Source: a virus (lineage: Duplodnaviria > Caudoviricetes). From it: 64,000 nucleotides of DNA. The translations under genes and the position numbers were made by a program. Positions 1 to 64,000 of this stretch are shown piece by piece (within the stretch, counting starts at the first letter, position 1; each line of letters begins with the position of its first letter). Below the pieces are notes generated by a model. It saw nothing but the letters and a program-made list of their open reading frames with translations, made no database searches and had not been told where the DNA came from. The stretch is taken from IMG/VR virus record IMGVR_UViG_3300021124_000001, one strand, 5' to 3'.

Positions 1-3000
1 GACAGAGCGCAGTCTACAGCAAACATCAATAACAATGCGGTGTTTGTGGATTATGGAAATTACTTCATTGTAGATACTGCTAACGGCGTATTTGATATTA
101 GCACAGTACCACAAGTTGATTTCCACAGCGTTGGTCCAGATAACATTGTCACCACAAACAACACAACATATACTGCTACTCTAGCAGGAACTGGTTTCTT
201 AAGAAACCTATCCTATGTTTCCGGTTCAGGTTCTAATACGAAAACCTATGTTTACAATGCATACGTTTCAGATATCCAATATAACACATTGTCTGGAACT
301 GTTGCTTCAGGCACAGCAAACTCTTTTGCTATAACTGATACCACAGGTAAATTCTCCGCTGTGGCAAACGCTTATTACAACGTAACCGTTTCTGTTACAA
401 CTGGTGGTATTACTGATGTGAGAAACATTGTTAACTATGTTGGCTCAACAAAAACTGCATATGTTGATAATCTTTTTACAGTTACACCAACATCATCTTC
501 AACATTCACGTTGAATTTCCAACAATACGATGTTGAATCTATTGTCAAGACTGTTGGTTCTGGTACATACACACTAACAGCAAACACAGGTATCAATACA
601 GCGGCAGGTAAAGTCAACGGTTTAGCCACAGGTGATACCATTTTGAATAACCCAGGAACACCAGAGTTATTGTTCCAAGTTGGTTATCCATACGTTGCAC
701 AGTTATCGAACACAGGCTACTATTCACAAAGAGTATATCGTCAAAAGACATTCACAGGTAATACACTGACATTACAAGCTACATCCGGTAACAGTAGTAG
801 CCCATTACGTTTCGAAGGTGCTAGTACACTATCTGGTGCTTCTGCTGAACAATTGTTTATCGTTATCGACAATTCAACTGGTAGCATCCTTGATTTTACA
901 TCATCGGGTAATACAGTAACTATTTCTGGTGATAAGACAACAGCAACATTTGTTGTTGGTTCTGGTGTAGGTACAAACAAGAACGTAACAATTATTGCTG
1001 ATGTTCAAGTGAGTTCTGGTGATTCTTCTAACTATGTTTTGAAATCTAAAAACCTTATTACAGGTAATACAAGTTATGTGAGTTCATCTTTTGGCGGTTC
1101 AATAAACACCAACACAAAACAAGACTTGACTAAAGGCCAAGTTATCATCGCTAAAGCTGGTATATCCACAGGCAAGATGTCATTGTATGTCAATGACGTT
1201 AAGAGAATCACCAAAATCATTGACTCTGGTGTAGGAGGAACTGATCCAACAGGTTCATTGGCCAGCTACACCGATATTACAAACTACTTCACTGTAGATT
1301 CTGGTCAACGTGATTCATATTATGACCATGCGTGCATCACATTGCTTCCAGGTTCACCTTTACCAATAGGTAACATCTTGGTTGTGTTTGATTACTACTC
1401 TCACACTCAAGCATCTTCTGGTGATGGTTATTTCAGCGTTCAATCATACCAATCATCAGGCTCAACTTATGGTGGTGTATCAACTTCTCCTGAAGCATAT
1501 GCACAAATTCCATCTTATACAGCAAAAGATGGCACTTTGTATAAGTTGTCAGACTGTATTGATTTTAGACCTTGTCGTGCAAATGGCCAGACTGCATATG
1601 TTTGGGAATATTCAGGAACCCAGTCTGCAACTAACGACATTGGTGTATTGATTCCACAAAACTTATCAAACTTCACAAGTAATTATTATTACTATTTGGC
1701 ACGTAAAGACAAATTAGTGTTGACAAAAGATAAGAGCTTACAGATTGTACAGGGTACACCATCAGTTTCCCCAATTTTACCAGTCGAGCCATCAGGTTCA
1801 TTGGTGATTGCAAACTTGTCACACGATCCATATACCGCATATGTTCCAGGTGAAGGTGTTGGTGGTACACAATCAAACTTATCTGTTGACAGAATTATTC
1901 ATAAGCGTTGGGCCAAGTCTGATATTACAGACCTAGAGTCTAGAATCAACAATCTAGAATACTACACATCGTTGAGTATTTTGGAACAAAACGCACAATC
2001 GTTGCAAGTTCCAGATTCTAATGGTTTGAACCGTTTCAAAAATGGTATCTTGGTTGATGACTTCTCATCCTTTGCAACTGCTGACACAACAAATGCTGAT
2101 TACATGGCTAACATCAACGTTAGACAGAATCAGTTAACAGCAATGCAACATATTAATAATTTCCAGTTGCAAAATCCTGTAGTATTGGCTTCTTTGGGCA
2201 CGTTATCAAATACAAATGCATATGCAATCAATAGTATTAATGGTACACAAACTAACATTTATACTTTGCCATACACAACAGCAAATGCGGTGGTTCAACC
2301 TTTAGCAAGTAGTACAGTTTCTGTTAACCCATTCTCAGTTGTGGTTCAACAAGGTTCGTTGCAGATGAACCCACCGATGGACAATTGGGTAGATAACAAA
2401 CAAGCACCAGCGATTTTGGTTACTGATCCATCAATGCAAGTTTACCAAGCAACTGGTGGTTCTACTTTGGTTAACTCTGGTGATTGGCAGACACTTCCAG
2501 GAACAGCGACTTCTACAATAACAACACAGAATGTTATTGGTCACAATATCAACCCAAGCCCTTATGGTTATGTTGGTTATACAGCAACAACAACACAGAC
2601 ATATTCTAGCCAATTACAAAATGCAACTTCAAGTGCATACAATCCAACATCATCAACATTTGGAACAAACAATGGTTATCTAACCAACATTGCAGTTCTT
2701 CCATATATTCGCCCACAACAAATTATTGTTCGTGCTGGTGGTTTGTTGGTTAACGCCAACGTGTCAACATACTTTGATGGTAAAGATGTATCTCAGTACA
2801 TGACTTCACCAAACACCATTGAATTGACTGGTGTATCAGGTGTGTTTAACCAAGATGATGTGGTTGGTTTCTATATCTCAAACACATTCTATCCTGTTGC
2901 TCGTGTTATTCAGGTATACAACTATCCAAACGGAACACAAACTCGTTTGTACGTTGCTGATATTGTTGGTGCACCAAATTCTATTGGCACAACAACATTG

Positions 3001-3783
3001 CAAAATGCAGTCTTTAACAGCAGTGGCACATACACAGGAACAACCGCATCCGGAACAGTTTCGACATCCTCTCTGACTTCTGTACACCAAAGTGGTTCCA
3101 TCAGCGGTGTTGGTGGTGGTTACGCAAACACACTGAACTCAAATACAATTACACAGTTCTATGGTACACCAATTGTTCAAGGATATTCAACATTCTTAAA
3201 TAACTATGGTATTTGGGGTGATGCGAACAATAGCACATCATACAATGCAACAATTCCTGTTACATTTACTTCCGCAGGAACATACACAATTACTGTTGGT
3301 GCATCAGGTTCTGCAACTTTCTATGCAAACGGTTCAAGTATTGGTACTTCATTGTCCAATACTCCAGCATCAACAACCACACTTACATATTCAGCACCAG
3401 CCGCTACTGTAAATTTCGGTTGGGCCGCCACAAGTTCTGGTTCAACATCATCAGCTCTCGGTTGGACAATTTCTGATTCTTCAGGAAACATTGTGTTTAC
3501 GTCAGTTAATCCTCCAGTTAATTACACAAATGCAGGAAGTGAAGTTTTGATGCCGTATGGTGGTGCATATTTTACTGGTGCGACTCAACTTAGACTTGAC
3601 GCATCAACGGCATCAAATGTTTCCAATTTCTATGTTGGTTCAAAAATAACTGTTACATCAAAATTGGTTGCCAATTCTACTGTATCCGCCACTTATGTTC
3701 CACCTGCTCCAACACCTACACCAGGTCCTGGTTCTGTTGATGTGGATTGGTGGCAGCCATGGACAGATACTGGCGGCGCTTAA
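1..3783 (+). CDS. Large virion structural protein, DUF4815/VrlC-like, N-terminal part; 5' end lies before the window
   Basis: Frame open from base 1. Motifs DSGQRDSYYDH, LSDCIDFRP, RINNLEYYTSLSILEQ and NRFKNGILVDDFS are typical of the giant structural protein of aquatic T4-like phages. Confidence 0.8.
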   Translation, partial: DRAQSTANINNNAVFVDYGNYFIVDTANGVFDISTVPQVDFHSVGPDNIVTTNNTTYTATLAGTGFLRNLSYVSGSGSNTKTYVYNAYVSDIQYNTLSGTVASGTANSFAITDTTGKFSAVANAYYNVTVSVTTGGITDVRNIVNYVGSTKTAYVDNLFTVTPTSSSTFTLNFQQYDVESIVKTVGSGTYTLTANTGINTAAGKVNGLATGDTILNNPGTPELLFQVGYPYVAQLSNTGYYSQRVYRQKTFTGNTLTLQATSGNSSSPLRFEGASTLSGASAEQLFIVIDNSTGSILDFTSSGNTVTISGDKTTATFVVGSGVGTNKNVTIIADVQVSSGDSSNYVLKSKNLITGNTSYVSSSFGGSINTNTKQDLTKGQVIIAKAGISTGKMSLYVNDVKRITKIIDSGVGGTDPTGSLASYTDITNYFTVDSGQRDSYYDHACITLLPGSPLPIGNILVVFDYYSHTQASSGDGYFSVQSYQSSGSTYGGVSTSPEAYAQIPSYTAKDGTLYKLSDCIDFRPCRANGQTAYVWEYSGTQSATNDIGVLIPQNLSNFTSNYYYYLARKDKLVLTKDKSLQIVQGTPSVSPILPVEPSGSLVIANLSHDPYTAYVPGEGVGGTQSNLSVDRIIHKRWAKSDITDLESRINNLEYYTSLSILEQNAQSLQVPDSNGLNRFKNGILVDDFSSFATADTTNADYMANINVRQNQLTAMQHINNFQLQNPVVLASLGTLSNTNAYAINSINGTQTNIYTLPYTTANAVVQPLASSTVSVNPFSVVVQQGSLQMNPPMDNWVDNKQAPAILVTDPSMQVYQATGGSTLVNSGDWQTLPGTATSTITTQNVIGHNINPSPYGYVGYTATTTQTYSSQLQNATSSAYNPTSSTFGTNNGYLTNIAVLPYIRPQQIIVRAGGLLVNANVSTYFDGKDVSQYMTSPNTIELTGVSGVFNQDDVVGFYISNTFYPVARVIQVYNYPNGTQTRLYVADIVGAPNSIGTTTLQNAVFNSSGTYTGTTASGTVSTSSLTSVHQSGSISGVGGGYANTLNSNTITQFYGTPIVQGYSTFLNNYGIWGDANNSTSYNATIPVTFTSAGTYTITVGASGSATFYANGSSIGTSLSNTPASTTTLTYSAPAATVNFGWAATSSGSTSSALGWTISDSSGNIVFTSVNPPVNYTNAGSEVLMPYGGAYFTGATQLRLDASTASNVSNFYVGSKITVTSKLVANSTVSATYVPPAPTPTPGPGSVDVDWWQPWTDTGGA

Positions 3784-3810
3784 TAAATAGTTAAAATTAT
3801 TGGAAAATAA

Positions 3811-5967
3811 ATGTCAACAATCACAAAAGTAGCCACATATACATACACAGCAAACGTAACCGCTTATGATCCTGTAACAAAACTTGTTACATTGGATGCT
3901 CCAGTAAATTTGTCTTTGGGGACAAACTCGTTTGTTGGTGGTGACATTAGTTCAACTTATACAATCAGCGGAACTTTAACTAAACTGGACAGCGCAGTTC
4001 AATCTGGCCAGAAACTTTCGAGACCAACTACGGATGAAGGTGGTAACTATGTTGCCATCTTTAATGTGCCATCAACCACATTCCAAACTGGTTCTAGAGT
4101 GTTTCGTATTGACAATAGAACAGTACCAACTGATCCTACAACTGCAACAACTTTTGCTGAAGGTACATTCACTGCATCTGGCTTATCCACAACTTCACAG
4201 AAGTTGGACTTTTCTCCATCCGTTGATTCTGCCGCTCAGAATTTTACACAAGTAAATCAACAGTCTTATTCAAGTACAGTCGTAACAAAGTCTCCTTGGG
4301 ACCCCGTTGCACAAACATTTATTGTTTCTAAAGATAATTATCCTAATGGTCTGTTCTTAAATTCTGTTAAGTTATTTTTCCAAAGCAAACCTACAACAAA
4401 CGCAACAGTAACAGTCTCTATTATTCCAACGGTGAATGGTTATCCAGGCGGAACAGCATTGAATTATTCGACTGTGACTTTATTGCCAAGTCAGGTTAAT
4501 GCAAACACTACACCACATTATTTGGATTCAAACACATACACAGAATTTCAATTTGAAGCACCTGTTTATGTACAATCTGGTGTTCTATATGCTCTTGTTA
4601 TAAAGTCTAGTTCACCAGATTACAATCTATATTTGGCTCAACAAAACCAAATTGCAATTCCTTCTTCAGCAAAAGCACTACCGACAGATCCAAACCCATC
4701 AACACCAACAAAAATTGGTACTGCACCATATGTTGGTTCATTGTTCGAATCACAAAACGGTATCACTTGGACAGCAGACCAGACTAAAGACCTGATGTTT
4801 GTTATTGATCGTTGTGTATTTACAACAGGTACTGCAAAAGTTCCATTTGTTGTTCCTAATAATTTACCGTTCAGAAAACTTGGAACACAAGATATTCTTT
4901 TCAAACAAGATGCAAATAGTGTATCACAAGTGACCGGTAACTTTGGTAGAAATGCTAGAGTTGATGCGTTGAACGTAACGACAACAGACTTTTCTCCTGC
5001 CGGAACACAAATCAACTACACATACAAAGCAACATTATTGAATGGTTATAATCCAACAACAGAGACTGCTATAACTCCAGGTAGATTAGGAAGCCCAACA
5101 CCAGATCACGTTTACCTAAGTGATGGACAAGGAGAACGTGCACTATTGAAAGCATCTAGCAATTCGTTTGCTTTGTATGCTACGATGTCTACAAGTGATC
5201 CTAATGTATCTCCAATCATTTCGGATGATGGTGTTTCGTTGTATTCAATCCGCTACCAAATTAATAACATGGGGATTAGCAACAACACCATCTCTCTAAT
5301 CAGTGGTGGCCTTAGTTATCCTAGCTTAAGTTCTTCAAACGTCACTGTTTCCGCACCTGATGTTGGTACAAATACTGCAACGTTGGGTATAACAGCAAAC
5401 GGCTCTGGAGCTATTACTTCCGTATACGTTACAAATCCAGGTTCTGGTTATTTGACTACACCAACCGTAACTGTTACAGGCTCAAATGGTGCTCAGGCTA
5501 TTATTACTGTTACTGGTGAAACGTCACCAAGAGGCGGTAACGCAGTAGCAAAATATTTCACTAAGAAAGTTGTTCTATCTCCAGGTAATGATTCTGGTGA
5601 TTTGCGTGTATTCTTTACTGCATATCGACCATTAGGAACAAACGTTTACGTCTACTATAAGATTCTTTCTGCACAAGATACACAACCATTTGAGTATGGT
5701 AACTGGCAGTTGATGACCACTTTAAATGGCGGACTAAATAATTATTCGACCTCTAGAACAAATCTTTTAGAATATGAATGTGCGCCTGGTGTATACACAA
5801 GCGGAGTAGCAAATAACAATATTAGTTATTTGAGTACAAACGGACAAACATATACTTCTTTCATTCAATTTGCCATTAAAGTTGTGTTGGCTACAAACGA
5901 TAACACGACTGTTCCTTTCTTGACTGATATTCGTGCGTTGGCTCTACCACCAGGAACAGGAATCTAA
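3811..5967 (+). CDS. C-terminal part of the DUF4815/VrlC-like structural protein, encoded as a separate ORF
   Basis: WDPVAQTF, GSLFESQNGITWTADQTKDLMF and FAIKVVL...VPFLTDIRALAL are the usual C-terminal motifs of this family; preceded by AATAAATA. Confidence 0.8.
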   Translation: MSTITKVATYTYTANVTAYDPVTKLVTLDAPVNLSLGTNSFVGGDISSTYTISGTLTKLDSAVQSGQKLSRPTTDEGGNYVAIFNVPSTTFQTGSRVFRIDNRTVPTDPTTATTFAEGTFTASGLSTTSQKLDFSPSVDSAAQNFTQVNQQSYSSTVVTKSPWDPVAQTFIVSKDNYPNGLFLNSVKLFFQSKPTTNATVTVSIIPTVNGYPGGTALNYSTVTLLPSQVNANTTPHYLDSNTYTEFQFEAPVYVQSGVLYALVIKSSSPDYNLYLAQQNQIAIPSSAKALPTDPNPSTPTKIGTAPYVGSLFESQNGITWTADQTKDLMFVIDRCVFTTGTAKVPFVVPNNLPFRKLGTQDILFKQDANSVSQVTGNFGRNARVDALNVTTTDFSPAGTQINYTYKATLLNGYNPTTETAITPGRLGSPTPDHVYLSDGQGERALLKASSNSFALYATMSTSDPNVSPIISDDGVSLYSIRYQINNMGISNNTISLISGGLSYPSLSSSNVTVSAPDVGTNTATLGITANGSGAITSVYVTNPGSGYLTTPTVTVTGSNGAQAIITVTGETSPRGGNAVAKYFTKKVVLSPGNDSGDLRVFFTAYRPLGTNVYVYYKILSAQDTQPFEYGNWQLMTTLNGGLNNYSTSRTNLLEYECAPGVYTSGVANNNISYLSTNGQTYTSFIQFAIKVVLATNDNTTVPFLTDIRALALPPGTGI

Positions 5968-5968
5968 T

Positions 5969-6190
5969 ATGTCTTTGGTTAGAGTTACTGGCACAAATTA
6001 TGTACGAGATGTCCAAACTATGGCTATTATGCCTGTGGACAATACTGAAAAAAATGAATATTATGCTAAACTTCGTGTGATTAAAGGCCAAAAAGAAGAA
6101 ATAAATAAGATAAGGTCGGAAATCGATGGCATTAAATCGGATGTCAGTGAGATAAAAGTTCTACTGAAACAACTTATAGGTAAAGAATAA
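5969..6190 (+). CDS. Small conserved phage coiled-coil protein
   Basis: ATG at 5969 just after the upstream stop; [14 protein letters not shown]...EIKVLLKQL. Confidence 0.6.
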
Positions 6191-9100
6191 TGGCAAATAC
6201 AGTTCCAATTTTAGGTTATGCTAACACCTTTGGTGACTGGGTTGTTGCGACAAACGCAGGATCCAATGAAATCAATAGCATTGGTAAAACTAACTGGACA
6301 AAAGATTCAGGTCAACTTATTTTGAATGGTGGTCCAACAAGTTTACAAGTTGGTAACAACGCTATTATTCAGGGTCAATTACAAGTTACTGGTACAAGTT
6401 CTTCTGCATCCATTGATAATAACTTGACAGTTGGTGGCCAAGTATATCTAACAAACACAACACAAAGTTTGGCGGCATCTGGCGTGATGTTTGCTAACGG
6501 TAAATTGTATGCTACAAATACCGGCATCAGTTTACAAGTATCCAACAACACAGTTATGGGTGGCTACTTAAGTGTTGCTGGTAATGTAAACGTTACAAAC
6601 ACCGTTACCGTGACAGGTTACGCAAACCTACAAAGCAATCTGTCTGTTTATGGCCCAACAGTTCTATCAAACACACTCACAGTAACAAAAGATTCTACAT
6701 TACAAGGTAACGTAGCAATTTCTCTTGATACAACGGTCACAGGTAATATTGTTGCACAAAACACGGTAAACGTATACGGTAAAACCACTGTAAACTATCT
6801 ACAATCTAATACAGCAATTAACACAGCATCTTTGAGTGTTGTTGCTAACACTTATTCAGGCAATTTGATTGCAAACAGCGCAGTTACCTCAGCAAGTTTA
6901 GCAGTTTCAGGTAAATCTGTATTGACAGGACAAGCTAACACTGGTGCAGACTTAGGTGTTGGTGGTAATATTTACGTAACAGGTAACGAAGTCATTACTG
7001 GCACAACCACGATGACAGGTAAAGCCAACACAGTAGCAGACATAGGTATTGGTGGTAATGCTTATGTTTCAGGTAAAACAACATTAACAGGTCAAGCCAA
7101 CACTGGTGCAGACTTGGGTGTTGCTGGTAATGCTTATGTTTCAGGTAAAACAACATTAACAGGTCAAGCCAATACAACCAACGATTTGGGTATTGGAGGT
7201 AATGCTTATGTGACAGGTTCAGGAAACTTTAACAACTCAATCACAGTCAACACTGGTGCTACTATTGGTGGTATAAACATTACACCTTATGCAGTTGCAT
7301 CATATGCATCACAAAACATTACTGCTGGTTTTGCAAATGCGGCTTATACCGCTCAAAATACAACAGCAATTTTTGCCAATTCGGCATATACAACAGCTAA
7401 TGCATCATATGCATCACAAAACATTACTGCTGGTTTTGCAAATGCATCGTTTGTTGTGGCCAATAGCGCATCATCTAACACAGTGACAACTCAAGGTGTT
7501 GATGCAACTCAAAACACCAACATTTCTTCTGCACAATCTTTTGCAAATAGTGCTTTCATTTTAGCAAATAATATTGTAACTGGTTCACAAACAATCTCTG
7601 CAATCACTGTTTCTGGTACAACAACATTAAATGGTCAAGCAAACACTAAAGATATTGGTGTTGCAGGAAACATATACATGACAACATCAGGAACATTGAA
7701 TGTTCCTTATTACCTAAACATGCAGAATAGCACATCAAGTGCAAACATTTATAACCTATCAGTTGGTTCTGGTGGCTTAAGTGTTTTAGGTAATTTCACG
7801 ATCAACGGCACTACAATCTATAACACACCAACATTCACACTGAGTGCTGGTACACCTTTAGTTTCAGGTCAAACCGCTCAGTTTGGTGCATTTAGAACAC
7901 TAAACAACCTTGCAAGTGGCACAGCGGCAAACTCCTATATTCGTTGGAATGAAACCAATGGTCGTTGGGATGCAACAGCAAACTCTTATGTTGGTAACTA
8001 TTATAATCTGTTATGGTCAAATGACTTATCCGATTCTGTAACAACAACAAGTAGTACAACAGTTGCTTCTGCAACAGCAGTTAAGACAGCAAACGCATTA
8101 GCACAAGCATCTTATAACGCACAGAACACAACTGCTATATTTGCAAATGCTGTATACACATTAGCAAACACACATACTAGCAATATTACAACAATCCAAG
8201 GTGTTGATAATACACAGAACACAGCAATAACTGCGGCACAAACATTAGCGCAAGCATCCTATAACGCACAGAATACCACAGCAACATTTGCCAATGCGGC
8301 GTTCACACAAGCAAATGCATGGAATACATTCTATACAACTGGTGGAACAATTTCTGGTGACGTTGGCATAACAGGAAACTTATTTGTTAATGGAACATCA
8401 TCTTACATCAACGTATCAACATATCAAACTGTAGATTCATTGATTGAATTGGCCGCAAATAACCTGTCTGATTCTGTTGACATTGGTTTCTATGGACAAT
8501 ATGTAAGCTCAGGAACAAAATATTCCGGTCTTGCAAGAAAATCTGCTGGTAATTATTATTTGTTCCAGGGCTTGTCAAGCAATCCAACAAGTAATAGCAT
8601 TGGAACAATTGCACCAGCAAACTACGCAACATTGTCAGCAAACATTGCGGCCGGTTCTATTACCGCATCGCAAGCAATTGGTATTGCATCTGGTGGTACA
8701 AACAGTTCCACATTTACAAATAACACTATAACCTATTACAACGGTACTTCGATTGCTTCATTGACGAACCCCTCTGTGACAACCGGTTGGGTTGGTGGTC
8801 CATTATCGATTCCACAAATTAATATTGACTCCTTTGGTCGTGTCATTGGTGTTCAAGCATACGCTGGTCCTGGTGGTGCACAAGGTCCACAAGGCGCTCA
8901 AGGTGTTCAAGGAGCGGCAGGCGTTCAAGGCGCAACAGGTTTCCAAGGATCTCAAGGTGTTCAAGGTGCCGTTGGTTCACAAGGTGCTACTGGTGCACAA
9001 GGAGCAACCGGATTCCAAGGTGCTACAGGACCACAAGGTCTTCAAGGTACTCAAGGTGCAACTGGACCACAAGGTCTTCAAGGTACTCAAGGTGCAACTG

Positions 9101-9891
9101 GGCCACAAGGCGTACAAGGAGCGGCAGGAGTTCAAGGTGCAACAGGCTTCCAAGGTGCTACAGGACCACAAGGTCTTCAAGGTACTCAAGGTGCAACTGG
9201 ACCACAAGGTGTTCAAGGTGCCGTTGGTTCACAAGGTGCTACTGGACCACAAGGTCCACAGGGCTTTACATCAGGAGCATACTCTTATGTGACAGCTTTA
9301 GGTGTTGGTGTACAAGGTGCTCAAGCATCTGGTACATTAACTACAAATGGTCCTTTAGTTGCAAACGGTGCTTTGTATTTGGGCACACAAGGGTATTCAA
9401 ATCAGGCACCAAACACTGGAGTGTTGTTCTTGTATGGCCCTGCGGCCGGAACCACAACAATCCAGCCAGCATCAGTTGCTGCCGGAACAATAATATCTTC
9501 TTCATACAATAATTTTGTTTTGAATTATGGAACACAAGCCTTTGCATCTTTCAATACAGGAGGTGCTACGTTCCTTGGTGATGTTACTGCATTTGGATCA
9601 CCTTCTGATATTAACTTAAAAGAAAATATTAAAAGAATTCCAAATGCACTCGATATGATTGAACAGTTGAATGGTTATACATTTAACTACAAGAAAAAAC
9701 CAGATGTTAAAATGATTGGTGTTATTGCTCAAGAACTTGAAAAAGTTGCACCAGAACTTGTCTACGAGTTTAAAGATTTAGAAACTGGAGAAGTTAGCAA
9801 GGCAGTTCGTTATGAACAAATTTCAGCTATCTTGATTGAAGCAGTTAAAGAGTTGAAGTTGGAGATTGATGAACTTAAGAAAGGTCAATAA
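6190..9891 (+). CDS. Tail fibre with collagen segment and C-terminal peptidase S74 intramolecular chaperone
   Basis: Beta-rich repeats, AFxxAN heptads, G-X-Q collagen (about 8875-9270), SDINLKENI...GVIAQE...[15 protein letters not shown]. Confidence 0.85.
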
Positions 9892-10238
9892 TGGCTGCTT
9901 ATCAAGACATCTACATGGATAAGGGTACGGATTTCACCGAACAGTTAACTTTGACTGATGATTATGGAAATTCGTATAACCTTGCAAACTTTTCAGTTTC
10001 CTCACAGGCTAGGATTTCCTATATCACTTCAAACGTGGCAATATTATTTACATCCACAATCACCGATTCAGCCAATGGTGTAGTGACACTATCAGCCAAC
10101 TCGGCGGTTACATCCAACGTTGTTCCAAACAGTGTTGGCAAGCTAGTATATGATGTGGTTGTTTCAGATAACATACACAACAAAAAAACTCGGGTGCTTG
10201 AAGGACAAATTTACGTTTCACCAAATACAACCAGATAA
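9891..10238 (+). CDS. Small virion/fibre adaptor protein
   Basis: DKGTDF...YDVVV...RVLEGQIYVSP pattern common in T4-like fibre regions. Confidence 0.55.
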   Translation: MAAYQDIYMDKGTDFTEQLTLTDDYGNSYNLANFSVSSQARISYITSNVAILFTSTITDSANGVVTLSANSAVTSNVVPNSVGKLVYDVVVSDNIHNKKTRVLEGQIYVSPNTTR

Positions 10239-10246
10239 GGTGAAAA

Positions 10247-10534
10247 ATGGCAATAAACGTAAAAGTTTCAAGTGGACCAAAAATAAGTGCGTTAATACCG
10301 ACCGTAACTCAACAAAGAGTTGCGGCGGCCACTGTTTTCCAAGGTGCATCTAATTCGGATGCGGCAGCCCAAGCAGCTTTTACTCAGGCAAATTCAGCGT
10401 ATATGCAGGCAAATTCAGCATATGCTCACGCAAACACTTCAATACAAATAACTGGTGGTGAAATAACAGGAAATTTAACAGTGGATGGTCAAATTTATGG
10501 TAATGTGGCAGTGATTGATGCAGGCACATTTTAA
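10247..10534 (+). CDS. Small fibre-associated protein
   Basis: AFTQANSAY heptads; ends IDAGTF. Confidence 0.5.
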   Translation: MAINVKVSSGPKISALIPTVTQQRVAAATVFQGASNSDAAAQAAFTQANSAYMQANSAYAHANTSIQITGGEITGNLTVDGQIYGNVAVIDAGTF

Positions 10535-10567
10535 TAAATAGAAGTATAATAATAAGAGGACATCTAA

Positions 10568-12517
10568 ATGGCCATTTCGAATACCAGTATTCTGATTAAG
10601 CGTTCGAGCGTAACGACTAATCCAGGCACCTTAAAAGCAGGTGAAATCGCATACTCATACGTTTCCAACACATTATATTTTGGTACAGTTGCAGGTAACG
10701 GAACAATCAACATTGGTGGTCAATATTACACCAGCACAGTTGATGCCGCAACAAACAATGCAACCGGTGGTACTCTTGTTAAGAGAGATGCGACAGGAAA
10801 CTCATCATTCAATTACATTTTTGCAAATATTGTAGGTACAATTATAGGTAATGCAAACACCGCAAGTTACCTATTAAATCCACAAAACTTCTCTATTTCA
10901 GGTGGTGATATTGCGGCATCAGCAGTTGTGTTTGATGGCCAGCACCCTGTAGCATTAAATGCATCTTTAAATTCTGTTGCAGGTTTATCTGCTGGTACAT
11001 ACGGTTCTACAACAGCAATTCCTGTGATTGGTATTTCTGCTAACGGTCGTGTTACTTCTATTAGCACTTCAGCGATTTCAACATCATTCAGCATTTCGGA
11101 TACCACAAATAGTAACACAATCAATGCTGGATCCACATTTTATTTCCAAAAAGGTGGTGGTGTTACTACTACAGTTTCAGCAAACACAATAACTTTTGGT
11201 ACAGATTCTACAGTTTTACGTTCAAATACATCAAGTGCAGGTCAGCAAACTATTTCCACAGACCTGACAGTTGCTGGTAACTTGATCGTTTCAGGTGCAA
11301 CAACGTTTGTAAATACCGCAGTTGTTCAAACAAACGACTCCTTGATTAAGCTGGCAGCAAACAACATCGTCAATGACATAGTTGATATTGGTTTCTATGG
11401 CCAATCTAACACAGGTGCTTCCATTGCATATCATGGTTTGATTCGTGAAGGTTCTGGTGGCACTTCAGCAGGTAACTTCTATCTGTTCAAGAACTTGGCT
11501 ACAGACCCAACAGCAAACACCGTTAACTATTCCGGACTGTCTAAGGGTTCTCTGATTGCAGATTTGTCACTTGCTACTGGTTATACATTGGCTAACGTGA
11601 CTGGTATGGCAACTGGTGCCAATACATTCTTGGCCACACCATCAAGTGCAAACTTTGCATCGCTGTTGACTGACGAAACTGGTTCAGGTTCTGTTGTATT
11701 TAACAACACACCAACGTTCATTACACCTAACCTTGGTGTTGCAAACGCTACACAGTATAACATTGGTACATTAACCTATTCTGCTTCACAGGCGTTTAGT
11801 AAGTTACAAACTGATGCAAACAGTTTCTCACAAGTTGTTCTACAAAACTCCAACACAGGAACACAAGCATCTGTAGACTTTATTGTTTCTAACGGCATTT
11901 CAACCGACAACCATTGGTATGGTGACTTCGGTATGAATGGACCAAACTTCTCTGGTGTTGGTGCATTCAACGGAGCAAACAACGTTTACTTGTATGCTGA
12001 CGGAACAGACCTTGTACTTGGTACAACCTCTGCAAATGCATTGCATTTTGTTGTCAGTAATGGAACAACCGATGCGTTGAAGATTGACGCTAACGGTTTT
12101 ATTTCTACTAGCCAAGCGTTGACTGTACCTTACGGTGGTACTGGTGGTGCATTCTTCTCTGCTGGTGGTCTACTAATTGGTAACGGCACAGGTGCACTAA
12201 GTTCTCTTGCTAATAGTTCATTCACTGCAACAGGCACTGGTGCATCAAACAGCACAGTAACATCCGTAACTGTAGATGCATACGGTAGAACAACTGCGCT
12301 GACATACTCTGCGATTTCTGGACTGACAGTTGGCCAAGGTGGTACAGGCGTATCGTCATTCACAACAAACGGTATCACATACGGTAACGGTTCAGGTGCA
12401 ATGCAGGTTACGGCCGCCGCAGGTTCATCAGATCAAACATGGTCTAACCAAATTCTAACTGTAACAAACTCTGGTGTTCCAGTTTGGACTTCTGCTCTTG
12501 ACGGAGGCACTTTCTAA
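10568..12517 (+). CDS. Tail fibre protein with Mtd/hyaluronidase-like N-terminal domain
   Basis: N-terminal ILIKRSS..P.TL.AGEIAYS; GTYGSTTAIPV..GRVT fibre repeats; ends LDGGTF. Confidence 0.7.
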   Translation: MAISNTSILIKRSSVTTNPGTLKAGEIAYSYVSNTLYFGTVAGNGTINIGGQYYTSTVDAATNNATGGTLVKRDATGNSSFNYIFANIVGTIIGNANTASYLLNPQNFSISGGDIAASAVVFDGQHPVALNASLNSVAGLSAGTYGSTTAIPVIGISANGRVTSISTSAISTSFSISDTTNSNTINAGSTFYFQKGGGVTTTVSANTITFGTDSTVLRSNTSSAGQQTISTDLTVAGNLIVSGATTFVNTAVVQTNDSLIKLAANNIVNDIVDIGFYGQSNTGASIAYHGLIREGSGGTSAGNFYLFKNLATDPTANTVNYSGLSKGSLIADLSLATGYTLANVTGMATGANTFLATPSSANFASLLTDETGSGSVVFNNTPTFITPNLGVANATQYNIGTLTYSASQAFSKLQTDANSFSQVVLQNSNTGTQASVDFIVSNGISTDNHWYGDFGMNGPNFSGVGAFNGANNVYLYADGTDLVLGTTSANALHFVVSNGTTDALKIDANGFISTSQALTVPYGGTGGAFFSAGGLLIGNGTGALSSLANSSFTATGTGASNSTVTSVTVDAYGRTTALTYSAISGLTVGQGGTGVSSFTTNGITYGNGSGAMQVTAAAGSSDQTWSNQILTVTNSGVPVWTSALDGGTF

Positions 12518-12551
12518 CGTAGACTATATAATTGATTAATAGGAGTTTGAA

Positions 12552-12992
12552 ATGAATAATGAACGTTTTATGAAACATTATGTTGAGGTTGTAAATTCTA
12601 CATTAACTGAAAGTATTCTTCGTAATGTCAATCTACAGGCAAATGCAAATTTTGTGGATGAACTGATTGGTGAATTGAATGCGGAAAACGAAAGTTTAAG
12701 ATCACAAATACAAGAAATAAGTGAAAAATATAATAGCATTTTGAATGAAAAAAATGCAATCGAAACTACAAAACAAAAATTAGATCATTTGGAAACATTC
12801 AGAAATCAACTGATTGAGAGTCAAAAATTGGTTGCCAAAAAAGACCTTGAGATTGAATCGTTAACAAAGAAACTTGAAGAATTGCAATCACCTCCTGTGG
12901 CAAAACGCAAAAAAATTGGTGTGTTAAATAATAAACCTTTAGAGGAAATTACATCAATTGAATCATTAATAAAAGACGGCGGAACATTTTAA
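12552..12992 (+). CDS. Coiled-coil protein
   Basis: AGGAG SD, heptad-rich; ends KDGGTF. Confidence 0.6.
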   Translation: MNNERFMKHYVEVVNSTLTESILRNVNLQANANFVDELIGELNAENESLRSQIQEISEKYNSILNEKNAIETTKQKLDHLETFRNQLIESQKLVAKKDLEIESLTKKLEELQSPPVAKRKKIGVLNNKPLEEITSIESLIKDGGTF

Positions 12993-12995
12993 ACA

Positions 12996-15410
12996 ATGGC
13001 TATTGCAAATACAACAATTCAAGTACGCAAATCCGGAACGACAGGAGTTAAACCGAATTCACTAGCCAATGGTGAGTTGGCGATTAACTTTGCCGACGAT
13101 AAGTTGTATTATGTAAATAGTCAAGGCAACATTTCTTATTTTTATGGCGCAAATAATGGGCCATCTTTTTCAACTGCCAATGCAAACGGCACTCTAGTAA
13201 TAGCAACCACACCAAACGATACGTTAAGTATTTCTGGAGCAAACGGTGTCACCGTAGCGGCTTGTACCACCACAAAATCTGTAACTATTGGTTTTATGGG
13301 TGCTACTGGTGCACAGGGACCTCAAGGATATCAAGGCGTTCAAGGATCCACTGGACCTCAGGGCAGTCAGGGTGTACAGGGTGCAATCGGTGCTCAAGGA
13401 CCTCAGGGTAATCAAGGTGTACAAGGTGATATCGGACCTACAGGACCACAGGGTAATCAAGGTTTAACTGGTGTTCAGGGTTCTCAAGGTATTCAGGGTG
13501 CTACTGGACCTCAGGGCAATCAAGGCGTACAAGGTGCAATTGGTGCACAGGGTCCCCAAGGATATCAAGGCGTTCAAGGATCTACTGGACCTCAGGGCAA
13601 TCAAGGCGTACAAGGTGCAATTGGTGCTCAAGGTGCCACAGGTTCCACTGGACCACAAGGTACTACTGGACCTCAGGGCAATCAAGGTGTACAAGGTGCA
13701 ATTGGTGCACAAGGTGCACAAGGTTTTCAGGGTGTACAAGGCAATACAGGACCACAGGGCAGTCAAGGTTATCAAGGTGTCATTGGTGCACAAGGTGTTC
13801 AAGGTTCTACAGGACCACAAGGTGTTCAAGGTTCCACCGGGCCAACTGGACCACAAGGTTTTCAAGGATTTCAAGGTGTTCAGGGTGCTACTGGACCACA
13901 AGGTAACCAGGGCGTACAGGGTGCTGCCGCCGGTGTTAACCCAAGTAACTACATCACACAAGCAAAATTAGCCAACAATCAAACCATACCAACAGGAACA
14001 GATACTGTTGTTGCTTTTGGCTCAGCAGATTTTGATCCACAAGGTTGGTTAAACACAAGTAATTATAAAATAACACCAAACGTTGCTGGTTATTATGAAA
14101 TTACGTCTAGTGTAGACTTAGGTTCGGTGCCTGGAAATAATCAAACTAATCTTCAACTTCGCAAAAACGATAATAGTATTAGTATTAGTCAACAACCTTC
14201 AGCCAATAATACAGCACCAGTAACTTTACAAGCAACGAGAACAATTTATTTGAATGGTTCTACAGACTACATCACAGCAAGTGTGTGGCAAGGTTCTGGT
14301 GGAAATATAACACTATCAACAGGCATTGGTATTTGGATCACAGTAACATTAATCTCATATGGTATTAATGGTGCTCAAGGTGCTCAAGGTGTTCAAGGTG
14401 CAACTGGACCACAAGGACTAACTGGTGCACAAGGTAGCCAAGGTATTCAAGGTGCCACTGGACCTCAAGGTACAAATGGTACTCAAGGCGCCCAAGGTTC
14501 ACAAGGTAACCAAGGTTTTCAAGGTGTAGTTGGTGCTCAAGGTTTCCAAGGCGTCCAAGGTTCTACAGGACCACAAGGTGTTCAAGGTTCTACTGGGCCA
14601 ACTGGACCACAGGGTCTCACAGGAGCACAGGGTAGCCAGGGTGTACAAGGTGCCGCGGGAAACTATCAACCTGCATATGACCAAGCAAACAGCGCATTTA
14701 CAGAAGCAAATTCAGCTTTCGTGTTGGCCAACAATGCTCTTATTATTGGTTCCAGTGCCGCAACTTTTGCTAATGGTGCCTTCGCTCAAGCGAATTTAGC
14801 ATATGCAACAGCTAATAACGCATTAGCAAATACCGGTTCTATTATAACAGTCAACGGTTCATCACAATTATATGTAACAAACACAACAACATCAACAACT
14901 ACAACCACTGGTGCCTTAGTTGTTTCTGGTGGTGCAGGAATAACAGGTAACGTTAACGTTGGTGGTGTAATTACTGGTGGCGGCGTTAGAGCAACAACAT
15001 CGACAAGTGCTCCTAGTTCACCAACTGTTGGTGATATTTGGTATTATCCAACACTAGATGTGACATATCGTTATACATATGATGGAACAAGTTATTTCTG
15101 GGTTGACATTTCTGGTCCTTTTGCCACATACAGCGGCAACACAATACCAGGTGTGACTCAAATTGTTGCAGGTACTAACGTCACTATATCACCTTCTGGT
15201 GGTACAGGTGTGGTTACGATTAACTCATCAGGCGGTGGTGGCGGTGGCGGCGGTAATAATTCAACGAGTGCAATATTCTCAATACCAAACACTTTAGGGG
15301 CCAATACGACATTATCAACTGGTTATAATGCACTTAGTGTGGGACCAATTACTGTTAATACTGGTATAACTATAACTATACCAAGTGGACAACGATGGGT
15401 CATACTATAA
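12996..15410 (+). CDS. Collagen-like fibre protein with Mtd-like N-terminus and internal C1q/TNF-like domain
   Basis: IQVRKSG...LANGELAIN; two G-X-Q tracts flanking VVAFGSADFDPQGWLNTSNYKITPNVAGYY. Confidence 0.75.
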   Translation: MAIANTTIQVRKSGTTGVKPNSLANGELAINFADDKLYYVNSQGNISYFYGANNGPSFSTANANGTLVIATTPNDTLSISGANGVTVAACTTTKSVTIGFMGATGAQGPQGYQGVQGSTGPQGSQGVQGAIGAQGPQGNQGVQGDIGPTGPQGNQGLTGVQGSQGIQGATGPQGNQGVQGAIGAQGPQGYQGVQGSTGPQGNQGVQGAIGAQGATGSTGPQGTTGPQGNQGVQGAIGAQGAQGFQGVQGNTGPQGSQGYQGVIGAQGVQGSTGPQGVQGSTGPTGPQGFQGFQGVQGATGPQGNQGVQGAAAGVNPSNYITQAKLANNQTIPTGTDTVVAFGSADFDPQGWLNTSNYKITPNVAGYYEITSSVDLGSVPGNNQTNLQLRKNDNSISISQQPSANNTAPVTLQATRTIYLNGSTDYITASVWQGSGGNITLSTGIGIWITVTLISYGINGAQGAQGVQGATGPQGLTGAQGSQGIQGATGPQGTNGTQGAQGSQGNQGFQGVVGAQGFQGVQGSTGPQGVQGSTGPTGPQGLTGAQGSQGVQGAAGNYQPAYDQANSAFTEANSAFVLANNALIIGSSAATFANGAFAQANLAYATANNALANTGSIITVNGSSQLYVTNTTTSTTTTTGALVVSGGAGITGNVNVGGVITGGGVRATTSTSAPSSPTVGDIWYYPTLDVTYRYTYDGTSYFWVDISGPFATYSGNTIPGVTQIVAGTNVTISPSGGTGVVTINSSGGGGGGGGNNSTSAIFSIPNTLGANTTLSTGYNALSVGPITVNTGITITIPSGQRWVIL

Positions 15411-15421
15411 AAGGATAACAA

Positions 15422-16351
15422 ATGGCATATGGAACAATAGCAGCAGACTCAATTACACCAACAACAACATTGTCGGTTACTGGTGGTGTCTCTACTGGAT
15501 CAATTGTATCATCAAATACCTTTGGCTTTAAAAATAGAATTATAAATGGTGCTATGCGTGTTGCCCAAAGAGGTACCAGTGCAACTATTACTGCCGGTAG
15601 TACCATTGCAGCAGGTTATAGTACAGTTGATAGATTTTATGTATACTGTACAGGTGCAAACGTAACAGCCGCACAAGTTGCTGGCACAACACCAATACTA
15701 AACAATTTGCAAATTACTGGTGCTGCAAGTGTAACAGCAATTGGTGTAGGTCAACGTATTGAAGCACAAAATAGTGCAGACTTAGCTGGACAAACTGCTA
15801 CATTATCGGTCAACCTATCAAATAGCTTGTTGACTACAGTAACATGGACAGCATATTATGCTAGTACTACAGATACATTTGGTACATTAGCAAGCCCAAC
15901 ACGTACACAAATAGCTACAGGAAGTTGGACTGTAACTAGTACATTAACAAATTACAATGCACAGATAGCAGTACCAAGTGTAGCAACGACTGGTATTGAA
16001 ATTGTATTAACAGTAGGTGCACAGACTAGTGGAACTTGGGTTATTGGTAACGTACAGTTAGAAGCAGGAGCTGTTGCTACTGGGTTTGATTATAGACCTG
16101 TTACTAACGAGTTACAGTTATGTCAGCGATACTATGAAGTAGGTGGTGGGATTAGTGTTGGCGGTACTGTTTATGCAGTAGTATATTATAAAGTTACAAA
16201 ACGCGCAAGTTCAACTATTGTTTTATCCGGTTATAGTGGGACAATAACGTCTGCTGCCGGTCCAGCTGGTGGTTCAACTGTTAATGATAATTTTGCCGTA
16301 TTACTAAGTGGAACGTCTGGATTTTTGTACACAGCGAGTGCAGAATTATAA
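15422..16351 (+). CDS. Tail fibre / receptor-binding-like protein
   Basis: GFKNRIINGAMRVAQRG...VQLEAG...ELQLCQRYY carbohydrate-binding-like phage fibre motif. Confidence 0.7.
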   Translation: MAYGTIAADSITPTTTLSVTGGVSTGSIVSSNTFGFKNRIINGAMRVAQRGTSATITAGSTIAAGYSTVDRFYVYCTGANVTAAQVAGTTPILNNLQITGAASVTAIGVGQRIEAQNSADLAGQTATLSVNLSNSLLTTVTWTAYYASTTDTFGTLASPTRTQIATGSWTVTSTLTNYNAQIAVPSVATTGIEIVLTVGAQTSGTWVIGNVQLEAGAVATGFDYRPVTNELQLCQRYYEVGGGISVGGTVYAVVYYKVTKRASSTIVLSGYSGTITSAAGPAGGSTVNDNFAVLLSGTSGFLYTASAEL

Positions 16352-16371
16352 AAGGTATACAGGATTAACAA

Positions 16372-17046
16372 ATGTCAAACATAATTAACGCAGACAACGG
16401 TGTAGTCTCAGGTACGCCAGGAATAAAATATACAGCAGATAGTAGTGGTATAATACAATTCCAGAGTAGTGGTAATAACTCATTATTAATTGATTCTAGT
16501 AGATATGTATCTGCTACGGTCAACGGTTTGGGTAAGGGAATGTTTCCAGCAGAACAGTTATATTGTCTCCAAACAGGTTATACAGGAACACAGGCCACTA
16601 CTGCACAAAGTGTTTTTGGTGTTGGTGTTACATTAGTTGGTTCAACTGTTTATCAGTTTGAGTTAAATTTCTTCATGAGTAAATCTGCTGGCACAACGGC
16701 TCATACAATTTCATTGGGTTTTGGTGGAACAGCAACAGTAAATAATATCGCATATGATGGACCAACTCAATACAACACCACAAACCTCACAACAGGTGCT
16801 CCGGCATTCTTTTATAGCAACACAACCTCCGCAACTGTTTTTACATCTTCAATAACTTCAGCTTCAACATATACATTTACTGTTATGAAAGGTATCGTGT
16901 CAATTAACGCAGGCGGAACATTTATCCCGCAATATACATTAAGTGCTGCACCGGGCGGAGCATACACAACAGCAGCAGGTAGCTACTTCAAAATCTCACC
17001 ATTGGGTGCTAGTGGATCAAATACAAGTATAGGAACATGGGCTTAA
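16372..17046 (+). CDS. Fibre tip protein, paralogue 1
   Basis: Shares GIVSINAGGTFIPQY.LSAAPGGAYTT...GTWA with the next ORF. Confidence 0.6.
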   Translation: MSNIINADNGVVSGTPGIKYTADSSGIIQFQSSGNNSLLIDSSRYVSATVNGLGKGMFPAEQLYCLQTGYTGTQATTAQSVFGVGVTLVGSTVYQFELNFFMSKSAGTTAHTISLGFGGTATVNNIAYDGPTQYNTTNLTTGAPAFFYSNTTSATVFTSSITSASTYTFTVMKGIVSINAGGTFIPQYTLSAAPGGAYTTAAGSYFKISPLGASGSNTSIGTWA

Positions 17047-17047
17047 T

Positions 17048-17719
17048 ATGTCAATAATTTTAGATGGTACAGCAGGCATAACTACACCAGCAATAATAGC
17101 ACCTTTGGCATTAACTACTGCCTCGCTGTCATCGCCGGCGGTTGCAGGACAACTGGAGTATAACGGCGGTATACCCTACTTCACTCCTTTGGGAACTCAG
17201 CGTGGTGTTATTCCAGGTATGCAGTATTACATTTTAAATACTGCATACGTAGGTTCAAACTCAACTGGTGCACAAAGTTTATTTGGTGTTGGTGTCACTT
17301 TATCATCGTCAATTGTTTACCAGTTTGAATGTTCTTTATATATGACCAAAACCGCTGGCACAACATCGCACAATATGAGTTTATTGTTTGGTGGAACAGC
17401 AACAGTCAACTCAATACTTTATCAAGGTGTAGAAAACCAAAGCGGTTTGGCTTTAACAGGACCCCAAGGAACTCCTGTATCTTTTATAGCAACCTCAGCG
17501 GCCGCTAGCCAAACAACATCTACAACGGCTAACGCAACAGAATATATACAAATTGATTTTAAAGGAATAGTATCAATTAATGCTGGTGGAACATTTATAC
17601 CACAATATTCGTTGAGTGCGGCGCCCGGTGGTGCATATACAACACAGGTTGGTAGTTACTTCCTAATATACCCAACAGGATCCGCAGGTAGTAATATAAG
17701 CGTAGGAACTTGGGCTTAA
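17048..17719 (+). CDS. Fibre tip protein, paralogue 2
   Basis: C-terminal domain closely similar to 16372-17046. Confidence 0.6.
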   Translation: MSIILDGTAGITTPAIIAPLALTTASLSSPAVAGQLEYNGGIPYFTPLGTQRGVIPGMQYYILNTAYVGSNSTGAQSLFGVGVTLSSSIVYQFECSLYMTKTAGTTSHNMSLLFGGTATVNSILYQGVENQSGLALTGPQGTPVSFIATSAAASQTTSTTANATEYIQIDFKGIVSINAGGTFIPQYSLSAAPGGAYTTQVGSYFLIYPTGSAGSNISVGTWA

Positions 17720-17803
17720 TATGTCAACAATTTTAAACGGAACAAAACGATTAAATATAATTAATCGGACAAAATTTTTTTGATAAATTAAGGTTAAATA
17801 AAA

Positions 17804-18271
17804 ATGGCATTCCCAAGTACACCCACCAACGGACAGACAGCAACGGTAAATGGAATAACATATTCCTATTCATCGAGCCTGAGTGCTTGGACCAGAGTTC
17901 AAGTTAACGCAAGTGCTGTGAGTTTCTCATCTAACACAATAACAGTCAACACAAGTTCATTTTTAATTGGCACAACGTTAGTTACTAGCACAACTACGGC
18001 TAACCAATCATTGTATACATATTCAACTTCACAGTATCGTTCTGGAAAATTTATGTGTCAAATGACAAGCGGAACATCTTATGGTGTAACAGAATTGTTG
18101 TTGATACATGACGGAACAAACTGTTACATGACACAATATGGAGATGTAAACAGTGGAACAGTTTTAGGTGTATTTGATTCTTCAATAACATCCGGAAACG
18201 TATCATTACTTTTTACACCAACTAACGCATCAACGACAGTAAAAGTTTCTGGTAACTTAATTCCCATATAA
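17804..18271 (+). CDS. Virion structural/fibre protein
   Basis: MAFPSTPTNGQ N-terminal motif; YRSGK...TELLLIHDG...YG domain of T4-like structural proteins. Confidence 0.6.
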   Translation: MAFPSTPTNGQTATVNGITYSYSSSLSAWTRVQVNASAVSFSSNTITVNTSSFLIGTTLVTSTTTANQSLYTYSTSQYRSGKFMCQMTSGTSYGVTELLLIHDGTNCYMTQYGDVNSGTVLGVFDSSITSGNVSLLFTPTNASTTVKVSGNLIPI

Positions 18272-18304
18272 ATATTAAATTATAGTAAAAGGGGATAGTG
18301 AACC

Positions 18305-20092
18305 TTGGCTAATCAAATTAACTTTGTAGTTAAGAACGGTCTAACCGTCAACACTACAAGCGTCATCAATTCATCCGGCAACTGGATAGGTCCAAATACT
18401 TTCATTACTGGACCACAGGGCTTTGCTGGTGCTCCAGGTGCACAAGGTCCAGCAGGACCACAAGGTGTGCAGGGTTCTTCTGGTTCTCAAGGTCCTCAGG
18501 GTTTTACTGGAACGACAGGACCAGCAGGCGTACAAGGTGCTCAGGGTGCAACAGGCTTTCAGGGCGTTCAAGGAAGTACAGGTGCAACAGGCGTTCAAGG
18601 TGTCCAAGGTTCTGCTGGTGCACAAGGTCCTGCTGGCGTTCAAGGTTCTCAGGGCAGTGCAGGCGCATCAGGTGTGCAAGGTCCGCAAGGCTCAACTGGA
18701 GCACCAGGAGTTCAAGGCGCTCAAGGTCCTTCTGGTGTTCAAGGCCCTGCTGGAGTTACTGGTCCAGCAGGGTTTCAAGGTAGACAAGGTGCAATAGGCG
18801 GTACTGGACCCCAAGGTGTTCAAGGAGCACAAGGCTCTACTGGACCACAAGGGTTTCAAGGTGTACAAGGCGCAACGGGCAGTACAGGACCATCAGGAAT
18901 TCAAGGACCCCAAGGTCCAACAGGAACGCCAGGTGTTCAAGGTGTTCAAGGCTCTACTGGTCCAGCAGGGTTTCAAGGTAGACAAGGTGCAATAGGTGGT
19001 AACGGACCATCAGGAGTTCAAGGACCACAAGGTGGAACTGGTGCACCTGGTGTTCAAGGCGTTCAAGGCTCTACTGGTCCAACAGGATTTCAAGGTTATC
19101 AAGGATCAACTGGCGGTCCTGGTCCTTCTGGCGTGCAAGGTCCACAAGGCTCCACTGGTGCACCTGGTGTTCAAGGTCCCACAGGTGGTACGGGTCCAGC
19201 AGGATTTCAGGGTAGACAAGGTGCAGTAGGTAGCACAGGTCCTTCAGGATTTCAAGGACCTCAAGGTGGTGGTGGTCCACCAGGTGTACAAGGTCCAACA
19301 GGCAGTACTGGTCCGTCAGGTTTTCAGGGTGTACAAGGTTCAACCGGAAGCACTGGACCAACAGGTCCAACAGGCCCCGGTGGCGGTACAGGTGCTACAG
19401 GTGTACAAGGTCCAACAGGTGGTACCGGACCATCAGGTTTTCAAGGCAGACAAGGTGCAACTGGAAGTCCTGGTCCAACAGGTCCAACAGGAAGTACAGG
19501 ACCAACAGGTCCATCAGGTGCTCAAGGTGGTACAGGACCAACCGGTGGAACTGGACCAACAGGTGCTCAAGGTTCTACAGGAAGTCCTGGTCCATCAGGT
19601 GCACAAGGTCCACAAGGTTCAACTGGACCAACAGGCTTCCCAGGTGCATTTTCAACTACAACAACACCAAACGTATCAGCTTTAGGTATTAACTGTGCAG
19701 TTGGACCAGCAGGAACAATTCAAGCACAAAACGACATTTACGCTTATTACTCAGATAAGCGATTGAAAACCAACATTAAAAATATTGAAGATGCTTTGAA
19801 TAAAATTTTATCTTTAACAGGAATATATTTTACACAAAACAGACATGCAGAAAAATTTGGTTATAATGACTATTCCAGACAAGTTGGTGTGATTGCTCAA
19901 CAGATTCAAACACATATACCAGAAATTGTCGCACCTGCTCCTTTTGATGTAGACAAAGACGGCAAGAGTATATCTGGAGATAACTACCTAACAGTTCGTT
20001 ATGAAAAACTAATACCTGTTCTCGTAGAAGCAATCAAAGAACAACAAAGAGAAATTGCTACATTGATGGAAAAAGTAAATGGCAACAGCTAA
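18305..20092 (+). CDS. Collagen-like fibre chain A with S74 chaperone
   Basis: TTG start; 138 uninterrupted Gly-X-Y triplets (18410-19651); YYSDKRLK...GVIAQQ...[14 protein letters not shown]. Confidence 0.85.
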
Positions 20093-21854
20093 TAATTTTA
20101 CAATCAAAAATGGATTAACTGTTGGAACAACACCAGTCATTGCAGCCAATGGCGTATGGATTGGATCAACAACAAACATTCTTGGTCCACAAGGACCACA
20201 AGGTCCTTCTGGTACAGCAGGTGCACCGGGTACACAAGGTTTTCCTGGTGCTCCTGGTGGCGCAGGTGCTCAAGGTCCTCAGGGTGTTCCTGGTAACCAA
20301 GGAACTCAAGGAGCTTCAGGCATACAAGGTCCACAAGGAATTCAAGGCAGTACGGGACCACAAGGATTTCAGGGCACTGCTGGTGCACCTGGTGTTTCAG
20401 GTTTTCAGGGCGTACAAGGTTCTACGGGTCCAGCAGGCGCTCAAGGCGGTGCGGCCGGTACAGGTCCAGCAGGTGTACAAGGCACACAAGGTCCGGCAGG
20501 TTCACAAGGTGTTGCTGGTGCTCAAGGTGTTGCTGGCGCTCAAGGCCCTCAAGGTCCACAAGGTGTTCAAGGACCTTCAGGATTTCAAGGTGTACAAGGT
20601 AGCACAACTTCTGGTGCTCAAGGTCCACAAGGCGCTCAAGGACCATCAGGTCCTTCAGGCTTTCAAGGAAGTACTGGTGGTACTGGACCATCAGGTGTTC
20701 AGGGTACACAGGGACCAGCAGGCGCATCCGGTGTACAAGGTCCACAAGGCGCTCAAGGTCCAACTGGACCAAACGGATTTCAGGGCAGTATAGGTGGTTC
20801 TGGACCATCAGGTGTACAGGGCACACAAGGTCCAGCAGGTGCATCTGGTGCACAAGGTCCACAAGGTCCACAAGGACCTACAGGTCCAGCAGGTGCACAG
20901 GGCGGTACTGGTGGTACTGGTCCAGCAGGTGTGCAAGGTACACAAGGTCCTTCAGGTCCAACAGGCGTTCAAGGTCCTCAGGGACCTCAGGGTCCTGGCG
21001 GACCTTCAGGTTTTCAAGGTAGCACTGGCGGTTCAGGACCAACAGGTTTTCAGGGCACACAGGGACCAACAGGACCGTCAGGTGCTCAAGGACCTCAGGG
21101 TGGCGCTGGCTCTACTGGACCATCAGGTGCACAAGGCGGTACTGGACCTACAGGACCGACAGGTTTTCAGGGCACACAGGGACCATCAGGACCTACTGGC
21201 GTACAAGGTCCACAAGGTTCACAAGGACCTACTGGACCATCAGGTGCACAAGGCGGTACTGGTCCAACAGGTCCATCAGGTTATCAAGGTTCTACAGGAC
21301 CCGGTGGTGCTACAGGTCCAACGGGACCACAAGGTCCACAAGGACCTACTGGACCATCAGGTGCACAGGGTGGTACTGGCGGTACTGGACCATCAGGGTT
21401 TCAAGGACCGCAGGGTGCTCTGTCATCATTAGGAACACAAGCGGCGCAAGTAACAGTAAATACAGGAACAACAGGAGCATCAGGCACTCTACTTGCAACA
21501 GGTAACATCACTGCATATTATTCCGACATCAGACTCAAAGACAATATTGAATTTATAAAAAACGCAGGTGAAAAATTATACACACTAAGAGGCATAATTT
21601 ATAAACACAATGAACTTGCAAACAAATATGGTTACACAGATAAAAGAACTTATTCTGGTGTGATTGCACAAGAAGTTCAAAAGATAATTCCAGAAATTGT
21701 TAAACGTGCACCTTTTGATAATGATGGTAAAGATGGAAGTTTAACTGGTGAATACTATCTAACGGTGCAATATGATAAATTGATACCACTTATTATAGAA
21801 ACAATCAAAGAACAACAAAGAGAAATTGAATCTCTTAAAGAGAGAATGAAGTAA
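20079..21854 (+). CDS. Collagen-like fibre chain B with S74 chaperone
   Basis: Gly-X-Y region 20184-21422 (413 aa, one GSTTS interruption); YYSDIRLK. Confidence 0.85.
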
Positions 21855-21855
21855 G

Positions 21856-23631
21856 ATGGCCTCAGCAAATAATTTCGTTGTCAAAAATGGCTTAACAGCA
21901 GGCACAACAGCAGTAATTAACTCATCTGGTGTTTGGATTGGACCGGCTTCATCAGCATACGGTCCACAGGGTGTTCAAGGTGGTTCAGGCCCTCAAGGTG
22001 TGCAAGGACCACAGGGTGTGGCAGGTAACCAAGGAGCTAGTGTACCGGGCGCACAAGGTGTTCAAGGTCCTCAAGGTTCTCCAGGCGTTCAAGGTACAGC
22101 AGGTGCACAAGGTGCTACTGGTGTTTCTGGTGCACAAGGACCACAAGGTGTGACAGGAGTTCAAGGTGTTCAAGGCTCACAGGGAACAGTCGGTTCTCCT
22201 GGCGCACAAGGTAGTACAGGACCAGCAGGACCAACAGGTTTTCAAGGAACTCAAGGACCAACAGGTGCAACCGGAACAGCAGGCATTCAAGGTCCAACTG
22301 GTGCACAAGGTAGCACTGGCTCTGCTGGTCCAACAGGTGTTCCTGGTGCACAAGGACCACAAGGATCACCAGGTGTAGTTGGTGTGCAAGGTAGCACAGG
22401 CTCAACAGGTGTTGGCGGAGTTTCTGGTGTGCAAGGTCCACAAGGATCTACAGGTCCTGCTGGTTTTCAGGGAACGCAAGGACCAACTGGCGCATCCGGT
22501 GTTCAAGGCGCAACAGGTAGTACCGGACCTACAGGTATTCCAGGCGCACAAGGTCCACAGGGTAGTACAGGGCCAACAGGATTTCAAGGAACTCAAGGTC
22601 CTACGGGAGCACCTGGTGTTCAGGGTGCAACAGGATCAACTGGTGTAACAGGCGTTCCAGGTGCTCAAGGTAGTACTGGTGGAACTGGACCAACAGGCTT
22701 TCAAGGAACACAAGGACCAACAGGAACTCCAGGTGCTCAAGGTAGTACTGGTGGTACTGGACCAACAGGTGTGCCAGGCGCACAGGGTCCACAAGGTGGT
22801 TCTGGACCTACAGGCTTTCAAGGACCGCAAGGTCCAACAGGAACACCAGGTGCACAAGGTAGTACTGGCGGTGGTGGACCAACAGGTGTTCCGGGCGCTC
22901 AAGGTCCAACTGGTCCAGGTGGCGGTACAGGACCACAAGGACCACAAGGTCCAACAGGCACACCAGGTGCTCAAGGTAGTACTGGTAGTACTGGACCAAC
23001 AGGTGTTCCGGGTGCACAAGGTAGTACAGGCGGTGCCGGCGGCACTGGACCTCAAGGTCCACAAGGCGGTACAGGACCAACAGGACCGACAGGTGGCACA
23101 GGACCTACAGGACCAACAGGCACACCAGGTGCTCAAGGTAGTACTGGTGGTACAGGACCAACAGGATTTCAAGGACCGACAGGACCAACAGGAGCAACAG
23201 GTTCTACACCATACCAACAAGTGGCCGCATTAGGTGTTAATACGGCAGCCGGACCAACAGGTACAGTTCAGGCCACAGGTCAAATTACTGCCATATTCAC
23301 ATCCGATGAACGACTGAAAAATATATTAAACAATATAGAAAATGCACTAGAAAAAGTCATCTCTCTGAATGGAATTTATTATACAAAAAATGATTTAGCT
23401 CGATCTTATGGTTATGAGGGAGATGAACAAGAGGTTGGTTTAATTGCACAAGAAGTTGAAGCAGTTTTACCAGAAGTTATTAGGCTTGCCCCCTTTGATA
23501 CAGATAAAGACGGAAATAGTAAATCTGGTGAGAACTATATAACAGTGATGTATGAAAAAGTTGTTCCTTTGTTAATTGAAGCCCTCAAAGAACAGAAAAA
23601 ACAAATAGATTATTTAAATACGAAAGTGTGA
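21856..23631 (+). CDS. Collagen-like fibre chain C with S74 chaperone
   Basis: Gly-X-Y region 21961-23208 (416 aa, one GASVP interruption); FTSDERLK. Confidence 0.85.
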
Positions 23632-23638
23632 GGTTATT

Positions 23639-24214
23639 ATGAAAGGTGAGTGGTGTTATTTTAAATCCTACTTTACTAAACAGGAATGTGAAAAGATTAT
23701 TAATGATGCATTAAAATTACCGTCACAAGATGCGGTGGTTGGTGTCAACGGTATCAGCACCGCACTAGACACAAGCATTCGAAAAAGCAAAGTTCGATTC
23801 ATCAGCGACAAAGATCCAAACTTTACATGGTTATTCGACAAAATCTGGAAAACAGGCATCGAAGCAAACAGAGATTTCTTTGATGTTCAGATTTCAAAGC
23901 TGGAATTTATACAATTTGCTGAGTATGATTCCAAATATGAAGGTGAATACAAAGAACACCATGATGTATTTTGGCTCAACAACGACCCTTACTACCACAG
24001 AAAATTATCAGGAGTTGTGCAGTTGTCTGATCCAAATCAATACGAAGGTGGTGCATTAGAGATTACTGAAACAATCCATCCAATAGATAAGGATATCAAA
24101 GAGCAAGGTTCGGTTATATACTTTCCTTCTATGCTGAGACATAAAGCCAACAAGGTTACCAAAGGCGTCAGATATAGTCTAGCGGTTTGGTTTGAAGGAC
24201 CTAAGTGGCGTTAA
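23639..24214 (+). CDS. 2OG-Fe(II) oxygenase, prolyl-4-hydroxylase/PKHD-like
   Basis: HxD (HHD), RKLS..VQLSDP..YEGG.L, FPS..RH...VTKGVRYSL. Confidence 0.85.
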   Translation: MKGEWCYFKSYFTKQECEKIINDALKLPSQDAVVGVNGISTALDTSIRKSKVRFISDKDPNFTWLFDKIWKTGIEANRDFFDVQISKLEFIQFAEYDSKYEGEYKEHHDVFWLNNDPYYHRKLSGVVQLSDPNQYEGGALEITETIHPIDKDIKEQGSVIYFPSMLRHKANKVTKGVRYSLAVWFEGPKWR

Positions 24215-24226
24215 TTTGAGGATTTA

Positions 24227-25909
24227 GTGATGAGTGCAAAAAATTGCAAAATTGTGATGACAACAATGTTTCGTAATGAAGCAAAAGTTATACGTAGAAT
24301 GTTAGAATCGTGTTACAAATACATTGATTATGCTGTGATTCAAAACAACGGTTCTACAGACGGCACAGATCAAATTGTAAAAGATTTCTTTGATGAAAAA
24401 CAAATACCACTTCATTTATATAATGTAGAAGAAGGTTGGGTTGGCTTTGGTTGGAATCGGGACCACCTAACACAAACTTGTCAATCTGTTGACCACGGAT
24501 GTGATTGGATTCTAAAGATGGATTGTGATGAGGTACTTGAGATTGATGAAGACTTTGATTGGTCATTATTGGATGATAAGTCTATACAATCCTTTCATAT
24601 TGCCGCAGTTGCCGGGCCGTGTATTTACTATCGTGCATGGATGTGGAATGCAAAATTACCGTGGCGATTCAATCACGACCCTTGCCATGAAACCATATAC
24701 CTTGATGATGGTGTAACAGGTGAACAGTTTCAAAGATTTGATTTGCCTCCAAGTTTCAGACAAATTGGTTACAACGAAGGCCAAAGTTGGTCAAATCCAA
24801 CAAAGTTCATTTCAGATGCATTGATTCTTGAAGAAAAGATGATTAAAGAGAATTCTTTTTTCACTAATCCTTATCACTTCTGGTATGTTGGTAAAAGTTA
24901 CTTTGATGCATTTCAATGTCATGAATTTCCATTAGGAATAAAACAACAAAAAGAATTTGCTAAACGTTGCACATACTATTTCAAAGAGTTTATAGACTTT
25001 TCGAAACCTTCAGGCATTGATGAGATGTGTTACATGGCATCCATTTTTGGAGCAGACGGTTTAAAGTTTGTTGGTGAAACCGAACAAGCAATTGAAATGC
25101 TTATAGAGTGTGGGAAATATGCACCAGAAAGAAATGACCATCTATTTGCATTAGCATTTCTATACATGGATAAAAAAGACTGGGATTCTATGTTTGAAGT
25201 GACGTCAGAAATGATGAAACCGGAACGTACAAATCCATTTCCTAAATATGTCGTAATGATAGATAGATCGATGTATCGTGATGGTGGTACAAGAGTAAAA
25301 GAACTATATGACATTGCGTGTGACAACTCAGGCCGCAAGCCTAAAATTTACATTAATACCAATATGAAAAAGAAACTATTTGTAGTAGATGACTTCTACG
25401 CTAATCCAGATGAAGTTCGTCAGATTGCATTAGCCGCAGAATACAAAAGAGATATTCGATTCTACAAGGGTCAGCGTTCAGGTCCATTTCGATTCCCAGG
25501 GTTGAAAGAAGCATTCGAATCTATCATTGGTGAAAAGATCAACAACTGGGAAGAACAAGATATTAATGGCTGTTTTCAAATTGTAACAGCAGAAGACCCA
25601 CAGGTTTACCACCACGACTTACAAAAATGGGCTGCTATGATTTACTTGACACCAAATGCACCATTAGATTCTGGAACAAGATTACACAAATCGAAGATCA
25701 ATGGAACCATGCATATGTCTGATGATGGTATCAAAGATGCTTTTTCTGGAGGTTTCTATGATGCATCTAAGTTTGATACGATTGCTGATGCAGGCAACCT
25801 ATATAATAGATTGGTTATAATGGATGCACAAAACATCCATTCGGCAGGAAATTATTTTGGCCAAGATAATGAAACGGGCAGATTAACACACTTATTCTTT
25901 TTCGATTAA
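24227..25909 (+). CDS. GT2 glycosyltransferase + TPR-like region + C-terminal 2OG-oxygenase-like (DUF6445-like) domain
   Basis: NEA..I.R.LES, GSTDGT, DCDE (DxD); C-terminal VVDDFYANPD...YHHD...WAAMIYLTP...YNRLVI..IHSA. Confidence 0.75.
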   Translation: MMSAKNCKIVMTTMFRNEAKVIRRMLESCYKYIDYAVIQNNGSTDGTDQIVKDFFDEKQIPLHLYNVEEGWVGFGWNRDHLTQTCQSVDHGCDWILKMDCDEVLEIDEDFDWSLLDDKSIQSFHIAAVAGPCIYYRAWMWNAKLPWRFNHDPCHETIYLDDGVTGEQFQRFDLPPSFRQIGYNEGQSWSNPTKFISDALILEEKMIKENSFFTNPYHFWYVGKSYFDAFQCHEFPLGIKQQKEFAKRCTYYFKEFIDFSKPSGIDEMCYMASIFGADGLKFVGETEQAIEMLIECGKYAPERNDHLFALAFLYMDKKDWDSMFEVTSEMMKPERTNPFPKYVVMIDRSMYRDGGTRVKELYDIACDNSGRKPKIYINTNMKKKLFVVDDFYANPDEVRQIALAAEYKRDIRFYKGQRSGPFRFPGLKEAFESIIGEKINNWEEQDINGCFQIVTAEDPQVYHHDLQKWAAMIYLTPNAPLDSGTRLHKSKINGTMHMSDDGIKDAFSGGFYDASKFDTIADAGNLYNRLVIMDAQNIHSAGNYFGQDNETGRLTHLFFFD

Positions 25910-25917
25910 GGAAAAAA

Positions 25918-26160
25918 ATGAAAACTATTGTAGAAACAGCAACTGGTGTATCAGTTTATATGTTTAATGACGAAAACGCACCAGAAATCACAGCAGAACA
26001 TGTTGTATTTAATGGTCAGGTTGTAGACACGCTTTTGAATTCCTCAAACGCAAGTATTGTGGAAAACATCAATCCACCAAATGATTGGATTGGTAGAAAG
26101 TACATCCTAAATAATGGTGCATGGACACAAAACCCTAACGACCCAACATTGACACACTAA
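25918..26160 (+). CDS. Small hypothetical protein
   Basis: AAGGA SD; PPNDWIGRKY...WTQNP motif. Confidence 0.5.
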   Translation: MKTIVETATGVSVYMFNDENAPEITAEHVVFNGQVVDTLLNSSNASIVENINPPNDWIGRKYILNNGAWTQNPNDPTLTH

Positions 26161-26176
26161 AAAATAAAATTACATT

Positions 26177-27445
26177 ATGAAAAATTTGAAGTTTAGTTTA
26201 ATTACTCCAGAACACAACCCAAACAATGTGAAGTTTCTGTTGGAATTGTATGATTCAATTAAAAATCAAACATATGAGAATTGGGAATGGGTGTTGTTTT
26301 TAAACAACAAATGCGTAATTGAAAACATTCCAGACATCATAAAGAACGATTGGCAAGTTAAAATTTTCAGAACAGAAGAAGCCAACACTAATGTTGGTGC
26401 AATGAAAAATCTTTCTTTTCCTTTGGGAACAGGTGATGTTCTGGTTGAAGTTGACCATGATGATTTGTTGACGCCAGACTGTTTAGAGGAATTGAACAAA
26501 GCATACCAAGACGAGACTGTTGGTTTTGTTTATAGTGATGGTGCAATCTTACACATGCAAGATGCATTCGTTCCTTATTTGCCTGAACATGGTTGGTCTT
26601 ACAGAATGTACAACTGGAAGGGCAAAGATTTATATGCAATGAATAGTTTTGAACCTACCAGCCAATCGTTAGGTTATATTTGGTATGCTCCTGACCATGT
26701 TCGTTCTTGGAGAAAATCGACATATGAACAGGTTGGTGGCCATAATCCAGAGCTTGCCATCTGTGATGACCATGAGTTGTGTATTAGAACATACTTACAA
26801 GCCAAGATGGTTCGTATTCCAAAAGTTTTGTATATTTACAGAATCAGTGGAGACAACACTTGGATTGAACGATCTGATGCAATCCAGATTAAAACAGTAG
26901 AATTACAAAGACAATATGCTCGTGCATTAGCAGAAAAAGATGCAAAAGATAAAGGATTGTTATGTGTTGACATTGGTGGTGGCTTGAATCCATATCCAGG
27001 TTACCACACTGTTGACTTGAGGCAAGATGCGGATCAGGTTTTTGACTTAAATAATGGCATTCCATTGGCTGACAATTCAGTTGGAGTCCTAAATGCAAGT
27101 CATATCTTGGAACACTTACATGATAAGACTAAGATTATGAGTGAAATCCATAGAGTCCTGGCACATGGTGGATGGGCTTTTATTGAGGTGCCAAGTACAG
27201 ATGGACGTGGAGCATTCCAAGACCCAACACATGTCAGTTACTGGAACGAAAACAGTTTCCTATATTATACCGATGCCTATTTGGCCAATTTTATAGACAA
27301 TAAAACAATTAGATTTCAGGAATACCGTAGGGAAACATACTTTCCAAATGAATGGATGAAGAACTTAAATGTTTGTGTGACTAGTGCATGGCTTGTTGCT
27401 ATTAAAGATGGTGGTGAAAGGTTCCCTGGTCTCCTAAAAATCTGA
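26177..27445 (+). CDS. GT2 glycosyltransferase fused to SAM-dependent methyltransferase
   Basis: QTYENWEW, EVDHDD, CDDHEL; VDIGGG, HILEH, RVLAHGG, AFQDPTH. Confidence 0.8.
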   Translation: MKNLKFSLITPEHNPNNVKFLLELYDSIKNQTYENWEWVLFLNNKCVIENIPDIIKNDWQVKIFRTEEANTNVGAMKNLSFPLGTGDVLVEVDHDDLLTPDCLEELNKAYQDETVGFVYSDGAILHMQDAFVPYLPEHGWSYRMYNWKGKDLYAMNSFEPTSQSLGYIWYAPDHVRSWRKSTYEQVGGHNPELAICDDHELCIRTYLQAKMVRIPKVLYIYRISGDNTWIERSDAIQIKTVELQRQYARALAEKDAKDKGLLCVDIGGGLNPYPGYHTVDLRQDADQVFDLNNGIPLADNSVGVLNASHILEHLHDKTKIMSEIHRVLAHGGWAFIEVPSTDGRGAFQDPTHVSYWNENSFLYYTDAYLANFIDNKTIRFQEYRRETYFPNEWMKNLNVCVTSAWLVAIKDGGERFPGLLKI

Positions 27446-27474
27446 TAGATAAATAGAGAATAAGGAGATTCTCA

Positions 27475-28251
27475 ATGGCAACAATAACTAACAGACAAGA
27501 TTTTAAAGATTATTGTCTCCGCAGACTAGGTGCGCCAGTTATTCAAATAAACGTGGACGATCAGCAGGTCGAAGACCGTGTGGATGATGCTATTCAATAT
27601 TGGCAAGATTACCACTTTGATGGTGTTCAAAAGTTTTATTGGATACACTACGTCACAAGTCAAGATATCACAAATCAATATTTGGATGCCACACAAGCGA
27701 GAGATCAGAACGGAAATACTGTAAACATTTTAGGTATTTCTCGTATTTTCCCTTTAACTGATTCTCAGGCCTCAATCAATATGTTTGACTTGAGATACCA
27801 GTTGCGTTTAAATGAATTGTATGACTTCACTTCAGCATCCTATATCAATTATACACTGACACAACAACACCTGCGTTCTTTGGAACTCCAGTTCACTGGT
27901 GAAGTTCCTATTCGTTGGGTGCGTAACATGCAAAGATTGTACATTGATTGGGCTTGGGGTGATAATCTGGAAATTTCTACTGGACAAACCGTTATTTCAG
28001 AGTGCTATGGTGCAATCGATCCAGACACATATCCAAACGTTTGGAATGATCGTTGGTTAAAAGAATATGCAACTCAGCTCATTAAGAGAACATGGGGTGA
28101 GAACATGAAGAAGTTTGGTGGCGTTCAGTTGCCCGGCGGTGTGATACTTAATGGAAAAGAAACTTTTGATGAAGCTGTTGGTGAAATCAAAAGATTAGAG
28201 GAAGACATGATTAACGATTATTCGGGACCATTGGAGTGGTTCATGAACTAA
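27475..28251 (+). CDS. 13: Neck protein gp13
   Basis: DYCLRRLGAPVIQINVDD...KFGGVQLPGGV.LNG; synteny. Confidence 0.9.
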   Translation: MATITNRQDFKDYCLRRLGAPVIQINVDDQQVEDRVDDAIQYWQDYHFDGVQKFYWIHYVTSQDITNQYLDATQARDQNGNTVNILGISRIFPLTDSQASINMFDLRYQLRLNELYDFTSASYINYTLTQQHLRSLELQFTGEVPIRWVRNMQRLYIDWAWGDNLEISTGQTVISECYGAIDPDTYPNVWNDRWLKEYATQLIKRTWGENMKKFGGVQLPGGVILNGKETFDEAVGEIKRLEEDMINDYSGPLEWFMN

Positions 28252-28304
28252 TCAAGCGGTCCTCAAATTTCTTTTTATATAAATATATAAAAGGAGATAT
28301 GAAA

Positions 28305-28985
28305 ATGAAGGTCTACTGTATAGAAAATAAACTAGATAACAAAAAATATGTTGGTATAACAAGAGGTGAAATTGTAGGAAGATTTAAATCTCATAAACGA
28401 ATTGCTAAAAATCCAAATGATAAAAATCATTGTCACATACATAAGGCAATGTTTAAGTATGGTTTGGAAAATTTCATTGTTTATGAGATTGATTCGGCTG
28501 GGACCAAAGAAGAATTGTTGGAAAAAGAAAAACATTGGATTAAAAAATTAGATACCAAAAATAATGGTTACAATGAAACTGATGGTGGTGAAGGATGTTT
28601 TGGATGGAAAGCAACAGAAGAACAAAAAGAAGCCAATAGAAAAAGAAACATTGAAAGAACTAAAGATCCAAAATACAGAGAGTTTATATCACAAAGAACA
28701 AAAGAAGCTATGTCAAACCTTTCGGCCGAGGTTAAGAAAAAAATAAGCGATGTTGCAAAAAAGAATAGTGTAGGAAACAAACGCTCGTTAGGTAAAACTT
28801 GGACACTATCTGAAGAAACTAAAAAGAAAATAAGTGAATCTAAAAAAGGTTTCAAACATACCGATGAAGCAAAAAGAAAACTCAGTGAAAAAGCAAAATT
28901 ACGAACAGGCAGAAAACACTCACCGGAAACAATAGAAAAAATGAGAATTGCAGCAACAAACAGAATAAGAAAGGTAGGAACCTAA
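28305..28985 (+). mobile_element. Free-standing GIY-YIG homing endonuclease (Seg-like) with NUMOD3 repeats
   Basis: VYCIEN..KKYVG.T, NGYNETDGGEG, repeated H/LSEETKKKISE; own TATAAATA and SD. Confidence 0.85.
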
Positions 28986-28986
28986 A

Positions 28987-29865
28987 ATTGCTACTTCTCC
29001 TTACTTCAATAATTATAACGCCAAGTATGATGAGCAAAGGCTTGTCGAAGACCTAATCAATGAAGCAATTCAGATGATGGGTTTCAATGCATTTTATCTA
29101 CCAAATGATAACGATGCGGCCAGAGATTTGATTTATGGTGAAGATCCAGTCAAACAATTTAATACCGCTTTTGCAATTGAAATGTATTTGACAAGTGTTA
29201 TGGGTCATGAAGGTGAAAAGGACTTCTTCTCTAAATTTGGTTTAGAAATTCGTAACCAAGTTAGTGTACTTGTTTCACGTAGAGCATTTGCACAAAGAGG
29301 ACCGTCACTGAATAGACCTCGTGAAGGTGATTTGGTTTATATTCCATTCTTAAACGGTGCTGGTGAACTCTATGAAATCAAGTTTGCAGACCAAAACAAA
29401 GATGGTTTTATGTTAGGACGTAAGAATCCATACCACTATGAGTTGAGCCTAGAAAAATTCAAATATTCTCAAGAGGTTATTGCAACAGGTGTGGCAGAAA
29501 TCGACCAAGCGGTTACAGATTCTGCATATACATTACATTTAAATACTGGTTCTGGAACAGGAACATATGACTTGACAGAGTTGGTATTCCAGTCTACAGA
29601 CGGAACATATGCAAATGCAAGTTCAATTGCTACTGTACAAACATGGGTTCCATCTTCTAATACATTGTCGGTAACTAATATTGCAGGTGAGTTTATTGAT
29701 GGCCAAGTCATTATTGGATTGACAAGTAATGCAAGATACTTATTGGCAACATTTGATCCACTACAGTCTCCTGCAATTAAAGAACCTTACGACAACAGTG
29801 TAATACAAACTTCTGCAAGCACATATGTGAACACATCAGAAACTAATCCGATTGGTGGTCTATAA
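28987..29865 (+). CDS. 14: Neck protein gp14, probable ATT start
   Basis: EQRLVEDLINEAIQMMG and FFSKFGLEIR, RPREGDLVY; conserved N-terminus ATSPYF lies upstream of the first ATG (29074). Confidence 0.85.
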   Translation: MATSPYFNNYNAKYDEQRLVEDLINEAIQMMGFNAFYLPNDNDAARDLIYGEDPVKQFNTAFAIEMYLTSVMGHEGEKDFFSKFGLEIRNQVSVLVSRRAFAQRGPSLNRPREGDLVYIPFLNGAGELYEIKFADQNKDGFMLGRKNPYHYELSLEKFKYSQEVIATGVAEIDQAVTDSAYTLHLNTGSGTGTYDLTELVFQSTDGTYANASSIATVQTWVPSSNTLSVTNIAGEFIDGQVIIGLTSNARYLLATFDPLQSPAIKEPYDNSVIQTSASTYVNTSETNPIGGL

Positions 29866-30854
29866 TGGCTAATGTATATTACAACCGAATGATTCGTAAA
29901 TTGACGGTCGCTTTTGGTGATTTGTTCAATAACATTACACTTGTGCGTTACAATCCAGACCTAACTGAACAAGAAAGGTTCATTGTACCAATAGATTATG
30001 CGGCCAAAGAATTGTATGTAATGCGTTTACAGGGCGACCCAAACTTAGATAAAAAAGTTCAAATGACTTTGCCTCGCATGTCGTTTGAAATGACAGGAAT
30101 GTCATATGACTCTTCCAGAAAGCAGATAACTAATACTAGAAATTTTGCTCAATCTGGCCAAAACACAATATCACAATATGCGCCTGTTCCTTACGATTTC
30201 GATTTTTCTTTATACCTTTATGTTCGCAACATTGAAGACGGAAACCAAATCATCGAACATATATTACCCTTCTTTGCGCCAGATTACACAGTAAAGGTGA
30301 ATATGATTCCTGAGATGGGAATCGTTAAAGAGGTGCCAATCATTCTAAAGAATGTGGATTATAATGTAGACTTTGAAGGTGATAGAGAACACGACACCAG
30401 AATGATTATTTGGACACTGAATTTTACAGTCAAAGGTTTTGTTTTTGGTGCTTCTTCGGATGCTTCTCTAGGTATCATTAAGACATCTTTCACAAATGTA
30501 TTGAACGACATCGAAGATTCTCAAAACGTGGTATTCAATGTCAATGCTGGTGGAACAGGAAATTATTCTCCAGGAGAAATGATTTACCAAGGAGCATCAT
30601 TAGCAATGTCTGCGGCAACAGCAAAAGTTGTTGATTGGAGTTCCACAAATAAACAATTGGTTGTAACGACAGCCAAGGGCAATTTTATTACAGGTAAACC
30701 AATTATTGGTTCCAGAGACAATGCAAACTGGACATTATACGGTTACAACGTGGTACCAAAACAATATGCTAATATTGCAGTGACTCCTAATCCATCTAAT
30801 GCAAATGCAAACAGCATTTATACATATACGACAACCATAACTGAAAAACCATGA
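29865..30854 (+). CDS. 15: Tail sheath stabiliser / terminator gp15
   Basis: IRKLTVAFGDLFNNI, LPRMSFE, QIIEHILPFF, IIWTLNF. Confidence 0.9.
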   Translation: MANVYYNRMIRKLTVAFGDLFNNITLVRYNPDLTEQERFIVPIDYAAKELYVMRLQGDPNLDKKVQMTLPRMSFEMTGMSYDSSRKQITNTRNFAQSGQNTISQYAPVPYDFDFSLYLYVRNIEDGNQIIEHILPFFAPDYTVKVNMIPEMGIVKEVPIILKNVDYNVDFEGDREHDTRMIIWTLNFTVKGFVFGASSDASLGIIKTSFTNVLNDIEDSQNVVFNVNAGGTGNYSPGEMIYQGASLAMSAATAKVVDWSSTNKQLVVTTAKGNFITGKPIIGSRDNANWTLYGYNVVPKQYANIAVTPNPSNANANSIYTYTTTITEKP

Positions 30855-31276
30855 GTACATTTGAAAAAAATATGGAAGAAATCTTTGATGTTGCCACCAA
30901 AGTTGAACCTGCACCGGTTCCTGTTGTAAAGAAAGAAGTCTTACCAGAATCAATATCTGAAGACAATTTGAAAGAAGACTTAGCTGATGCATATGAGCAG
31001 ACAAAGGCCAATCTACAAGACTTGATCGACCAGGGCAAAGATGCTATGGAAGAAATTCTGCAAGTAGCAAAGAATAGCCAACACCCTCGTGCATTTGAGG
31101 TTTACGGAACTTTGCTGAAGAACGTGGTAGATGCCAATAAAGAACTTTTGTCCGTACAAAAACAAATGCGTGATATGGACAAAAAGAATTCACCAGCAGG
31201 TTCAACCACAATCGACAAGGCCATTTTTGTTGGGTCAACATCTGAATTGAACAAGTTGATTAAAGGTAAACAATGA
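30851..31276 (+). CDS. 16: Terminase small subunit gp16
   Basis: HPRAFEV, IFVGSTSEL. Confidence 0.9.
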   Translation: MSTFEKNMEEIFDVATKVEPAPVPVVKKEVLPESISEDNLKEDLADAYEQTKANLQDLIDQGKDAMEEILQVAKNSQHPRAFEVYGTLLKNVVDANKELLSVQKQMRDMDKKNSPAGSTTIDKAIFVGSTSELNKLIKGKQ

Positions 31277-32955
31277 CCCTAGATTCTCGTGATTCGTATC
31301 GTGATAATCCGTTACTCAAAAAAGCTGGCGTACAGATAAAATTTACGCAGGAGCAGGTTGAGGAATACATTAAGTGTGCAAAAGATCCAGTTTACTTTGC
31401 AGAACGTTACATACAAATCGTTAACGTTGACAGAGGTTTAATGCCCTTTGAGATGTGGGACTTTCAACGAGACATGATTCGTTTGTTCCATGAGAATCGT
31501 TTCGTTATCACCAAGTGCCCCCGTCAGGTTGGTAAAACTACCACATCTGTTGCATATCTACTTTGGCTAACACTCTTTTCAGATACACAAAACGTTGCAG
31601 TTCTAGCCAACAAAGGCTCACTAGCACGAGACATTCTGGCCAAATACCAGCTTGCATATGAGAATCTTCCTATGTGGCTACAGCAAGGCATTATTACCTG
31701 GAACAAGGGTAACGTAGAACTAGAGAACGGTTCTAAGATTATGGCAGCATCCACATCGTCCTCAGCAGTTCGTGGTGGATCTTTCAACTGTGTATTCTTG
31801 GACGAATTTGCTTTCGTTCCTGGAAACATTGCTCATGAATTCTTCAACTCTGTTTATCCTGTTATCTCATCTGGTAAGTCCACAAAGATTATTATCGTTT
31901 CTACTCCAAACGGCATGAATCTATTCTACAAGTTGTGGATGGATGCGATTGGTAAGAAAAACGGATACAAGCCATTTGAAATTCACTGGTCGATGGTACC
32001 AGGAAGAGATGAAAAATGGAAAGAAGAAACGATACGAAACACTTCACTTGAACAGTTCCGACAAGAATTTGAATGTGAGTTTTTGGGTTCTACAAACACA
32101 TTGATTTCTGGTCAAAAACTGGCTCAAATGGTGTACAAAGACCCATCATCAACACACGATAATGTCAACATATACGAGATGCCAATCAAGGAGGATGGAG
32201 AAAAACAAAAAGACCATTTGTATGCCATCTGTGTTGACGTATCAGAAGGCAAAAACCTGGATGCATCGGCATTCTCGGTGTTTGACATATCGGTGTTACC
32301 ATATAAACAAGTAGCAACATACCGAAGCTCATCTATACATCCAGTTTTGTTCCCAACCGTAATCTATAATGCGGCTAGGTTGTATAATGATGCGTATGTT
32401 TTAGTTGAAATTAACAACACTCCACAAATTGCAGAGATTTTACACGCAGAATTGGAGTACGAGAACTTGTGGAAAGTGTTCACAGGTAATAAGAAACCAC
32501 AACAACTGTCTGCCGGGTTTGCGAGAGGTGTACAGTTAGGCTTAAAAATGTCACCACAAGTTAAGCGTATAGGTTGTTCTAACCTAAAAATGTTGATTGA
32601 AGGTGACAAACTTCAGGTTAATGATTTCGATACGATTTCAGAATTGACGACATTCGTACAGGATAAGAACTCCTTTGCGGCTGAAGAAGGTGCAAATGAT
32701 GACTTGGTTATGACAATGGTGTTATTTGCATGGGCAACAACACAGAAATACTTCAAAGAAATTGTAAGTCACGACATCCGTAAACAACTTCAACTCGAAA
32801 CCTTGAACCAAGTTGACGATGAAACTCTGCCGGCACCCATCATCGATGACGGAAGAGAACACAATTTAGAACTTATGGACGGCGATTTATGGGATTCCAG
32901 CATCGGCGGAGATACATATGGCTCTTTTGTCAGAGACATGTTACGAAATCTGTAA
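31273..32955 (+). CDS. 17: Terminase large subunit gp17
   Basis: PRQVGKTT, FLDEFAF, STPNG, DDLVM. Confidence 0.95.
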   Translation: MTLDSRDSYRDNPLLKKAGVQIKFTQEQVEEYIKCAKDPVYFAERYIQIVNVDRGLMPFEMWDFQRDMIRLFHENRFVITKCPRQVGKTTTSVAYLLWLTLFSDTQNVAVLANKGSLARDILAKYQLAYENLPMWLQQGIITWNKGNVELENGSKIMAASTSSSAVRGGSFNCVFLDEFAFVPGNIAHEFFNSVYPVISSGKSTKIIIVSTPNGMNLFYKLWMDAIGKKNGYKPFEIHWSMVPGRDEKWKEETIRNTSLEQFRQEFECEFLGSTNTLISGQKLAQMVYKDPSSTHDNVNIYEMPIKEDGEKQKDHLYAICVDVSEGKNLDASAFSVFDISVLPYKQVATYRSSSIHPVLFPTVIYNAARLYNDAYVLVEINNTPQIAEILHAELEYENLWKVFTGNKKPQQLSAGFARGVQLGLKMSPQVKRIGCSNLKMLIEGDKLQVNDFDTISELTTFVQDKNSFAAEEGANDDLVMTMVLFAWATTQKYFKEIVSHDIRKQLQLETLNQVDDETLPAPIIDDGREHNLELMDGDLWDSSIGGDTYGSFVRDMLRNL

Positions 32956-33024
32956 AAATGGTCTTTCATAAATATTCACATGGTATAAACTACCAATAAC
33001 AGAATAATCAAGGAGAAGAAACAA

Positions 33025-34794
33025 ATGGCTCAAATTGCTCAATTATCTCCAGGCGTACTTGTAACAGAAACCAACTTAACAACAGTTGTACCTTCAGTTC
33101 TAACTACGGCCGGTGCATATGCAGGTGCCTTTACTTGGGGTCCAGCAAATAAAATTACTCAGATTGACACTGAAAAAACACTCGTAAATACTTTTGGTCA
33201 ACCAGACTCAAACACAGCTTCATCATTTTGGACAGCCGCTTCGTTCTTGGCTTACGGCAACAACCTTCAAGTTGTTCGTGCAATTGATGCAAATACATTG
33301 AACTCTACAGCAACAGGAACAGGCTATCAAGTTCCAAACAAAGATGTATTCCAATACAGCTTGTTGGCTGGACCAAACGGCAACAGCTACGGTGCATTCA
33401 TGTCTCGTTATCCAGGCGCACTAGGAAACTCTCTAACAGTTTCGGTTATTGACGCAGGTTCAACTACTGCTCAATTTGCGGCATGGAACGTTGCAGTGTC
33501 TAATACAACCACAGCTAACGCAAGCACAATTTCTTTGGCAGGTTACTTCAACGGATTGCCAAGCACATCTTACAATACTGGACGAGTTGGTGGTGCAAAC
33601 GACCAAATTCACGTAGCGGTTGTTGATACTGGTGGTTTGTTCTCTGGTGTTAAAGGTACTGTTTTAGAAACATTCCCATTCTTGTCTAAAGCATCTGATG
33701 CTATCGATCAAAATGGCCAATCAAGCTACTACAAAAATGCAGTTTTCAATAACTCAAAATACATTTATGCAGTAGACCCAGTTAACTACATTGCTACAAA
33801 CGGCACATGGGGTAAAACAGCGGCTAACACCAATTTTACAACATTATCTGGAACATATACATTACCGTTGAGTGGTGGTACAGATGCATCAATTACTGAT
33901 GCAGATATTATCACCGGAATGTCTTATTTCTCTGATACAGCACAAACAGCAATTTCGTTGTTGATGACTGGACCATACACAAACACAGCAGTACAAACAC
34001 AAGCAATCACTATTGCTTCTACACGTAAAGACTGTGTTGCATTTGTTTCTCCACCACAATCTTCTGTTGTTAATAACGTAGGAAGCGAAGTTTCAAGTAT
34101 TCAATCATGGATTAGCGGCCTAAGTTCTCTAGCTGGCGGACCATCAGGTTCATATGCTTTTGCTGATTCTGGTTGGAAATACTTGTTCGACCGTTACAAC
34201 AACACATACCGTTGGGTTCCATTGAACGGCGATATTGCTGGTCTATGTGTATACACAGACTCACAAAATAGTCCATGGTGGTCTCCAGCTGGTCTGAATC
34301 GTGGTATCATTAAGAATGTTATCAAGTTGGCTTTCAACCCAACACAAGGTAACCGTGACTCGTTGTACCAAGTTGCAGTTAACCCTGTTGCTTCATTCCC
34401 TGGTCAAGGAACAGTATTGTTTGGTGACAAGACTCTACAATCACAACCTTCAGCGTTTGATCGTATCAACGTTCGTAGATTGTTCATTGTTCTGGAACAA
34501 GCAATTGCTAAAGCCGCACAATACTCATTGTTTGAATTTAACGATGCATTTACACAAGCGCAATTCGTTGCTTTGGTAACTCCATTCTTGCGTCAAGTTC
34601 AATCACAGCGTGGTATTACAGCGTTCCAAGTTGTTTGTGATTCAACAAATAACACTCCTTCTGTTGTTAATAACAACCAGTTCGTTGGTGATATCTACAT
34701 CCAGCCTGCTCGTTCTATTAACTACATCCAGTTGAATTTTGTTGCCGTTGGTACTGGTGTTAACTTCTCCACAATTAGCAACACCACAGCGTAA
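33025..34794 (+). CDS. 18: Tail sheath gp18
   Basis: SPGV...E, WWSPAG.NRG, GDKTL...SAFDRINVRRLF. Confidence 0.95.
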   Translation: MAQIAQLSPGVLVTETNLTTVVPSVLTTAGAYAGAFTWGPANKITQIDTEKTLVNTFGQPDSNTASSFWTAASFLAYGNNLQVVRAIDANTLNSTATGTGYQVPNKDVFQYSLLAGPNGNSYGAFMSRYPGALGNSLTVSVIDAGSTTAQFAAWNVAVSNTTTANASTISLAGYFNGLPSTSYNTGRVGGANDQIHVAVVDTGGLFSGVKGTVLETFPFLSKASDAIDQNGQSSYYKNAVFNNSKYIYAVDPVNYIATNGTWGKTAANTNFTTLSGTYTLPLSGGTDASITDADIITGMSYFSDTAQTAISLLMTGPYTNTAVQTQAITIASTRKDCVAFVSPPQSSVVNNVGSEVSSIQSWISGLSSLAGGPSGSYAFADSGWKYLFDRYNNTYRWVPLNGDIAGLCVYTDSQNSPWWSPAGLNRGIIKNVIKLAFNPTQGNRDSLYQVAVNPVASFPGQGTVLFGDKTLQSQPSAFDRINVRRLFIVLEQAIAKAAQYSLFEFNDAFTQAQFVALVTPFLRQVQSQRGITAFQVVCDSTNNTPSVVNNNQFVGDIYIQPARSINYIQLNFVAVGTGVNFSTISNTTA

Positions 34795-34821
34795 TAAATA
34801 ATCAACATATAGGAGATTAAA

Positions 34822-35388
34822 ATGGCATTTCAAATTAGCGAATTCACAAGTGCGTTACAACAGGATGGCGCACGTCCGAATTTATTCCAAGTTGTAATGA
34901 CCGGTCTACCAAACGGCGCTGGCCAATCTGGCCAGCCTTTTTCGTTCTTGTGTAAGGCTGCTCAACTACCTGGTTCAACTATCGGTACAGTTCCACTTTA
35001 CTACTTCGGTCGTGAAGCAAAGTTTGCAGGAAATAGATCATTCGCAGATTGGACAGTAACAGTTATTAACGATGAAAACTTCACAGTTCGTAACTCTATC
35101 GAATCTTGGATGAACAGCATCAACAGCAATGCAGGTAACGTTAGACTGGCACCTACCGTAATTGGTGGTGGTTCCGGCAATCAGCCATATGCTATCGATG
35201 CTACTGTTAACCAATTTAGCAAGACGGCTACAGCAGGTTCAAACGGCGTAATCAAGTCATACAGTTTTGTTGGCATGTTCCCAGTCGATCTATCTCCAAT
35301 CGATTTAGATTGGGGCACAAACGATACAATTGAAGAATTCTCAGTAACATTCTCATATCAATACTGGACTTCTAACACAACAAGCTAA
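34822..35388 (+). CDS. 19: Tail tube gp19
   Basis: ARPNLF, KFAGNRSF..WTVTVINDENF, IEEFSVTFSYQYW. Confidence 0.95.
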   Translation: MAFQISEFTSALQQDGARPNLFQVVMTGLPNGAGQSGQPFSFLCKAAQLPGSTIGTVPLYYFGREAKFAGNRSFADWTVTVINDENFTVRNSIESWMNSINSNAGNVRLAPTVIGGGSGNQPYAIDATVNQFSKTATAGSNGVIKSYSFVGMFPVDLSPIDLDWGTNDTIEEFSVTFSYQYWTSNTTS

Positions 35389-35404
35389 AATTTGTTGTAT
35401 ACAT

Positions 35405-35430
35405 AAGAGAGGGCTTAGGTCCTCTCTTTT
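35405..35430 (+). terminator. Intrinsic terminator after g19
   Basis: AAGAGAGG/CCTCTCTT stem followed by a T tract. Confidence 0.7.
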
Positions 35431-35460
35431 ATGTGTTTTTTGAAATGGAATTAAAAAAAT

Positions 35461-37143
35461 ATGGCCCAAAAGTTTAGTCTCTTTGGTTTTACAATTTCTC
35501 GTCAAGAGGAAGAAAACCAAAAATCAACCCAGCAGTCGTTTAGCCCACCGGCAAGCGATGATGGTGCATTAACGATTACTTCCGCCGCATATTATGGAAC
35601 ATATGTTGACCTAGATGGTACAGCAAAAAATGAAGTAGAACTTATATCCCGCTATCGTGAAATGGCGATGCAACCTGAAATTGAATCGGCGATTGACGAT
35701 ATTGTTAATGAAGCAATCTGCCAAGACGATGACGGCAAGATTATTCAGATCGTTCTGGACGATTTAAAACAACCAGACAAGATTAAGAAAGCCATCAAAG
35801 AAGAATTCAATACAATCATGAGATTGTTGAATTACACCAACATGGCTCAAGACATTTTCCGCAGATACTATATTGACGGTAAAATGTATTACCACATTAT
35901 TATTGATCGTGAAAACCCAACACAGGGCATCAAAGAATTACGTTACGTTGATCCTCGTAAGATGCGTAAGATTCGTGAAATCAAGAAACAAAAAGATGAA
36001 CGAACAGGCGTAGAGGTAATGAATGTTGTTAATGAATATTATATCTACAACGACAAAGTTACTTCAGGATCTTCCACAAATTATGGTCCAGTTGGCACTC
36101 GTATTACTACAGATTCAGTTATTTCTGTTGTCTCTGGACTTATGGATTCTCGCCGTGCGGTGGTATTATCTTACCTCCACAAAGCAATTAAGCCATTGAA
36201 CCAGTTGCGTATGATTGAAGATGCGACAGTTATCTATCGTATCTCTCGTGCACCAGAACGTAGAATTTTCTATATTGACGTTGGTAACTTGCCTAAATTG
36301 AAAGCAGAACAATACCTACGTGACATTATGGTCAAGTATAAGAACAAATTGGTATATGATGCCAACACAGGTGAAGTCCGAGATGATCGTAAATTCTTGT
36401 CCATGATGGAAGACTTCTGGTTACCACGTAGAGAAGGTGGCAAAGGTACTGAGATTACTACACTACCAGGTGGACAGAACCTAGGTGAATTGGAAGACGT
36501 TAAGTACTTTGAGAAGAAACTATATAAATCATTAAACGTTCCTGTGTCTAGGCTTGATCCAAATAGTTCTGGATTCTCATTAGGTCGTGTAGGTGAAATC
36601 ACCCGTGACGAATTGAAGTTTTCTAAGTTTGTTGGCCGTCTACGTAGCAAGTTTTCAGATTTATTTGACCAGTGTTTAAGAGCACAATGTGTTCTTAAAG
36701 GTATTTGTACTGCTGAGGAGTGGAGTGAATTTAAAGAACATATCCACTACAACTTCATCAAAGACAATAATTTCACCGAGCTTAAAGAAGCTGAGTTGAT
36801 GCAACAAAGATTAACTTTGTTGGGTGCAGTTGATCCATACACAGGTCGTTATTTCTCACAAGCATGGATTCAACGTAATGTATTGCGCTTGAATGATGAT
36901 GAAATCAAAGTCATGCAGTCTGAGATTGAAGAAGAAAAAGAAGCTGGTATTGGTTTACCTGTGTCTGTTACGAATGATGTTGCACAACAACAAATGATGT
37001 CTCAGATAGATATGGAAGGCAATGAGCACCAAAATAAGTTAGATATGAAGTTGGACCAAAGTAAGGAAAAGAATCCTGCTAAACAAGACTATAACGAAAG
37101 TTATTCACCAACTTTAGAGATTGTAAAACGAGTAATCAATTAA
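35461..37143 (+). CDS. 20: Portal protein gp20
   Basis: RAPERRIFYIDVGNLPK, EDFWLPRREGGKGTEI. Confidence 0.95.
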   Translation: MAQKFSLFGFTISRQEEENQKSTQQSFSPPASDDGALTITSAAYYGTYVDLDGTAKNEVELISRYREMAMQPEIESAIDDIVNEAICQDDDGKIIQIVLDDLKQPDKIKKAIKEEFNTIMRLLNYTNMAQDIFRRYYIDGKMYYHIIIDRENPTQGIKELRYVDPRKMRKIREIKKQKDERTGVEVMNVVNEYYIYNDKVTSGSSTNYGPVGTRITTDSVISVVSGLMDSRRAVVLSYLHKAIKPLNQLRMIEDATVIYRISRAPERRIFYIDVGNLPKLKAEQYLRDIMVKYKNKLVYDANTGEVRDDRKFLSMMEDFWLPRREGGKGTEITTLPGGQNLGELEDVKYFEKKLYKSLNVPVSRLDPNSSGFSLGRVGEITRDELKFSKFVGRLRSKFSDLFDQCLRAQCVLKGICTAEEWSEFKEHIHYNFIKDNNFTELKEAELMQQRLTLLGAVDPYTGRYFSQAWIQRNVLRLNDDEIKVMQSEIEEEKEAGIGLPVSVTNDVAQQQMMSQIDMEGNEHQNKLDMKLDQSKEKNPAKQDYNESYSPTLEIVKRVIN

Positions 37144-37152
37144 GGAAATAAA

Positions 37153-37386
37153 ATGGACGCAAGACAACTAATAGACTATGCCGCACAAGATGATGCAGTT
37201 AATTTTAGAGCCGCTTTGTATGCTTCTATCCACGATAGAGTAACAGCACACATTGAAGCTAAGAAGCAAGAAATTGCTCAGGGTTTAATTATACAGCAAG
37301 AAGAAGAAGCTAAACCAAAAATGAAAAAAGAAGATGAGAAGTTTCATCTTAAAAAAGAAGAAGAAAAACCTACACACGGTGAGTAA
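37153..37386 (+). CDS. 67: Prohead core protein gp67-like
   Basis: Small acidic protein directly after portal. Confidence 0.6.
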   Translation: MDARQLIDYAAQDDAVNFRAALYASIHDRVTAHIEAKKQEIAQGLIIQQEEEAKPKMKKEDEKFHLKKEEEKPTHGE

Positions 37387-37429
37387 TATTTAAGACATAA
37401 ATATATAACATCACTAAAATAGTAACGCC

Positions 37430-38017
37430 ATGGCAAAATTTACATATCAAGTATTAAGAGATACGAACACAGATTCTGTGATTAAAATCACAGGTGCATT
37501 TTCCGATTCAACACCGGAAGCTAACGGTTCTCGCATCCAAGCAAACTCATTGGCATTTACTTTAGCAACAAATGGTTATCCAGTTGCTAACAGCCAAGGT
37601 GGTTCATCTAACACCTTTTTGTCATACTATGATTTGCAAGTTACTGGTGTAAAATATTACGTCAACTTTCCAACAAACACTGTTGGTGGTGTCGAATTAT
37701 ATTGGAATGGAGCTGGAGCAAACTGGGCGGCACAATATGCAAACTCTGCAACAATTTTCCATTTGAACGGTGATGGTGAATTTGGTCTAGGTGAGCAATT
37801 GCCGGCCATTATCAATAACTCAGGCAACACAGTTAATGGCGTGGCCGTTGCTAATACTATGGGAAATGGCGACATAGGCGTTGTAACAACCGGTGGTGTA
37901 GCAAATGCGGCTTATACACTAATTGTTTCATTACGTAAGAATAACAATATGTACTCTCGCGGCCAGTTCCAAGATCCTGCGGCATTCAACTACAAGCCAT
38001 ATGGTATTACACCTTAA
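37430..38017 (+). CDS. Hypothetical virion protein, paralogue 1
   Basis: Late promoter; shares TYQVLRDT...RGQF.DPAAFNYKPYG.TP with the next ORF. Confidence 0.6.
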   Translation: MAKFTYQVLRDTNTDSVIKITGAFSDSTPEANGSRIQANSLAFTLATNGYPVANSQGGSSNTFLSYYDLQVTGVKYYVNFPTNTVGGVELYWNGAGANWAAQYANSATIFHLNGDGEFGLGEQLPAIINNSGNTVNGVAVANTMGNGDIGVVTTGGVANAAYTLIVSLRKNNNMYSRGQFQDPAAFNYKPYGITP

Positions 38018-38026
38018 GGAACAATT

Positions 38027-38560
38027 ATGGCAAATATTTACACTTATCAAGTTTTAAGAGACACAACAGAAAAGGCAGTTATCAAATTAACTGCTAACTT
38101 TGATGGTACAGGAAATGAATACAACGTTTCACGTATTGCGGCCAACACACTTTCTGGAGCTTTAGCAACTAACGGATATCTTGTTGCGAACAACCAAGGC
38201 GGTTCAGCAAATACACCACTATCATATTATGGTTTGACTGTTACGAGAATTGGTTACAACATTGCTTCACAACAAAAAGGTTATGTTGAGTTGTTCTGGA
38301 CAGGAAATGGTGCCGCAAACAACTTACCTATCATGAATATGGATCTTTGTGGTGAATATAGTGAAGACCAAGGTATGGTTTCTATTCCAAACAACGCAGT
38401 TGGTGCAACAGGCGATATTGGTGTTACGACTGTAGGTTTGGTTGCAAACTGTGCTTACACATTGATTATTGAATTACGTAAAGAAAATCAATACTACCAG
38501 CGTGGTCAGTTCAACGATCCTGCCGCATTCAACTACAAACCATATGGATTGACACCATGA
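38027..38560 (+). CDS. Hypothetical virion protein, paralogue 2
   Basis: Paralogue of 37430-38017. Confidence 0.6.
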   Translation: MANIYTYQVLRDTTEKAVIKLTANFDGTGNEYNVSRIAANTLSGALATNGYLVANNQGGSANTPLSYYGLTVTRIGYNIASQQKGYVELFWTGNGAANNLPIMNMDLCGEYSEDQGMVSIPNNAVGATGDIGVTTVGLVANCAYTLIIELRKENQYYQRGQFNDPAAFNYKPYGLTP

Positions 38561-39201
38561 AATTAATCAAAGAAATCAATGAAACGGTTAATTACCTTTC
38601 AGAATCAAAAGACGGAAAAAAAGAACTTTTTATTGAAGGTCCTTTTCTAGTTTCGGAGAAGAAGAATCGCAACGGACGTCTATACGAATTTAATACGATG
38701 AAAAAAGAAGTTCATCGTTACACAGAAGAATACATCAATAAGAATCGTGCATTTGGCGAACTCGGCCATCCAGATTCACCAACTATCAATCTTGATCGTG
38801 TTTCACACATGATTGTTGGTTTGCGTGAAGATGGTACGCAATGGATCGGCAAAGCGAAGATTCTTGAAACACCAATGGGTAACATTGCTCGTCAACTGAT
38901 TGAGGGTGGTGCACAGCTAGGTGTTTCTTCACGAGGTATGGGCTCATTGAAAAGCGTTAACGGTGTTAATGTTGTTCAGCCCGATTTTTATCTGGCCACA
39001 GCGGCGGATATTGTAGCAGATCCTTCTGCACCTGGAGCTTTTGTTCAAGGTATCATGGAGGGTAAAGAATGGATGTTGGTCAATGGTGTTTGGACTGAAG
39101 TAGATCACGCTGAAGCTGTAAGAGAAATCAAACATGCATCTAAGGCACAGATCGAAGCAGTAAGTCTTCGCATTTGGGAAAACTTCATCAAAAAACTATA
39201 A
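38557..39201 (+). CDS. 21: Prohead protease gp21
   Basis: NRNGRLY, GELGHP, GVSSRGMGS, DIVADPSAP. Confidence 0.95.
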   Translation: MKLIKEINETVNYLSESKDGKKELFIEGPFLVSEKKNRNGRLYEFNTMKKEVHRYTEEYINKNRAFGELGHPDSPTINLDRVSHMIVGLREDGTQWIGKAKILETPMGNIARQLIEGGAQLGVSSRGMGSLKSVNGVNVVQPDFYLATAADIVADPSAPGAFVQGIMEGKEWMLVNGVWTEVDHAEAVREIKHASKAQIEAVSLRIWENFIKKL

Positions 39202-39203
39202 CC

Positions 39204-39211
39204 TATAAATA
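39204..39211 (+). promoter_or_regulatory. T4-type late promoter (representative of a set)
   Basis: TATAAATA at 18267, 28278, 39204, 55902; nATAAATA variants at 3782, 10533, 27448, 32967, 34793, 37396, 40444, all just upstream of late genes; gp55 present. Confidence 0.8.
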
Positions 39212-39239
39212 TTCAATATAAAATCAAGGAGATTTTTAA

Positions 39240-40445
39240 ATGTCAAGATTCAAACTATCAGAAGCCGCTACCGCTATCCTAGAAGGTTCTAAAGAAACTT
39301 TTGCGGCTAACGTGGCAGCTAAACAAGGTCAACGTGGCCAAGACGCTCACAAAATGGGTGAAGTTGGTGACCAAAAACTAAAGGCAGCTGTTGCTTATGG
39401 CCAACACGATGCAGGTATCGTTGGTAAATCGCCAGAAGAAATGGATGACGGTCTACCAGATTACCTAAAAGGTACTCCATCAGCAACTCCTCCAGGTGCA
39501 ACTCCTCCAGTTGGTTCAGAGAAAGATGGCGTTGGTATTTCTAAGCCAAAAAATCAACCACAAGAAACAATGGGTCGCAAAGATGTTATGCACCCTGCAC
39601 AATCTACTGCTGACCAATATGATGCTATCCGTGATCGTATCATGGGTAAAATGCCAGCACAAACAATGCAAAAGAACCCAGGTGCTACTTTCCAGAATTA
39701 TGCTGAAGGTCTAGACATGTCTGAAGACGTTCGTGCTTTGTTGGACGGTGAAGGTCTGTCAGAAGAATTTGCTACAAAAGCTACAACAATTTTTGAAGCC
39801 GCTGTTATGTCTCGCATCGAAAAGATTGCAGAGCAAGTTGAGGCTCAATTGGTTGAACAATTTGATTCTGCTGTAGAACAAGTTAAAGAAGATTTGGCTG
39901 CTAAAGTTGATGACTACTTGAACTACATGGCAGAAGAATGGATGAAAGAGAACGAATTGGCAGTTGAGACTGGCCTACGTAACGAAATCGCTGAAGATTT
40001 CATCAATGCTCTACGTAACGTATTCGTTGAACACTACATCGACATTCCAGAAGACAAAGTTGACGTTGTTTCCGAAATGGCAGAAAAAGTTTCTGAATTG
40101 GAAGACCAACTAAACGAACAAATCAATTCTGCTATCGAAATGAGAAAAGAATTGAACGAACACAAAAAACATGAGGCTATCTACGCAGTGTGTGAAGGCC
40201 TAACGCAAACTCAAGTAGAAAAATTAAAATCACTCGCAGAGGGTGTGGAATTTACTACTGAAGAAGAATTTGCGGCAAAACTGTCAACTCTAGTTGAATC
40301 TTATTTCTCTAAAGCTGACGTTAAAGTTGCAGACAATTCTGCTTTGGATGATGAAGTCCACATCGAAGAAGAAAAGAAGACTACCAAGTCAACTGATCCT
40401 TTGATGGAACAATATGCAAGCGTGATTTCTAAATCACTAAAATAA
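39240..40445 (+). CDS. 22: Prohead core scaffold gp22
   Basis: LSEEF..KATTIFEAAV, VDDYLNY..EEWMKENELAVE.GLR. Confidence 0.9.
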   Translation: MSRFKLSEAATAILEGSKETFAANVAAKQGQRGQDAHKMGEVGDQKLKAAVAYGQHDAGIVGKSPEEMDDGLPDYLKGTPSATPPGATPPVGSEKDGVGISKPKNQPQETMGRKDVMHPAQSTADQYDAIRDRIMGKMPAQTMQKNPGATFQNYAEGLDMSEDVRALLDGEGLSEEFATKATTIFEAAVMSRIEKIAEQVEAQLVEQFDSAVEQVKEDLAAKVDDYLNYMAEEWMKENELAVETGLRNEIAEDFINALRNVFVEHYIDIPEDKVDVVSEMAEKVSELEDQLNEQINSAIEMRKELNEHKKHEAIYAVCEGLTQTQVEKLKSLAEGVEFTTEEEFAAKLSTLVESYFSKADVKVADNSALDDEVHIEEEKKTTKSTDPLMEQYASVISKSLK

Positions 40446-40485
40446 TAAATAAATTTACAGTTTCAAAAATAAGGAGAACATTCAC

Positions 40486-41823
40486 ATGTTTATGACTGAA
40501 GAACTACAACAAAAATGGCAACCAGTTCTGGAGCACCCAGAGTTGGCAGCTATTGCAGACCCATACAAGAAAGCTGTTACAGCACTTGTTTTGGAAAATC
40601 AACACCAAGCTATGCGTCAAGACGCTAGAATGTTGAACGAAACTCTTTCTGACGCTGGTCCTACCAACGTTACGACTGGTGTTTCCAACTTCGACCCAAT
40701 CTTGATCTCTTTGGTTCGCCGTTCATTGCCTAACCTAATCGCTTATGATATTGCTGGCGTTCAGCCAATGACTGGTCCTACAGGCCTGATCTTCGCAATG
40801 CGTGCACGTTACAATGCTCAAGCAAACACAAACGCAGAAGCATTCTACAACGAAGCTAACACCATTTTCTCTGGTGTGAACTCATCTGCTAACCCATACG
40901 GTTTCACAGGTACTAACACATCTGATGCAAACACATGGTTCCAGATCAACGCTTCTGGTACAGCTAACACTACTTCTGGTATTGGTATGCCTACAACTAC
41001 TGCTGAATTGTTAGGTTCAGAAAGTGGTCCAGCATTCAACCAGATGGCATTCTCAATCGAGAAGGTTACTGTTACTGCTCAAAGCCGTGCGTTGAAAGCA
41101 GAATACTCACTAGAACTTGCTCAAGACTTGAAAGCAATCCACGGTCTTGACGCTGAAACAGAATTGTCTAACATTCTGTCTACAGAAATTCTAGCTGAAA
41201 TTAACCGTGAAGTTATCCGTACAGTGTACAACACTGCTAAGATCGGTGCTCAGTATGGTACTACTACCGCTGGTTACTTCGACTTGGATACTGACTCTAA
41301 CGGTCGTTGGTCTGTTGAACGTTTCAAAGGTTTGATTTTCCAAATCGAACGTGATGCTAACGTTATTGCAAAACAAACTCGTAGAGGTAAAGGTAACGTT
41401 CTGATCGTTTCTTCAGACGTTGCTTCTGCTATGGCTATGGCTGGTGTGTTGTCTTACACTCCATCGCTACAAGCTGACCTACAAGTTGACGATACAGGCA
41501 ATACATTTGCTGGTATGTTGCACGGTCGTATCAAAGTGTACATCGATCCATATTATGGCGGTTACACATCTAACCAAGAATTGGTTACTGTTGGTTATAA
41601 GGGTTCTTCTCCTTATGACGCTGGTCTATTCTACTGCCCATACGTTCCTCTACAAATGGTTCGTGCAGTTGACCAGTTCACATTCCAACCAAAAATTGGT
41701 TTCAAGACTCGTTACGGCATGGTAGCAAACCCATTTGCTGAAGGCCTAACACAAGGTGCTGGTAAGTTGGATTCTCAATCTAACGTTTACTATCGCTTGT
41801 TCGCAGTGAAAAACCTAATGTAA
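40486..41823 (+). CDS. 23: Major capsid protein gp23
   Basis: GVQPMTGPTGLIFAMR, ELAQDLKAIHGLDAE, FQPKIGFKTRYG. Confidence 0.97.
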   Translation: MFMTEELQQKWQPVLEHPELAAIADPYKKAVTALVLENQHQAMRQDARMLNETLSDAGPTNVTTGVSNFDPILISLVRRSLPNLIAYDIAGVQPMTGPTGLIFAMRARYNAQANTNAEAFYNEANTIFSGVNSSANPYGFTGTNTSDANTWFQINASGTANTTSGIGMPTTTAELLGSESGPAFNQMAFSIEKVTVTAQSRALKAEYSLELAQDLKAIHGLDAETELSNILSTEILAEINREVIRTVYNTAKIGAQYGTTTAGYFDLDTDSNGRWSVERFKGLIFQIERDANVIAKQTRRGKGNVLIVSSDVASAMAMAGVLSYTPSLQADLQVDDTGNTFAGMLHGRIKVYIDPYYGGYTSNQELVTVGYKGSSPYDAGLFYCPYVPLQMVRAVDQFTFQPKIGFKTRYGMVANPFAEGLTQGAGKLDSQSNVYYRLFAVKNLM

Positions 41824-41854
41824 TTAGGCAAGCCCTCGCTAAGAAGGGCAATTC

Positions 41855-41882
41855 AAAAGGGACCTTCGGGTCCCTTTTTTTT
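41855..41882 (+). terminator. Intrinsic terminator after g23 with C(UUCG)G loop
   Basis: GGGACC-TTCG-GGTCCC followed by T8. Confidence 0.9.
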
Positions 41883-41919
41883 GGTGCCTAAATACCTATA
41901 CATTCCTTTAGGAGATACG

Positions 41920-42168
41920 ATGATTAAACATATCAAACGCCTATTTGGTATCAAACCAACAGAGGCTAATGTTGAAGTAGCACTTGTGCAGGTTCAAGAA
42001 GTTGTTCTTGTTGCGGCACCAGAACCAACACCAATGCCTGTGGCAGAAACGGTTACTCCAGTTGTTGAAGTTGTTGCACCTGTAGAAACACCAGCACCGG
42101 TTGAGACTCCAGTTAAAGCTAAGAAGCCTGCGGCCAAGAAAACAAAAACTAAAAAGACTGCAAAATAA
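41920..42168 (+). CDS. Small Pro/Val-rich protein with Lys-rich tail
   Basis: CTAAATA late-type promoter, AGGAG SD, ATG at 41920. Confidence 0.55.
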   Translation: MIKHIKRLFGIKPTEANVEVALVQVQEVVLVAAPEPTPMPVAETVTPVVEVVAPVETPAPVETPVKAKKPAAKKTKTKKTAK

Positions 42169-42696
42169 ATGAGTGCTTTAAACAGAACTCCAGTAAATAC
42201 CAATTTACTACAACCGTCAAAGTTTATATTGGCCTTCAATAGGCTTCCAACGGTTCAGTATTTTTGTCAAGAGGCGAACCTTCCTGGTGCTTCTTTGGGC
42301 TTTGCTGAGTTCAATACTCCTTTAGTTGATGTTCCTGTTGTGGGAAACAAACTAAACTACAATGAGTTTACCGTTCGTTTTATGATAGATGAACAAATTG
42401 CTTCTTGGAATGAACTGTATAAATGGATGTTGGCGATTGCTTCACCAAAAAACTTAGAAGATAGAGCATATTATAATCAACTGCAAAACCAGAATACAGC
42501 TAAACCTAGTCTTTATTCTGATGCAAACTTGACGGTTATGAGCGCCCTAAATAATCCATTAGTTAGAGTAAACTTCTTTAGAATGTTTCCTGTACAGTTG
42601 ACAGACATTGATTTTGATACACAGCAGTCTTCGGACACCATTCTAACAGCAACAGCAACATTTAGGTACGAATATTTCGAAATAGTACCTGCTTAA
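42169..42696 (+). CDS. 3: Tail tube terminator gp3
   Basis: NLLQPSKF...YFCQEANLPG, SDANL, FPVQL..IDFD. Confidence 0.85.
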   Translation: MSALNRTPVNTNLLQPSKFILAFNRLPTVQYFCQEANLPGASLGFAEFNTPLVDVPVVGNKLNYNEFTVRFMIDEQIASWNELYKWMLAIASPKNLEDRAYYNQLQNQNTAKPSLYSDANLTVMSALNNPLVRVNFFRMFPVQLTDIDFDTQQSSDTILTATATFRYEYFEIVPA

Positions 42697-42712
42697 TTTT
42701 TGTGAGTACATT

Positions 42713-43147
42713 ATGAATAAACTTGAAGACATCTTAAAAGCATGGGAAACTGACGCTGATATTGACCAGACAGAACCTGGCAAAGAGCTTTTAAAAATCC
42801 CCAAACTACACGGTAAGTACCTTGATTCTTTAATTAAGCACAAGATGGCAGCCAAAAAAGCCAACTTTGATTACTTACGTATGCGTAAACTAAAATGGGA
42901 ATACTATACAGGCAAGTTATCACAGGAAGAACTCAAAGAACTTGGCTGGGAACCATTCCAGTTTACACTCAAGTCTGACGTTTCTTTTTACCTGGAATCA
43001 GATAACGATCTTATCAAATTACTCGAAAAGAAGATTTACCATGAAGAAGTGGTATCTGTTATCGAGTCCATCATGTCAGAAGTCAAGCAACGTGCATGGG
43101 AACTAAAATCATTTATTGACTGGGAGAGATTCATTGGAGGACAGTAA
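42713..43147 (+). CDS. uvsY: Recombination mediator UvsY
   Basis: IPKLHGKYL, WEYYTGK, IDWERF. Confidence 0.9.
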   Translation: MNKLEDILKAWETDADIDQTEPGKELLKIPKLHGKYLDSLIKHKMAAKKANFDYLRMRKLKWEYYTGKLSQEELKELGWEPFQFTLKSDVSFYLESDNDLIKLLEKKIYHEEVVSVIESIMSEVKQRAWELKSFIDWERFIGGQ

Positions 43148-44645
43148 AGAACATTTGGTGGCCAGAAAGATAAATGAGGTCTACCTAAAAATCGAATGTG
43201 AGCGCCATCTAGCACAAGAGTTGTCGGAGTTTTTCACATTCTTTGTTCCTGGACATCAATTTGTTCCAGCATTCCGTAATAAAATATGGGATGGTAAGAT
43301 TCGCCTATTTGATTTGAGGACATATCAACTGTATGCCGGTTTGATAGATTACCTCAAAGAGTTTTGTGAATCAAGAGATTATGCTTATTCGTTTGAAGGT
43401 GATGGTATAGAAACTCAAGACGAGTTCTCAATGTATCATGCAAAGAAGTTTGTTTCTAGTTTGAATCTACATTCTGCTGGTAAACCAATCGAGGCCAGAG
43501 AACATCAGTTAGATGCATTCGTCCATGCAATGCAGAATCGTAGAGCATTACTACTTTCACCTACCGCATCAGGTAAATCTCTTATCATCTACTTGTTGTT
43601 CATGCAATTACACAAGTTTCAGAATCTTAGAGGCCTAATCATTGTGCCCACAACATCATTGGTTGAACAACTATATTCGGATTTTGCAGATTATTCCGAT
43701 GGAAATGGTTTTGATGTTGCAAACAATGTACACAGAATTTATCAAGGTAAAGATAAAAACACTACAAAAGTATTAACTATTTCCACATGGCAGTCTCTTT
43801 ATCAATTACCTGAAAACTATTTCAAGCAATTCGATTACATTATAGGTGATGAAGCACACCTATTCAAAGCACAATCGTTAACCGGCATCATGACTGCGGC
43901 CACAAATACGAAATATCGAATAGGACTCACTGGAACGCTCGATGGCACCAAGACACACAAGTTAGTACTAGAAGGGCTTTTTGGTGCAACCAAGCGTGTT
44001 GTATCTACGAAAGAACTAATAGATAAGAAGCAACTGTCGAGCTTTCAAATTAAATGCTTGATTTTAAAACATCCAGATGAAAAATGCGAAGAATCTAAAG
44101 ACTTTACCTATCAAGAAGAAATACAATACTTAATTGCGTGTGAGGCTAGAAACAAGTTTATTAAAAATCTTGCAGTTAGTTTAGGTAATAATACATTAAT
44201 ACTTTACCAAATGGTTGCCAAGCATGGACAGGTCCTGTACGATCTGATTCGGAATACCGAAAATATCGGTGACCGAAAAGTGTTTTTTGTCCATGGTGGG
44301 ACAGAAACAGAAGATAGAGAAAACATTCGAAAGATTATGGAGACTGAGAATAATGCTATTGTTGTGGCCAGTTATGGTACTTTTTCTACTGGAATTAACA
44401 TTAGGAATTTACATAATATTATCTTCGCATCTCCGTCAAAGTCAAGAGTTCGCAGTCTTCAATCTATTGGACGAGGCTTACGACAGGCGGAAGGTAAAGA
44501 AATGGCAACACTCTATGACATCGCAGACGATCTCAGAGTAAAGAAACATATGAATTTTACATTAAGACACTTCGTGGAACGAGTGAAGATATATACGGAA
44601 GAGAAGTTTCCTTTTAAAACGTATAAGATTGGACTTAAAAAATGA
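43134..44645 (+). CDS. uvsW: UvsW SF2 helicase
   Basis: WDGKIRLF, SPTASGKS, DEAH, LQSIGRGLR; TTG start after GGAG is uncertain. Confidence 0.92.
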   Translation: MEDSKEHLVARKINEVYLKIECERHLAQELSEFFTFFVPGHQFVPAFRNKIWDGKIRLFDLRTYQLYAGLIDYLKEFCESRDYAYSFEGDGIETQDEFSMYHAKKFVSSLNLHSAGKPIEAREHQLDAFVHAMQNRRALLLSPTASGKSLIIYLLFMQLHKFQNLRGLIIVPTTSLVEQLYSDFADYSDGNGFDVANNVHRIYQGKDKNTTKVLTISTWQSLYQLPENYFKQFDYIIGDEAHLFKAQSLTGIMTAATNTKYRIGLTGTLDGTKTHKLVLEGLFGATKRVVSTKELIDKKQLSSFQIKCLILKHPDEKCEESKDFTYQEEIQYLIACEARNKFIKNLAVSLGNNTLILYQMVAKHGQVLYDLIRNTENIGDRKVFFVHGGTETEDRENIRKIMETENNAIVVASYGTFSTGINIRNLHNIIFASPSKSRVRSLQSIGRGLRQAEGKEMATLYDIADDLRVKKHMNFTLRHFVERVKIYTEEKFPFKTYKIGLKK

Positions 44646-45034
44646 ACAACATTAAAATCCTACGTCTACAAAATGAATCGGACATTATTTGTTCATTAGA
44701 GGAAATTCGGAACGGAGAGTATGTTGTTAGCGATCCAATGTATTTTGAAATACAAAACAAAGGCGCTATCACACATATCATCATGGACTTCTATTTGCCA
44801 GTACAACTACTTGAGAAGAATGAAGTGGTGCTTACTGAAAAAGACATTGTGTTTAAGATAAACCCTAGCGAGGACTTCAAAGAGTATTACATGAACTCTG
44901 TAGAAAACCTCAAGAGAATGAAGCCTGAAGGAGAGTTTGAAGAAGAAACACAGGCGGAGTTAACTTCTAGAATCAAAGAGATGGTAATCCAAGCCTTTAT
45001 GGACATGGAACCAGAAGAAAAGGTATTTCATTAA
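44642..45034 (+). CDS. Conserved T4-like hypothetical protein
   Basis: Position between uvsW and g55; IKILRL..E.II motif. Confidence 0.55.
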   Translation: MNNIKILRLQNESDIICSLEEIRNGEYVVSDPMYFEIQNKGAITHIIMDFYLPVQLLEKNEVVLTEKDIVFKINPSEDFKEYYMNSVENLKRMKPEGEFEEETQAELTSRIKEMVIQAFMDMEPEEKVFH

Positions 45035-45106
45035 TCTTTAAGCATTGACACCGCCGAATGTAACACTGTCAAGCCCTTTTGTCAACAATTATTATGGTAA
45101 ACATGC

Positions 45107-45634
45107 ATGAGTACAAAACATTATATTAACAATGCCGATTTTTTAAAGGCATTAATCGAATACAAGAAACGCAAAGAGACTAATCCACAAGAACCAATCC
45201 CTGATTATATCGGGGCTTGCTGGATGAAAATTGCTGAAGGTTTATCACACAAACCAAACTTCATAAATTATCCACATAGAGAAGATATGATTGGTGATGG
45301 TATTGAAAACTGCCTAATGTATTTCGAGAACTTTGATCCAACCAAGTCTAACAATCCTTTTGCATACTTCACACAGATCGTTTACTACGCATTCCTAAGA
45401 AGAATCCAGAAAGAAAAGAAACAACTCTACGTCAAGTATAAGGCCACAGAACAGATGGGTATCCTTGACGAACATGAGTTCTTGGAGATGGAAGGCGGAG
45501 GCTCAAGACAGTTCGAATTGTATGACAACATTTCCGATTTTATCCAAACATATGAAGTTGGACAAAAGAAAAAGAAAGATGACAAGAAGTCTACCAAAAA
45601 GCCTAAAGGAATTGAAGTTTTTCTGGAAGAATAA
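45107..45634 (+). CDS. 55: Late sigma factor gp55
   Basis: HYINN..FL, LSHKPNFINY, NPFAYFTQI..YAFLRRIQKEKKQ. Confidence 0.93.
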   Translation: MSTKHYINNADFLKALIEYKKRKETNPQEPIPDYIGACWMKIAEGLSHKPNFINYPHREDMIGDGIENCLMYFENFDPTKSNNPFAYFTQIVYYAFLRRIQKEKKQLYVKYKATEQMGILDEHEFLEMEGGGSRQFELYDNISDFIQTYEVGQKKKKDDKKSTKKPKGIEVFLEE

Positions 45635-45645
45635 GCATTGACAAA

Positions 45646-46053
45646 ATGGCCTTATTAGATTATAATACTACAAACCTGGAACAAGTTTCAAGGATTATCA
45701 TACAAAATTTAACTTACGACTTACTTCCTAAAAAATGGGTGGTTAGAAACATGTCAAATCCAATGTTTGGACATTGCCATAATTCTGCCGGTTGTTTGTA
45801 TAAAATCTTTGGGCATACTGCAATGCATATGTACCGAGGTTTGGATGATGAAGGTATTTGGCATTGGTGGTGCTTAGACAAAGACAATATACTAATTGAC
45901 CTAACGGCATCTCAATATACAAATTTTAACAGGACTCCTCCATATGCAGAGGGCCAAAAAGCTGGCATGTTGGGGTTTGAATACCGCAAAAGAGTTTTGC
46001 GTTTATGTGATAGGGTGATGAATGAACTTGAAGGTAGAGAAAGTCTTTTCTAG
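45646..46053 (+). CDS. Hypothetical protein
   Basis: GHCH, HWW, IDLTASQY motifs of a phage family of unknown function. Confidence 0.5.
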   Translation: MALLDYNTTNLEQVSRIIIQNLTYDLLPKKWVVRNMSNPMFGHCHNSAGCLYKIFGHTAMHMYRGLDDEGIWHWWCLDKDNILIDLTASQYTNFNRTPPYAEGQKAGMLGFEYRKRVLRLCDRVMNELEGRESLF

Positions 46054-46088
46054 CACCAAACTATGATAAATATGTCCAGGAGGGAATA

Positions 46089-46583
46089 ATGCAAGACATA
46101 TTTGATAGTTTACGTAACATGGAATGGGATTTAGATAAAATAAAATCACAATCCACACACCAAACTAATTTTGTCACATACGGCAAAAATAATCCCATGT
46201 ATGGCTTAAAGGGTGATAACCATCCTTCATCCGAGTGGCATAAAAATTCAGCGACAAAAGAGTATTACAACAACAAACGCATTCGGACTTTGGAGAGTTG
46301 GATGAACGATACCGATAGAAGAAAACAACATTCCGAAAAAATGAAAGAACGTTGGGTTAATGGAAAATTGTCTGCTGAAATTTCTAGAAAAAATGGCCAA
46401 CACGGAATGGTTGGCAAAGATGTACATAACACACTTGAAATTGAATACAAGGGTGTGTTATACTATGGTTGGAGAGAGTTACTTGAAAACACAAATGTTT
46501 CAAAGCATTTGTATAAAAAGTATTACTTAAACGGAATAGATCCTGAACCTAGAATAGGTGCAGATGGTCCTAAAGCCAAATAA
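46089..46583 (+). CDS. NUMOD-type DNA-binding protein / homing-endonuclease-related ORF with no recognisable nuclease domain
   Basis: GKNNPMYGLKG.NHP motif; GATAAATA promoter and AGGAGG SD. Confidence 0.5.
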   Translation: MQDIFDSLRNMEWDLDKIKSQSTHQTNFVTYGKNNPMYGLKGDNHPSSEWHKNSATKEYYNNKRIRTLESWMNDTDRRKQHSEKMKERWVNGKLSAEISRKNGQHGMVGKDVHNTLEIEYKGVLYYGWRELLENTNVSKHLYKKYYLNGIDPEPRIGADGPKAK

Positions 46584-46614
46584 TATATTGTTTTTTTTGA
46601 GAGGAGGTGTCAGT

Positions 46615-47686
46615 ATGAGAGTCGCAATTATAACTGACCAGCATTTTCGGCGCACGTAATGATTCGGTCCATTTTCTGGATTATTATGAAAAGTTTTATA
46701 AAGATACTTTTTTTCCTGCTCTTGATGCTAATGGGATACGCACTGTACTCATTCTCGGAGATACTTTTGACCGTAGAAAATACGTCAACTTTTACACACT
46801 GAAACGTGCCAAAGAAATGTTCTTTGATCCTCTATTTTACAGAGGAATTGATGTACACTTGTTGGCTGGTAACCACGACACATATTACAAGAATACCAAT
46901 GAAGTGAATTCTGTAGACTTATTGTTGCGTGAATACGGCAACATCAATGTGATTGACGAGCCTACAACCATCTACGTTGGACCAACACCAATCTGTATGA
47001 TGCCCTGGATATGTCCAGAAAATTATGAAGATTCCATGGAAACTTTGAAAGAAACAACAGCAGATATTTGCATGGGACATTTTGAAATCGCTGGCTTTGC
47101 CATGCATCGTGGTATGCCATCTGAAGAAGGACTAAATCGTGAACTTTTCAACCGTTTTCACTGCACTTTCAGCGGTCATTATCACCATCGTTCTAGCAAT
47201 GGTGGCATTTTCTATCTTGGAAACCCTTACGAACTTACGTGGCAAGATTATGCTGATGTCCGGGGCTTTCATTTGTTTGATGTGGATTCCCGTCAGTTGG
47301 ATTTTATTCCAAATCCTAACGTCATGTTTCACCGGATAATGTATGATGACAAACATCAAGACATAAAAGAAATTTTAAACAAAGACCTAAGTGCATGTGC
47401 TGGTGTTTATGTCAAAGTTGTGGTGATTGAGAAAACAAATCCATTTTTGTTTGACCAGTTTATGAACAAGATATATGCCTTAAATCCACTCGATATTACC
47501 ATTGTGGAAGATGCAATTGACTTGACAGATGGCCTAGAAGATGATAAGATTGATGAAGCAGAAGACACCATTACTATTATTAATAAGTATGTGGATGGAC
47601 TTCAAAACGATGGCATTGATAATAACAAACTCAAGACTATGATGCGTGAACTATATGTTGAGGCATTGAATTTAGAACAGGCATGA
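46615..47686 (+). CDS. 47: Recombination endonuclease gp47 (Mre11/SbcD-like); needs a +1 frameshift at 46645-46648
   Basis: MRVAIITDQHF in one frame and GARNDS...GDTFDRRK...GNHD...FSGHYH in the +1 frame; GGAGGT SD before 46615. Confidence 0.88.
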
Positions 47687-49398
47687 TTAATTTTCAAACG
47701 ATACGATGGAAAAACTTATTGTCCACTGGCAATACGTTTACTGAAATCCGACTTGACAAATCTCCCAATACTCTGATTATTGGTAACAACGGTGCAGGCA
47801 AGAGTACAATTCTTGATGCATTGTGCTTTGCTTTGTTCGGCAAACCATTCCGTAAAATTAATAAACCAAACCTTGTAAACTCAATTAACAATGGAGATAC
47901 TGTAGTACAAGTTGAGTTTAAAATTGGCAAGAAGCAATACAAGGTTGTTCGAGGTATCAAACCAAATATTTTGGAGATTTACCTGAATGGTTCTCTGTTG
48001 AATCAAGATGCTAAAGCAAAAGATTACCAAGAATACTTAGAGAAGTCGATTCTTAAATTCAACTTTAAGTCTTTCACACAGATTGTTATCCTTGGATCAG
48101 CATCTTTTGTTCCATTCATGCAACTATCTGCGGCCGACCGTAGAGCATTGATTGAAGAACTATTGGACATTCAAATCTTTACTTCCATGAATGGTCTAAT
48201 CAAGGACAGAATGGCGGCCATCAAAGATTCTTCTACACAAAACAAGTATGATATGCAGTTGGTATCTGAAAAGATTCAAATGCAAAAACAAAACATTGAA
48301 GAACATAAGCAAGGTAATCTGCTGGCCATTGAACGCAAAACGGAAGAAATCAAAACGAATGAAGAACATGTCAAGAGATTGAATAAAGATATTGTTTTAA
48401 TCCAAAAACACATCGATGCACTTCAAAAGAAAATTGATGATAAGTCCACTGTTGAGGGTAAAAGTAAGAAGTTACTTCAATTAGAAGCAAAAGTGGAATC
48501 TACAATTACCAAGATTGAGAAAGACATTGCTTTTTACCACAACAACGATAATTGTCCAACATGTAAACAACATATTGCCGCAGACTTCAAGAAAGAACAG
48601 ATTGAAGAAAATGTGGCAAAGGTGTTGACGAAGAAATTGGGGCTAGAAGAACTGAATACAGAGTATACAAAACTCCAAACTCGTTTGACAGAAATCCTAA
48701 ACGTTTCTAAACACATAACAGAACACAATAACGAGATCGTCAAACACAATTCAACGATCACAGCAGTTAACACATACATCACAAAACTTAACAAAGAGAT
48801 TAAGGAGTTAAGTGAACACAAAGACAATTTAACAGAAGAAAATCAAAAGATGAAGTCCTTGAAAAAGGATTTGGCTGACTTGGTGGCAACACAAGAACAA
48901 TTGTCTATAGATAAACACTATCATGAATATGCGGCCTCGCTACTCAAAGATAATGGTATCAAGACAAAGATTATCAAACAATATCTACCAATTATCAACA
49001 AACTTGTCAACAAGTACTTGAAGGCAATGGACTTCTTTGTTAACTTTAATCTGAATGAAAACTTTGAGGAAACAATTAAATCTCGTCACCGTGATGAGTT
49101 TTCTTATTCCAATTTTTCAGAAGGTGAAAAGATGCGTATCGATTTGGCATTACTGTTTACGTGGCGCCAAATTGCTAAAATGAAAAATTCAACTAATACA
49201 AACCTACTTATTCTCGATGAGGTTTTTGATTCGAGCCTAGATAGTGTTGGTACTGATGAATTTTTAAAACTGATACATGAGATGGGAACAGAAACGAACA
49301 TCTTTGTTATCAGTCACAAGGGTGACCAACTTTTTGATAAGTTCCGGTCTATAATTCGTTTTGAGAAAAAGAATAACTTTTCACAGGTGAAAATATGA
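47683..49398 (+). CDS. 46: Recombination ATPase gp46 (Rad50/SbcC-like)
   Basis: GNNGAGKST, CPTC zinc hook, FSEGEK, LDEVFDSSLD, ISH. Confidence 0.95.
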   Translation: MINFQTIRWKNLLSTGNTFTEIRLDKSPNTLIIGNNGAGKSTILDALCFALFGKPFRKINKPNLVNSINNGDTVVQVEFKIGKKQYKVVRGIKPNILEIYLNGSLLNQDAKAKDYQEYLEKSILKFNFKSFTQIVILGSASFVPFMQLSAADRRALIEELLDIQIFTSMNGLIKDRMAAIKDSSTQNKYDMQLVSEKIQMQKQNIEEHKQGNLLAIERKTEEIKTNEEHVKRLNKDIVLIQKHIDALQKKIDDKSTVEGKSKKLLQLEAKVESTITKIEKDIAFYHNNDNCPTCKQHIAADFKKEQIEENVAKVLTKKLGLEELNTEYTKLQTRLTEILNVSKHITEHNNEIVKHNSTITAVNTYITKLNKEIKELSEHKDNLTEENQKMKSLKKDLADLVATQEQLSIDKHYHEYAASLLKDNGIKTKIIKQYLPIINKLVNKYLKAMDFFVNFNLNENFEETIKSRHRDEFSYSNFSEGEKMRIDLALLFTWRQIAKMKNSTNTNLLILDEVFDSSLDSVGTDEFLKLIHEMGTETNIFVISHKGDQLFDKFRSIIRFEKKNNFSQVKI

Positions 49399-50021
49399 GT
49401 GATGTTTTTAAGATTAATACGGAAGAAATTGCTTCTGGTGTACAACAACCAACAATCGAAACATTCGATTTAGTTGCAGACAGTGATCCAATCCTACGTG
49501 AGGTGATGCCAGAGTTTGACTTTGAAAATGCAATTGTGAACCCTACAGATTTTGCATCTTCTTTGGTTGAAACTTGCAAGAAGAACCAAGGCATCGGTTT
49601 GTCTGCCAATCAATGTGGATTCCGACATCGTGTGTTTGTAATGGGTGCTGGTGATGAATATGTGGCCCACTTTAATCCTAAGATTGTAGAAACCGAAGGT
49701 GAAGCACACATGCTTGAAGGATGTCTATCGTTTCCTTTACTAGGACTACGTATTACTCGTCCAGCAACCATTACTGTGGAATATCAAGACCACAATGGAG
49801 AAAAGCATACCACAAAGTATGCCGGTATTTCTGCACGTTGTTTCCTCCATGAGCTTGACCACATGAATGGAATAGTGTATACTGACCGTGTGAAGCCGTT
49901 GGCATTGAAATCTGGTGTGAACAAACGCAACAAGGTTATCAAGAGAATGGCACAATACCAATCACTATTGATGAAGCAAGCTAAACAACAACATGGCAAA
50001 AACACCACCAGAACTCGTTGA
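49395..50021 (+). CDS. def: Peptide deformylase
   Basis: GIGLSANQ, EGCLS, HELDH. Confidence 0.93.
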   Translation: MSDVFKINTEEIASGVQQPTIETFDLVADSDPILREVMPEFDFENAIVNPTDFASSLVETCKKNQGIGLSANQCGFRHRVFVMGAGDEYVAHFNPKIVETEGEAHMLEGCLSFPLLGLRITRPATITVEYQDHNGEKHTTKYAGISARCFLHELDHMNGIVYTDRVKPLALKSGVNKRNKVIKRMAQYQSLLMKQAKQQHGKNTTRTR

Positions 50022-51255
50022 AAAACAATGGTTGGAATGGAAAGAAAACAATACTTCCATTCCACACATTGATGAAGATACACTCAAAAAAAATCTAATA
50101 TCCGATTTGACGTATGCGTCACAAATGGATGTTAAAGAGTATACATTGTACCAAAAATGGTGTGAAGTAAAAGAGCGTTATCCTGTAGATGAAGTTTCTA
50201 CACTTTGGGGTCCTGAACTCCAAATGGTCAACAAAGATCAAGAAAACATTATCAAAGAAGTTAAGAAAAACTTTTGGATGCCTACTGGTCCAGATGATTA
50301 TGATAAACTTCAACCAATGCTAGAACTATCTAACGGTGAACTAGCAGAAACCTGGAATGCAGTTCGCACTTTCTCATCCACAATGAAGAACAATTCCAAC
50401 ATTGGTCGTAACCTGTTTTATACAGTCAAAGATCGTGTTACAGGAAAGTATCTTGGTGTTATCTGTATCTCTTCCGACTTCTTAGACTTGACTCCTCGTG
50501 ATACGGCCATTGGCTGGTCACGAGATGTTAAGACACAACAAGGTATGATTAACCATACAGCAATTGGTTCTACTATTGTTCCTTTACAGCCTCTTGGTTA
50601 CAGCTACATGGGTGGTAAATTGCTTGCACTTCTGTGCCTTGCAGATACTGTCCAAAAAGATTGGAAAGAACGTTATGGAGACACTCTTGTTGGCGTTACT
50701 ACAACGTCACTCTACGGAAAGACCAAAGCCGGTGGGCTTTCTCAATACGATGGTTTGGAACATTGGCAGAAGATGGGATTTTCTAGTGGGTCTGTTGCTT
50801 TTGAGCCTAAGCGCACAACTGCTAACATGGTCTACAAATGGATCAAAGAAAACCACACAAGAAAATACTTCGAATGGTGGGAAGCAAAGAACTCACAAGG
50901 ATTACCACTGAAACGTGACCACAAGAATCGTTCACTAAACTTTGCATATGGTAAGTTGAAGATTCCAAAAGAACTCATCCGTACAGAACACCAACGAGGC
51001 ATTTACTTTTCTCCGTTGTACAATAACACCAACGAATTTCTCCGTAAAGAAATCGGTGATGCGGATTTAGTAAAGAGTTTCGATACGTCCGAAGAAGCAT
51101 TGTCTAATATCTGGAAAACCAAATATGCTAAAGGTCGTATTCGTCAATTACAGAAACAAAATAAAGTCTCATATGAAAACCTATTCTATGATGACCTAAT
51201 CTATTTGACTTGGGAAGAAACCAAGGCAAAGTATCTACCCCAAGTTGGTAGATAA
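49993..51255 (+). CDS. DUF4338 / Druantia DruA-like protein
   Basis: IGRNLFY.V.D..TGKYLG, RD.AIGW, VPLQPLG...GGKLLA, TTTSLYG. Confidence 0.7.
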   Translation: MAKTPPELVEKQWLEWKENNTSIPHIDEDTLKKNLISDLTYASQMDVKEYTLYQKWCEVKERYPVDEVSTLWGPELQMVNKDQENIIKEVKKNFWMPTGPDDYDKLQPMLELSNGELAETWNAVRTFSSTMKNNSNIGRNLFYTVKDRVTGKYLGVICISSDFLDLTPRDTAIGWSRDVKTQQGMINHTAIGSTIVPLQPLGYSYMGGKLLALLCLADTVQKDWKERYGDTLVGVTTTSLYGKTKAGGLSQYDGLEHWQKMGFSSGSVAFEPKRTTANMVYKWIKENHTRKYFEWWEAKNSQGLPLKRDHKNRSLNFAYGKLKIPKELIRTEHQRGIYFSPLYNNTNEFLRKEIGDADLVKSFDTSEEALSNIWKTKYAKGRIRQLQKQNKVSYENLFYDDLIYLTWEETKAKYLPQVGR

Positions 51256-51277
51256 ACCAAGTATACCACAAACATAC

Positions 51278-51306
51278 TTGACAAGTGACATACATAATAG
51301 TATGAT
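51278..51306 (+). promoter_or_regulatory. Sigma70-type promoter
   Basis: TTGACA-17-TATGAT. Confidence 0.75.
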
Positions 51307-51353
51307 CGTGATTCTCGCACTGCGAGGTTTTTTAAATTATTAGGAGTTATATT

Positions 51354-51620
51354 ATGACAACTTTGTCCTCAAAACAACGCATCTTGAATGCACTCAAACA
51401 AACCAGTGGCTATAATACCTTTTCTGTAAAGGCAGCACAGAAACGTTTTGGTATCAAAAATGTTCCAGCTCGCATTGAAGAATTGCGTCAAGAAGGCCAT
51501 TGCATCTACACTAACAGCCGTAAAGTCAACGGCAAGAAAGTTAGTTTCTATCGTTTAGGTACTCCAACTAAAGCGATGGTAAAAACTGCTTTGCAAGCTG
51601 GTCACACACTTACCGCTTAA
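51354..51620 (+). CDS. Small winged-HTH DNA-binding protein
   Basis: AQKRFGIKNVPARIEELRQEGH.I, YRLG.P. Confidence 0.65.
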   Translation: MTTLSSKQRILNALKQTSGYNTFSVKAAQKRFGIKNVPARIEELRQEGHCIYTNSRKVNGKKVSFYRLGTPTKAMVKTALQAGHTLTA

Positions 51621-51694
51621 TTAACTTAACGTATTCCATTATTGACAATTCTACACGGTTTTGTCAATAATGGTTTACTTTTTCAGGAGTCCAC

Positions 51695-52492
51695 ATGGAA
51701 ATTTCAATCAAAACAGAAGAACTACGTAAGTATAGTATCTTTGTTGCCACGCCGATGTATGGTGGCATGAATCACGGTCTATACATGAAAGCATGTTTGG
51801 ACTTACAGGGTCTCTGTATGCAATACGGAATCCAAATTAAATTCTCATTCTTGTTTAATGAGTCACTGATTACTCGTGCTAGAAACTATCTTGTGGATGA
51901 GTTCTTGCACCGTTCAGAATGCACACACTTGTTGTTTATTGATTCTGACATCAACTTCAATCCACAAGATGTTATCGCAATGTTGGCTCTCGATAAAGAA
52001 GTTATCGGCGGTCCATATCCTAAGAAAGCTATCAAATGGCGTTCTGTTAAAAAAGCAATTGAAAAGAATCCTAGTCTCGATGCACAAACACTTGAAAAAG
52101 TTGCCGGCGACTTTGTATTCAATCCAGTTAAGGGCACATCACAATTCTCCGTGACTGAACCACTTGAAGTTTTGGAAATTGGTACAGGCTTTATGATGGT
52201 TAAACGTGAAGTTTTCCCTAAGTTTGAAGCCGCATATCCTCAGTTGAAGTACAAACCAGACCACGTTGGCCAAGCCAACTTTGATGGTACACGGTACATT
52301 CACGCCTATTTTGACACCACAATTGATCCAGAATCTGAGCGTTACTTGTCAGAAGATTATATGTTCTGTCAGTGGTGGCGTAAAATTGGTGGTCAAATTT
52401 ATCTCTGCCCATGGATGCGTACAGCACACATTGGAACCTATCACTTCCAAGGTGACATGCCAGCAGTTGCAAATTACGTTGGAGAAATGTAA
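51695..52492 (+). CDS. GT-A fold glycosyltransferase-like protein
   Basis: IFVATPMYGG, ESLITRARN, LFIDSDI, GTGFM, LSEDYMFC. Confidence 0.75.
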   Translation: MEISIKTEELRKYSIFVATPMYGGMNHGLYMKACLDLQGLCMQYGIQIKFSFLFNESLITRARNYLVDEFLHRSECTHLLFIDSDINFNPQDVIAMLALDKEVIGGPYPKKAIKWRSVKKAIEKNPSLDAQTLEKVAGDFVFNPVKGTSQFSVTEPLEVLEIGTGFMMVKREVFPKFEAAYPQLKYKPDHVGQANFDGTRYIHAYFDTTIDPESERYLSEDYMFCQWWRKIGGQIYLCPWMRTAHIGTYHFQGDMPAVANYVGEM

Positions 52493-52872
52493 TGCCTAAA
52501 CTTGAAGACAATACTGATGATTTGGTAGTATCTTCACAAACCGCCACAACTGGCGGCCGCAAATTTGATGGTGGTAAGCTGGAGTATGGCTTACTGCCTC
52601 CTTTTGCTTTAGAAGAAACTGTCAAAGTATTAACCTTTGGTGCTCAAAAATATGAGCGTGATAATTGGCAAAAAGTACCAGATTCTAAGCGCCGTTATTT
52701 TGATGCAATGCAAAGACATCTTTGGGCATGGAAACAAGGCGAACAGGATGACCCCGAGTCTGGTATAAATCACTTGGCACACGCCATGTGTTGCTTGATG
52801 TTTCTTTACGAACATGATACAATCTATTCTAAAGAAACTTTACATAATGGAGAAACTAATGAAACTATCTAA
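52492..52872 (+). CDS. DUF5664 dATP/dGTP diphosphohydrolase-like protein
   Basis: KFDGGK...LLPP.AL, FGAQKY...NW, DPESGINHLAHA. Confidence 0.8.
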   Translation: MPKLEDNTDDLVVSSQTATTGGRKFDGGKLEYGLLPPFALEETVKVLTFGAQKYERDNWQKVPDSKRRYFDAMQRHLWAWKQGEQDDPESGINHLAHAMCCLMFLYEHDTIYSKETLHNGETNETI

Positions 52873-53527
52873 CGAAACACTATCAGTCCTTAAGAATTTT
52901 GCAGGCATCAATCAGAGCCTAGAATTCAAAAAAGGTAACAAACTAACAACCATTTCCTCAGGTAAGTCCGTTCTTGCACAGGCTACTCTGAAAGAAGAAA
53001 TCCCACAAAACTTCTGTGTATATGACTTGAACCAGTTCTTATCTGTACACTCTATGTTCAAAGGTGATGTTGAATTGGATTTCGATGCATCCAACATCGT
53101 ATTCAAGGGTGGTCGTAGTAAACTGAAGTATCGTATGGCTTCTAAAGACATGATTGTCACTCCACCAGAAAAAGAAATTAAACTTGGTGACGTTGATTGT
53201 AGTTTCACAATGTCTGATTTAGACTATGCTGAAATCACAAAGGCTACATCCGTATTGTCTTCTCCTAACATGACTGTCAAGTCTGATGGTGAGACTATCG
53301 AGTTGGTTGCTTCTGATGCTAAGGATGATTCACAACACACAAACTCTATTGTTGTTGGTGAGGGCAATGGTAAATCGTATAACATCGTTTTCAAGACTGA
53401 CAACATCAAGATGGTTCAAGGTTCTTATGACGTTCAAATCTCTTTCAAAGGTTTTGCACACTTTAAAAACACTAAAGAAGACATTCAATATTGGGTGGCC
53501 TTTGAAGCTAAAGAAAGTACATTCTAA
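52859..53527 (+). CDS. 45: Sliding clamp gp45
   Basis: MKLSNETL.VLKNFA.IN, YDLNQFLS, YWVAFE. Confidence 0.92.
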   Translation: MKLSNETLSVLKNFAGINQSLEFKKGNKLTTISSGKSVLAQATLKEEIPQNFCVYDLNQFLSVHSMFKGDVELDFDASNIVFKGGRSKLKYRMASKDMIVTPPEKEIKLGDVDCSFTMSDLDYAEITKATSVLSSPNMTVKSDGETIELVASDAKDDSQHTNSIVVGEGNGKSYNIVFKTDNIKMVQGSYDVQISFKGFAHFKNTKEDIQYWVAFEAKESTF

Positions 53528-53802
53528 TGACTCAAGTAACTACACTGTACGGAACTTTTGATGAGAAACAACTAAAATCTCTCAAGGGTTATATTGAAGA
53601 AATTGGTGTTTGCCTTGCTCGTAACAAGGCAACAACAGAATCGATGGCTGACATCGTTAATCTGGCATATGATGAATTGAATATTCCTAAAAAGATTATC
53701 AAACGCATGGCTAAAGTTCAATACAAACAGTCACTACAAACTGAAGTGGCTGAGTTTAAAGAATTTGAAGCATTGTTTGAAAGCATTCAGGAAGTAAAAT
53801 GA
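53527..53802 (+). CDS. DsbA-like dsDNA-binding protein
   Basis: DI...A.DEL.IPKK...RMAK..YK...E pattern resembling T4 DsbA. Confidence 0.6.
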   Translation: MTQVTTLYGTFDEKQLKSLKGYIEEIGVCLARNKATTESMADIVNLAYDELNIPKKIIKRMAKVQYKQSLQTEVAEFKEFEALFESIQEVK

Positions 53803-54146
53803 ATCCGCTCGGCCGTAGAAATTTTGCCAAAAGTCTAGGGCTTGCCGGTCTACTCGCAGTTGGTGTCGAAGGTTACAAACAAGCCAAAGAAAGGATTGTT
53901 TATAAACAAGATGAATTACCAACTGCGGAGTTAGAAAAACAACTTGAAACTAAACCTGTGTTGCAACTCCAAGCAATATATGGAGAAGAATTACCACCGC
54001 AACAAAGTAGTTATGGAAACTATTACTTTGTTGGTATAGGTCCAAATTACAAACCTGGAACAGAAAAACGTGTTACTGTGAATATGGCTCCAGGTCCTGA
54101 TGGCAAACTTTACGTCAAAGAGAATGACATTTGGCGTAAAATCTGA
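53799..54146 (+). CDS. Hypothetical protein with twin-arginine-like N-terminus
   Basis: GRRNFAK followed by a hydrophobic stretch. Confidence 0.55.
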   Translation: MNPLGRRNFAKSLGLAGLLAVGVEGYKQAKERIVYKQDELPTAELEKQLETKPVLQLQAIYGEELPPQQSSYGNYYFVGIGPNYKPGTEKRVTVNMAPGPDGKLYVKENDIWRKI

Positions 54147-54178
54147 TACAATGTATTTTTATATTATGGAGTTTTTGA

Positions 54179-55117
54179 ATGTCAGATCACATGTTGTGGG
54201 TGGAGAAGTATCGTCCTAAGAAAATTGAGGACTGTATTCTCCCCGATTCTTTGAAGGCAACCTTCCAAGAATTTGTTAATAGAAAAGAGATTCCCAATCT
54301 CTTATTGGCTGGCACTGCCGGTGTTGGTAAAACAACAGTTGCAAAGGCTCTCTGTGAAGAAGTCGGTTGTGACTATATCGTTATTAACGGCTCGGATGAA
54401 GGCCGTCAGATTGAAACTTTTCGAGTTAAGATTAAGAACTATGCATCGTCTGTGTCCTTGATGGGTGGGCGTAAAGTTATTATCATTGATGAAGCAGACT
54501 ACATGAATGCTGAATCGGTGCAACCAGCATTGCGTGGAGCAATCGAGGAGTTCTCTAATAACTGTTCGTTCATCTTTACTTGTAACTTCAAGAATCGAAT
54601 CATTGAACCAATTCACTCTCGTTGTACCGTCATCGACTTTAAATTGAATGGTTCTAAAGCCAAAATGGCTTCGGCGTTCTTCAAGCGTGTTGAGACTATT
54701 TTGTTAAAAGAAGAAGTGACTTATGATAAACAAGTTGTTGCAGAAATTATTACTAAACATTTCCCTGATAATCGCCGTATTCTTAACGAGCTTCAGCGGT
54801 ATAGTGTTGGCGGCACAATTGACAAAGGTCTTCTTGCATCAGTTTCCGATGTGCAGTTAACAGACCTCATCAAGTCGTTAAAGACAAAAGACTTTGCTGG
54901 TGCACGTAAGTGGACTACAAATAACCTGGACAACGATCCTGCTCGTTTGTATCGTAAGATTTATGATAGTCTGTATGAACATCTGAAGTCTAATTCTGTT
55001 CCACAACTAGTTCTACACTTGGCTAAGTATCAGTATCAGTCCGCTTTTGTTCCAGATCATGAAATCAATATGATTGCTTGTCTGACTGAAATCATGGTTG
55101 ATTGTGAGTTCAAGTAA
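54179..55117 (+). CDS. 44: Clamp loader large subunit gp44
   Basis: LWVEKYRP, GVGKTT, IDEAD, SRC. Confidence 0.95.
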   Translation: MSDHMLWVEKYRPKKIEDCILPDSLKATFQEFVNRKEIPNLLLAGTAGVGKTTVAKALCEEVGCDYIVINGSDEGRQIETFRVKIKNYASSVSLMGGRKVIIIDEADYMNAESVQPALRGAIEEFSNNCSFIFTCNFKNRIIEPIHSRCTVIDFKLNGSKAKMASAFFKRVETILLKEEVTYDKQVVAEIITKHFPDNRRILNELQRYSVGGTIDKGLLASVSDVQLTDLIKSLKTKDFAGARKWTTNNLDNDPARLYRKIYDSLYEHLKSNSVPQLVLHLAKYQYQSAFVPDHEINMIACLTEIMVDCEFK

Positions 55118-55527
55118 TGCCTGATCTTTTCAAGGAAGTTATTCCGTCTATTCTTCAAACAAAGAAGAATGTCTTCATGGATGAACGTGACTATAAAGAC
55201 TACAAAGCATTTATGGTCAACCGTGCTTTGTCTTTCCACATGGACTGCGTTCTATATGCCAACGAGATGAATTTGCATCCTGGTCTTGATTCTGACATGC
55301 AATATCAGTATCTTCTAAATACTATCAGACCAATGAAACGTAAGTTTCAGCCTTGGCAACGCCAGGAGGTCTTAAAGGATTTAGAATGTGTTAAGCAGTT
55401 TTTTGGTTATTCTGATGAAAAGGCCAAAGAGGCTTTACGTATTCTTACTGATGATAATCTAGCTGAAATAAGAGCAAGAACAAATATAGGCGGAGTAAAT
55501 AATGATAGGAATACAAGACCTAGTTGA
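55117..55527 (+). CDS. 62: Clamp loader small subunit gp62
   Basis: FMVNRALS, ANEMN, FGYSDEKA..AL.IL. Confidence 0.9.
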   Translation: MPDLFKEVIPSILQTKKNVFMDERDYKDYKAFMVNRALSFHMDCVLYANEMNLHPGLDSDMQYQYLLNTIRPMKRKFQPWQRQEVLKDLECVKQFFGYSDEKAKEALRILTDDNLAEIRARTNIGGVNNDRNTRPS

Positions 55528-55906
55528 GGTTACCCTAACGGAAGCAGATGATTTTTTAAAAGTGCGTGAAACTTTAACTAGGATTGGCGTAGCATCTAAA
55601 AAAGATAAAACACTTTTTCAATCGTGCCATATTCTACACAAGCAAGGTAAATATTACATTGTACACTTTAAAGAGTTGTTTGCACTGGATGGTAAGCCAA
55701 CAGATTTAACTGAAAATGATTTATCTCGTAGAAATGCAATTGCTAAATTGTTACAAGATTGGGGCCTAATCAAGGTTGTGGTTGCTTCACAGATTGAAAC
55801 ACCTATACCGATCTTTATTTCTCAAGTTAAAATCATATCACACAAAGAGAAAAACGAGTGGCAATTAGTGCCGAAATACAATATCGGAGCTAAGAAAAAG
55901 ATATAA
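55502..55906 (+). CDS. regA: Translational repressor RegA
   Basis: DDFLKVRETLTRIG, QSCHILHKQGKYYIVHFKELF. Confidence 0.95.
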   Translation: MIGIQDLVEVTLTEADDFLKVRETLTRIGVASKKDKTLFQSCHILHKQGKYYIVHFKELFALDGKPTDLTENDLSRRNAIAKLLQDWGLIKVVVASQIETPIPIFISQVKIISHKEKNEWQLVPKYNIGAKKKI

Positions 55907-55911
55907 ATATA

Positions 55912-56066
55912 AGACAGGCCCACCTTAGGGCTGTTTGACGTTCACGGTAAAAGGCGTCCGGGCAATTGCACTGTCACCCGTTAGTTGACCCTGTATTAAG
56001 TAAGCAGGACTACGATACGCCTTCGGGGTATCAATTTTATTAACTCGCTTAATTAAGGAGCAAACT
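55912..56066 (+). promoter_or_regulatory. Multi-hairpin hsp20 5' UTR ending in a ROSE-like RNA thermometer
   Basis: TATAAATA at 55902; several hairpins; CTCGCTT (56044-50) pairs with AAGGAG (56055-60) with a bulged G. Confidence 0.65.
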
Positions 56067-56507
56067 ATGACATACATGAAAGATGTATTCGGCCGTGATC
56101 TTTTCAGTCAATTTATTGGCTATGAGGACACAATCAACACCTTGCGTAAAGCAACGGAACAAGCCACAAAAGCAATTGGCTACCCTCCATACAATATCAA
56201 ACAAATCAAAGATAACAAATACGTTATCGAAATGGCTGTTGCTGGATTTTCTAAGTCCGATATTGAACTTACAATGGAAGGTAACAAGTTGACCATCAAA
56301 GGTTCAACCAAGGATAACGAGAATGAAACATTCTTGTACCAAGGTATTGCGAACCGTGCATTTGAACGTACATTCACACTCAACGACAAAGTTGAAATCA
56401 AGGACGCTCAGATGGTTAATGGTATGCTAAAAGTCTGGCTTGAAAACATCATCAAGACTCAAGATGCTATCAAGAAAATTGCCATCAAAGGTGACTCTGA
56501 TGAATAA
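56067..56507 (+). CDS. hsp20: Small heat-shock protein Hsp20 (IbpA-like)
   Basis: YPPYNI, IEMAVAGF, GIANRAFERTFTL, NGML. Confidence 0.93.
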   Translation: MTYMKDVFGRDLFSQFIGYEDTINTLRKATEQATKAIGYPPYNIKQIKDNKYVIEMAVAGFSKSDIELTMEGNKLTIKGSTKDNENETFLYQGIANRAFERTFTLNDKVEIKDAQMVNGMLKVWLENIIKTQDAIKKIAIKGDSDE

Positions 56508-56577
56508 TTGGTGGCCTGTCTCCGATGAGGAGTGGGAACGCCTCAACTATCCTGAAAAGTTTCAGGACAAGAAGTAA
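56500..56577 (+). CDS. 25-aa micro-ORF MNNWWPVSDEEWERLNYPEKFQDKK
   Basis: AAGGTGA SD; overlaps the hsp20 stop and ends before a terminator. Confidence 0.45.
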   Translation: MNNWWPVSDEEWERLNYPEKFQDKK

Positions 56578-56579
56578 AC

Positions 56580-56619
56580 AAAAAGGGGCCTTGACAGGTC
56601 CCTTTTTTTATGTTATGAT
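56580..56619 (+). terminator. Terminator overlapping a sigma70 promoter
   Basis: GGGGCC/GGTCCC hairpin + T7; TTGACA(56591)-17-TATGAT(56614) with TG. Confidence 0.7.
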
Positions 56620-56626
56620 TCGTTCT

Positions 56627-56830
56627 ATGAAAACTACTATCAACAAACCAATCAAATTACGGAACCGTGTTAACCCCACGGAGTTCTATTGGACTTATTC
56701 GTCTTGGGAATCTAATTTTGTGGATGGTGTGGAGTTTCTGCCTGTTACAAAGTTTGATCCATCGGATAACCGTACAAAGCAATTATATTATGTTCGTAAA
56801 GACTCTTTGGAGAAAGTGAAAAATGTCTAA
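56627..56830 (+). CDS. Hypothetical protein
   Basis: ATG just after the promoter (nearly leaderless). Confidence 0.45.
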   Translation: MKTTINKPIKLRNRVNPTEFYWTYSSWESNFVDGVEFLPVTKFDPSDNRTKQLYYVRKDSLEKVKNV

Positions 56831-57110
56831 GAAATTGTACCTTGTGGAAACCATTTCGATGTTTCGTATGCGTTATGTTATTGAATGTGATGAAGAAGGT
56901 CATGCATTGGATGAAGTAACTGTGCACGCCACTGGTGGAGAATCTCTCAAAGAGTTTTCTCAACAACACCTGGATGAAGTTATTAGTTCAAGTCGTGAAA
57001 TTTCAAGAATTGATTATCTTGATTTGTTCGATAAAGACAATGATTATCTGAGTAAATGGTCTGAAGAACAAAAAATGGATTACATCAATAAAATCGATTA
57101 CAAAGACTAA
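56823..57110 (+). CDS. Hypothetical acidic protein
   Basis: GGAG SD; overlaps the upstream stop. Confidence 0.55.
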   Translation: MSKKLYLVETISMFRMRYVIECDEEGHALDEVTVHATGGESLKEFSQQHLDEVISSSREISRIDYLDLFDKDNDYLSKWSEEQKMDYINKIDYKD

Positions 57111-57134
57111 ATAAAATATATTTAGGAGATTATA

Positions 57135-57431
57135 ATGGCCCTTACAGTAACAACTCAAATAACAAAACCCGAATCTGCAATTTTTTGGAGATATTCGGAT
57201 ACTGATGCCTATACAAGATATGTAAATATAATTTCAAATTATCCAGGCGTAATTAGTTTTACTGAAAGTGAGCCAACGAATACCTCAATTACTTCTGTTA
57301 CAGTTTGTCAGGATGCAAATGTGTGGACTTCACTTTTGTCTGCATTAGCGGAAAATGACGATTGTAAAGCAAGAAAAACTTATAATACAACAAACGGAAT
57401 TGAAGATACTTCAACATTAACTACATCTTAA
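57135..57431 (+). CDS. Hypothetical protein
   Basis: CTAAATA promoter, AGGAG SD. Confidence 0.55.
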   Translation: MALTVTTQITKPESAIFWRYSDTDAYTRYVNIISNYPGVISFTESEPTNTSITSVTVCQDANVWTSLLSALAENDDCKARKTYNTTNGIEDTSTLTTS

Positions 57432-57436
57432 TAATT

Positions 57437-57511
57437 CCGGCGTTCGTATAATGGAAAATACAGCGGTCTTCTAAGCCGTGAATATGGGTTCGATTCCTTT
57501 ACGCCGGACCA
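57437..57511 (+). tRNA. tRNA-Arg(TCT)
   Basis: Cloverleaf, GTTCGA T-loop, encoded CCA. Confidence 0.85.
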
Positions 57512-57516
57512 AACTT

Positions 57517-57591
57517 ACGACCGTAGCATAGGGGTAGTGCCGAGAACTCATAATTCTTACGGGGTTGGTTCGAATCCAACCGGTCGTACCA
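57517..57591 (+). tRNA. tRNA-Met/Ile2(CAT)
   Basis: Cloverleaf, CTCATAA loop, CCA. Confidence 0.85.
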
Positions 57592-57596
57592 ATAAT

Positions 57597-58031
57597 ATGA
57601 AACAAAAATTTATTGATTATTTCATGGACATAGCCGAAAGGACTGCAAAGTTAAGTACGGCTAAACGTCTTCAAGTTGGTTCTATCATTGTAAAAGATAA
57701 TAGAATCGTTTCCATTGGCTATAATGGCATGCCTCCTGGTTGGACTAATGACTGTGAAGACTTATTATTTTCTCCTGAAACAGGATATCACACCAAAACT
57801 AAGCCAGAAGTCATCCATGCTGAGGCCAATGCGATTGCTAAACTTGCTAAGTCTAGCGAGTCTGGAGATGGTTCCACAATGTTCCTGACACATGCTCCAT
57901 GCATGGACTGTGCTAAACAGATATTCACAGCAGGTATCAATAGGGTTTTTTACAAAAATGAATACCGAAGTGACCAAGGTGTTGTTTTTTTACAACAGTG
58001 TGGAGTGGAAATAGACAAATACTCTAAATAG
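57597..58031 (+). CDS. cd: dCMP deaminase
   Basis: GYNGMP, HAEANAI, PCMDC. Confidence 0.92.
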   Translation: MKQKFIDYFMDIAERTAKLSTAKRLQVGSIIVKDNRIVSIGYNGMPPGWTNDCEDLLFSPETGYHTKTKPEVIHAEANAIAKLAKSSESGDGSTMFLTHAPCMDCAKQIFTAGINRVFYKNEYRSDQGVVFLQQCGVEIDKYSK

Positions 58032-58061
58032 GTGTATAATGGCCCCTTTGAAGGAGCACCT

Positions 58062-58571
58062 ATGTCTATTAAGATTGTTGGAAGTCCAGATGCCCGATTT
58101 ACACCTTATGTACACCGAGCAACCAAATTCTTTGCAGATAGTTTATTAACTAAGCAAATGCAAGATAACACCAAGATTGTTGTTAAGTTTAATAACAAGA
58201 TTGCCGATCAAGGATACGCCTCAGTTGAAGGATATAACTCCAAGAATATGCCTAGAGAATTTCTTATTGAGGTTCATCCAGGAATTGGAGCCGCAGAGAT
58301 ATTAAGAACCATTGCACATGAAATGGTGCATGTAAAACAGTTTGCTTATGGTCACACCAACGACACCCTAAGTAAATGGCATGATTTAAAAATCGATTCC
58401 GATAATATGGATTATTGGGATCAACCTTGGGAAATAGAAGCAAATGGTTTAGAATCTGGACTATTGACCAAATTCGCCACAGCAGAGAAGTTGTGGGAAG
58501 TGTTTTCGGAATTTAGGAATCCTAATCTTCCGATGAAGAAACGAAAAATAAAATGGAAAGTTAAAGAATAA
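58062..58571 (+). CDS. HEXXH zinc metallopeptidase-like protein
   Basis: AHEMVHVKQ, PWEIEA. Confidence 0.7.
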   Translation: MSIKIVGSPDARFTPYVHRATKFFADSLLTKQMQDNTKIVVKFNNKIADQGYASVEGYNSKNMPREFLIEVHPGIGAAEILRTIAHEMVHVKQFAYGHTNDTLSKWHDLKIDSDNMDYWDQPWEIEANGLESGLLTKFATAEKLWEVFSEFRNPNLPMKKRKIKWKVKE

Positions 58572-59122
58572 TGTCTCATCCTGCACAGATTGATTTTGTC
58601 AAAAGAGTTAAACAAGAAAACCCTGATTTTTTTAGTAATAAAAAGGTTATTGAGATTGGTAGTCTAGACATCAATGGAACAATTAGAGATTTTTTCACTG
58701 AGTGTGAATATGTTGGTGTCGATGTTGGTGAGGGACCACATGTTGATGTAGTTTGTCCTGGCCAAGAAGTGGATCATCCAGATAATACATATGATGTGTC
58801 TTGTTCATGTAATTGTTTTGAACATAATCCATATTGGGTTGAAACATTCAGAAACATGCATCGTATGACAAGAGAAGGTGGTTTAGTTTTTGTTTCTGTT
58901 CCAACAACTGGATGTCCAGAACACGGAACACACGGGCATAAACCAGATGATAGTCCATTGACCATTAAACGTGGTTGGAACTATTACAAGAATTTGACAG
59001 AGCAGGATTACCGTGATAACTTTAACCTAGATGAAATGTTTTCGTCTTACAAGTTTGAAGAAGTCCACATTCTAGGAAATCCTGAAGCACATGACATTTA
59101 TTTTTACGGATTTAAAAAATAA
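58571..59122 (+). CDS. SAM-dependent methyltransferase
   Basis: VIEIGS.DING, VGVD..EGP.VD, FEHNP.W. Confidence 0.8.
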   Translation: MSHPAQIDFVKRVKQENPDFFSNKKVIEIGSLDINGTIRDFFTECEYVGVDVGEGPHVDVVCPGQEVDHPDNTYDVSCSCNCFEHNPYWVETFRNMHRMTREGGLVFVSVPTTGCPEHGTHGHKPDDSPLTIKRGWNYYKNLTEQDYRDNFNLDEMFSSYKFEEVHILGNPEAHDIYFYGFKK

Positions 59123-59193
59123 TTTGTAAAAACTTGTTTTAAAAATAAAAGTTGTATATATAGAAGTATAGATTAATTTTTTCGGAGTTTATT

Positions 59194-59310
59194 TTGTTGT
59201 CTTTATCGAAATCCTCTTTGCTAACATGTGAATATCGCACACCGTTTATTGGTAGCGATAATCAGTCATGGGCGCATGGTTCAGAGGTTTTTGAAGGTAA
59301 GGACAAATAA
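59194..59310 (+). CDS. Putative attenuator leader peptide, 38 aa, containing all 20 amino acids counting the initiator
   Basis: GGAG SD at 59184, TTG start; MLSLSKSSLLTCEYRTPFIGSDNQSWAHGSEVFEGKDK; overlaps the antiterminator strand. Confidence 0.65.
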   Translation: MLSLSKSSLLTCEYRTPFIGSDNQSWAHGSEVFEGKDK

Positions 59311-59334
59311 AAGTAAAAGTCCAAGTAAATTTTC

Positions 59335-59374
59335 AAAAACCTCAGCAACGAAAGTTCTGAGGTTTTTTTGTTTT
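59335..59374 (+). terminator. Intrinsic terminator (3:4 hairpin) of the putative attenuator
   Basis: AAAAACCTCAG-c-AAC-GAAA-GTT-CTGAGGTTTTT followed by a T tract. Confidence 0.85.
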
Positions 59375-59377
59375 GGC

Positions 59378-59493
59378 GTTGTAATCTTACAACACTATGA
59401 AAAAGTTGTTGACATCCTGACCGAACCGTGTACAATAGCATCTTCGGTTGAGTAATCAATCAATTGTTCTTTAAAAAGTTAAGTGTATTTTTT
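59378..59493 (+). promoter_or_regulatory. tRNA-operon promoter 1: palindrome, sigma70 promoter, boxA
   Basis: GTTGTAATCTTACAAC; TTGACA(59409)-16-TACAAT; TGTTCTTTAAAAA at 59465. Confidence 0.75.
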
Positions 59494-59605
59494 TGGCCAT
59501 TCCGCAAGGAGTGGCCATACTCAAACGCATTAGATCCCTTTTATACTGTGCTGGACGTACTAAGCTACAGGCGGTATAGATCCCTTTTAATGTGTTTGAG
59601 TATGT

Positions 59606-59680
59606 TGGGGAGAAATCGATTGGAGCAGATATTGCGCTTTGACCGCAAGTGATAGGGTTCGATTCCCTACTCCCCTGCCA
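59606..59680 (+). tRNA. tRNA-Gln(TTG)
   Basis: TTGCG-CTTTGAC-CGCAA arm, T-loop, CCA. Confidence 0.8.
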
Positions 59681-59693
59681 AATAAATATATCT

Positions 59694-59879
59694 ATGATAG
59701 TAAATAACATAGTCAACAGATGGGACGTGGTGCAAAGCCAACGCCGACATATAGAGTATCGCACTCTAGAAGATCCTGTAACTCATAAAAAAGTTATAGA
59801 GGTCGAGGTACACCTTTACAATAAAAATGGTGTAGTACAGCCTGTTACTAAGGGAAACTCCGTAGATATAAAAGTATAG
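59694..59879 (+). CDS. Small hypothetical protein
   Basis: AATAAATA upstream; ORF fills the gap between two tRNAs. Confidence 0.45.
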   Translation: MIVNNIVNRWDVVQSQRRHIEYRTLEDPVTHKKVIEVEVHLYNKNGVVQPVTKGNSVDIKV

Positions 59880-59970
59880 GAAACGTGGCAGAGTCCGGTT
59901 TATTGCACCTGTCTTGAAAACAGACGGCTCTGAGAAGGGTCCGTGAGTTCGAATCTCACCGTTTCCACCA
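59879..59970 (+). tRNA. tRNA-Ser(TGA)
   Basis: Cloverleaf with long variable arm, CCA. Confidence 0.92.
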
Positions 59971-59988
59971 ATTTTATAAGGAGGCATT

Positions 59989-60573
59989 ATGCCAGCAGTA
60001 TTTCTAGTAAGTGACACACACTTTGGTCATACTGGTGTGTGCCGATTCATGCAAAACGATGGTGTTACAAAACTTAGGCCATGGACTGATCCAAATGAAA
60101 TGGATGAAGAAATGGTTAAGCGTTGGAACGAAACAGTAAGACCTAACGACAAAGTTTACCATCTTGGTGACGTTGTTATTAACCGTAAAGCACTAAGCAT
60201 TATGAGTAGGCTGAACGGTGATAAAGTTCTTATTCGTGGTAACCATGACATCTTCCGTGATGATGAATACAGACAATACTTCCGTGAACTACGTGCATAC
60301 CATGTAATGAACGGAATGATTCTGTCGCATATTCCAATTCATGAAGCAAGTCTTGGTCGTTTCGGTGTTAACATTCATGGACACCTACATTCAAATCGTG
60401 TGATGAAGAATGATCCATTTGGTCATCGTGAACCAATGATTGACACCAGATACCATTGCGTATGTGTTGAACAGACCGATTTTCGGCCTATTCTTTTTGA
60501 AGATGTTATCAAACGAATCAAAGAAGAAGGTGGTGAGGTTGGTTTCCGTAACGGAAACGGACCCACAATGTAA
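59989..60573 (+). CDS. Calcineurin-like metallophosphoesterase
   Basis: SDTHFGH, LGDV, GNHD, HGHLH. Confidence 0.9.
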   Translation: MPAVFLVSDTHFGHTGVCRFMQNDGVTKLRPWTDPNEMDEEMVKRWNETVRPNDKVYHLGDVVINRKALSIMSRLNGDKVLIRGNHDIFRDDEYRQYFRELRAYHVMNGMILSHIPIHEASLGRFGVNIHGHLHSNRVMKNDPFGHREPMIDTRYHCVCVEQTDFRPILFEDVIKRIKEEGGEVGFRNGNGPTM

Positions 60574-60575
60574 TT

Positions 60576-60665
60576 GGAGAGTGGGCAGGATGGTAATGCA
60601 CCGGTTTGCTAAACCGCAGACTATAGAAATATGGTCACAGGGTTCGACTCCCTGACTCTCCACCA
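60576..60665 (+). tRNA. tRNA-Ser(GCT)
   Basis: Cloverleaf with long variable arm, CCA. Confidence 0.9.
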
Positions 60666-60739
60666 AGTTGTGTTGCAACTGATTTGAGGAACTCCCGTCC
60701 ACCTCAATGAAAATGACAAAAAAACGGGGCCAAATTTAT

Positions 60740-60815
60740 GTACGTGTGACCCGAAAGGCTAGGGAACGGATTGCAAATCCGTTTTATGCAGGTTCGATTC
60801 CTGTCACGTACTCCA
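60740..60815 (+). tRNA. tRNA-Cys(GCA)
   Basis: Cloverleaf, U73, CCA. Confidence 0.9.
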
Positions 60816-60821
60816 AATTCT

Positions 60822-60927
60822 GTTGTATTTTTACAACAGTGGTTGACAAAGATGTTGGTTGTGCTATAATTCATCCATGAATTGAGAAATCAATCAATTG
60901 TTCTTTAAAAAGTTAAGTGTATTTTTT
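60822..60927 (+). promoter_or_regulatory. tRNA-operon promoter 2: palindrome, sigma70 promoter, boxA
   Basis: GTTGTATTTTTACAAC; TTGACA(60843)-16-TATAAT; 40-bp leader identical to 59454-59493. Confidence 0.8.
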
Positions 60928-61002
60928 ATTCCGTTGGACTTCTGGTGAGGTCAGTAGGCTTTCAACTTACGCAGGCGAGTTCGATCCTCGTACGGAATAC
61001 CA
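60928..61002 (+). tRNA. tRNA-Glu(TTC)
   Basis: Cloverleaf, CCA. Confidence 0.85.
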
Positions 61003-61199
61003 TTTATTAGTGTTATTGTGGAAAATTTCAGTGAACGCTGGATAGTGAATCTGTCAATGTGTGGTTAATTCGAATAGACTACGTATACAGTTGTTGTAAG
61101 AAAAGACCTTTGGGACGCCTTATGGAATAATCTTACACGTTAAAAACAAACGGTGGTACGGTGAAGGCCATCCATAACACAGTAACACTAATAAATGGT
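60999..61199 (+). ncRNA. Unknown ~200-nt RNA closed by a 22-bp terminal stem
   Basis: ACCATTTATTAGTGTTATTGTG / CACAGTAACACTAATAAATGGT; no ORF in the track. Confidence 0.5.
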
Positions 61200-61204
61200 A
61201 ACAT

Positions 61205-61279
61205 GCGGGTGTAACTCAGAGGCAGAGTATCTGGCTTTTAACCAGAGAGTCGAGATTTCGAAATTCTCCACCCGTACCA
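61205..61279 (+). tRNA. tRNA-Lys(TTT)
   Basis: Cloverleaf, CCA. Confidence 0.88.
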
Positions 61280-61287
61280 AATAATTT

Positions 61288-61364
61288 GCCCTGGTGACGG
61301 AATAGGTATACGTACTGGTCTTAGAAACCAGGTTTTGAGAGTTCGAGTCTCTCCTAGGGCACCA
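61288..61364 (+). tRNA. tRNA-Leu(TAG), short variable loop
   Basis: Cloverleaf, CCA. Confidence 0.85.
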
Positions 61365-61511
61365 AAGGCAGCGGATAGGTTACATTATCCAGTATGAGTC
61401 GCAAGGTACCGCGGTAAATCCTTGGGCAAGCAACAGTACACTCATGCAATGTAACAGGTGAGCAGTGATCTGCTTCACGGAGATACCTCAAGAATGTTCT
61501 CCACCAATTTA

Positions 61512-61586
61512 GGTCTGTAAGTGTTCATGGACGCACGTTGGCTTGTCACGCCAAAAGAAGGGGATCGTTACCCCTATAGACCGCCA
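61512..61586 (+). tRNA. tRNA-Asp(GTC)
   Basis: Cloverleaf, G73, T-loop ATCGTTA. Confidence 0.8.
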
Positions 61587-61591
61587 GTTTT

Positions 61592-61666
61592 GCCGATGTA
61601 GCTCAGAGGAAGAGCATTCGCTTGATAAGCGAAAGGCCGACATTTCGAAATTGTCCATCGGTACCA
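61592..61666 (+). tRNA. tRNA-Ile(GAT)
   Basis: Cloverleaf, CCA. Confidence 0.88.
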
Positions 61667-61859
61667 GAATCCCGTTACTACTTTCGTTAAAGTAGCGTTT
61701 GATTAGCGAGAGAGATCCGGTGGCAGAAGACCGTTAGCGGAGAAATCCAGAATCTGATAGGCAGTATTCCTCTGCACACAGACGCAAGAATAAAAGGAAT
61801 GGACAGAGTAACCGCTCAATTAAGGGCTTGTGTGGAAACAAGTAGCTTATCCTAATTTT

Positions 61860-61944
61860 GGAGATGCCGCCGTAATGGTATGGCAGGAGACTGTAAATCT
61901 TCCGACTTCGGTCACAATAGGTTCGATCCCTATCATCTCCACCA
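61860..61944 (+). tRNA. tRNA-Tyr(GTA)
   Basis: Cloverleaf with variable arm, CCA. Confidence 0.88.
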
Positions 61945-61959
61945 ATGTTAATAATTTAT

Positions 61960-62034
61960 GGGGGCAGTAGTGGGCTACGGGTATCCCTTGCAAGGATGCT
62001 GTCTAGAAGGATTCGATTTCCTCGGCCTCCACCA
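61960..62034 (+). tRNA. tRNA-Ala(TGC), atypical short D-arm
   Basis: G3:U70 identity pair, CTTGCAA loop, CCA. Confidence 0.7.
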
Positions 62035-62051
62035 TAGATATATAAGTTTTT

Positions 62052-62126
62052 GCCGACTTAGCACAGTGGTAGTGCAATCGCCTTGTAAGCGATAGGTCAT
62101 CAGTTCGAATCCGATAGTCGGCACCA
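62052..62126 (+). tRNA. tRNA-Thr(TGT)
   Basis: Canonical cloverleaf, CCA. Confidence 0.92.
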
Positions 62127-62133
62127 GTTTTAT

Positions 62134-62198
62134 GCGGGAGTTTCTAACAACGTTGGGGTCCACCCAATATCTACGTGGAAATCGTAGTTCCCGCTCCA
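62134..62198 (+). tRNA. Truncated D-armless tRNA-Gly(TCC)-like RNA
   Basis: GCGGGAG/TTCCCGC-T-CCA acceptor, TCC in loop, 65 nt. Confidence 0.5.
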
Positions 62199-62205
62199 GT
62201 TTTTT

Positions 62206-62282
62206 CGGAGTGTAGCACAGCCTGGTAGTGCGCCTGCTTTGGGAGCAGGAGGTCGTAGGTTCGAATCCTACTACTCCGACCA
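62206..62282 (+). tRNA. tRNA-Pro(TGG)
   Basis: Canonical cloverleaf, CCA. Confidence 0.93.
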
Positions 62283-62289
62283 TTTTTAT

Positions 62290-62368
62290 TCCCCATAATT
62301 CGAGCGTAGTGCACGGACCGGACTGTTAATCCGAGATTAGCTAGGAGCGTCACCTAGATGGGGAGCCA
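62290..62368 (+). tRNA. tRNA-Asn(GTT)
   Basis: CTGTTAA loop, G73-CCA, T-loop AGCGTCA. Confidence 0.75.
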
Positions 62369-62372
62369 ATTT

Positions 62373-62447
62373 GGTGATATAGCATAGACGGATATGCGGG
62401 GGTCTCATAAGCCTCAAAGGAAGGATCGTTACCTTCTATCACCACCA
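62373..62447 (+). tRNA. tRNA-Met/Ile2(CAT)
   Basis: Cloverleaf, T-loop ATCGTTA, CCA. Confidence 0.8.
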
Positions 62448-62930
62448 TATAAAAACACATTAGCCTACATCAGTACTAGGACGACTGTGCGATAAGCGGC
62501 TACCTAGATAAGCCCGCTAGTGTGTTTCTATATGGTAACAACGAAGACGACATGGAAAGATAGTGCAAAGGTATACAGTTGGTCTGGTTCGAAACAGGGT
62601 AACCCAATTTTATATTGAGCGTAGCATGACTGGCATCGCACCAGTAGTTAGTGGGTTCGATTCCCTCCGTTGTAATCATATAAAAACACATTCGCTTATA
62701 TTTTAACGGCTTGCAAGGCACGGGCGTATAAGAATATTGAGTGTGTTTCTATATGGTATGTAATGGCAGAAATGCGACCTAGAAGCGAGTGGACGAACAT
62801 GACTGTAGGCCACTAAGGTAGTCAACATTACACATCATATAAAAACACATTAACTCCTACTAGCAGGTGGGTAGGTTTGAAGTTCTGATGCTGAACGAAG
62901 GGTTCGAATCCCATAGTGTGTTTCTATATG
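62444..62930 (+). repeat. Three copies of the CATATAAAAACACATT...AGTGTGTTTCTATATGGT stem enclosing different inserts
   Basis: Copies at 62444-62536, 62677-62755 and 62836-62930. Confidence 0.85.
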
Positions 62931-62937
62931 GTTTTAT

Positions 62938-63015
62938 GCGCCTCTAGTTCAACTGGATAGAGCACCGGGCTACGAACCCGTGAGGTTGGGGATTCGAATT
63001 CCTCGGGGCGCACCA
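62938..63015 (+). tRNA. tRNA-Arg(ACG)
   Basis: Cloverleaf, CCA. Confidence 0.88.
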
Positions 63016-63033
63016 ATTTTAGGAGTATTAAAT

Positions 63034-63228
63034 ATGAGTGATGGTGGTAAAGGTTCAAATCCTCGACCATATAGTGTATCACAAGAGCAATTTGCTAATA
63101 ATTGGGATGCAATATTTGGTAAGGATAAGAAATCGAAACAAGAGAAGGCTCTTGATGAGTTGGCTCGAATTTCGGATGAGTTGGGACTCCACTATGATGA
63201 TGTGGAGAATCCATTAGTAAAGAAATAA
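63034..63228 (+). CDS. Small conserved phage protein (MSDGGKGS.PRP type)
   Basis: AGGAG SD, ATG at 63034. Confidence 0.6.
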   Translation: MSDGGKGSNPRPYSVSQEQFANNWDAIFGKDKKSKQEKALDELARISDELGLHYDDVENPLVKK

Positions 63229-63229
63229 T

Positions 63230-63303
63230 ATCTCAGTAGTGTAATGGCAGCACAACGATCTCCAAAATCGTTTGTGAGGGTTCGAGTCCTTCCTGGGATG
63301 CCA
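63230..63303 (+). tRNA. tRNA-Trp(CCA)
   Basis: Cloverleaf, G73-CCA. Confidence 0.88.
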
Positions 63304-63316
63304 ATAAAGGATTGAT

Positions 63317-63805
63317 ATGAAAAATTTCGACATAGAAAAAGTTAAGGAATTCTTGTCAGCACAAGGACCAGATACTAAAGTTTATTTGGGTGCAGACTCA
63401 GAAAGAATTCGTGTAAATGGTGTTTGGTATGCAGATTATGCCTTGGCTGTCGTAGTTCATATTGATGGCCGCCATGGTTGTAAAATCTTTGGTTACGTTG
63501 AACGTGAACTTGATTATGACCACAAAAAATCCAAACCTGCTATGCGTCTGATGTCAGAAGTATACAAGGTTTCAGAATTGTTCCAAAACCTCCAGGACGT
63601 TCTGGAAGACCGTCATGTAGAAGTGCACCTAGACTTGAACAAACAAGACATCCATGGTTCATCCTGTGTTGTCCATCAAGCAATTGGATATATAAAAGGC
63701 ACTTGTAACATGACACCAATGGTTAAACCAGATGCTCCAGCAGCATCATTCTGTGCAGACCGTTTGAAACGGATTCTTGCTGAACAGGAATTGGCTGAAG
63801 CGTAA
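63317..63805 (+). CDS. RNase H-like YkuK family protein
   Basis: VYLGADS, VVVH..G.HG.KIF, RLMSEV, EVHLDLN, KPDAPAAS..AD. Confidence 0.75.
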   Translation: MKNFDIEKVKEFLSAQGPDTKVYLGADSERIRVNGVWYADYALAVVVHIDGRHGCKIFGYVERELDYDHKKSKPAMRLMSEVYKVSELFQNLQDVLEDRHVEVHLDLNKQDIHGSSCVVHQAIGYIKGTCNMTPMVKPDAPAASFCADRLKRILAEQELAEA

Positions 63806-63895
63806 TAGTTCCGGGTTTGTTTACCCCGAGGATGACACGGCGGTTTCGGTGAGATTTAGTTCTCATCGACTCAGGGAGCCTAACGTAAACAATAT

Positions 63896-63969
63896 GCGGG
63901 TATGATGTAAAGGTAGCCTGTGACCTTGCCAAGGTTAGTGTGAGAGTTCGATTCTCTCTACCCGCTCCA
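63896..63969 (+). tRNA. tRNA-Gly(GCC)
   Basis: Cloverleaf, U73-CCA. Confidence 0.9.
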
Positions 63970-64000
63970 GTTTTTAGAATAGTCCGGCACGGACCGAAAG

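What the first reader, a model, noticed from the sequence alone, without database searches (positions are those of the whole stretch)
18305..23631. Three tandem, length-matched collagen chains: candidate heterotrimeric phage collagen
Seen: three adjacent paralogues (595, 591, 591 aa). Each has exactly 35 residues before the first Gly-X-Y, and collagen domains of 414, 413 and 416 aa despite different repeat sequences. All show a 13-triplet (39-aa) super-repeat, a Gln-rich to Thr-rich N-to-C trend, almost no charged residues, and an intact S74 chaperone (SDxRLK). Established: S74 domains trimerise and self-cleave; prokaryotic collagens are generally described as homotrimers. Inference: matched length and period are what an ABC heterotrimer, or three fibres under one length constraint, would require.
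Basis: partly seen in the sequence, partly recalled or inferred. Interest (0 to 1): 0.72.

Follow-up and report, generated by a model that had tools for sequence, protein, structure and literature searches.

The report
Three-chain collagen fibre of freshwater phage
Three neighbouring genes of a T4-like phage, and of about twenty relatives, most likely each supply one strand of a single mixed collagen rope about 120 nm long, a design described so far for animal collagens; the case rests on sequence evidence and has not been shown physically.

Summary
Observation confirmed; heterotrimer reading well supported, by sequence only. The three genes belong to three old classes of S74 chaperone (alpha, beta, gamma); every complete locus (52 loci, 29 distinct) has exactly one of each. 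Length varies 25-203 Gly levels between phages but moves together (r 0.98-0.997). The match follows Gly register, not residue count: chains with many one-residue interruptions differ by up to 25 residues yet by 0-2 levels (13/13 informative trios improve; slope -1.08). Two close relatives differ by a separate 72-bp indel in each gene; the window and a 202-level relative keep the same repeat phase in all three chains. The collagen DNA is not gene-converted. The trio follows a gene with a T4 gp9-like (fibre socket) fold, in the slot where other phages have one fibre gene, and precedes 2OG oxygenases and glycosyltransferases that may modify the uncharged rod. Against: 5 of 20 trios mismatch by 15+ residues (repeat-unit steps or inserted domains; collapse unverified), one contig lacks alpha, and no physical evidence exists. 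The scan noted similar trios on other DNA (phage, giant virus).

The parts
17804..18271 (+). Small gene ending in an 8-stranded beta-sandwich like the C-terminal domain of T4 gp9 (long-tail-fibre connector); candidate socket for the fibre
   Evidence: Model pLDDT 93; Foldseek top hit 1qex E 3.7e-5; VIA Z 12.0, 2.0 A, 104 aa to 9f4a_LA 176-299, tailspike C-terminal domains next at Z 10.6; homologous domain ends the gene upstream of most trios
18267..18274 (+). T4-type late promoter consensus TATAAATA
   Evidence: one of four in the window; found within 80 bp upstream in only 4 of 22 trio loci
18290..18309 (+). Conserved 20-nt translation-start element (Shine-Dalgarno, fixed spacer, TTG start) of chain alpha
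   Evidence: 81 IMG/VR hits; all 56 distinct ones open a gene with a cap-like N-terminus, 34 follow a gp9-like gene
18305..20092 (+). Chain alpha: 35-aa cap (to 18409), 138 uninterrupted Gly-X-Y levels (18410-19651), 33-aa neck, S74 chaperone from Ser483 (19751)
   Evidence: alpha clade 100/100, 96/98 with outgroups
20079..21854 (+). Chain beta: cap (to 20183), 138 levels (20184-21422; one Gly>Ala, one G4G), neck, S74 from Ser482 (21522); overlaps alpha by 14 nt
   Evidence: beta clade 97/96, 100/97
21856..23631 (+). Chain gamma: cap with Tyr-type linker (to 21960), 139 levels (21961-23208; one G4G), neck, S74 from Ser483 (23302); 1 nt after beta
   Evidence: gamma clade 94/84, 98/87
23639..24214 (+). 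2OG-Fe(II) oxygenase (PF13640); candidate modifier of the rod
   Evidence: within 4 kb downstream of 23 of 25 true trio loci; nearest solved relatives are only weak PKHD-type hydroxylases
24227..25909 (+). GT2 glycosyltransferase fused to DUF6445 (carries an HxD...H motif, oxygenase-like by inspection); candidate modifier
   Evidence: 24 of 25 true trio loci versus 4/28 single collagen-S74 and 0/108 non-collagen S74 loci
26177..27445 (+). GT2 glycosyltransferase fused to a methyltransferase; candidate modifier
   Evidence: 20 of 25 true trio loci versus 3/28 and 0/108

Best explanation
The three genes make one obligate ABC collagen fibre. Steps: (1) late, translationally coupled synthesis gives roughly 1:1:1 chains (gene spacing shown; stoichiometry inferred). 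(2) The three different S74 chaperones pick one another, probably through class-specific residues of their last coiled coil, nucleate a short triple beta-neck and set the register (class residues shown; recognition inferred). (3) The rods zip into one triple helix of 138 levels, about 120 nm at 2.9 A per residue; one-residue interruptions and whole inserted domains are carried by a single strand while the others run on (register match shown; structure inferred). (4) The chaperones cut themselves off at the Ser of SDxRLK (family knowledge). (5) The N-terminal caps dock in the gp9-like socket encoded just upstream, making it a tail or virion fibre (fold and gene slot shown; docking inferred). 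(6) The neighbouring oxygenases and glycosyltransferases probably decorate Pro/Thr/Ser, since the rod has almost no salt bridges and little Y-position Pro (linkage shown; activity a guess, about 45%). Selection keeps the three genes equal in levels; they grow by the same repeat unit, hence the shared 13-level period.
For: One gene from each of three supported clades in every complete locus. Lengths 116-649 aa co-vary, r 0.98-0.997. Register correction shrinks the spread in 13/13 informative trios (Wilcoxon p 1e-4, permutation p<1e-4); slope -1.08+-0.09 without four outliers, -1.34+-0.38 with all, where residue matching predicts 0. L014: 561/566/584 residues but 187/188/186 levels; L019: 489/496/501 but 166/166/167. 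L012 vs L034: a separate 72-bp indel in each orthologue at levels 86/92/86. Window vs L005 (+64 levels each): all three chains shift by -1 mod 13 along the periodic zone. Repeat period shared within trios (profile r 0.55 vs 0.11 between phages). Gene order swaps at least three times by exchange of the blocks alpha-end+next-start and beta-end+next-start, yet never loses a class. Class-diagnostic residues cluster in the S74 terminal helix. The trio fills the slot, after the gp9-like gene and the conserved start element, that holds one fibre gene in most other phages.
Against: No physical evidence. Five of 20 trios still differ by 15-109 residues after correction: L011 and L258 carry inserted domains; L008, L020, L242 differ by about 1-3 repeat units, as do partial loci L015, L036, L240. 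These lie in genes with 83-189-bp exact repeats and the short chain usually lacks the repeat, which fits assembly collapse but also real deletions; reads could not be checked. L237 is identical to L079 on both sides of a deletion that removes alpha. No interruptions are aligned across chains. All three S74 domains keep the catalytic motif, so each could trimerise alone. The trios are related, so p-values overstate independence. A related two-gene locus (L028) is unmatched, 49 vs 30 levels.
Confidence: 0.8

Rival explanations
1. Three separate homotrimeric fibres (AAA, BBB, CCC) that share one socket type and are held to a common physical length, possibly bundled side by side.
For: S74 fibres and prokaryotic collagens are described as homotrimers (PMC8968730). 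Each chain has a full cap and an intact chaperone. Unit-size mismatches exist in some assemblies. A follow-up on another genome (e1-5380535) preferred this reading for a different, charged trio.
Against: Physical length should track residues, yet a 25-residue excess is tolerated when it comes as one-residue insertions while level differences stay at 0-2. After cleavage the tips are near-identical 30-aa necks, so three fibres would add no receptor variety. Same-size indels at the same level in all three genes and conserved inter-chain phase are not required by a total-length rule. Unclassed tandem paralogues are often unmatched (L028 49/30, L131 37/46/33, L196 55/59/39 triplets).
Confidence: 0.12
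2. Mixed but not obligate trimers: the chains co-assemble in any combination (AAB, ABC, ...), which needs matched register but no strict code.
For: Explains register matching equally well; C-terminal domains are about 47-51% identical to each other; a matched two-gene locus exists (L256, 136/134 levels).
Against: Would allow loss of a gene, and recombination between the rods clearly happens (order swaps), yet one-of-each is kept in all 52 complete loci; class residues are near-invariant over deep divergence.
Confidence: 0.06
3. The match is a by-product: recent triplication, gene conversion between the rods, or assembly through repeats.
For: Repeat arrays convert and mis-assemble; caps do not sort into clean clades; L237 looks like a collapse.
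Against: Paralogues of one genome fall in three different clades. Window rods share 0.2-0.3% of 20-mers, longest common string 20-21 nt; orthologues share 65-70% of 15-mers against 6-14% for paralogues in L012/L034. Independent assemblies agree.
Confidence: 0.02

Closest known systems
Phage fibres and spikes with a C-terminal Peptidase_S74 intramolecular chaperone (PF13884; long tail fibre distal subunit 6f45; MYRF 7dc3)
   Same: S74 domain above cut-off, SDxRLK motif, terminal helix; position in the fibre region of a T4-like myovirus.
   Different: Three coupled genes of fixed, different classes instead of one; a collagen rod rather than a beta-helix; almost no head left after cleavage.
Prokaryotic and phage collagen-like proteins (BclA, Scl2, prophage collagens)
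   Same: Long Gly-X-Y rod with a terminal trimerisation domain; Thr/Gln in Y; possible O-glycosylation as for BclA (PMC8968730, PMC11923368).
   Different: Stated to be homotrimers (PMC8968730); here three register-matched chains. Charged residues are 2% of X/Y positions, so no salt-bridge code.
Animal ABC heterotrimeric collagens (type IX, VI, IV alpha3-4-5)
   Same: Three genes, equal helix length, chain choice inferred to lie in a C-terminal domain, interruptions that differ between chains; as in fibrillar procollagens the C-terminal domain would be cut off.
   Different: No NC1, COLFI or other animal domain detected; chain choice would use a viral S74 chaperone; Pro is mostly in X (25.6%) not Y (6.6%). 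A convergent design, not a member.
T4 gp9-gp34 fibre attachment
   Same: Upstream protein has the gp9 C-terminal fold; the cap family opens fibre genes next to it.
   Different: Cap similarity to the gp34 N-terminus is only weak; the same fold also ends tailspikes.
Mimivirus collagen with its own hydroxylase-glycosyltransferase; CryoSeek glycofibril TLP-3
   Same: Virus-encoded collagen next to GT and oxygenase domains (PMC8968730); TLP-3 is a pond-water triplex of small-small-Ser/Thr repeats with O-glycans and 2.9 A rise, source unknown (10.1101/2025.09.30.679562).
   Different: These rods have no Lys; only about 22% of Y positions are Thr/Ser (52% Gln), so TLP-3 is a lead, not a match.

Membership tests
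S74-chaperoned phage fibre | C-terminal PF13884 domain above the curated cut-off | tested here: met
   44.6-47.1 bits against 22; profile hits 7dc3 and 6f45
S74-chaperoned phage fibre | Ser...Lys cleavage motif intact | tested here: met
   SDxR[LM]K in all 51 chains of 17 trios
S74-chaperoned phage fibre | Self-cleavage after trimerisation | not testable with these tools
   needs expression
S74-chaperoned phage fibre | One gene supplies all three chains | tested here: inconclusive
   three class-fixed genes fill the slot and match in register, which argues against, but oligomers were not observed
Prokaryotic collagen-like protein | Long Gly-X-Y run with a terminal trimerisation domain | tested here: met
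   138/136/138 triplets plus S74
Prokaryotic collagen-like protein | Homotrimer | tested here: inconclusive
   comparative evidence points to a heterotrimer; no physical test
Animal heterotrimeric collagen | Three distinct genes with equal helix length in register | tested here: met
Animal heterotrimeric collagen | NC1/COLFI/NC2-type chain-selection domain | tested here: not met
   the only non-collagen Pfam domain is S74, which fills the C-terminus
Animal heterotrimeric collagen | Pro/Hyp-rich Y position | tested here: not met
   Y is Gln 52%, Thr 17%, Ala 11%, Pro 6.6%
Animal heterotrimeric collagen | Demonstrated co-assembly | not testable with these tools
   needs co-expression or virion structure
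T4 gp9-gp34 type fibre attachment | Adjacent protein with the gp9 C-terminal fold | tested here: met
   Z 12.0, 2.0 A, 104 aligned; Foldseek E 3.7e-5
T4 gp9-gp34 type fibre attachment | N-terminal cap homologous to the gp34 N-terminus | tested here: inconclusive
   HMM finds nothing; gp34 residues 8-18 rank second of about 1280 windows in an ungapped scan
T4 gp9-gp34 type fibre attachment | Located on the baseplate of the virion | not testable with these tools
   no isolate; no GenBank phage with the cap found

The most novel reading that the evidence does not exclude
An obligate ABC heterotrimeric collagen that arose in phages independently of animals, with a chain-selection code in a self-removing S74 chaperone, single-strand display of lectin-like domains, and its own hydroxylation/glycosylation enzymes; a natural, E. 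coli-expressible system for registered heterotrimers and for single-chain (incommensurate) interruptions.
Probability: 0.6. Interest if true: 0.85.

Novelty: new variant of a known kind. Interest (0 to 1): 0.74.

Why it matters
[quoted passage not shown] Another paper notes that the structure of incommensurate interruptions is not understood for lack of crystal structures (PMC11923368). This family offers rods of 25 to over 200 levels with natural single-chain interruptions and inserted domains, and a small, self-removing domain that would set chain choice and register. It would also be a first heteromeric S74 chaperone as far as my searches show (the library lacks most subscription journals), and it suggests a substrate for glycosyltransferases in the fibre islands of aquatic T4-like phages that are usually read as host-LPS enzymes (PMC7029224).

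Tried and rejected
Complex prediction of the three C-terminal domains: no verdict (0.37 against 0.36 for one control); not used for or against. No whole genome is held. Tree of the 35-aa caps is unresolved; typing rests on the linker (Tyr in 14/17 after beta, 0/34 elsewhere). Cap searches in PDB, PHROGs, GenBank phages and the Atlas gave nothing significant. Literature searches found no viral or bacterial heterotrimeric collagen. Gene conversion and recent triplication rejected. The order swap gives a cyclic permutation of cap-to-chaperone pairing, which suits a handed trimer, but a block swap can give nothing else, so I do not count it as evidence. The 35-aa leader and the Gln-to-Thr trend were set aside as evidence. 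Three rows in the 'trio' class (L038, L178, L194) are lone genes and were removed from the quoted counts.
Full report
Setting. The window is part of a T4-like myovirus: neck, sheath, terminase, portal and major capsid genes follow the finding, and the capsid protein is 63-65% identical to those of Methylophilales, Pelagibacter and Synechococcus myophages. The three genes lie in the fibre island before the neck gene. No host is known.

Observation. All points hold: 595/591/591 aa, 35-residue leaders, Gly-X-Y spans of 414/413/416, a significant 13-triplet period, four charged residues in the three rods together, and S74 domains starting at 483/482/483. Two independent assemblies reproduce the region with one SNP. 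The chains are interrupted differently: none in A, two in B, one in C.

Relatives. Searches with the C-terminal domains gave 52 loci with a full set, 29 distinct. The C-terminal domains form three clades of 20 rows, each trio giving one row to each (100/100, 97/96, 94/84). With lone S74 genes as outgroups the three clades stay starred, though three divergent rows fall outside them. Incomplete sets are cut by contig ends or are tiny fragments. The split into alpha, beta and gamma is therefore old. Class-diagnostic residues cluster in the terminal helix of the chaperone, which by family knowledge forms the trimeric coiled coil.

Length. In 20 complete trios the distance from the cap Trp to the cleavage Ser runs from 116 to 649 residues and is correlated between chains at 0.98-0.997. 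The sharper test uses interruptions. If the chains share one helix, a strand with a one-residue deletion still spans a full Gly level and a one-residue insertion adds none; separate homotrimers should change length by the residue. Counting in levels cut the median spread from 8 to 4 residues and improved all 13 informative trios; the slope of raw deviation on correction was -1.08+-0.09 without four outliers and -1.34+-0.38 with them. Examples: window 138/138/139, L005 202/202/203, L019 166/166/167 levels from 489-501 residues, L014 186-188 levels from 561-584 residues with 27 interruptions in one chain and none in another. Shared descent alone does not explain this: whole-triplet indels are the common change in such repeats, yet level differences stay at 0-2 while totals change eightfold. 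The trios are kin, so the p-values are optimistic.

Separate events. L012 and L034 are 94-95% identical; each orthologue has its own single 72-bp indel, at levels 86, 92 and 86. The window and L005 differ by 64 levels in every chain, and all three chains show the same -1 shift modulo 13 through the periodic zone. The rods are not copies of each other: in the window they share 0.2-0.3% of 20-mers. Gene order is alpha-beta-gamma in 16 and beta-alpha-gamma in 13 loci, with switches inside three strongly supported groups. A Tyr-type linker follows the beta chaperone in either order (14/17 against 0/34), so two blocks have changed places by recombination inside the rods. Such recombination should also delete or duplicate genes, but complete loci keep one of each.

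Exceptions. Five of 20 trios remain 15-109 residues apart. Two have inserted domains. The others differ by about one to three repeat units and lie in genes with long exact DNA repeats, where the short chain mostly lacks the repeat: collapse or real deletion, undecided because reads were not available. L237 lacks alpha through a clean deletion relative to L079 and is cut upstream. Two-gene relatives outside the three classes are matched in L256 (136/134) and L341 (76/72) but not in L028 (49/30).

Surroundings. The gene just upstream ends in a domain that folds like the fibre-binding end of T4 gp9, and this domain precedes most trios. A 20-nt start element before chain alpha occurs in 81 viral contigs; all 56 distinct cases open a gene with a cap-like start, 34 follow a gp9-like gene, and most are single fibre genes, collagen or not. 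The trio thus replaces one fibre gene, and the cap is the likely anchor; its likeness to T4 gp34 is weak. Downstream, a 2OG oxygenase, a GT2-DUF6445 fusion and a GT2-methyltransferase follow 23, 24 and 20 of 25 trio loci, against 8, 4 and 3 of 28 single collagen-S74 loci and 9, 0 and 0 of 108 non-collagen ones; many relatives add a second oxygenase. Kinship inflates this contrast. Several relatives carry PA14/GLEYA or other domains inside one or two chains with the levels nearly unchanged, which shows that one strand can carry a loop and offers a route for stepwise length change.

Verdict. Shown: three old classes, one of each, register-matched length, parallel indels, conserved phase, the gene slot and neighbours. 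Inferred: co-assembly in one helix (0.8), chain choice by the S74 helix, docking on the gp9-like socket, glycosylation of the rod. Function is most likely a long, flexible, uncharged adsorption or spacer fibre; the window's version has no obvious receptor head. Prokaryotic collagens are described as homotrimers (PMC8968730) and I found no paper on a viral heterotrimer. The scan has noted comparable trios on other genomes; these notes are unchecked and not counted as support. New variant of a known kind; interest 0.74.

Noticed in passing
window 18290-18309: A 20-nt start element with TTG is conserved before cap-bearing fibre genes in 81 viral contigs of very different phages, far beyond a Shine-Dalgarno; possibly a translational operator. 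Unexplained.
   Followed up: partly
window 6190-9891 and 12996-15410: Two further collagen genes (45 triplets plus S74; 71+34 triplets, no S74), not length-matched and outside the three classes.
   Followed up: partly
window 16372-17046 and 17048-17719: Another pair of tandem paralogues of nearly equal length (224/223 aa, 1 nt apart) with no Pfam or PHROG hit; could be a second hetero-oligomer.
   Followed up: no
L011 5859-10925; L259 105-4388; L243, L245, L247, L258, L272: PA14/GLEYA or other globular domains inserted inside single chains (four in L259 alpha); the host chain is about 1.5-4 levels shorter per insert.
   Followed up: partly
L252 8417-10315; L255 8552-10441: The third chain has about 370 extra N-terminal residues (propeller-like repeats and a Thr-rich linker) before the cap.
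   Followed up: no
L256 6627-10101; L028 5103-6917; L341 1264-5581: Two-gene versions outside the three classes; second genes of L028 and L256 are sisters (100/97). L256 is matched (136/134 levels), a possible A2B fibre, followed by a GT1 gene.
   Followed up: partly
L237 363-1541: Identical to L079 on both sides of deletions that remove alpha and 14 levels of gamma: mis-assembly or a two-gene variant.
   Followed up: partly
L262 2046-4477; L263 5934-8366: The third chain is split into two ORFs in both contigs; not resolved whether real.
   Followed up: no
window 49993-51255: Protein with a Druantia DruA domain (PF14236, E 7.5e-20) in a lytic phage.
   Followed up: no
window 28236-28985: GIY-YIG/NUMOD3 homing endonuclease before the neck gene.
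   Followed up: no
window 19698: Single-base difference (C here, T in both other assemblies) in the neck of chain alpha.
   Followed up: no

Follow-up and report, generated by a model that had tools for sequence, protein, structure and literature searches.

A putative ribosome-coupled attenuator sampling nearly all codons ahead of the tRNA array of a T4-like phage

The DNA analyzed here, a 64,000-nt stretch (the window) of IMG/VR record IMGVR_UViG_3300021124_000001 (Caudoviricetes), belongs to a T4-like phage and carries, ahead of an array of tRNA genes, what is quite probably a ribosome-coupled transcription attenuator. Its input would be how fast nearly all codon boxes are decoded, and its output the phage tRNA array. 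Sequence comparison of homologous leaders shows a conserved open reading frame (ORF), mutually exclusive antiterminator (2:3) and terminator (3:4) helices, a signature of selection for nearly every kind of codon, and codons that follow the tRNA set. From this layout we infer pausing of the polymerase, its coupling to the ribosome, the switching and the trigger, which may be starvation, tRNA cleavage or the drain on tRNAs late in infection.

Results

The leader in the window

The first-pass annotation had described a Shine-Dalgarno sequence followed by a TTG-initiated ORF of 38 codons, and both are present (Table 1); a second in-frame TTG, at 59197, is a possible alternative start. Its account of the codon content was correct on recounting: the 37 codons of the ORF encode all 19 non-Met residues, 16 of them within an 18-codon stretch, and the leader uses five different codons for Ser and three for Leu. 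Nineteen residues in 37 codons were reached in 0.2% of the equal-length windows in the proteins of the same phage and in 0.7% of base shuffles, and 16 residues in the best 18-codon window in 0.9% of cases. A run of codons for a single amino acid is absent from the ORF. Rfam gave no match for the leader, either to the amino-acid operon leaders, even at E values up to 5, or to T-box features (stem I specifier, T-box antiterminator motif).

The helices proposed in the first-pass annotation were also found again. They comprise the perfect 12-bp inverted repeat shared by strands 2 and 3, the pairing of 59206-17 with 59283-94 (11 of 12 positions, one being G-U) and a terminator of -16.3 kcal/mol (z -4.2) with its U tract, which a simple terminator scanner did not pick up owing to a bulge. 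In the window's copy the antiterminator has a folding energy of -21.1 kcal/mol (z -5.3), and the fold of the whole leader RNA a z of -5.0. A single 151-nt contig covers 59237-59386 at depth 4; it comes from one run whose RNA status is a guess and gives no evidence on expression.

Table 1. Coordinates of the leader, its helices and the tRNA array in the window
Feature	Position	Strand	Remarks
TATATA-type element, candidate late (gp55-type) promoter of the leader	59155-59162	+	One mismatch from the late motif ATAAATA
Shine-Dalgarno GGAG	59184-59187	+	From the sequence
Strand 1 (anti-antiterminator)	59185-59217	+	Pairs with 59283-59316 in untranslated RNA, hiding the ribosome-binding site
Leader ORF, 38 codons, TTG start	59194-59310	+	Modelled sensing window, codons 2-27
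Internal hairpin within the ORF, candidate RNA-polymerase pause hairpin	59225-59270	+	-16 kcal/mol, z -3.3
Strand 2, antiterminator 5' strand	59279-59298	+	Perfect core 59284-95
Strand 3, common to antiterminator and terminator	59329-59349	+	Core 59332-43
Intrinsic terminator, 3:4 hairpin and 7-U tract	59335-59369	+	From the fold; conserved with changes on both sides
Downstream module: palindrome 59378-93, sigma70 promoter 59409-36, boxA-like element 59465-77	59378-59493	+	From the sequence
tRNA array	59606-63969	+	16 ARAGORN genes, one Ala-like and one Asn-like
Non-canonical tRNA-Ala(UGC)	61960-62034	+	Found at a lower ARAGORN threshold
tRNA-Asn(GUU)-like gene	62290-62370	+	Read by eye

A family of leaders preceding tRNA genes

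About 185 viral loci were gathered using the gene upstream of the leader (58032-58571) as bait, together with two DNA patterns; these loci were then searched with a profile and the peptides clustered at 65% identity. Uncultured T4-like phages yielded 92 distinct homologous leaders, which group into 31 peptide clusters. All 92 contain an in-frame ORF, of 30-47 codons, and share a layout consisting of a promoter-like element, the ORF, a G/U-rich strand at the ORF end and a terminator. The start is internal in 53 homologs, while in 39 an ATG lies at or near the predicted transcript start, so these appear leaderless. In each of the 87 leaders with enough downstream DNA, a tRNA gene follows on the same strand, the nearest being 9-308 bases away. 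The first-pass annotation had made its proposal depend on conservation in relatives, and the ORF, the antiterminator and the terminator are indeed kept, and co-vary, in the 31 clusters, with tRNA genes after them. The tree of these loci is approximate, as the genomes are probably mosaic.

Among cultured phages, blastn with the window's leader and with that of one relative returned short chance matches only; a metagenome pattern proved too loose, as none of the 80 loci that it listed fitted the leader profile. Judged by the clamp loader, the nearest cultured phages are marine T4-like viruses, about 63% identical. A 17-kb Methylophilaceae MAG contig carries a homologous leader and a tRNA-Gln (L187, 587-814). 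This is probably a binned phage contig and was not counted as host evidence; it may give a hint at the host group.

Several loci (L017, L022, L027, L031, L036 and L062) form a sub-family with a 30-codon leader and small arrays, of 10-13 tRNAs where the contig suffices; their leaders lack Ala and Gly codons and their arrays lack an Ala tRNA. In the window, a gene for a SAM-dependent methyltransferase (phrog_32762, 58571-59122) sits between the conserved upstream gene and the leader; it occurs in some relatives and is missing from the closest ones.

Mutually exclusive helices and a modelled switch

The 2:3 duplex was better than that of shuffled sequences in 29 of the 31 clusters, with a median across clusters of -20.5 kcal/mol versus -15.1 kcal/mol for the terminator, whose 5' arm it overlaps by a median of 9 nt. 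RNAalifold run on a MAFFT alignment recovered the terminator core only. As this alignment misplaces strand 2, shifting it between clades, we used a swap test, in which strand 2 was paired with its native strand 3 and with foreign ones; the native pairing was better than the foreign average in 31/31 clusters (permutation P<1e-5). The test held (P=1e-5) for the segment of strand 3 that lies beyond the terminator stem, for which no other partner is evident, and the co-variation between strands 2 and 3 includes T-A to G-C changes. The internal hairpin, which we infer to be a polymerase pause site, forms in all 31 clusters (swap test P<1e-5).

The first-pass annotation had recognized the 1:2, 2:3, 3:4 layout of the trp and his attenuators. 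Its 2:3 and 3:4 elements are conserved, while the 1:2 helix is strong in the window's copy (-24 kcal/mol) and weakly conserved across the family (P=0.01). According to these folds, the untranslated RNA would terminate in the window's copy and may read through in many relatives.

To model the switch, the nascent transcript was folded as far as the terminator loop while a ribosome footprint was imposed on it. With the ribosome upstream the 2:3 helix forms, and it is lost sharply about four codons before strand 2. In the window's copy, the model leaves the antiterminator free only when the A site holds one of codons 2-27, which represent 17 residues; His28 and Val32 fall beyond this sensing window and an internal Met is absent. 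The proposal that stalling on any tRNA would open the gate thus has to be narrowed to most residues. A footprint-constrained fold had been suggested as a check on the switch. The sharp transition is seen with nascent RNA; when the full leader is allowed to equilibrate, there is no clean switch, and in many clusters the terminator prevails although a ribosome sits in mid-leader. Since the equilibrium fold often favors the terminator, the outcome has to be settled kinetically, as it is in classical attenuators.

Codon content of the leaders

All 19 non-Met residues are encoded in the leaders of 18 of the 31 clusters, against about 0.2% by chance. We also scored only the codons before strand 2, thereby removing the contribution of this strand. 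This sensing window holds 16.4 residues in 24.9 codons, where the two alternative frames give 12.4 and 12.8 and proteins 12.7; its diversity is individually below P=0.05 in 23 clusters and exceeds base shuffles in 24, in the reading frame only (the strand-2 anchors of L027 and L144 were misplaced in this analysis, and both are kept in the totals). Cys, His, Trp and Gln are retained but change place from cluster to cluster. Together, these patterns fit selection on codon composition and not on a peptide motif. Val lies beyond the sensing window in 22/31 clusters, and its codon is probably a by-product of strand 2.

The tRNA array and its correspondence with the leader codons

The array comprises 18 tRNA genes within the window, where about 19 had been counted before; the Ala-like and Asn-like genes are missed by default ARAGORN and by Rfam, and they sit where relatives have those tRNAs. 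The array probably runs past base 64000, as four relatives (L188-L191) about 91% identical to the last kilobase of the window go on to His, Val, Thr, Phe and Leu tRNAs, with Met and Gly tRNAs also present in three. This continuation explains the His, Val and Phe codons in the window's leader. In relatives, complete arrays consist of 25-34 tRNAs for all 20 amino acids.

Long inverted repeats lie between the tRNA genes (59516-59604, 60998-61200, 62444-62536, 62674-62757 and 62833-62932) and enclose inserts that vary. The arms are almost the same in the last three, and a tRNA-like T-loop (62896-912) occurs in one insert; the fold of 59494-59605 has a z of -7.5. These elements are possibly small mobile hairpin cassettes or processing structures. 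Protein genes inside the array encode a phosphoesterase (phrog_547, 59989-60573), a short ORF product (63031-63228) and a member of an unknown family (phrog_11311, 63317-63805), with a possible role in tRNA repair or processing. A tRNA-Arg(UCU) and a CAU tRNA are located at 57437-57591, upstream of the leader and outside the array that it would gate. The window's leader lacks AGA and AGG codons and an internal ATG; across relatives the Arg match is not significant.

The first-pass annotation had placed the leader codons in the boxes read by the downstream tRNAs, and a codon is indeed present in the leader for all 17 tRNA types in the window (null 12.6, P=0.0009). In 17 relatives, leader codons cover 0.80-0.96 of the tRNA types, versus 0.6-0.75. 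An individual codon, ATA, was linked to its tRNA, as it occurs in 37 of the 39 leaders with a tRNA-Ile(UAU) gene in the array versus 4 of the 29 without it (cluster level p=0.0005, one of 12 codon-tRNA tests). A tRNA-Ile with this anticodon is unusual in bacteria, where AUA is normally read by a lysidine-modified CAU tRNA; here it was present in 39/68 scored loci (L011, L044 and L158 among them), with about 11 state changes on the tree. The ATA codon occupies position 4, 5, 7, 10 or 15, depending on the leader. On a tree built without the 5' codons, ATA and tRNA-Ile(UAU) change together in about 8 of 11 independent pairs and in none do they change in opposite directions (p about 0.008), and the flanking genes show no parallel ATA shift (20% versus 17%, p=0.52). 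The window's copy is devoid of the ATA codon, and no tRNA-Ile(UAU) is found inside the window.

The remaining 11 codon-tRNA pairs were not significant at the cluster level, with no match for Arg(UCU), Lys(CUU), Thr(GGU) and Leu(CAA), and about half of the leader codons have no corresponding phage tRNA where arrays are small. For these reasons the leader would seem only partly tailored to the cargo of the array, while monitoring most of the tRNA pool.

Promoters before and after the terminator

A TATATA element is found upstream of the leader in 30/31 clusters. The late motif from which the window's element differs occurs before the structural genes of the phage, which encodes a homolog of gp55, the late sigma factor, at 45107. 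No sigma70 -35 element was found upstream of the window's leader; its transcription likely starts at a late promoter or results from read-through from the upstream genes. Two sigma70 promoters follow the terminator, at 59409 (11/12 match) and 60843 (12/12 match), so the caveat that attenuation would govern only read-through or late transcription holds for the window's copy.

A second, near-consensus promoter after the terminator exists in 23 clusters, including the window's copy, mostly with the palindrome and boxA. The other eight have no sigma70 promoter between the terminator and the first tRNA, and all eight have one before the leader; the attenuator is there the sole visible gate, and a downstream promoter is thus not part of the core design. 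In the window, the downstream module is duplicated at 60822-60927. In both copies the promoter spacer is 16 bp long and the leader, nearly the same over its 46 nt, contains a boxA of the rRNA type. Most relatives also have the palindrome and boxA, and boxA is kept by several without a second promoter.

These promoters bear on a first alternative, namely that the attenuator is real in the family but minor in the window's phage, where the terminator would serve mainly to close off the upstream operon and tRNA synthesis would depend on the promoters at 59409 and 60843. Their close matches and the boxA that they carry speak for it, as do the lack of a -35 before the leader and a promoter-like site at 58012 that could drive the upstream genes into the leader's terminator. 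Against it, the 12-bp core of the 2:3 helix is perfect in this copy even though its sequence departs from the family consensus on both sides, all 19 residues are kept, and the absence of ATA agrees with that of an in-window tRNA-Ile(UAU). From these comparisons the window's lineage looks like one under ongoing selection on the leader, and we consider this alternative unlikely.

What the leader responds to

A somewhat less likely alternative is that the leader is a general sensor of translation rate comparable to E. coli toiL, that its signals would be antibiotics, ribosome toxins or low initiation, and that its codon variety is a side effect of RNA structure. The modelled geometry would report a lag of any cause, the best-conserved codons lie within the internal hairpin or strand 2, and many unmatched codons persist with small arrays. 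However, such a side effect is at odds with the restriction of the diversity to the reading frame, above base shuffles in most clusters, and with the presence of ATA, at varying positions, almost only where the UAU tRNA is encoded.

It is very improbable that the residue sequence itself matters, whether as an arrest peptide of the TnaC, ErmCL or MifM type or as a peptide acting in trans. The Glu-Tyr-Arg core of the peptide is nearly invariant, but it coincides with the 5' arm of the conserved hairpin; moreover, leader length varies over the family range, core indels are mostly multiples of three, and Trp, Cys and His relocate. Finally, although AT-rich DNA often contains short ORFs and inverted repeats of 12 bp, a chance ORF beside an ordinary terminator is largely refuted by the conservation, frame-specific diversity and co-variation over the 31 clusters, and we give it hardly any credence.

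Discussion

Our results point to an attenuator that would read the decoding speed of nearly all codons and gate the phage tRNA array. In the mechanism that we propose, the polymerase would pause at the internal hairpin until a ribosome has loaded. When charged tRNAs are plentiful, the ribosome would reach the last ~10 codons and cover strand 2, so that the terminator forms and transcription stops at 59369. If one of the tRNAs used at codons 2-27 is in short supply, uncharged or cut, the ribosome would lag, the 2:3 helix would form first and the polymerase would continue through boxA into the array. The fresh phage tRNAs would then ease the lag, closing a negative feedback loop. In the window's copy this gate would supplement, or late in infection replace, the output of the sigma70 promoter at 59409.

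Leader-peptide attenuators are known from amino-acid operons (trpL, hisL, leuL), and those of thrL (Thr, Ile) and ilvGMEDA (Ile, Leu, Val) are multivalent. The pheL leader is a further example (PMC3082878). As in the trp, his, phe, leu, thr and ilv leaders, the phage element has a short ORF to be translated, a candidate pause hairpin and an antiterminator that excludes an intrinsic terminator, and the position of the ribosome would set the output. It differs from them in its codon make-up, with each kind occurring about once and no runs devoted to one, two or three amino acids, in controlling tRNA genes instead of biosynthetic enzymes, in its phage location, in that the anti-antiterminator is not generally conserved, and in that 39 of the 92 leaders appear leaderless. 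Arrest-peptide leaders (TnaC, ErmCL, SecM, MifM) keep a fixed distance from the residue motif to the stall, whereas in the phage leader both residues and spacing turn over.

Closer parallels exist for single features. The toiL upstream ORF of E. coli topAI-yjhQ is likewise multipurpose, with stalling at different positions leading to one output (PMC12121999); however, it senses antibiotics and acts through occlusion of a ribosome-binding site and Rho, whereas the phage leader has an intrinsic terminator and codons that track the tRNA set. The polycysteine short-ORF attenuators of mycobacteria share the leaderless start and ribosome stalling, but they respond to one amino acid and exert translational control of protein genes (10.1101/834739). 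The trn operon of Anabaena is also a long tRNA array induced by translational stress; its control is different, relying on the ribbon-helix-helix repressor TrcR at promoter repeats, and the words attenuation and leader are not used in the two papers on it (PMC8421152, PMC10272220). An attenuator on tRNA genes was not found in the literature searched, in which subscription journals are mostly uncovered. The phage leader most likely attenuates a phage tRNA array in response to nearly every codon, an arrangement of which we found no published case.

Phage tRNAs as a means of countering anticodon nucleases are the subject of PMC10264068, which deals with changes in the anticodon loop; regulation of the tRNA genes was not found in the passages searched. 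That work suggests a likely purpose for the leader, the replacement of depleted host tRNAs. More tentatively, as a possibility to which we give somewhat less than even weight, it could be a counter-defence sensor that samples nearly the whole pool, detects tRNA cleavage by anticodon nucleases (or starvation) and switches on the full replacement set, and that is re-edited codon by codon as tRNAs are gained or lost.

What phages gain from their tRNA genes has been an unanswered question for more than 50 years, the candidates being codon compensation and rescue from host tRNA depletion (PMC10264068). An array that is switched on when decoding slows would favor on-demand rescue, and the question becomes testable with a 200-base reporter. 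If true, our proposal would bring tRNA genes, and an input from nearly every codon, within the scope of attenuation, and the leader would represent a compact natural sensor of the health of the tRNA pool, usable in screens for tRNA-cleaving defence systems.
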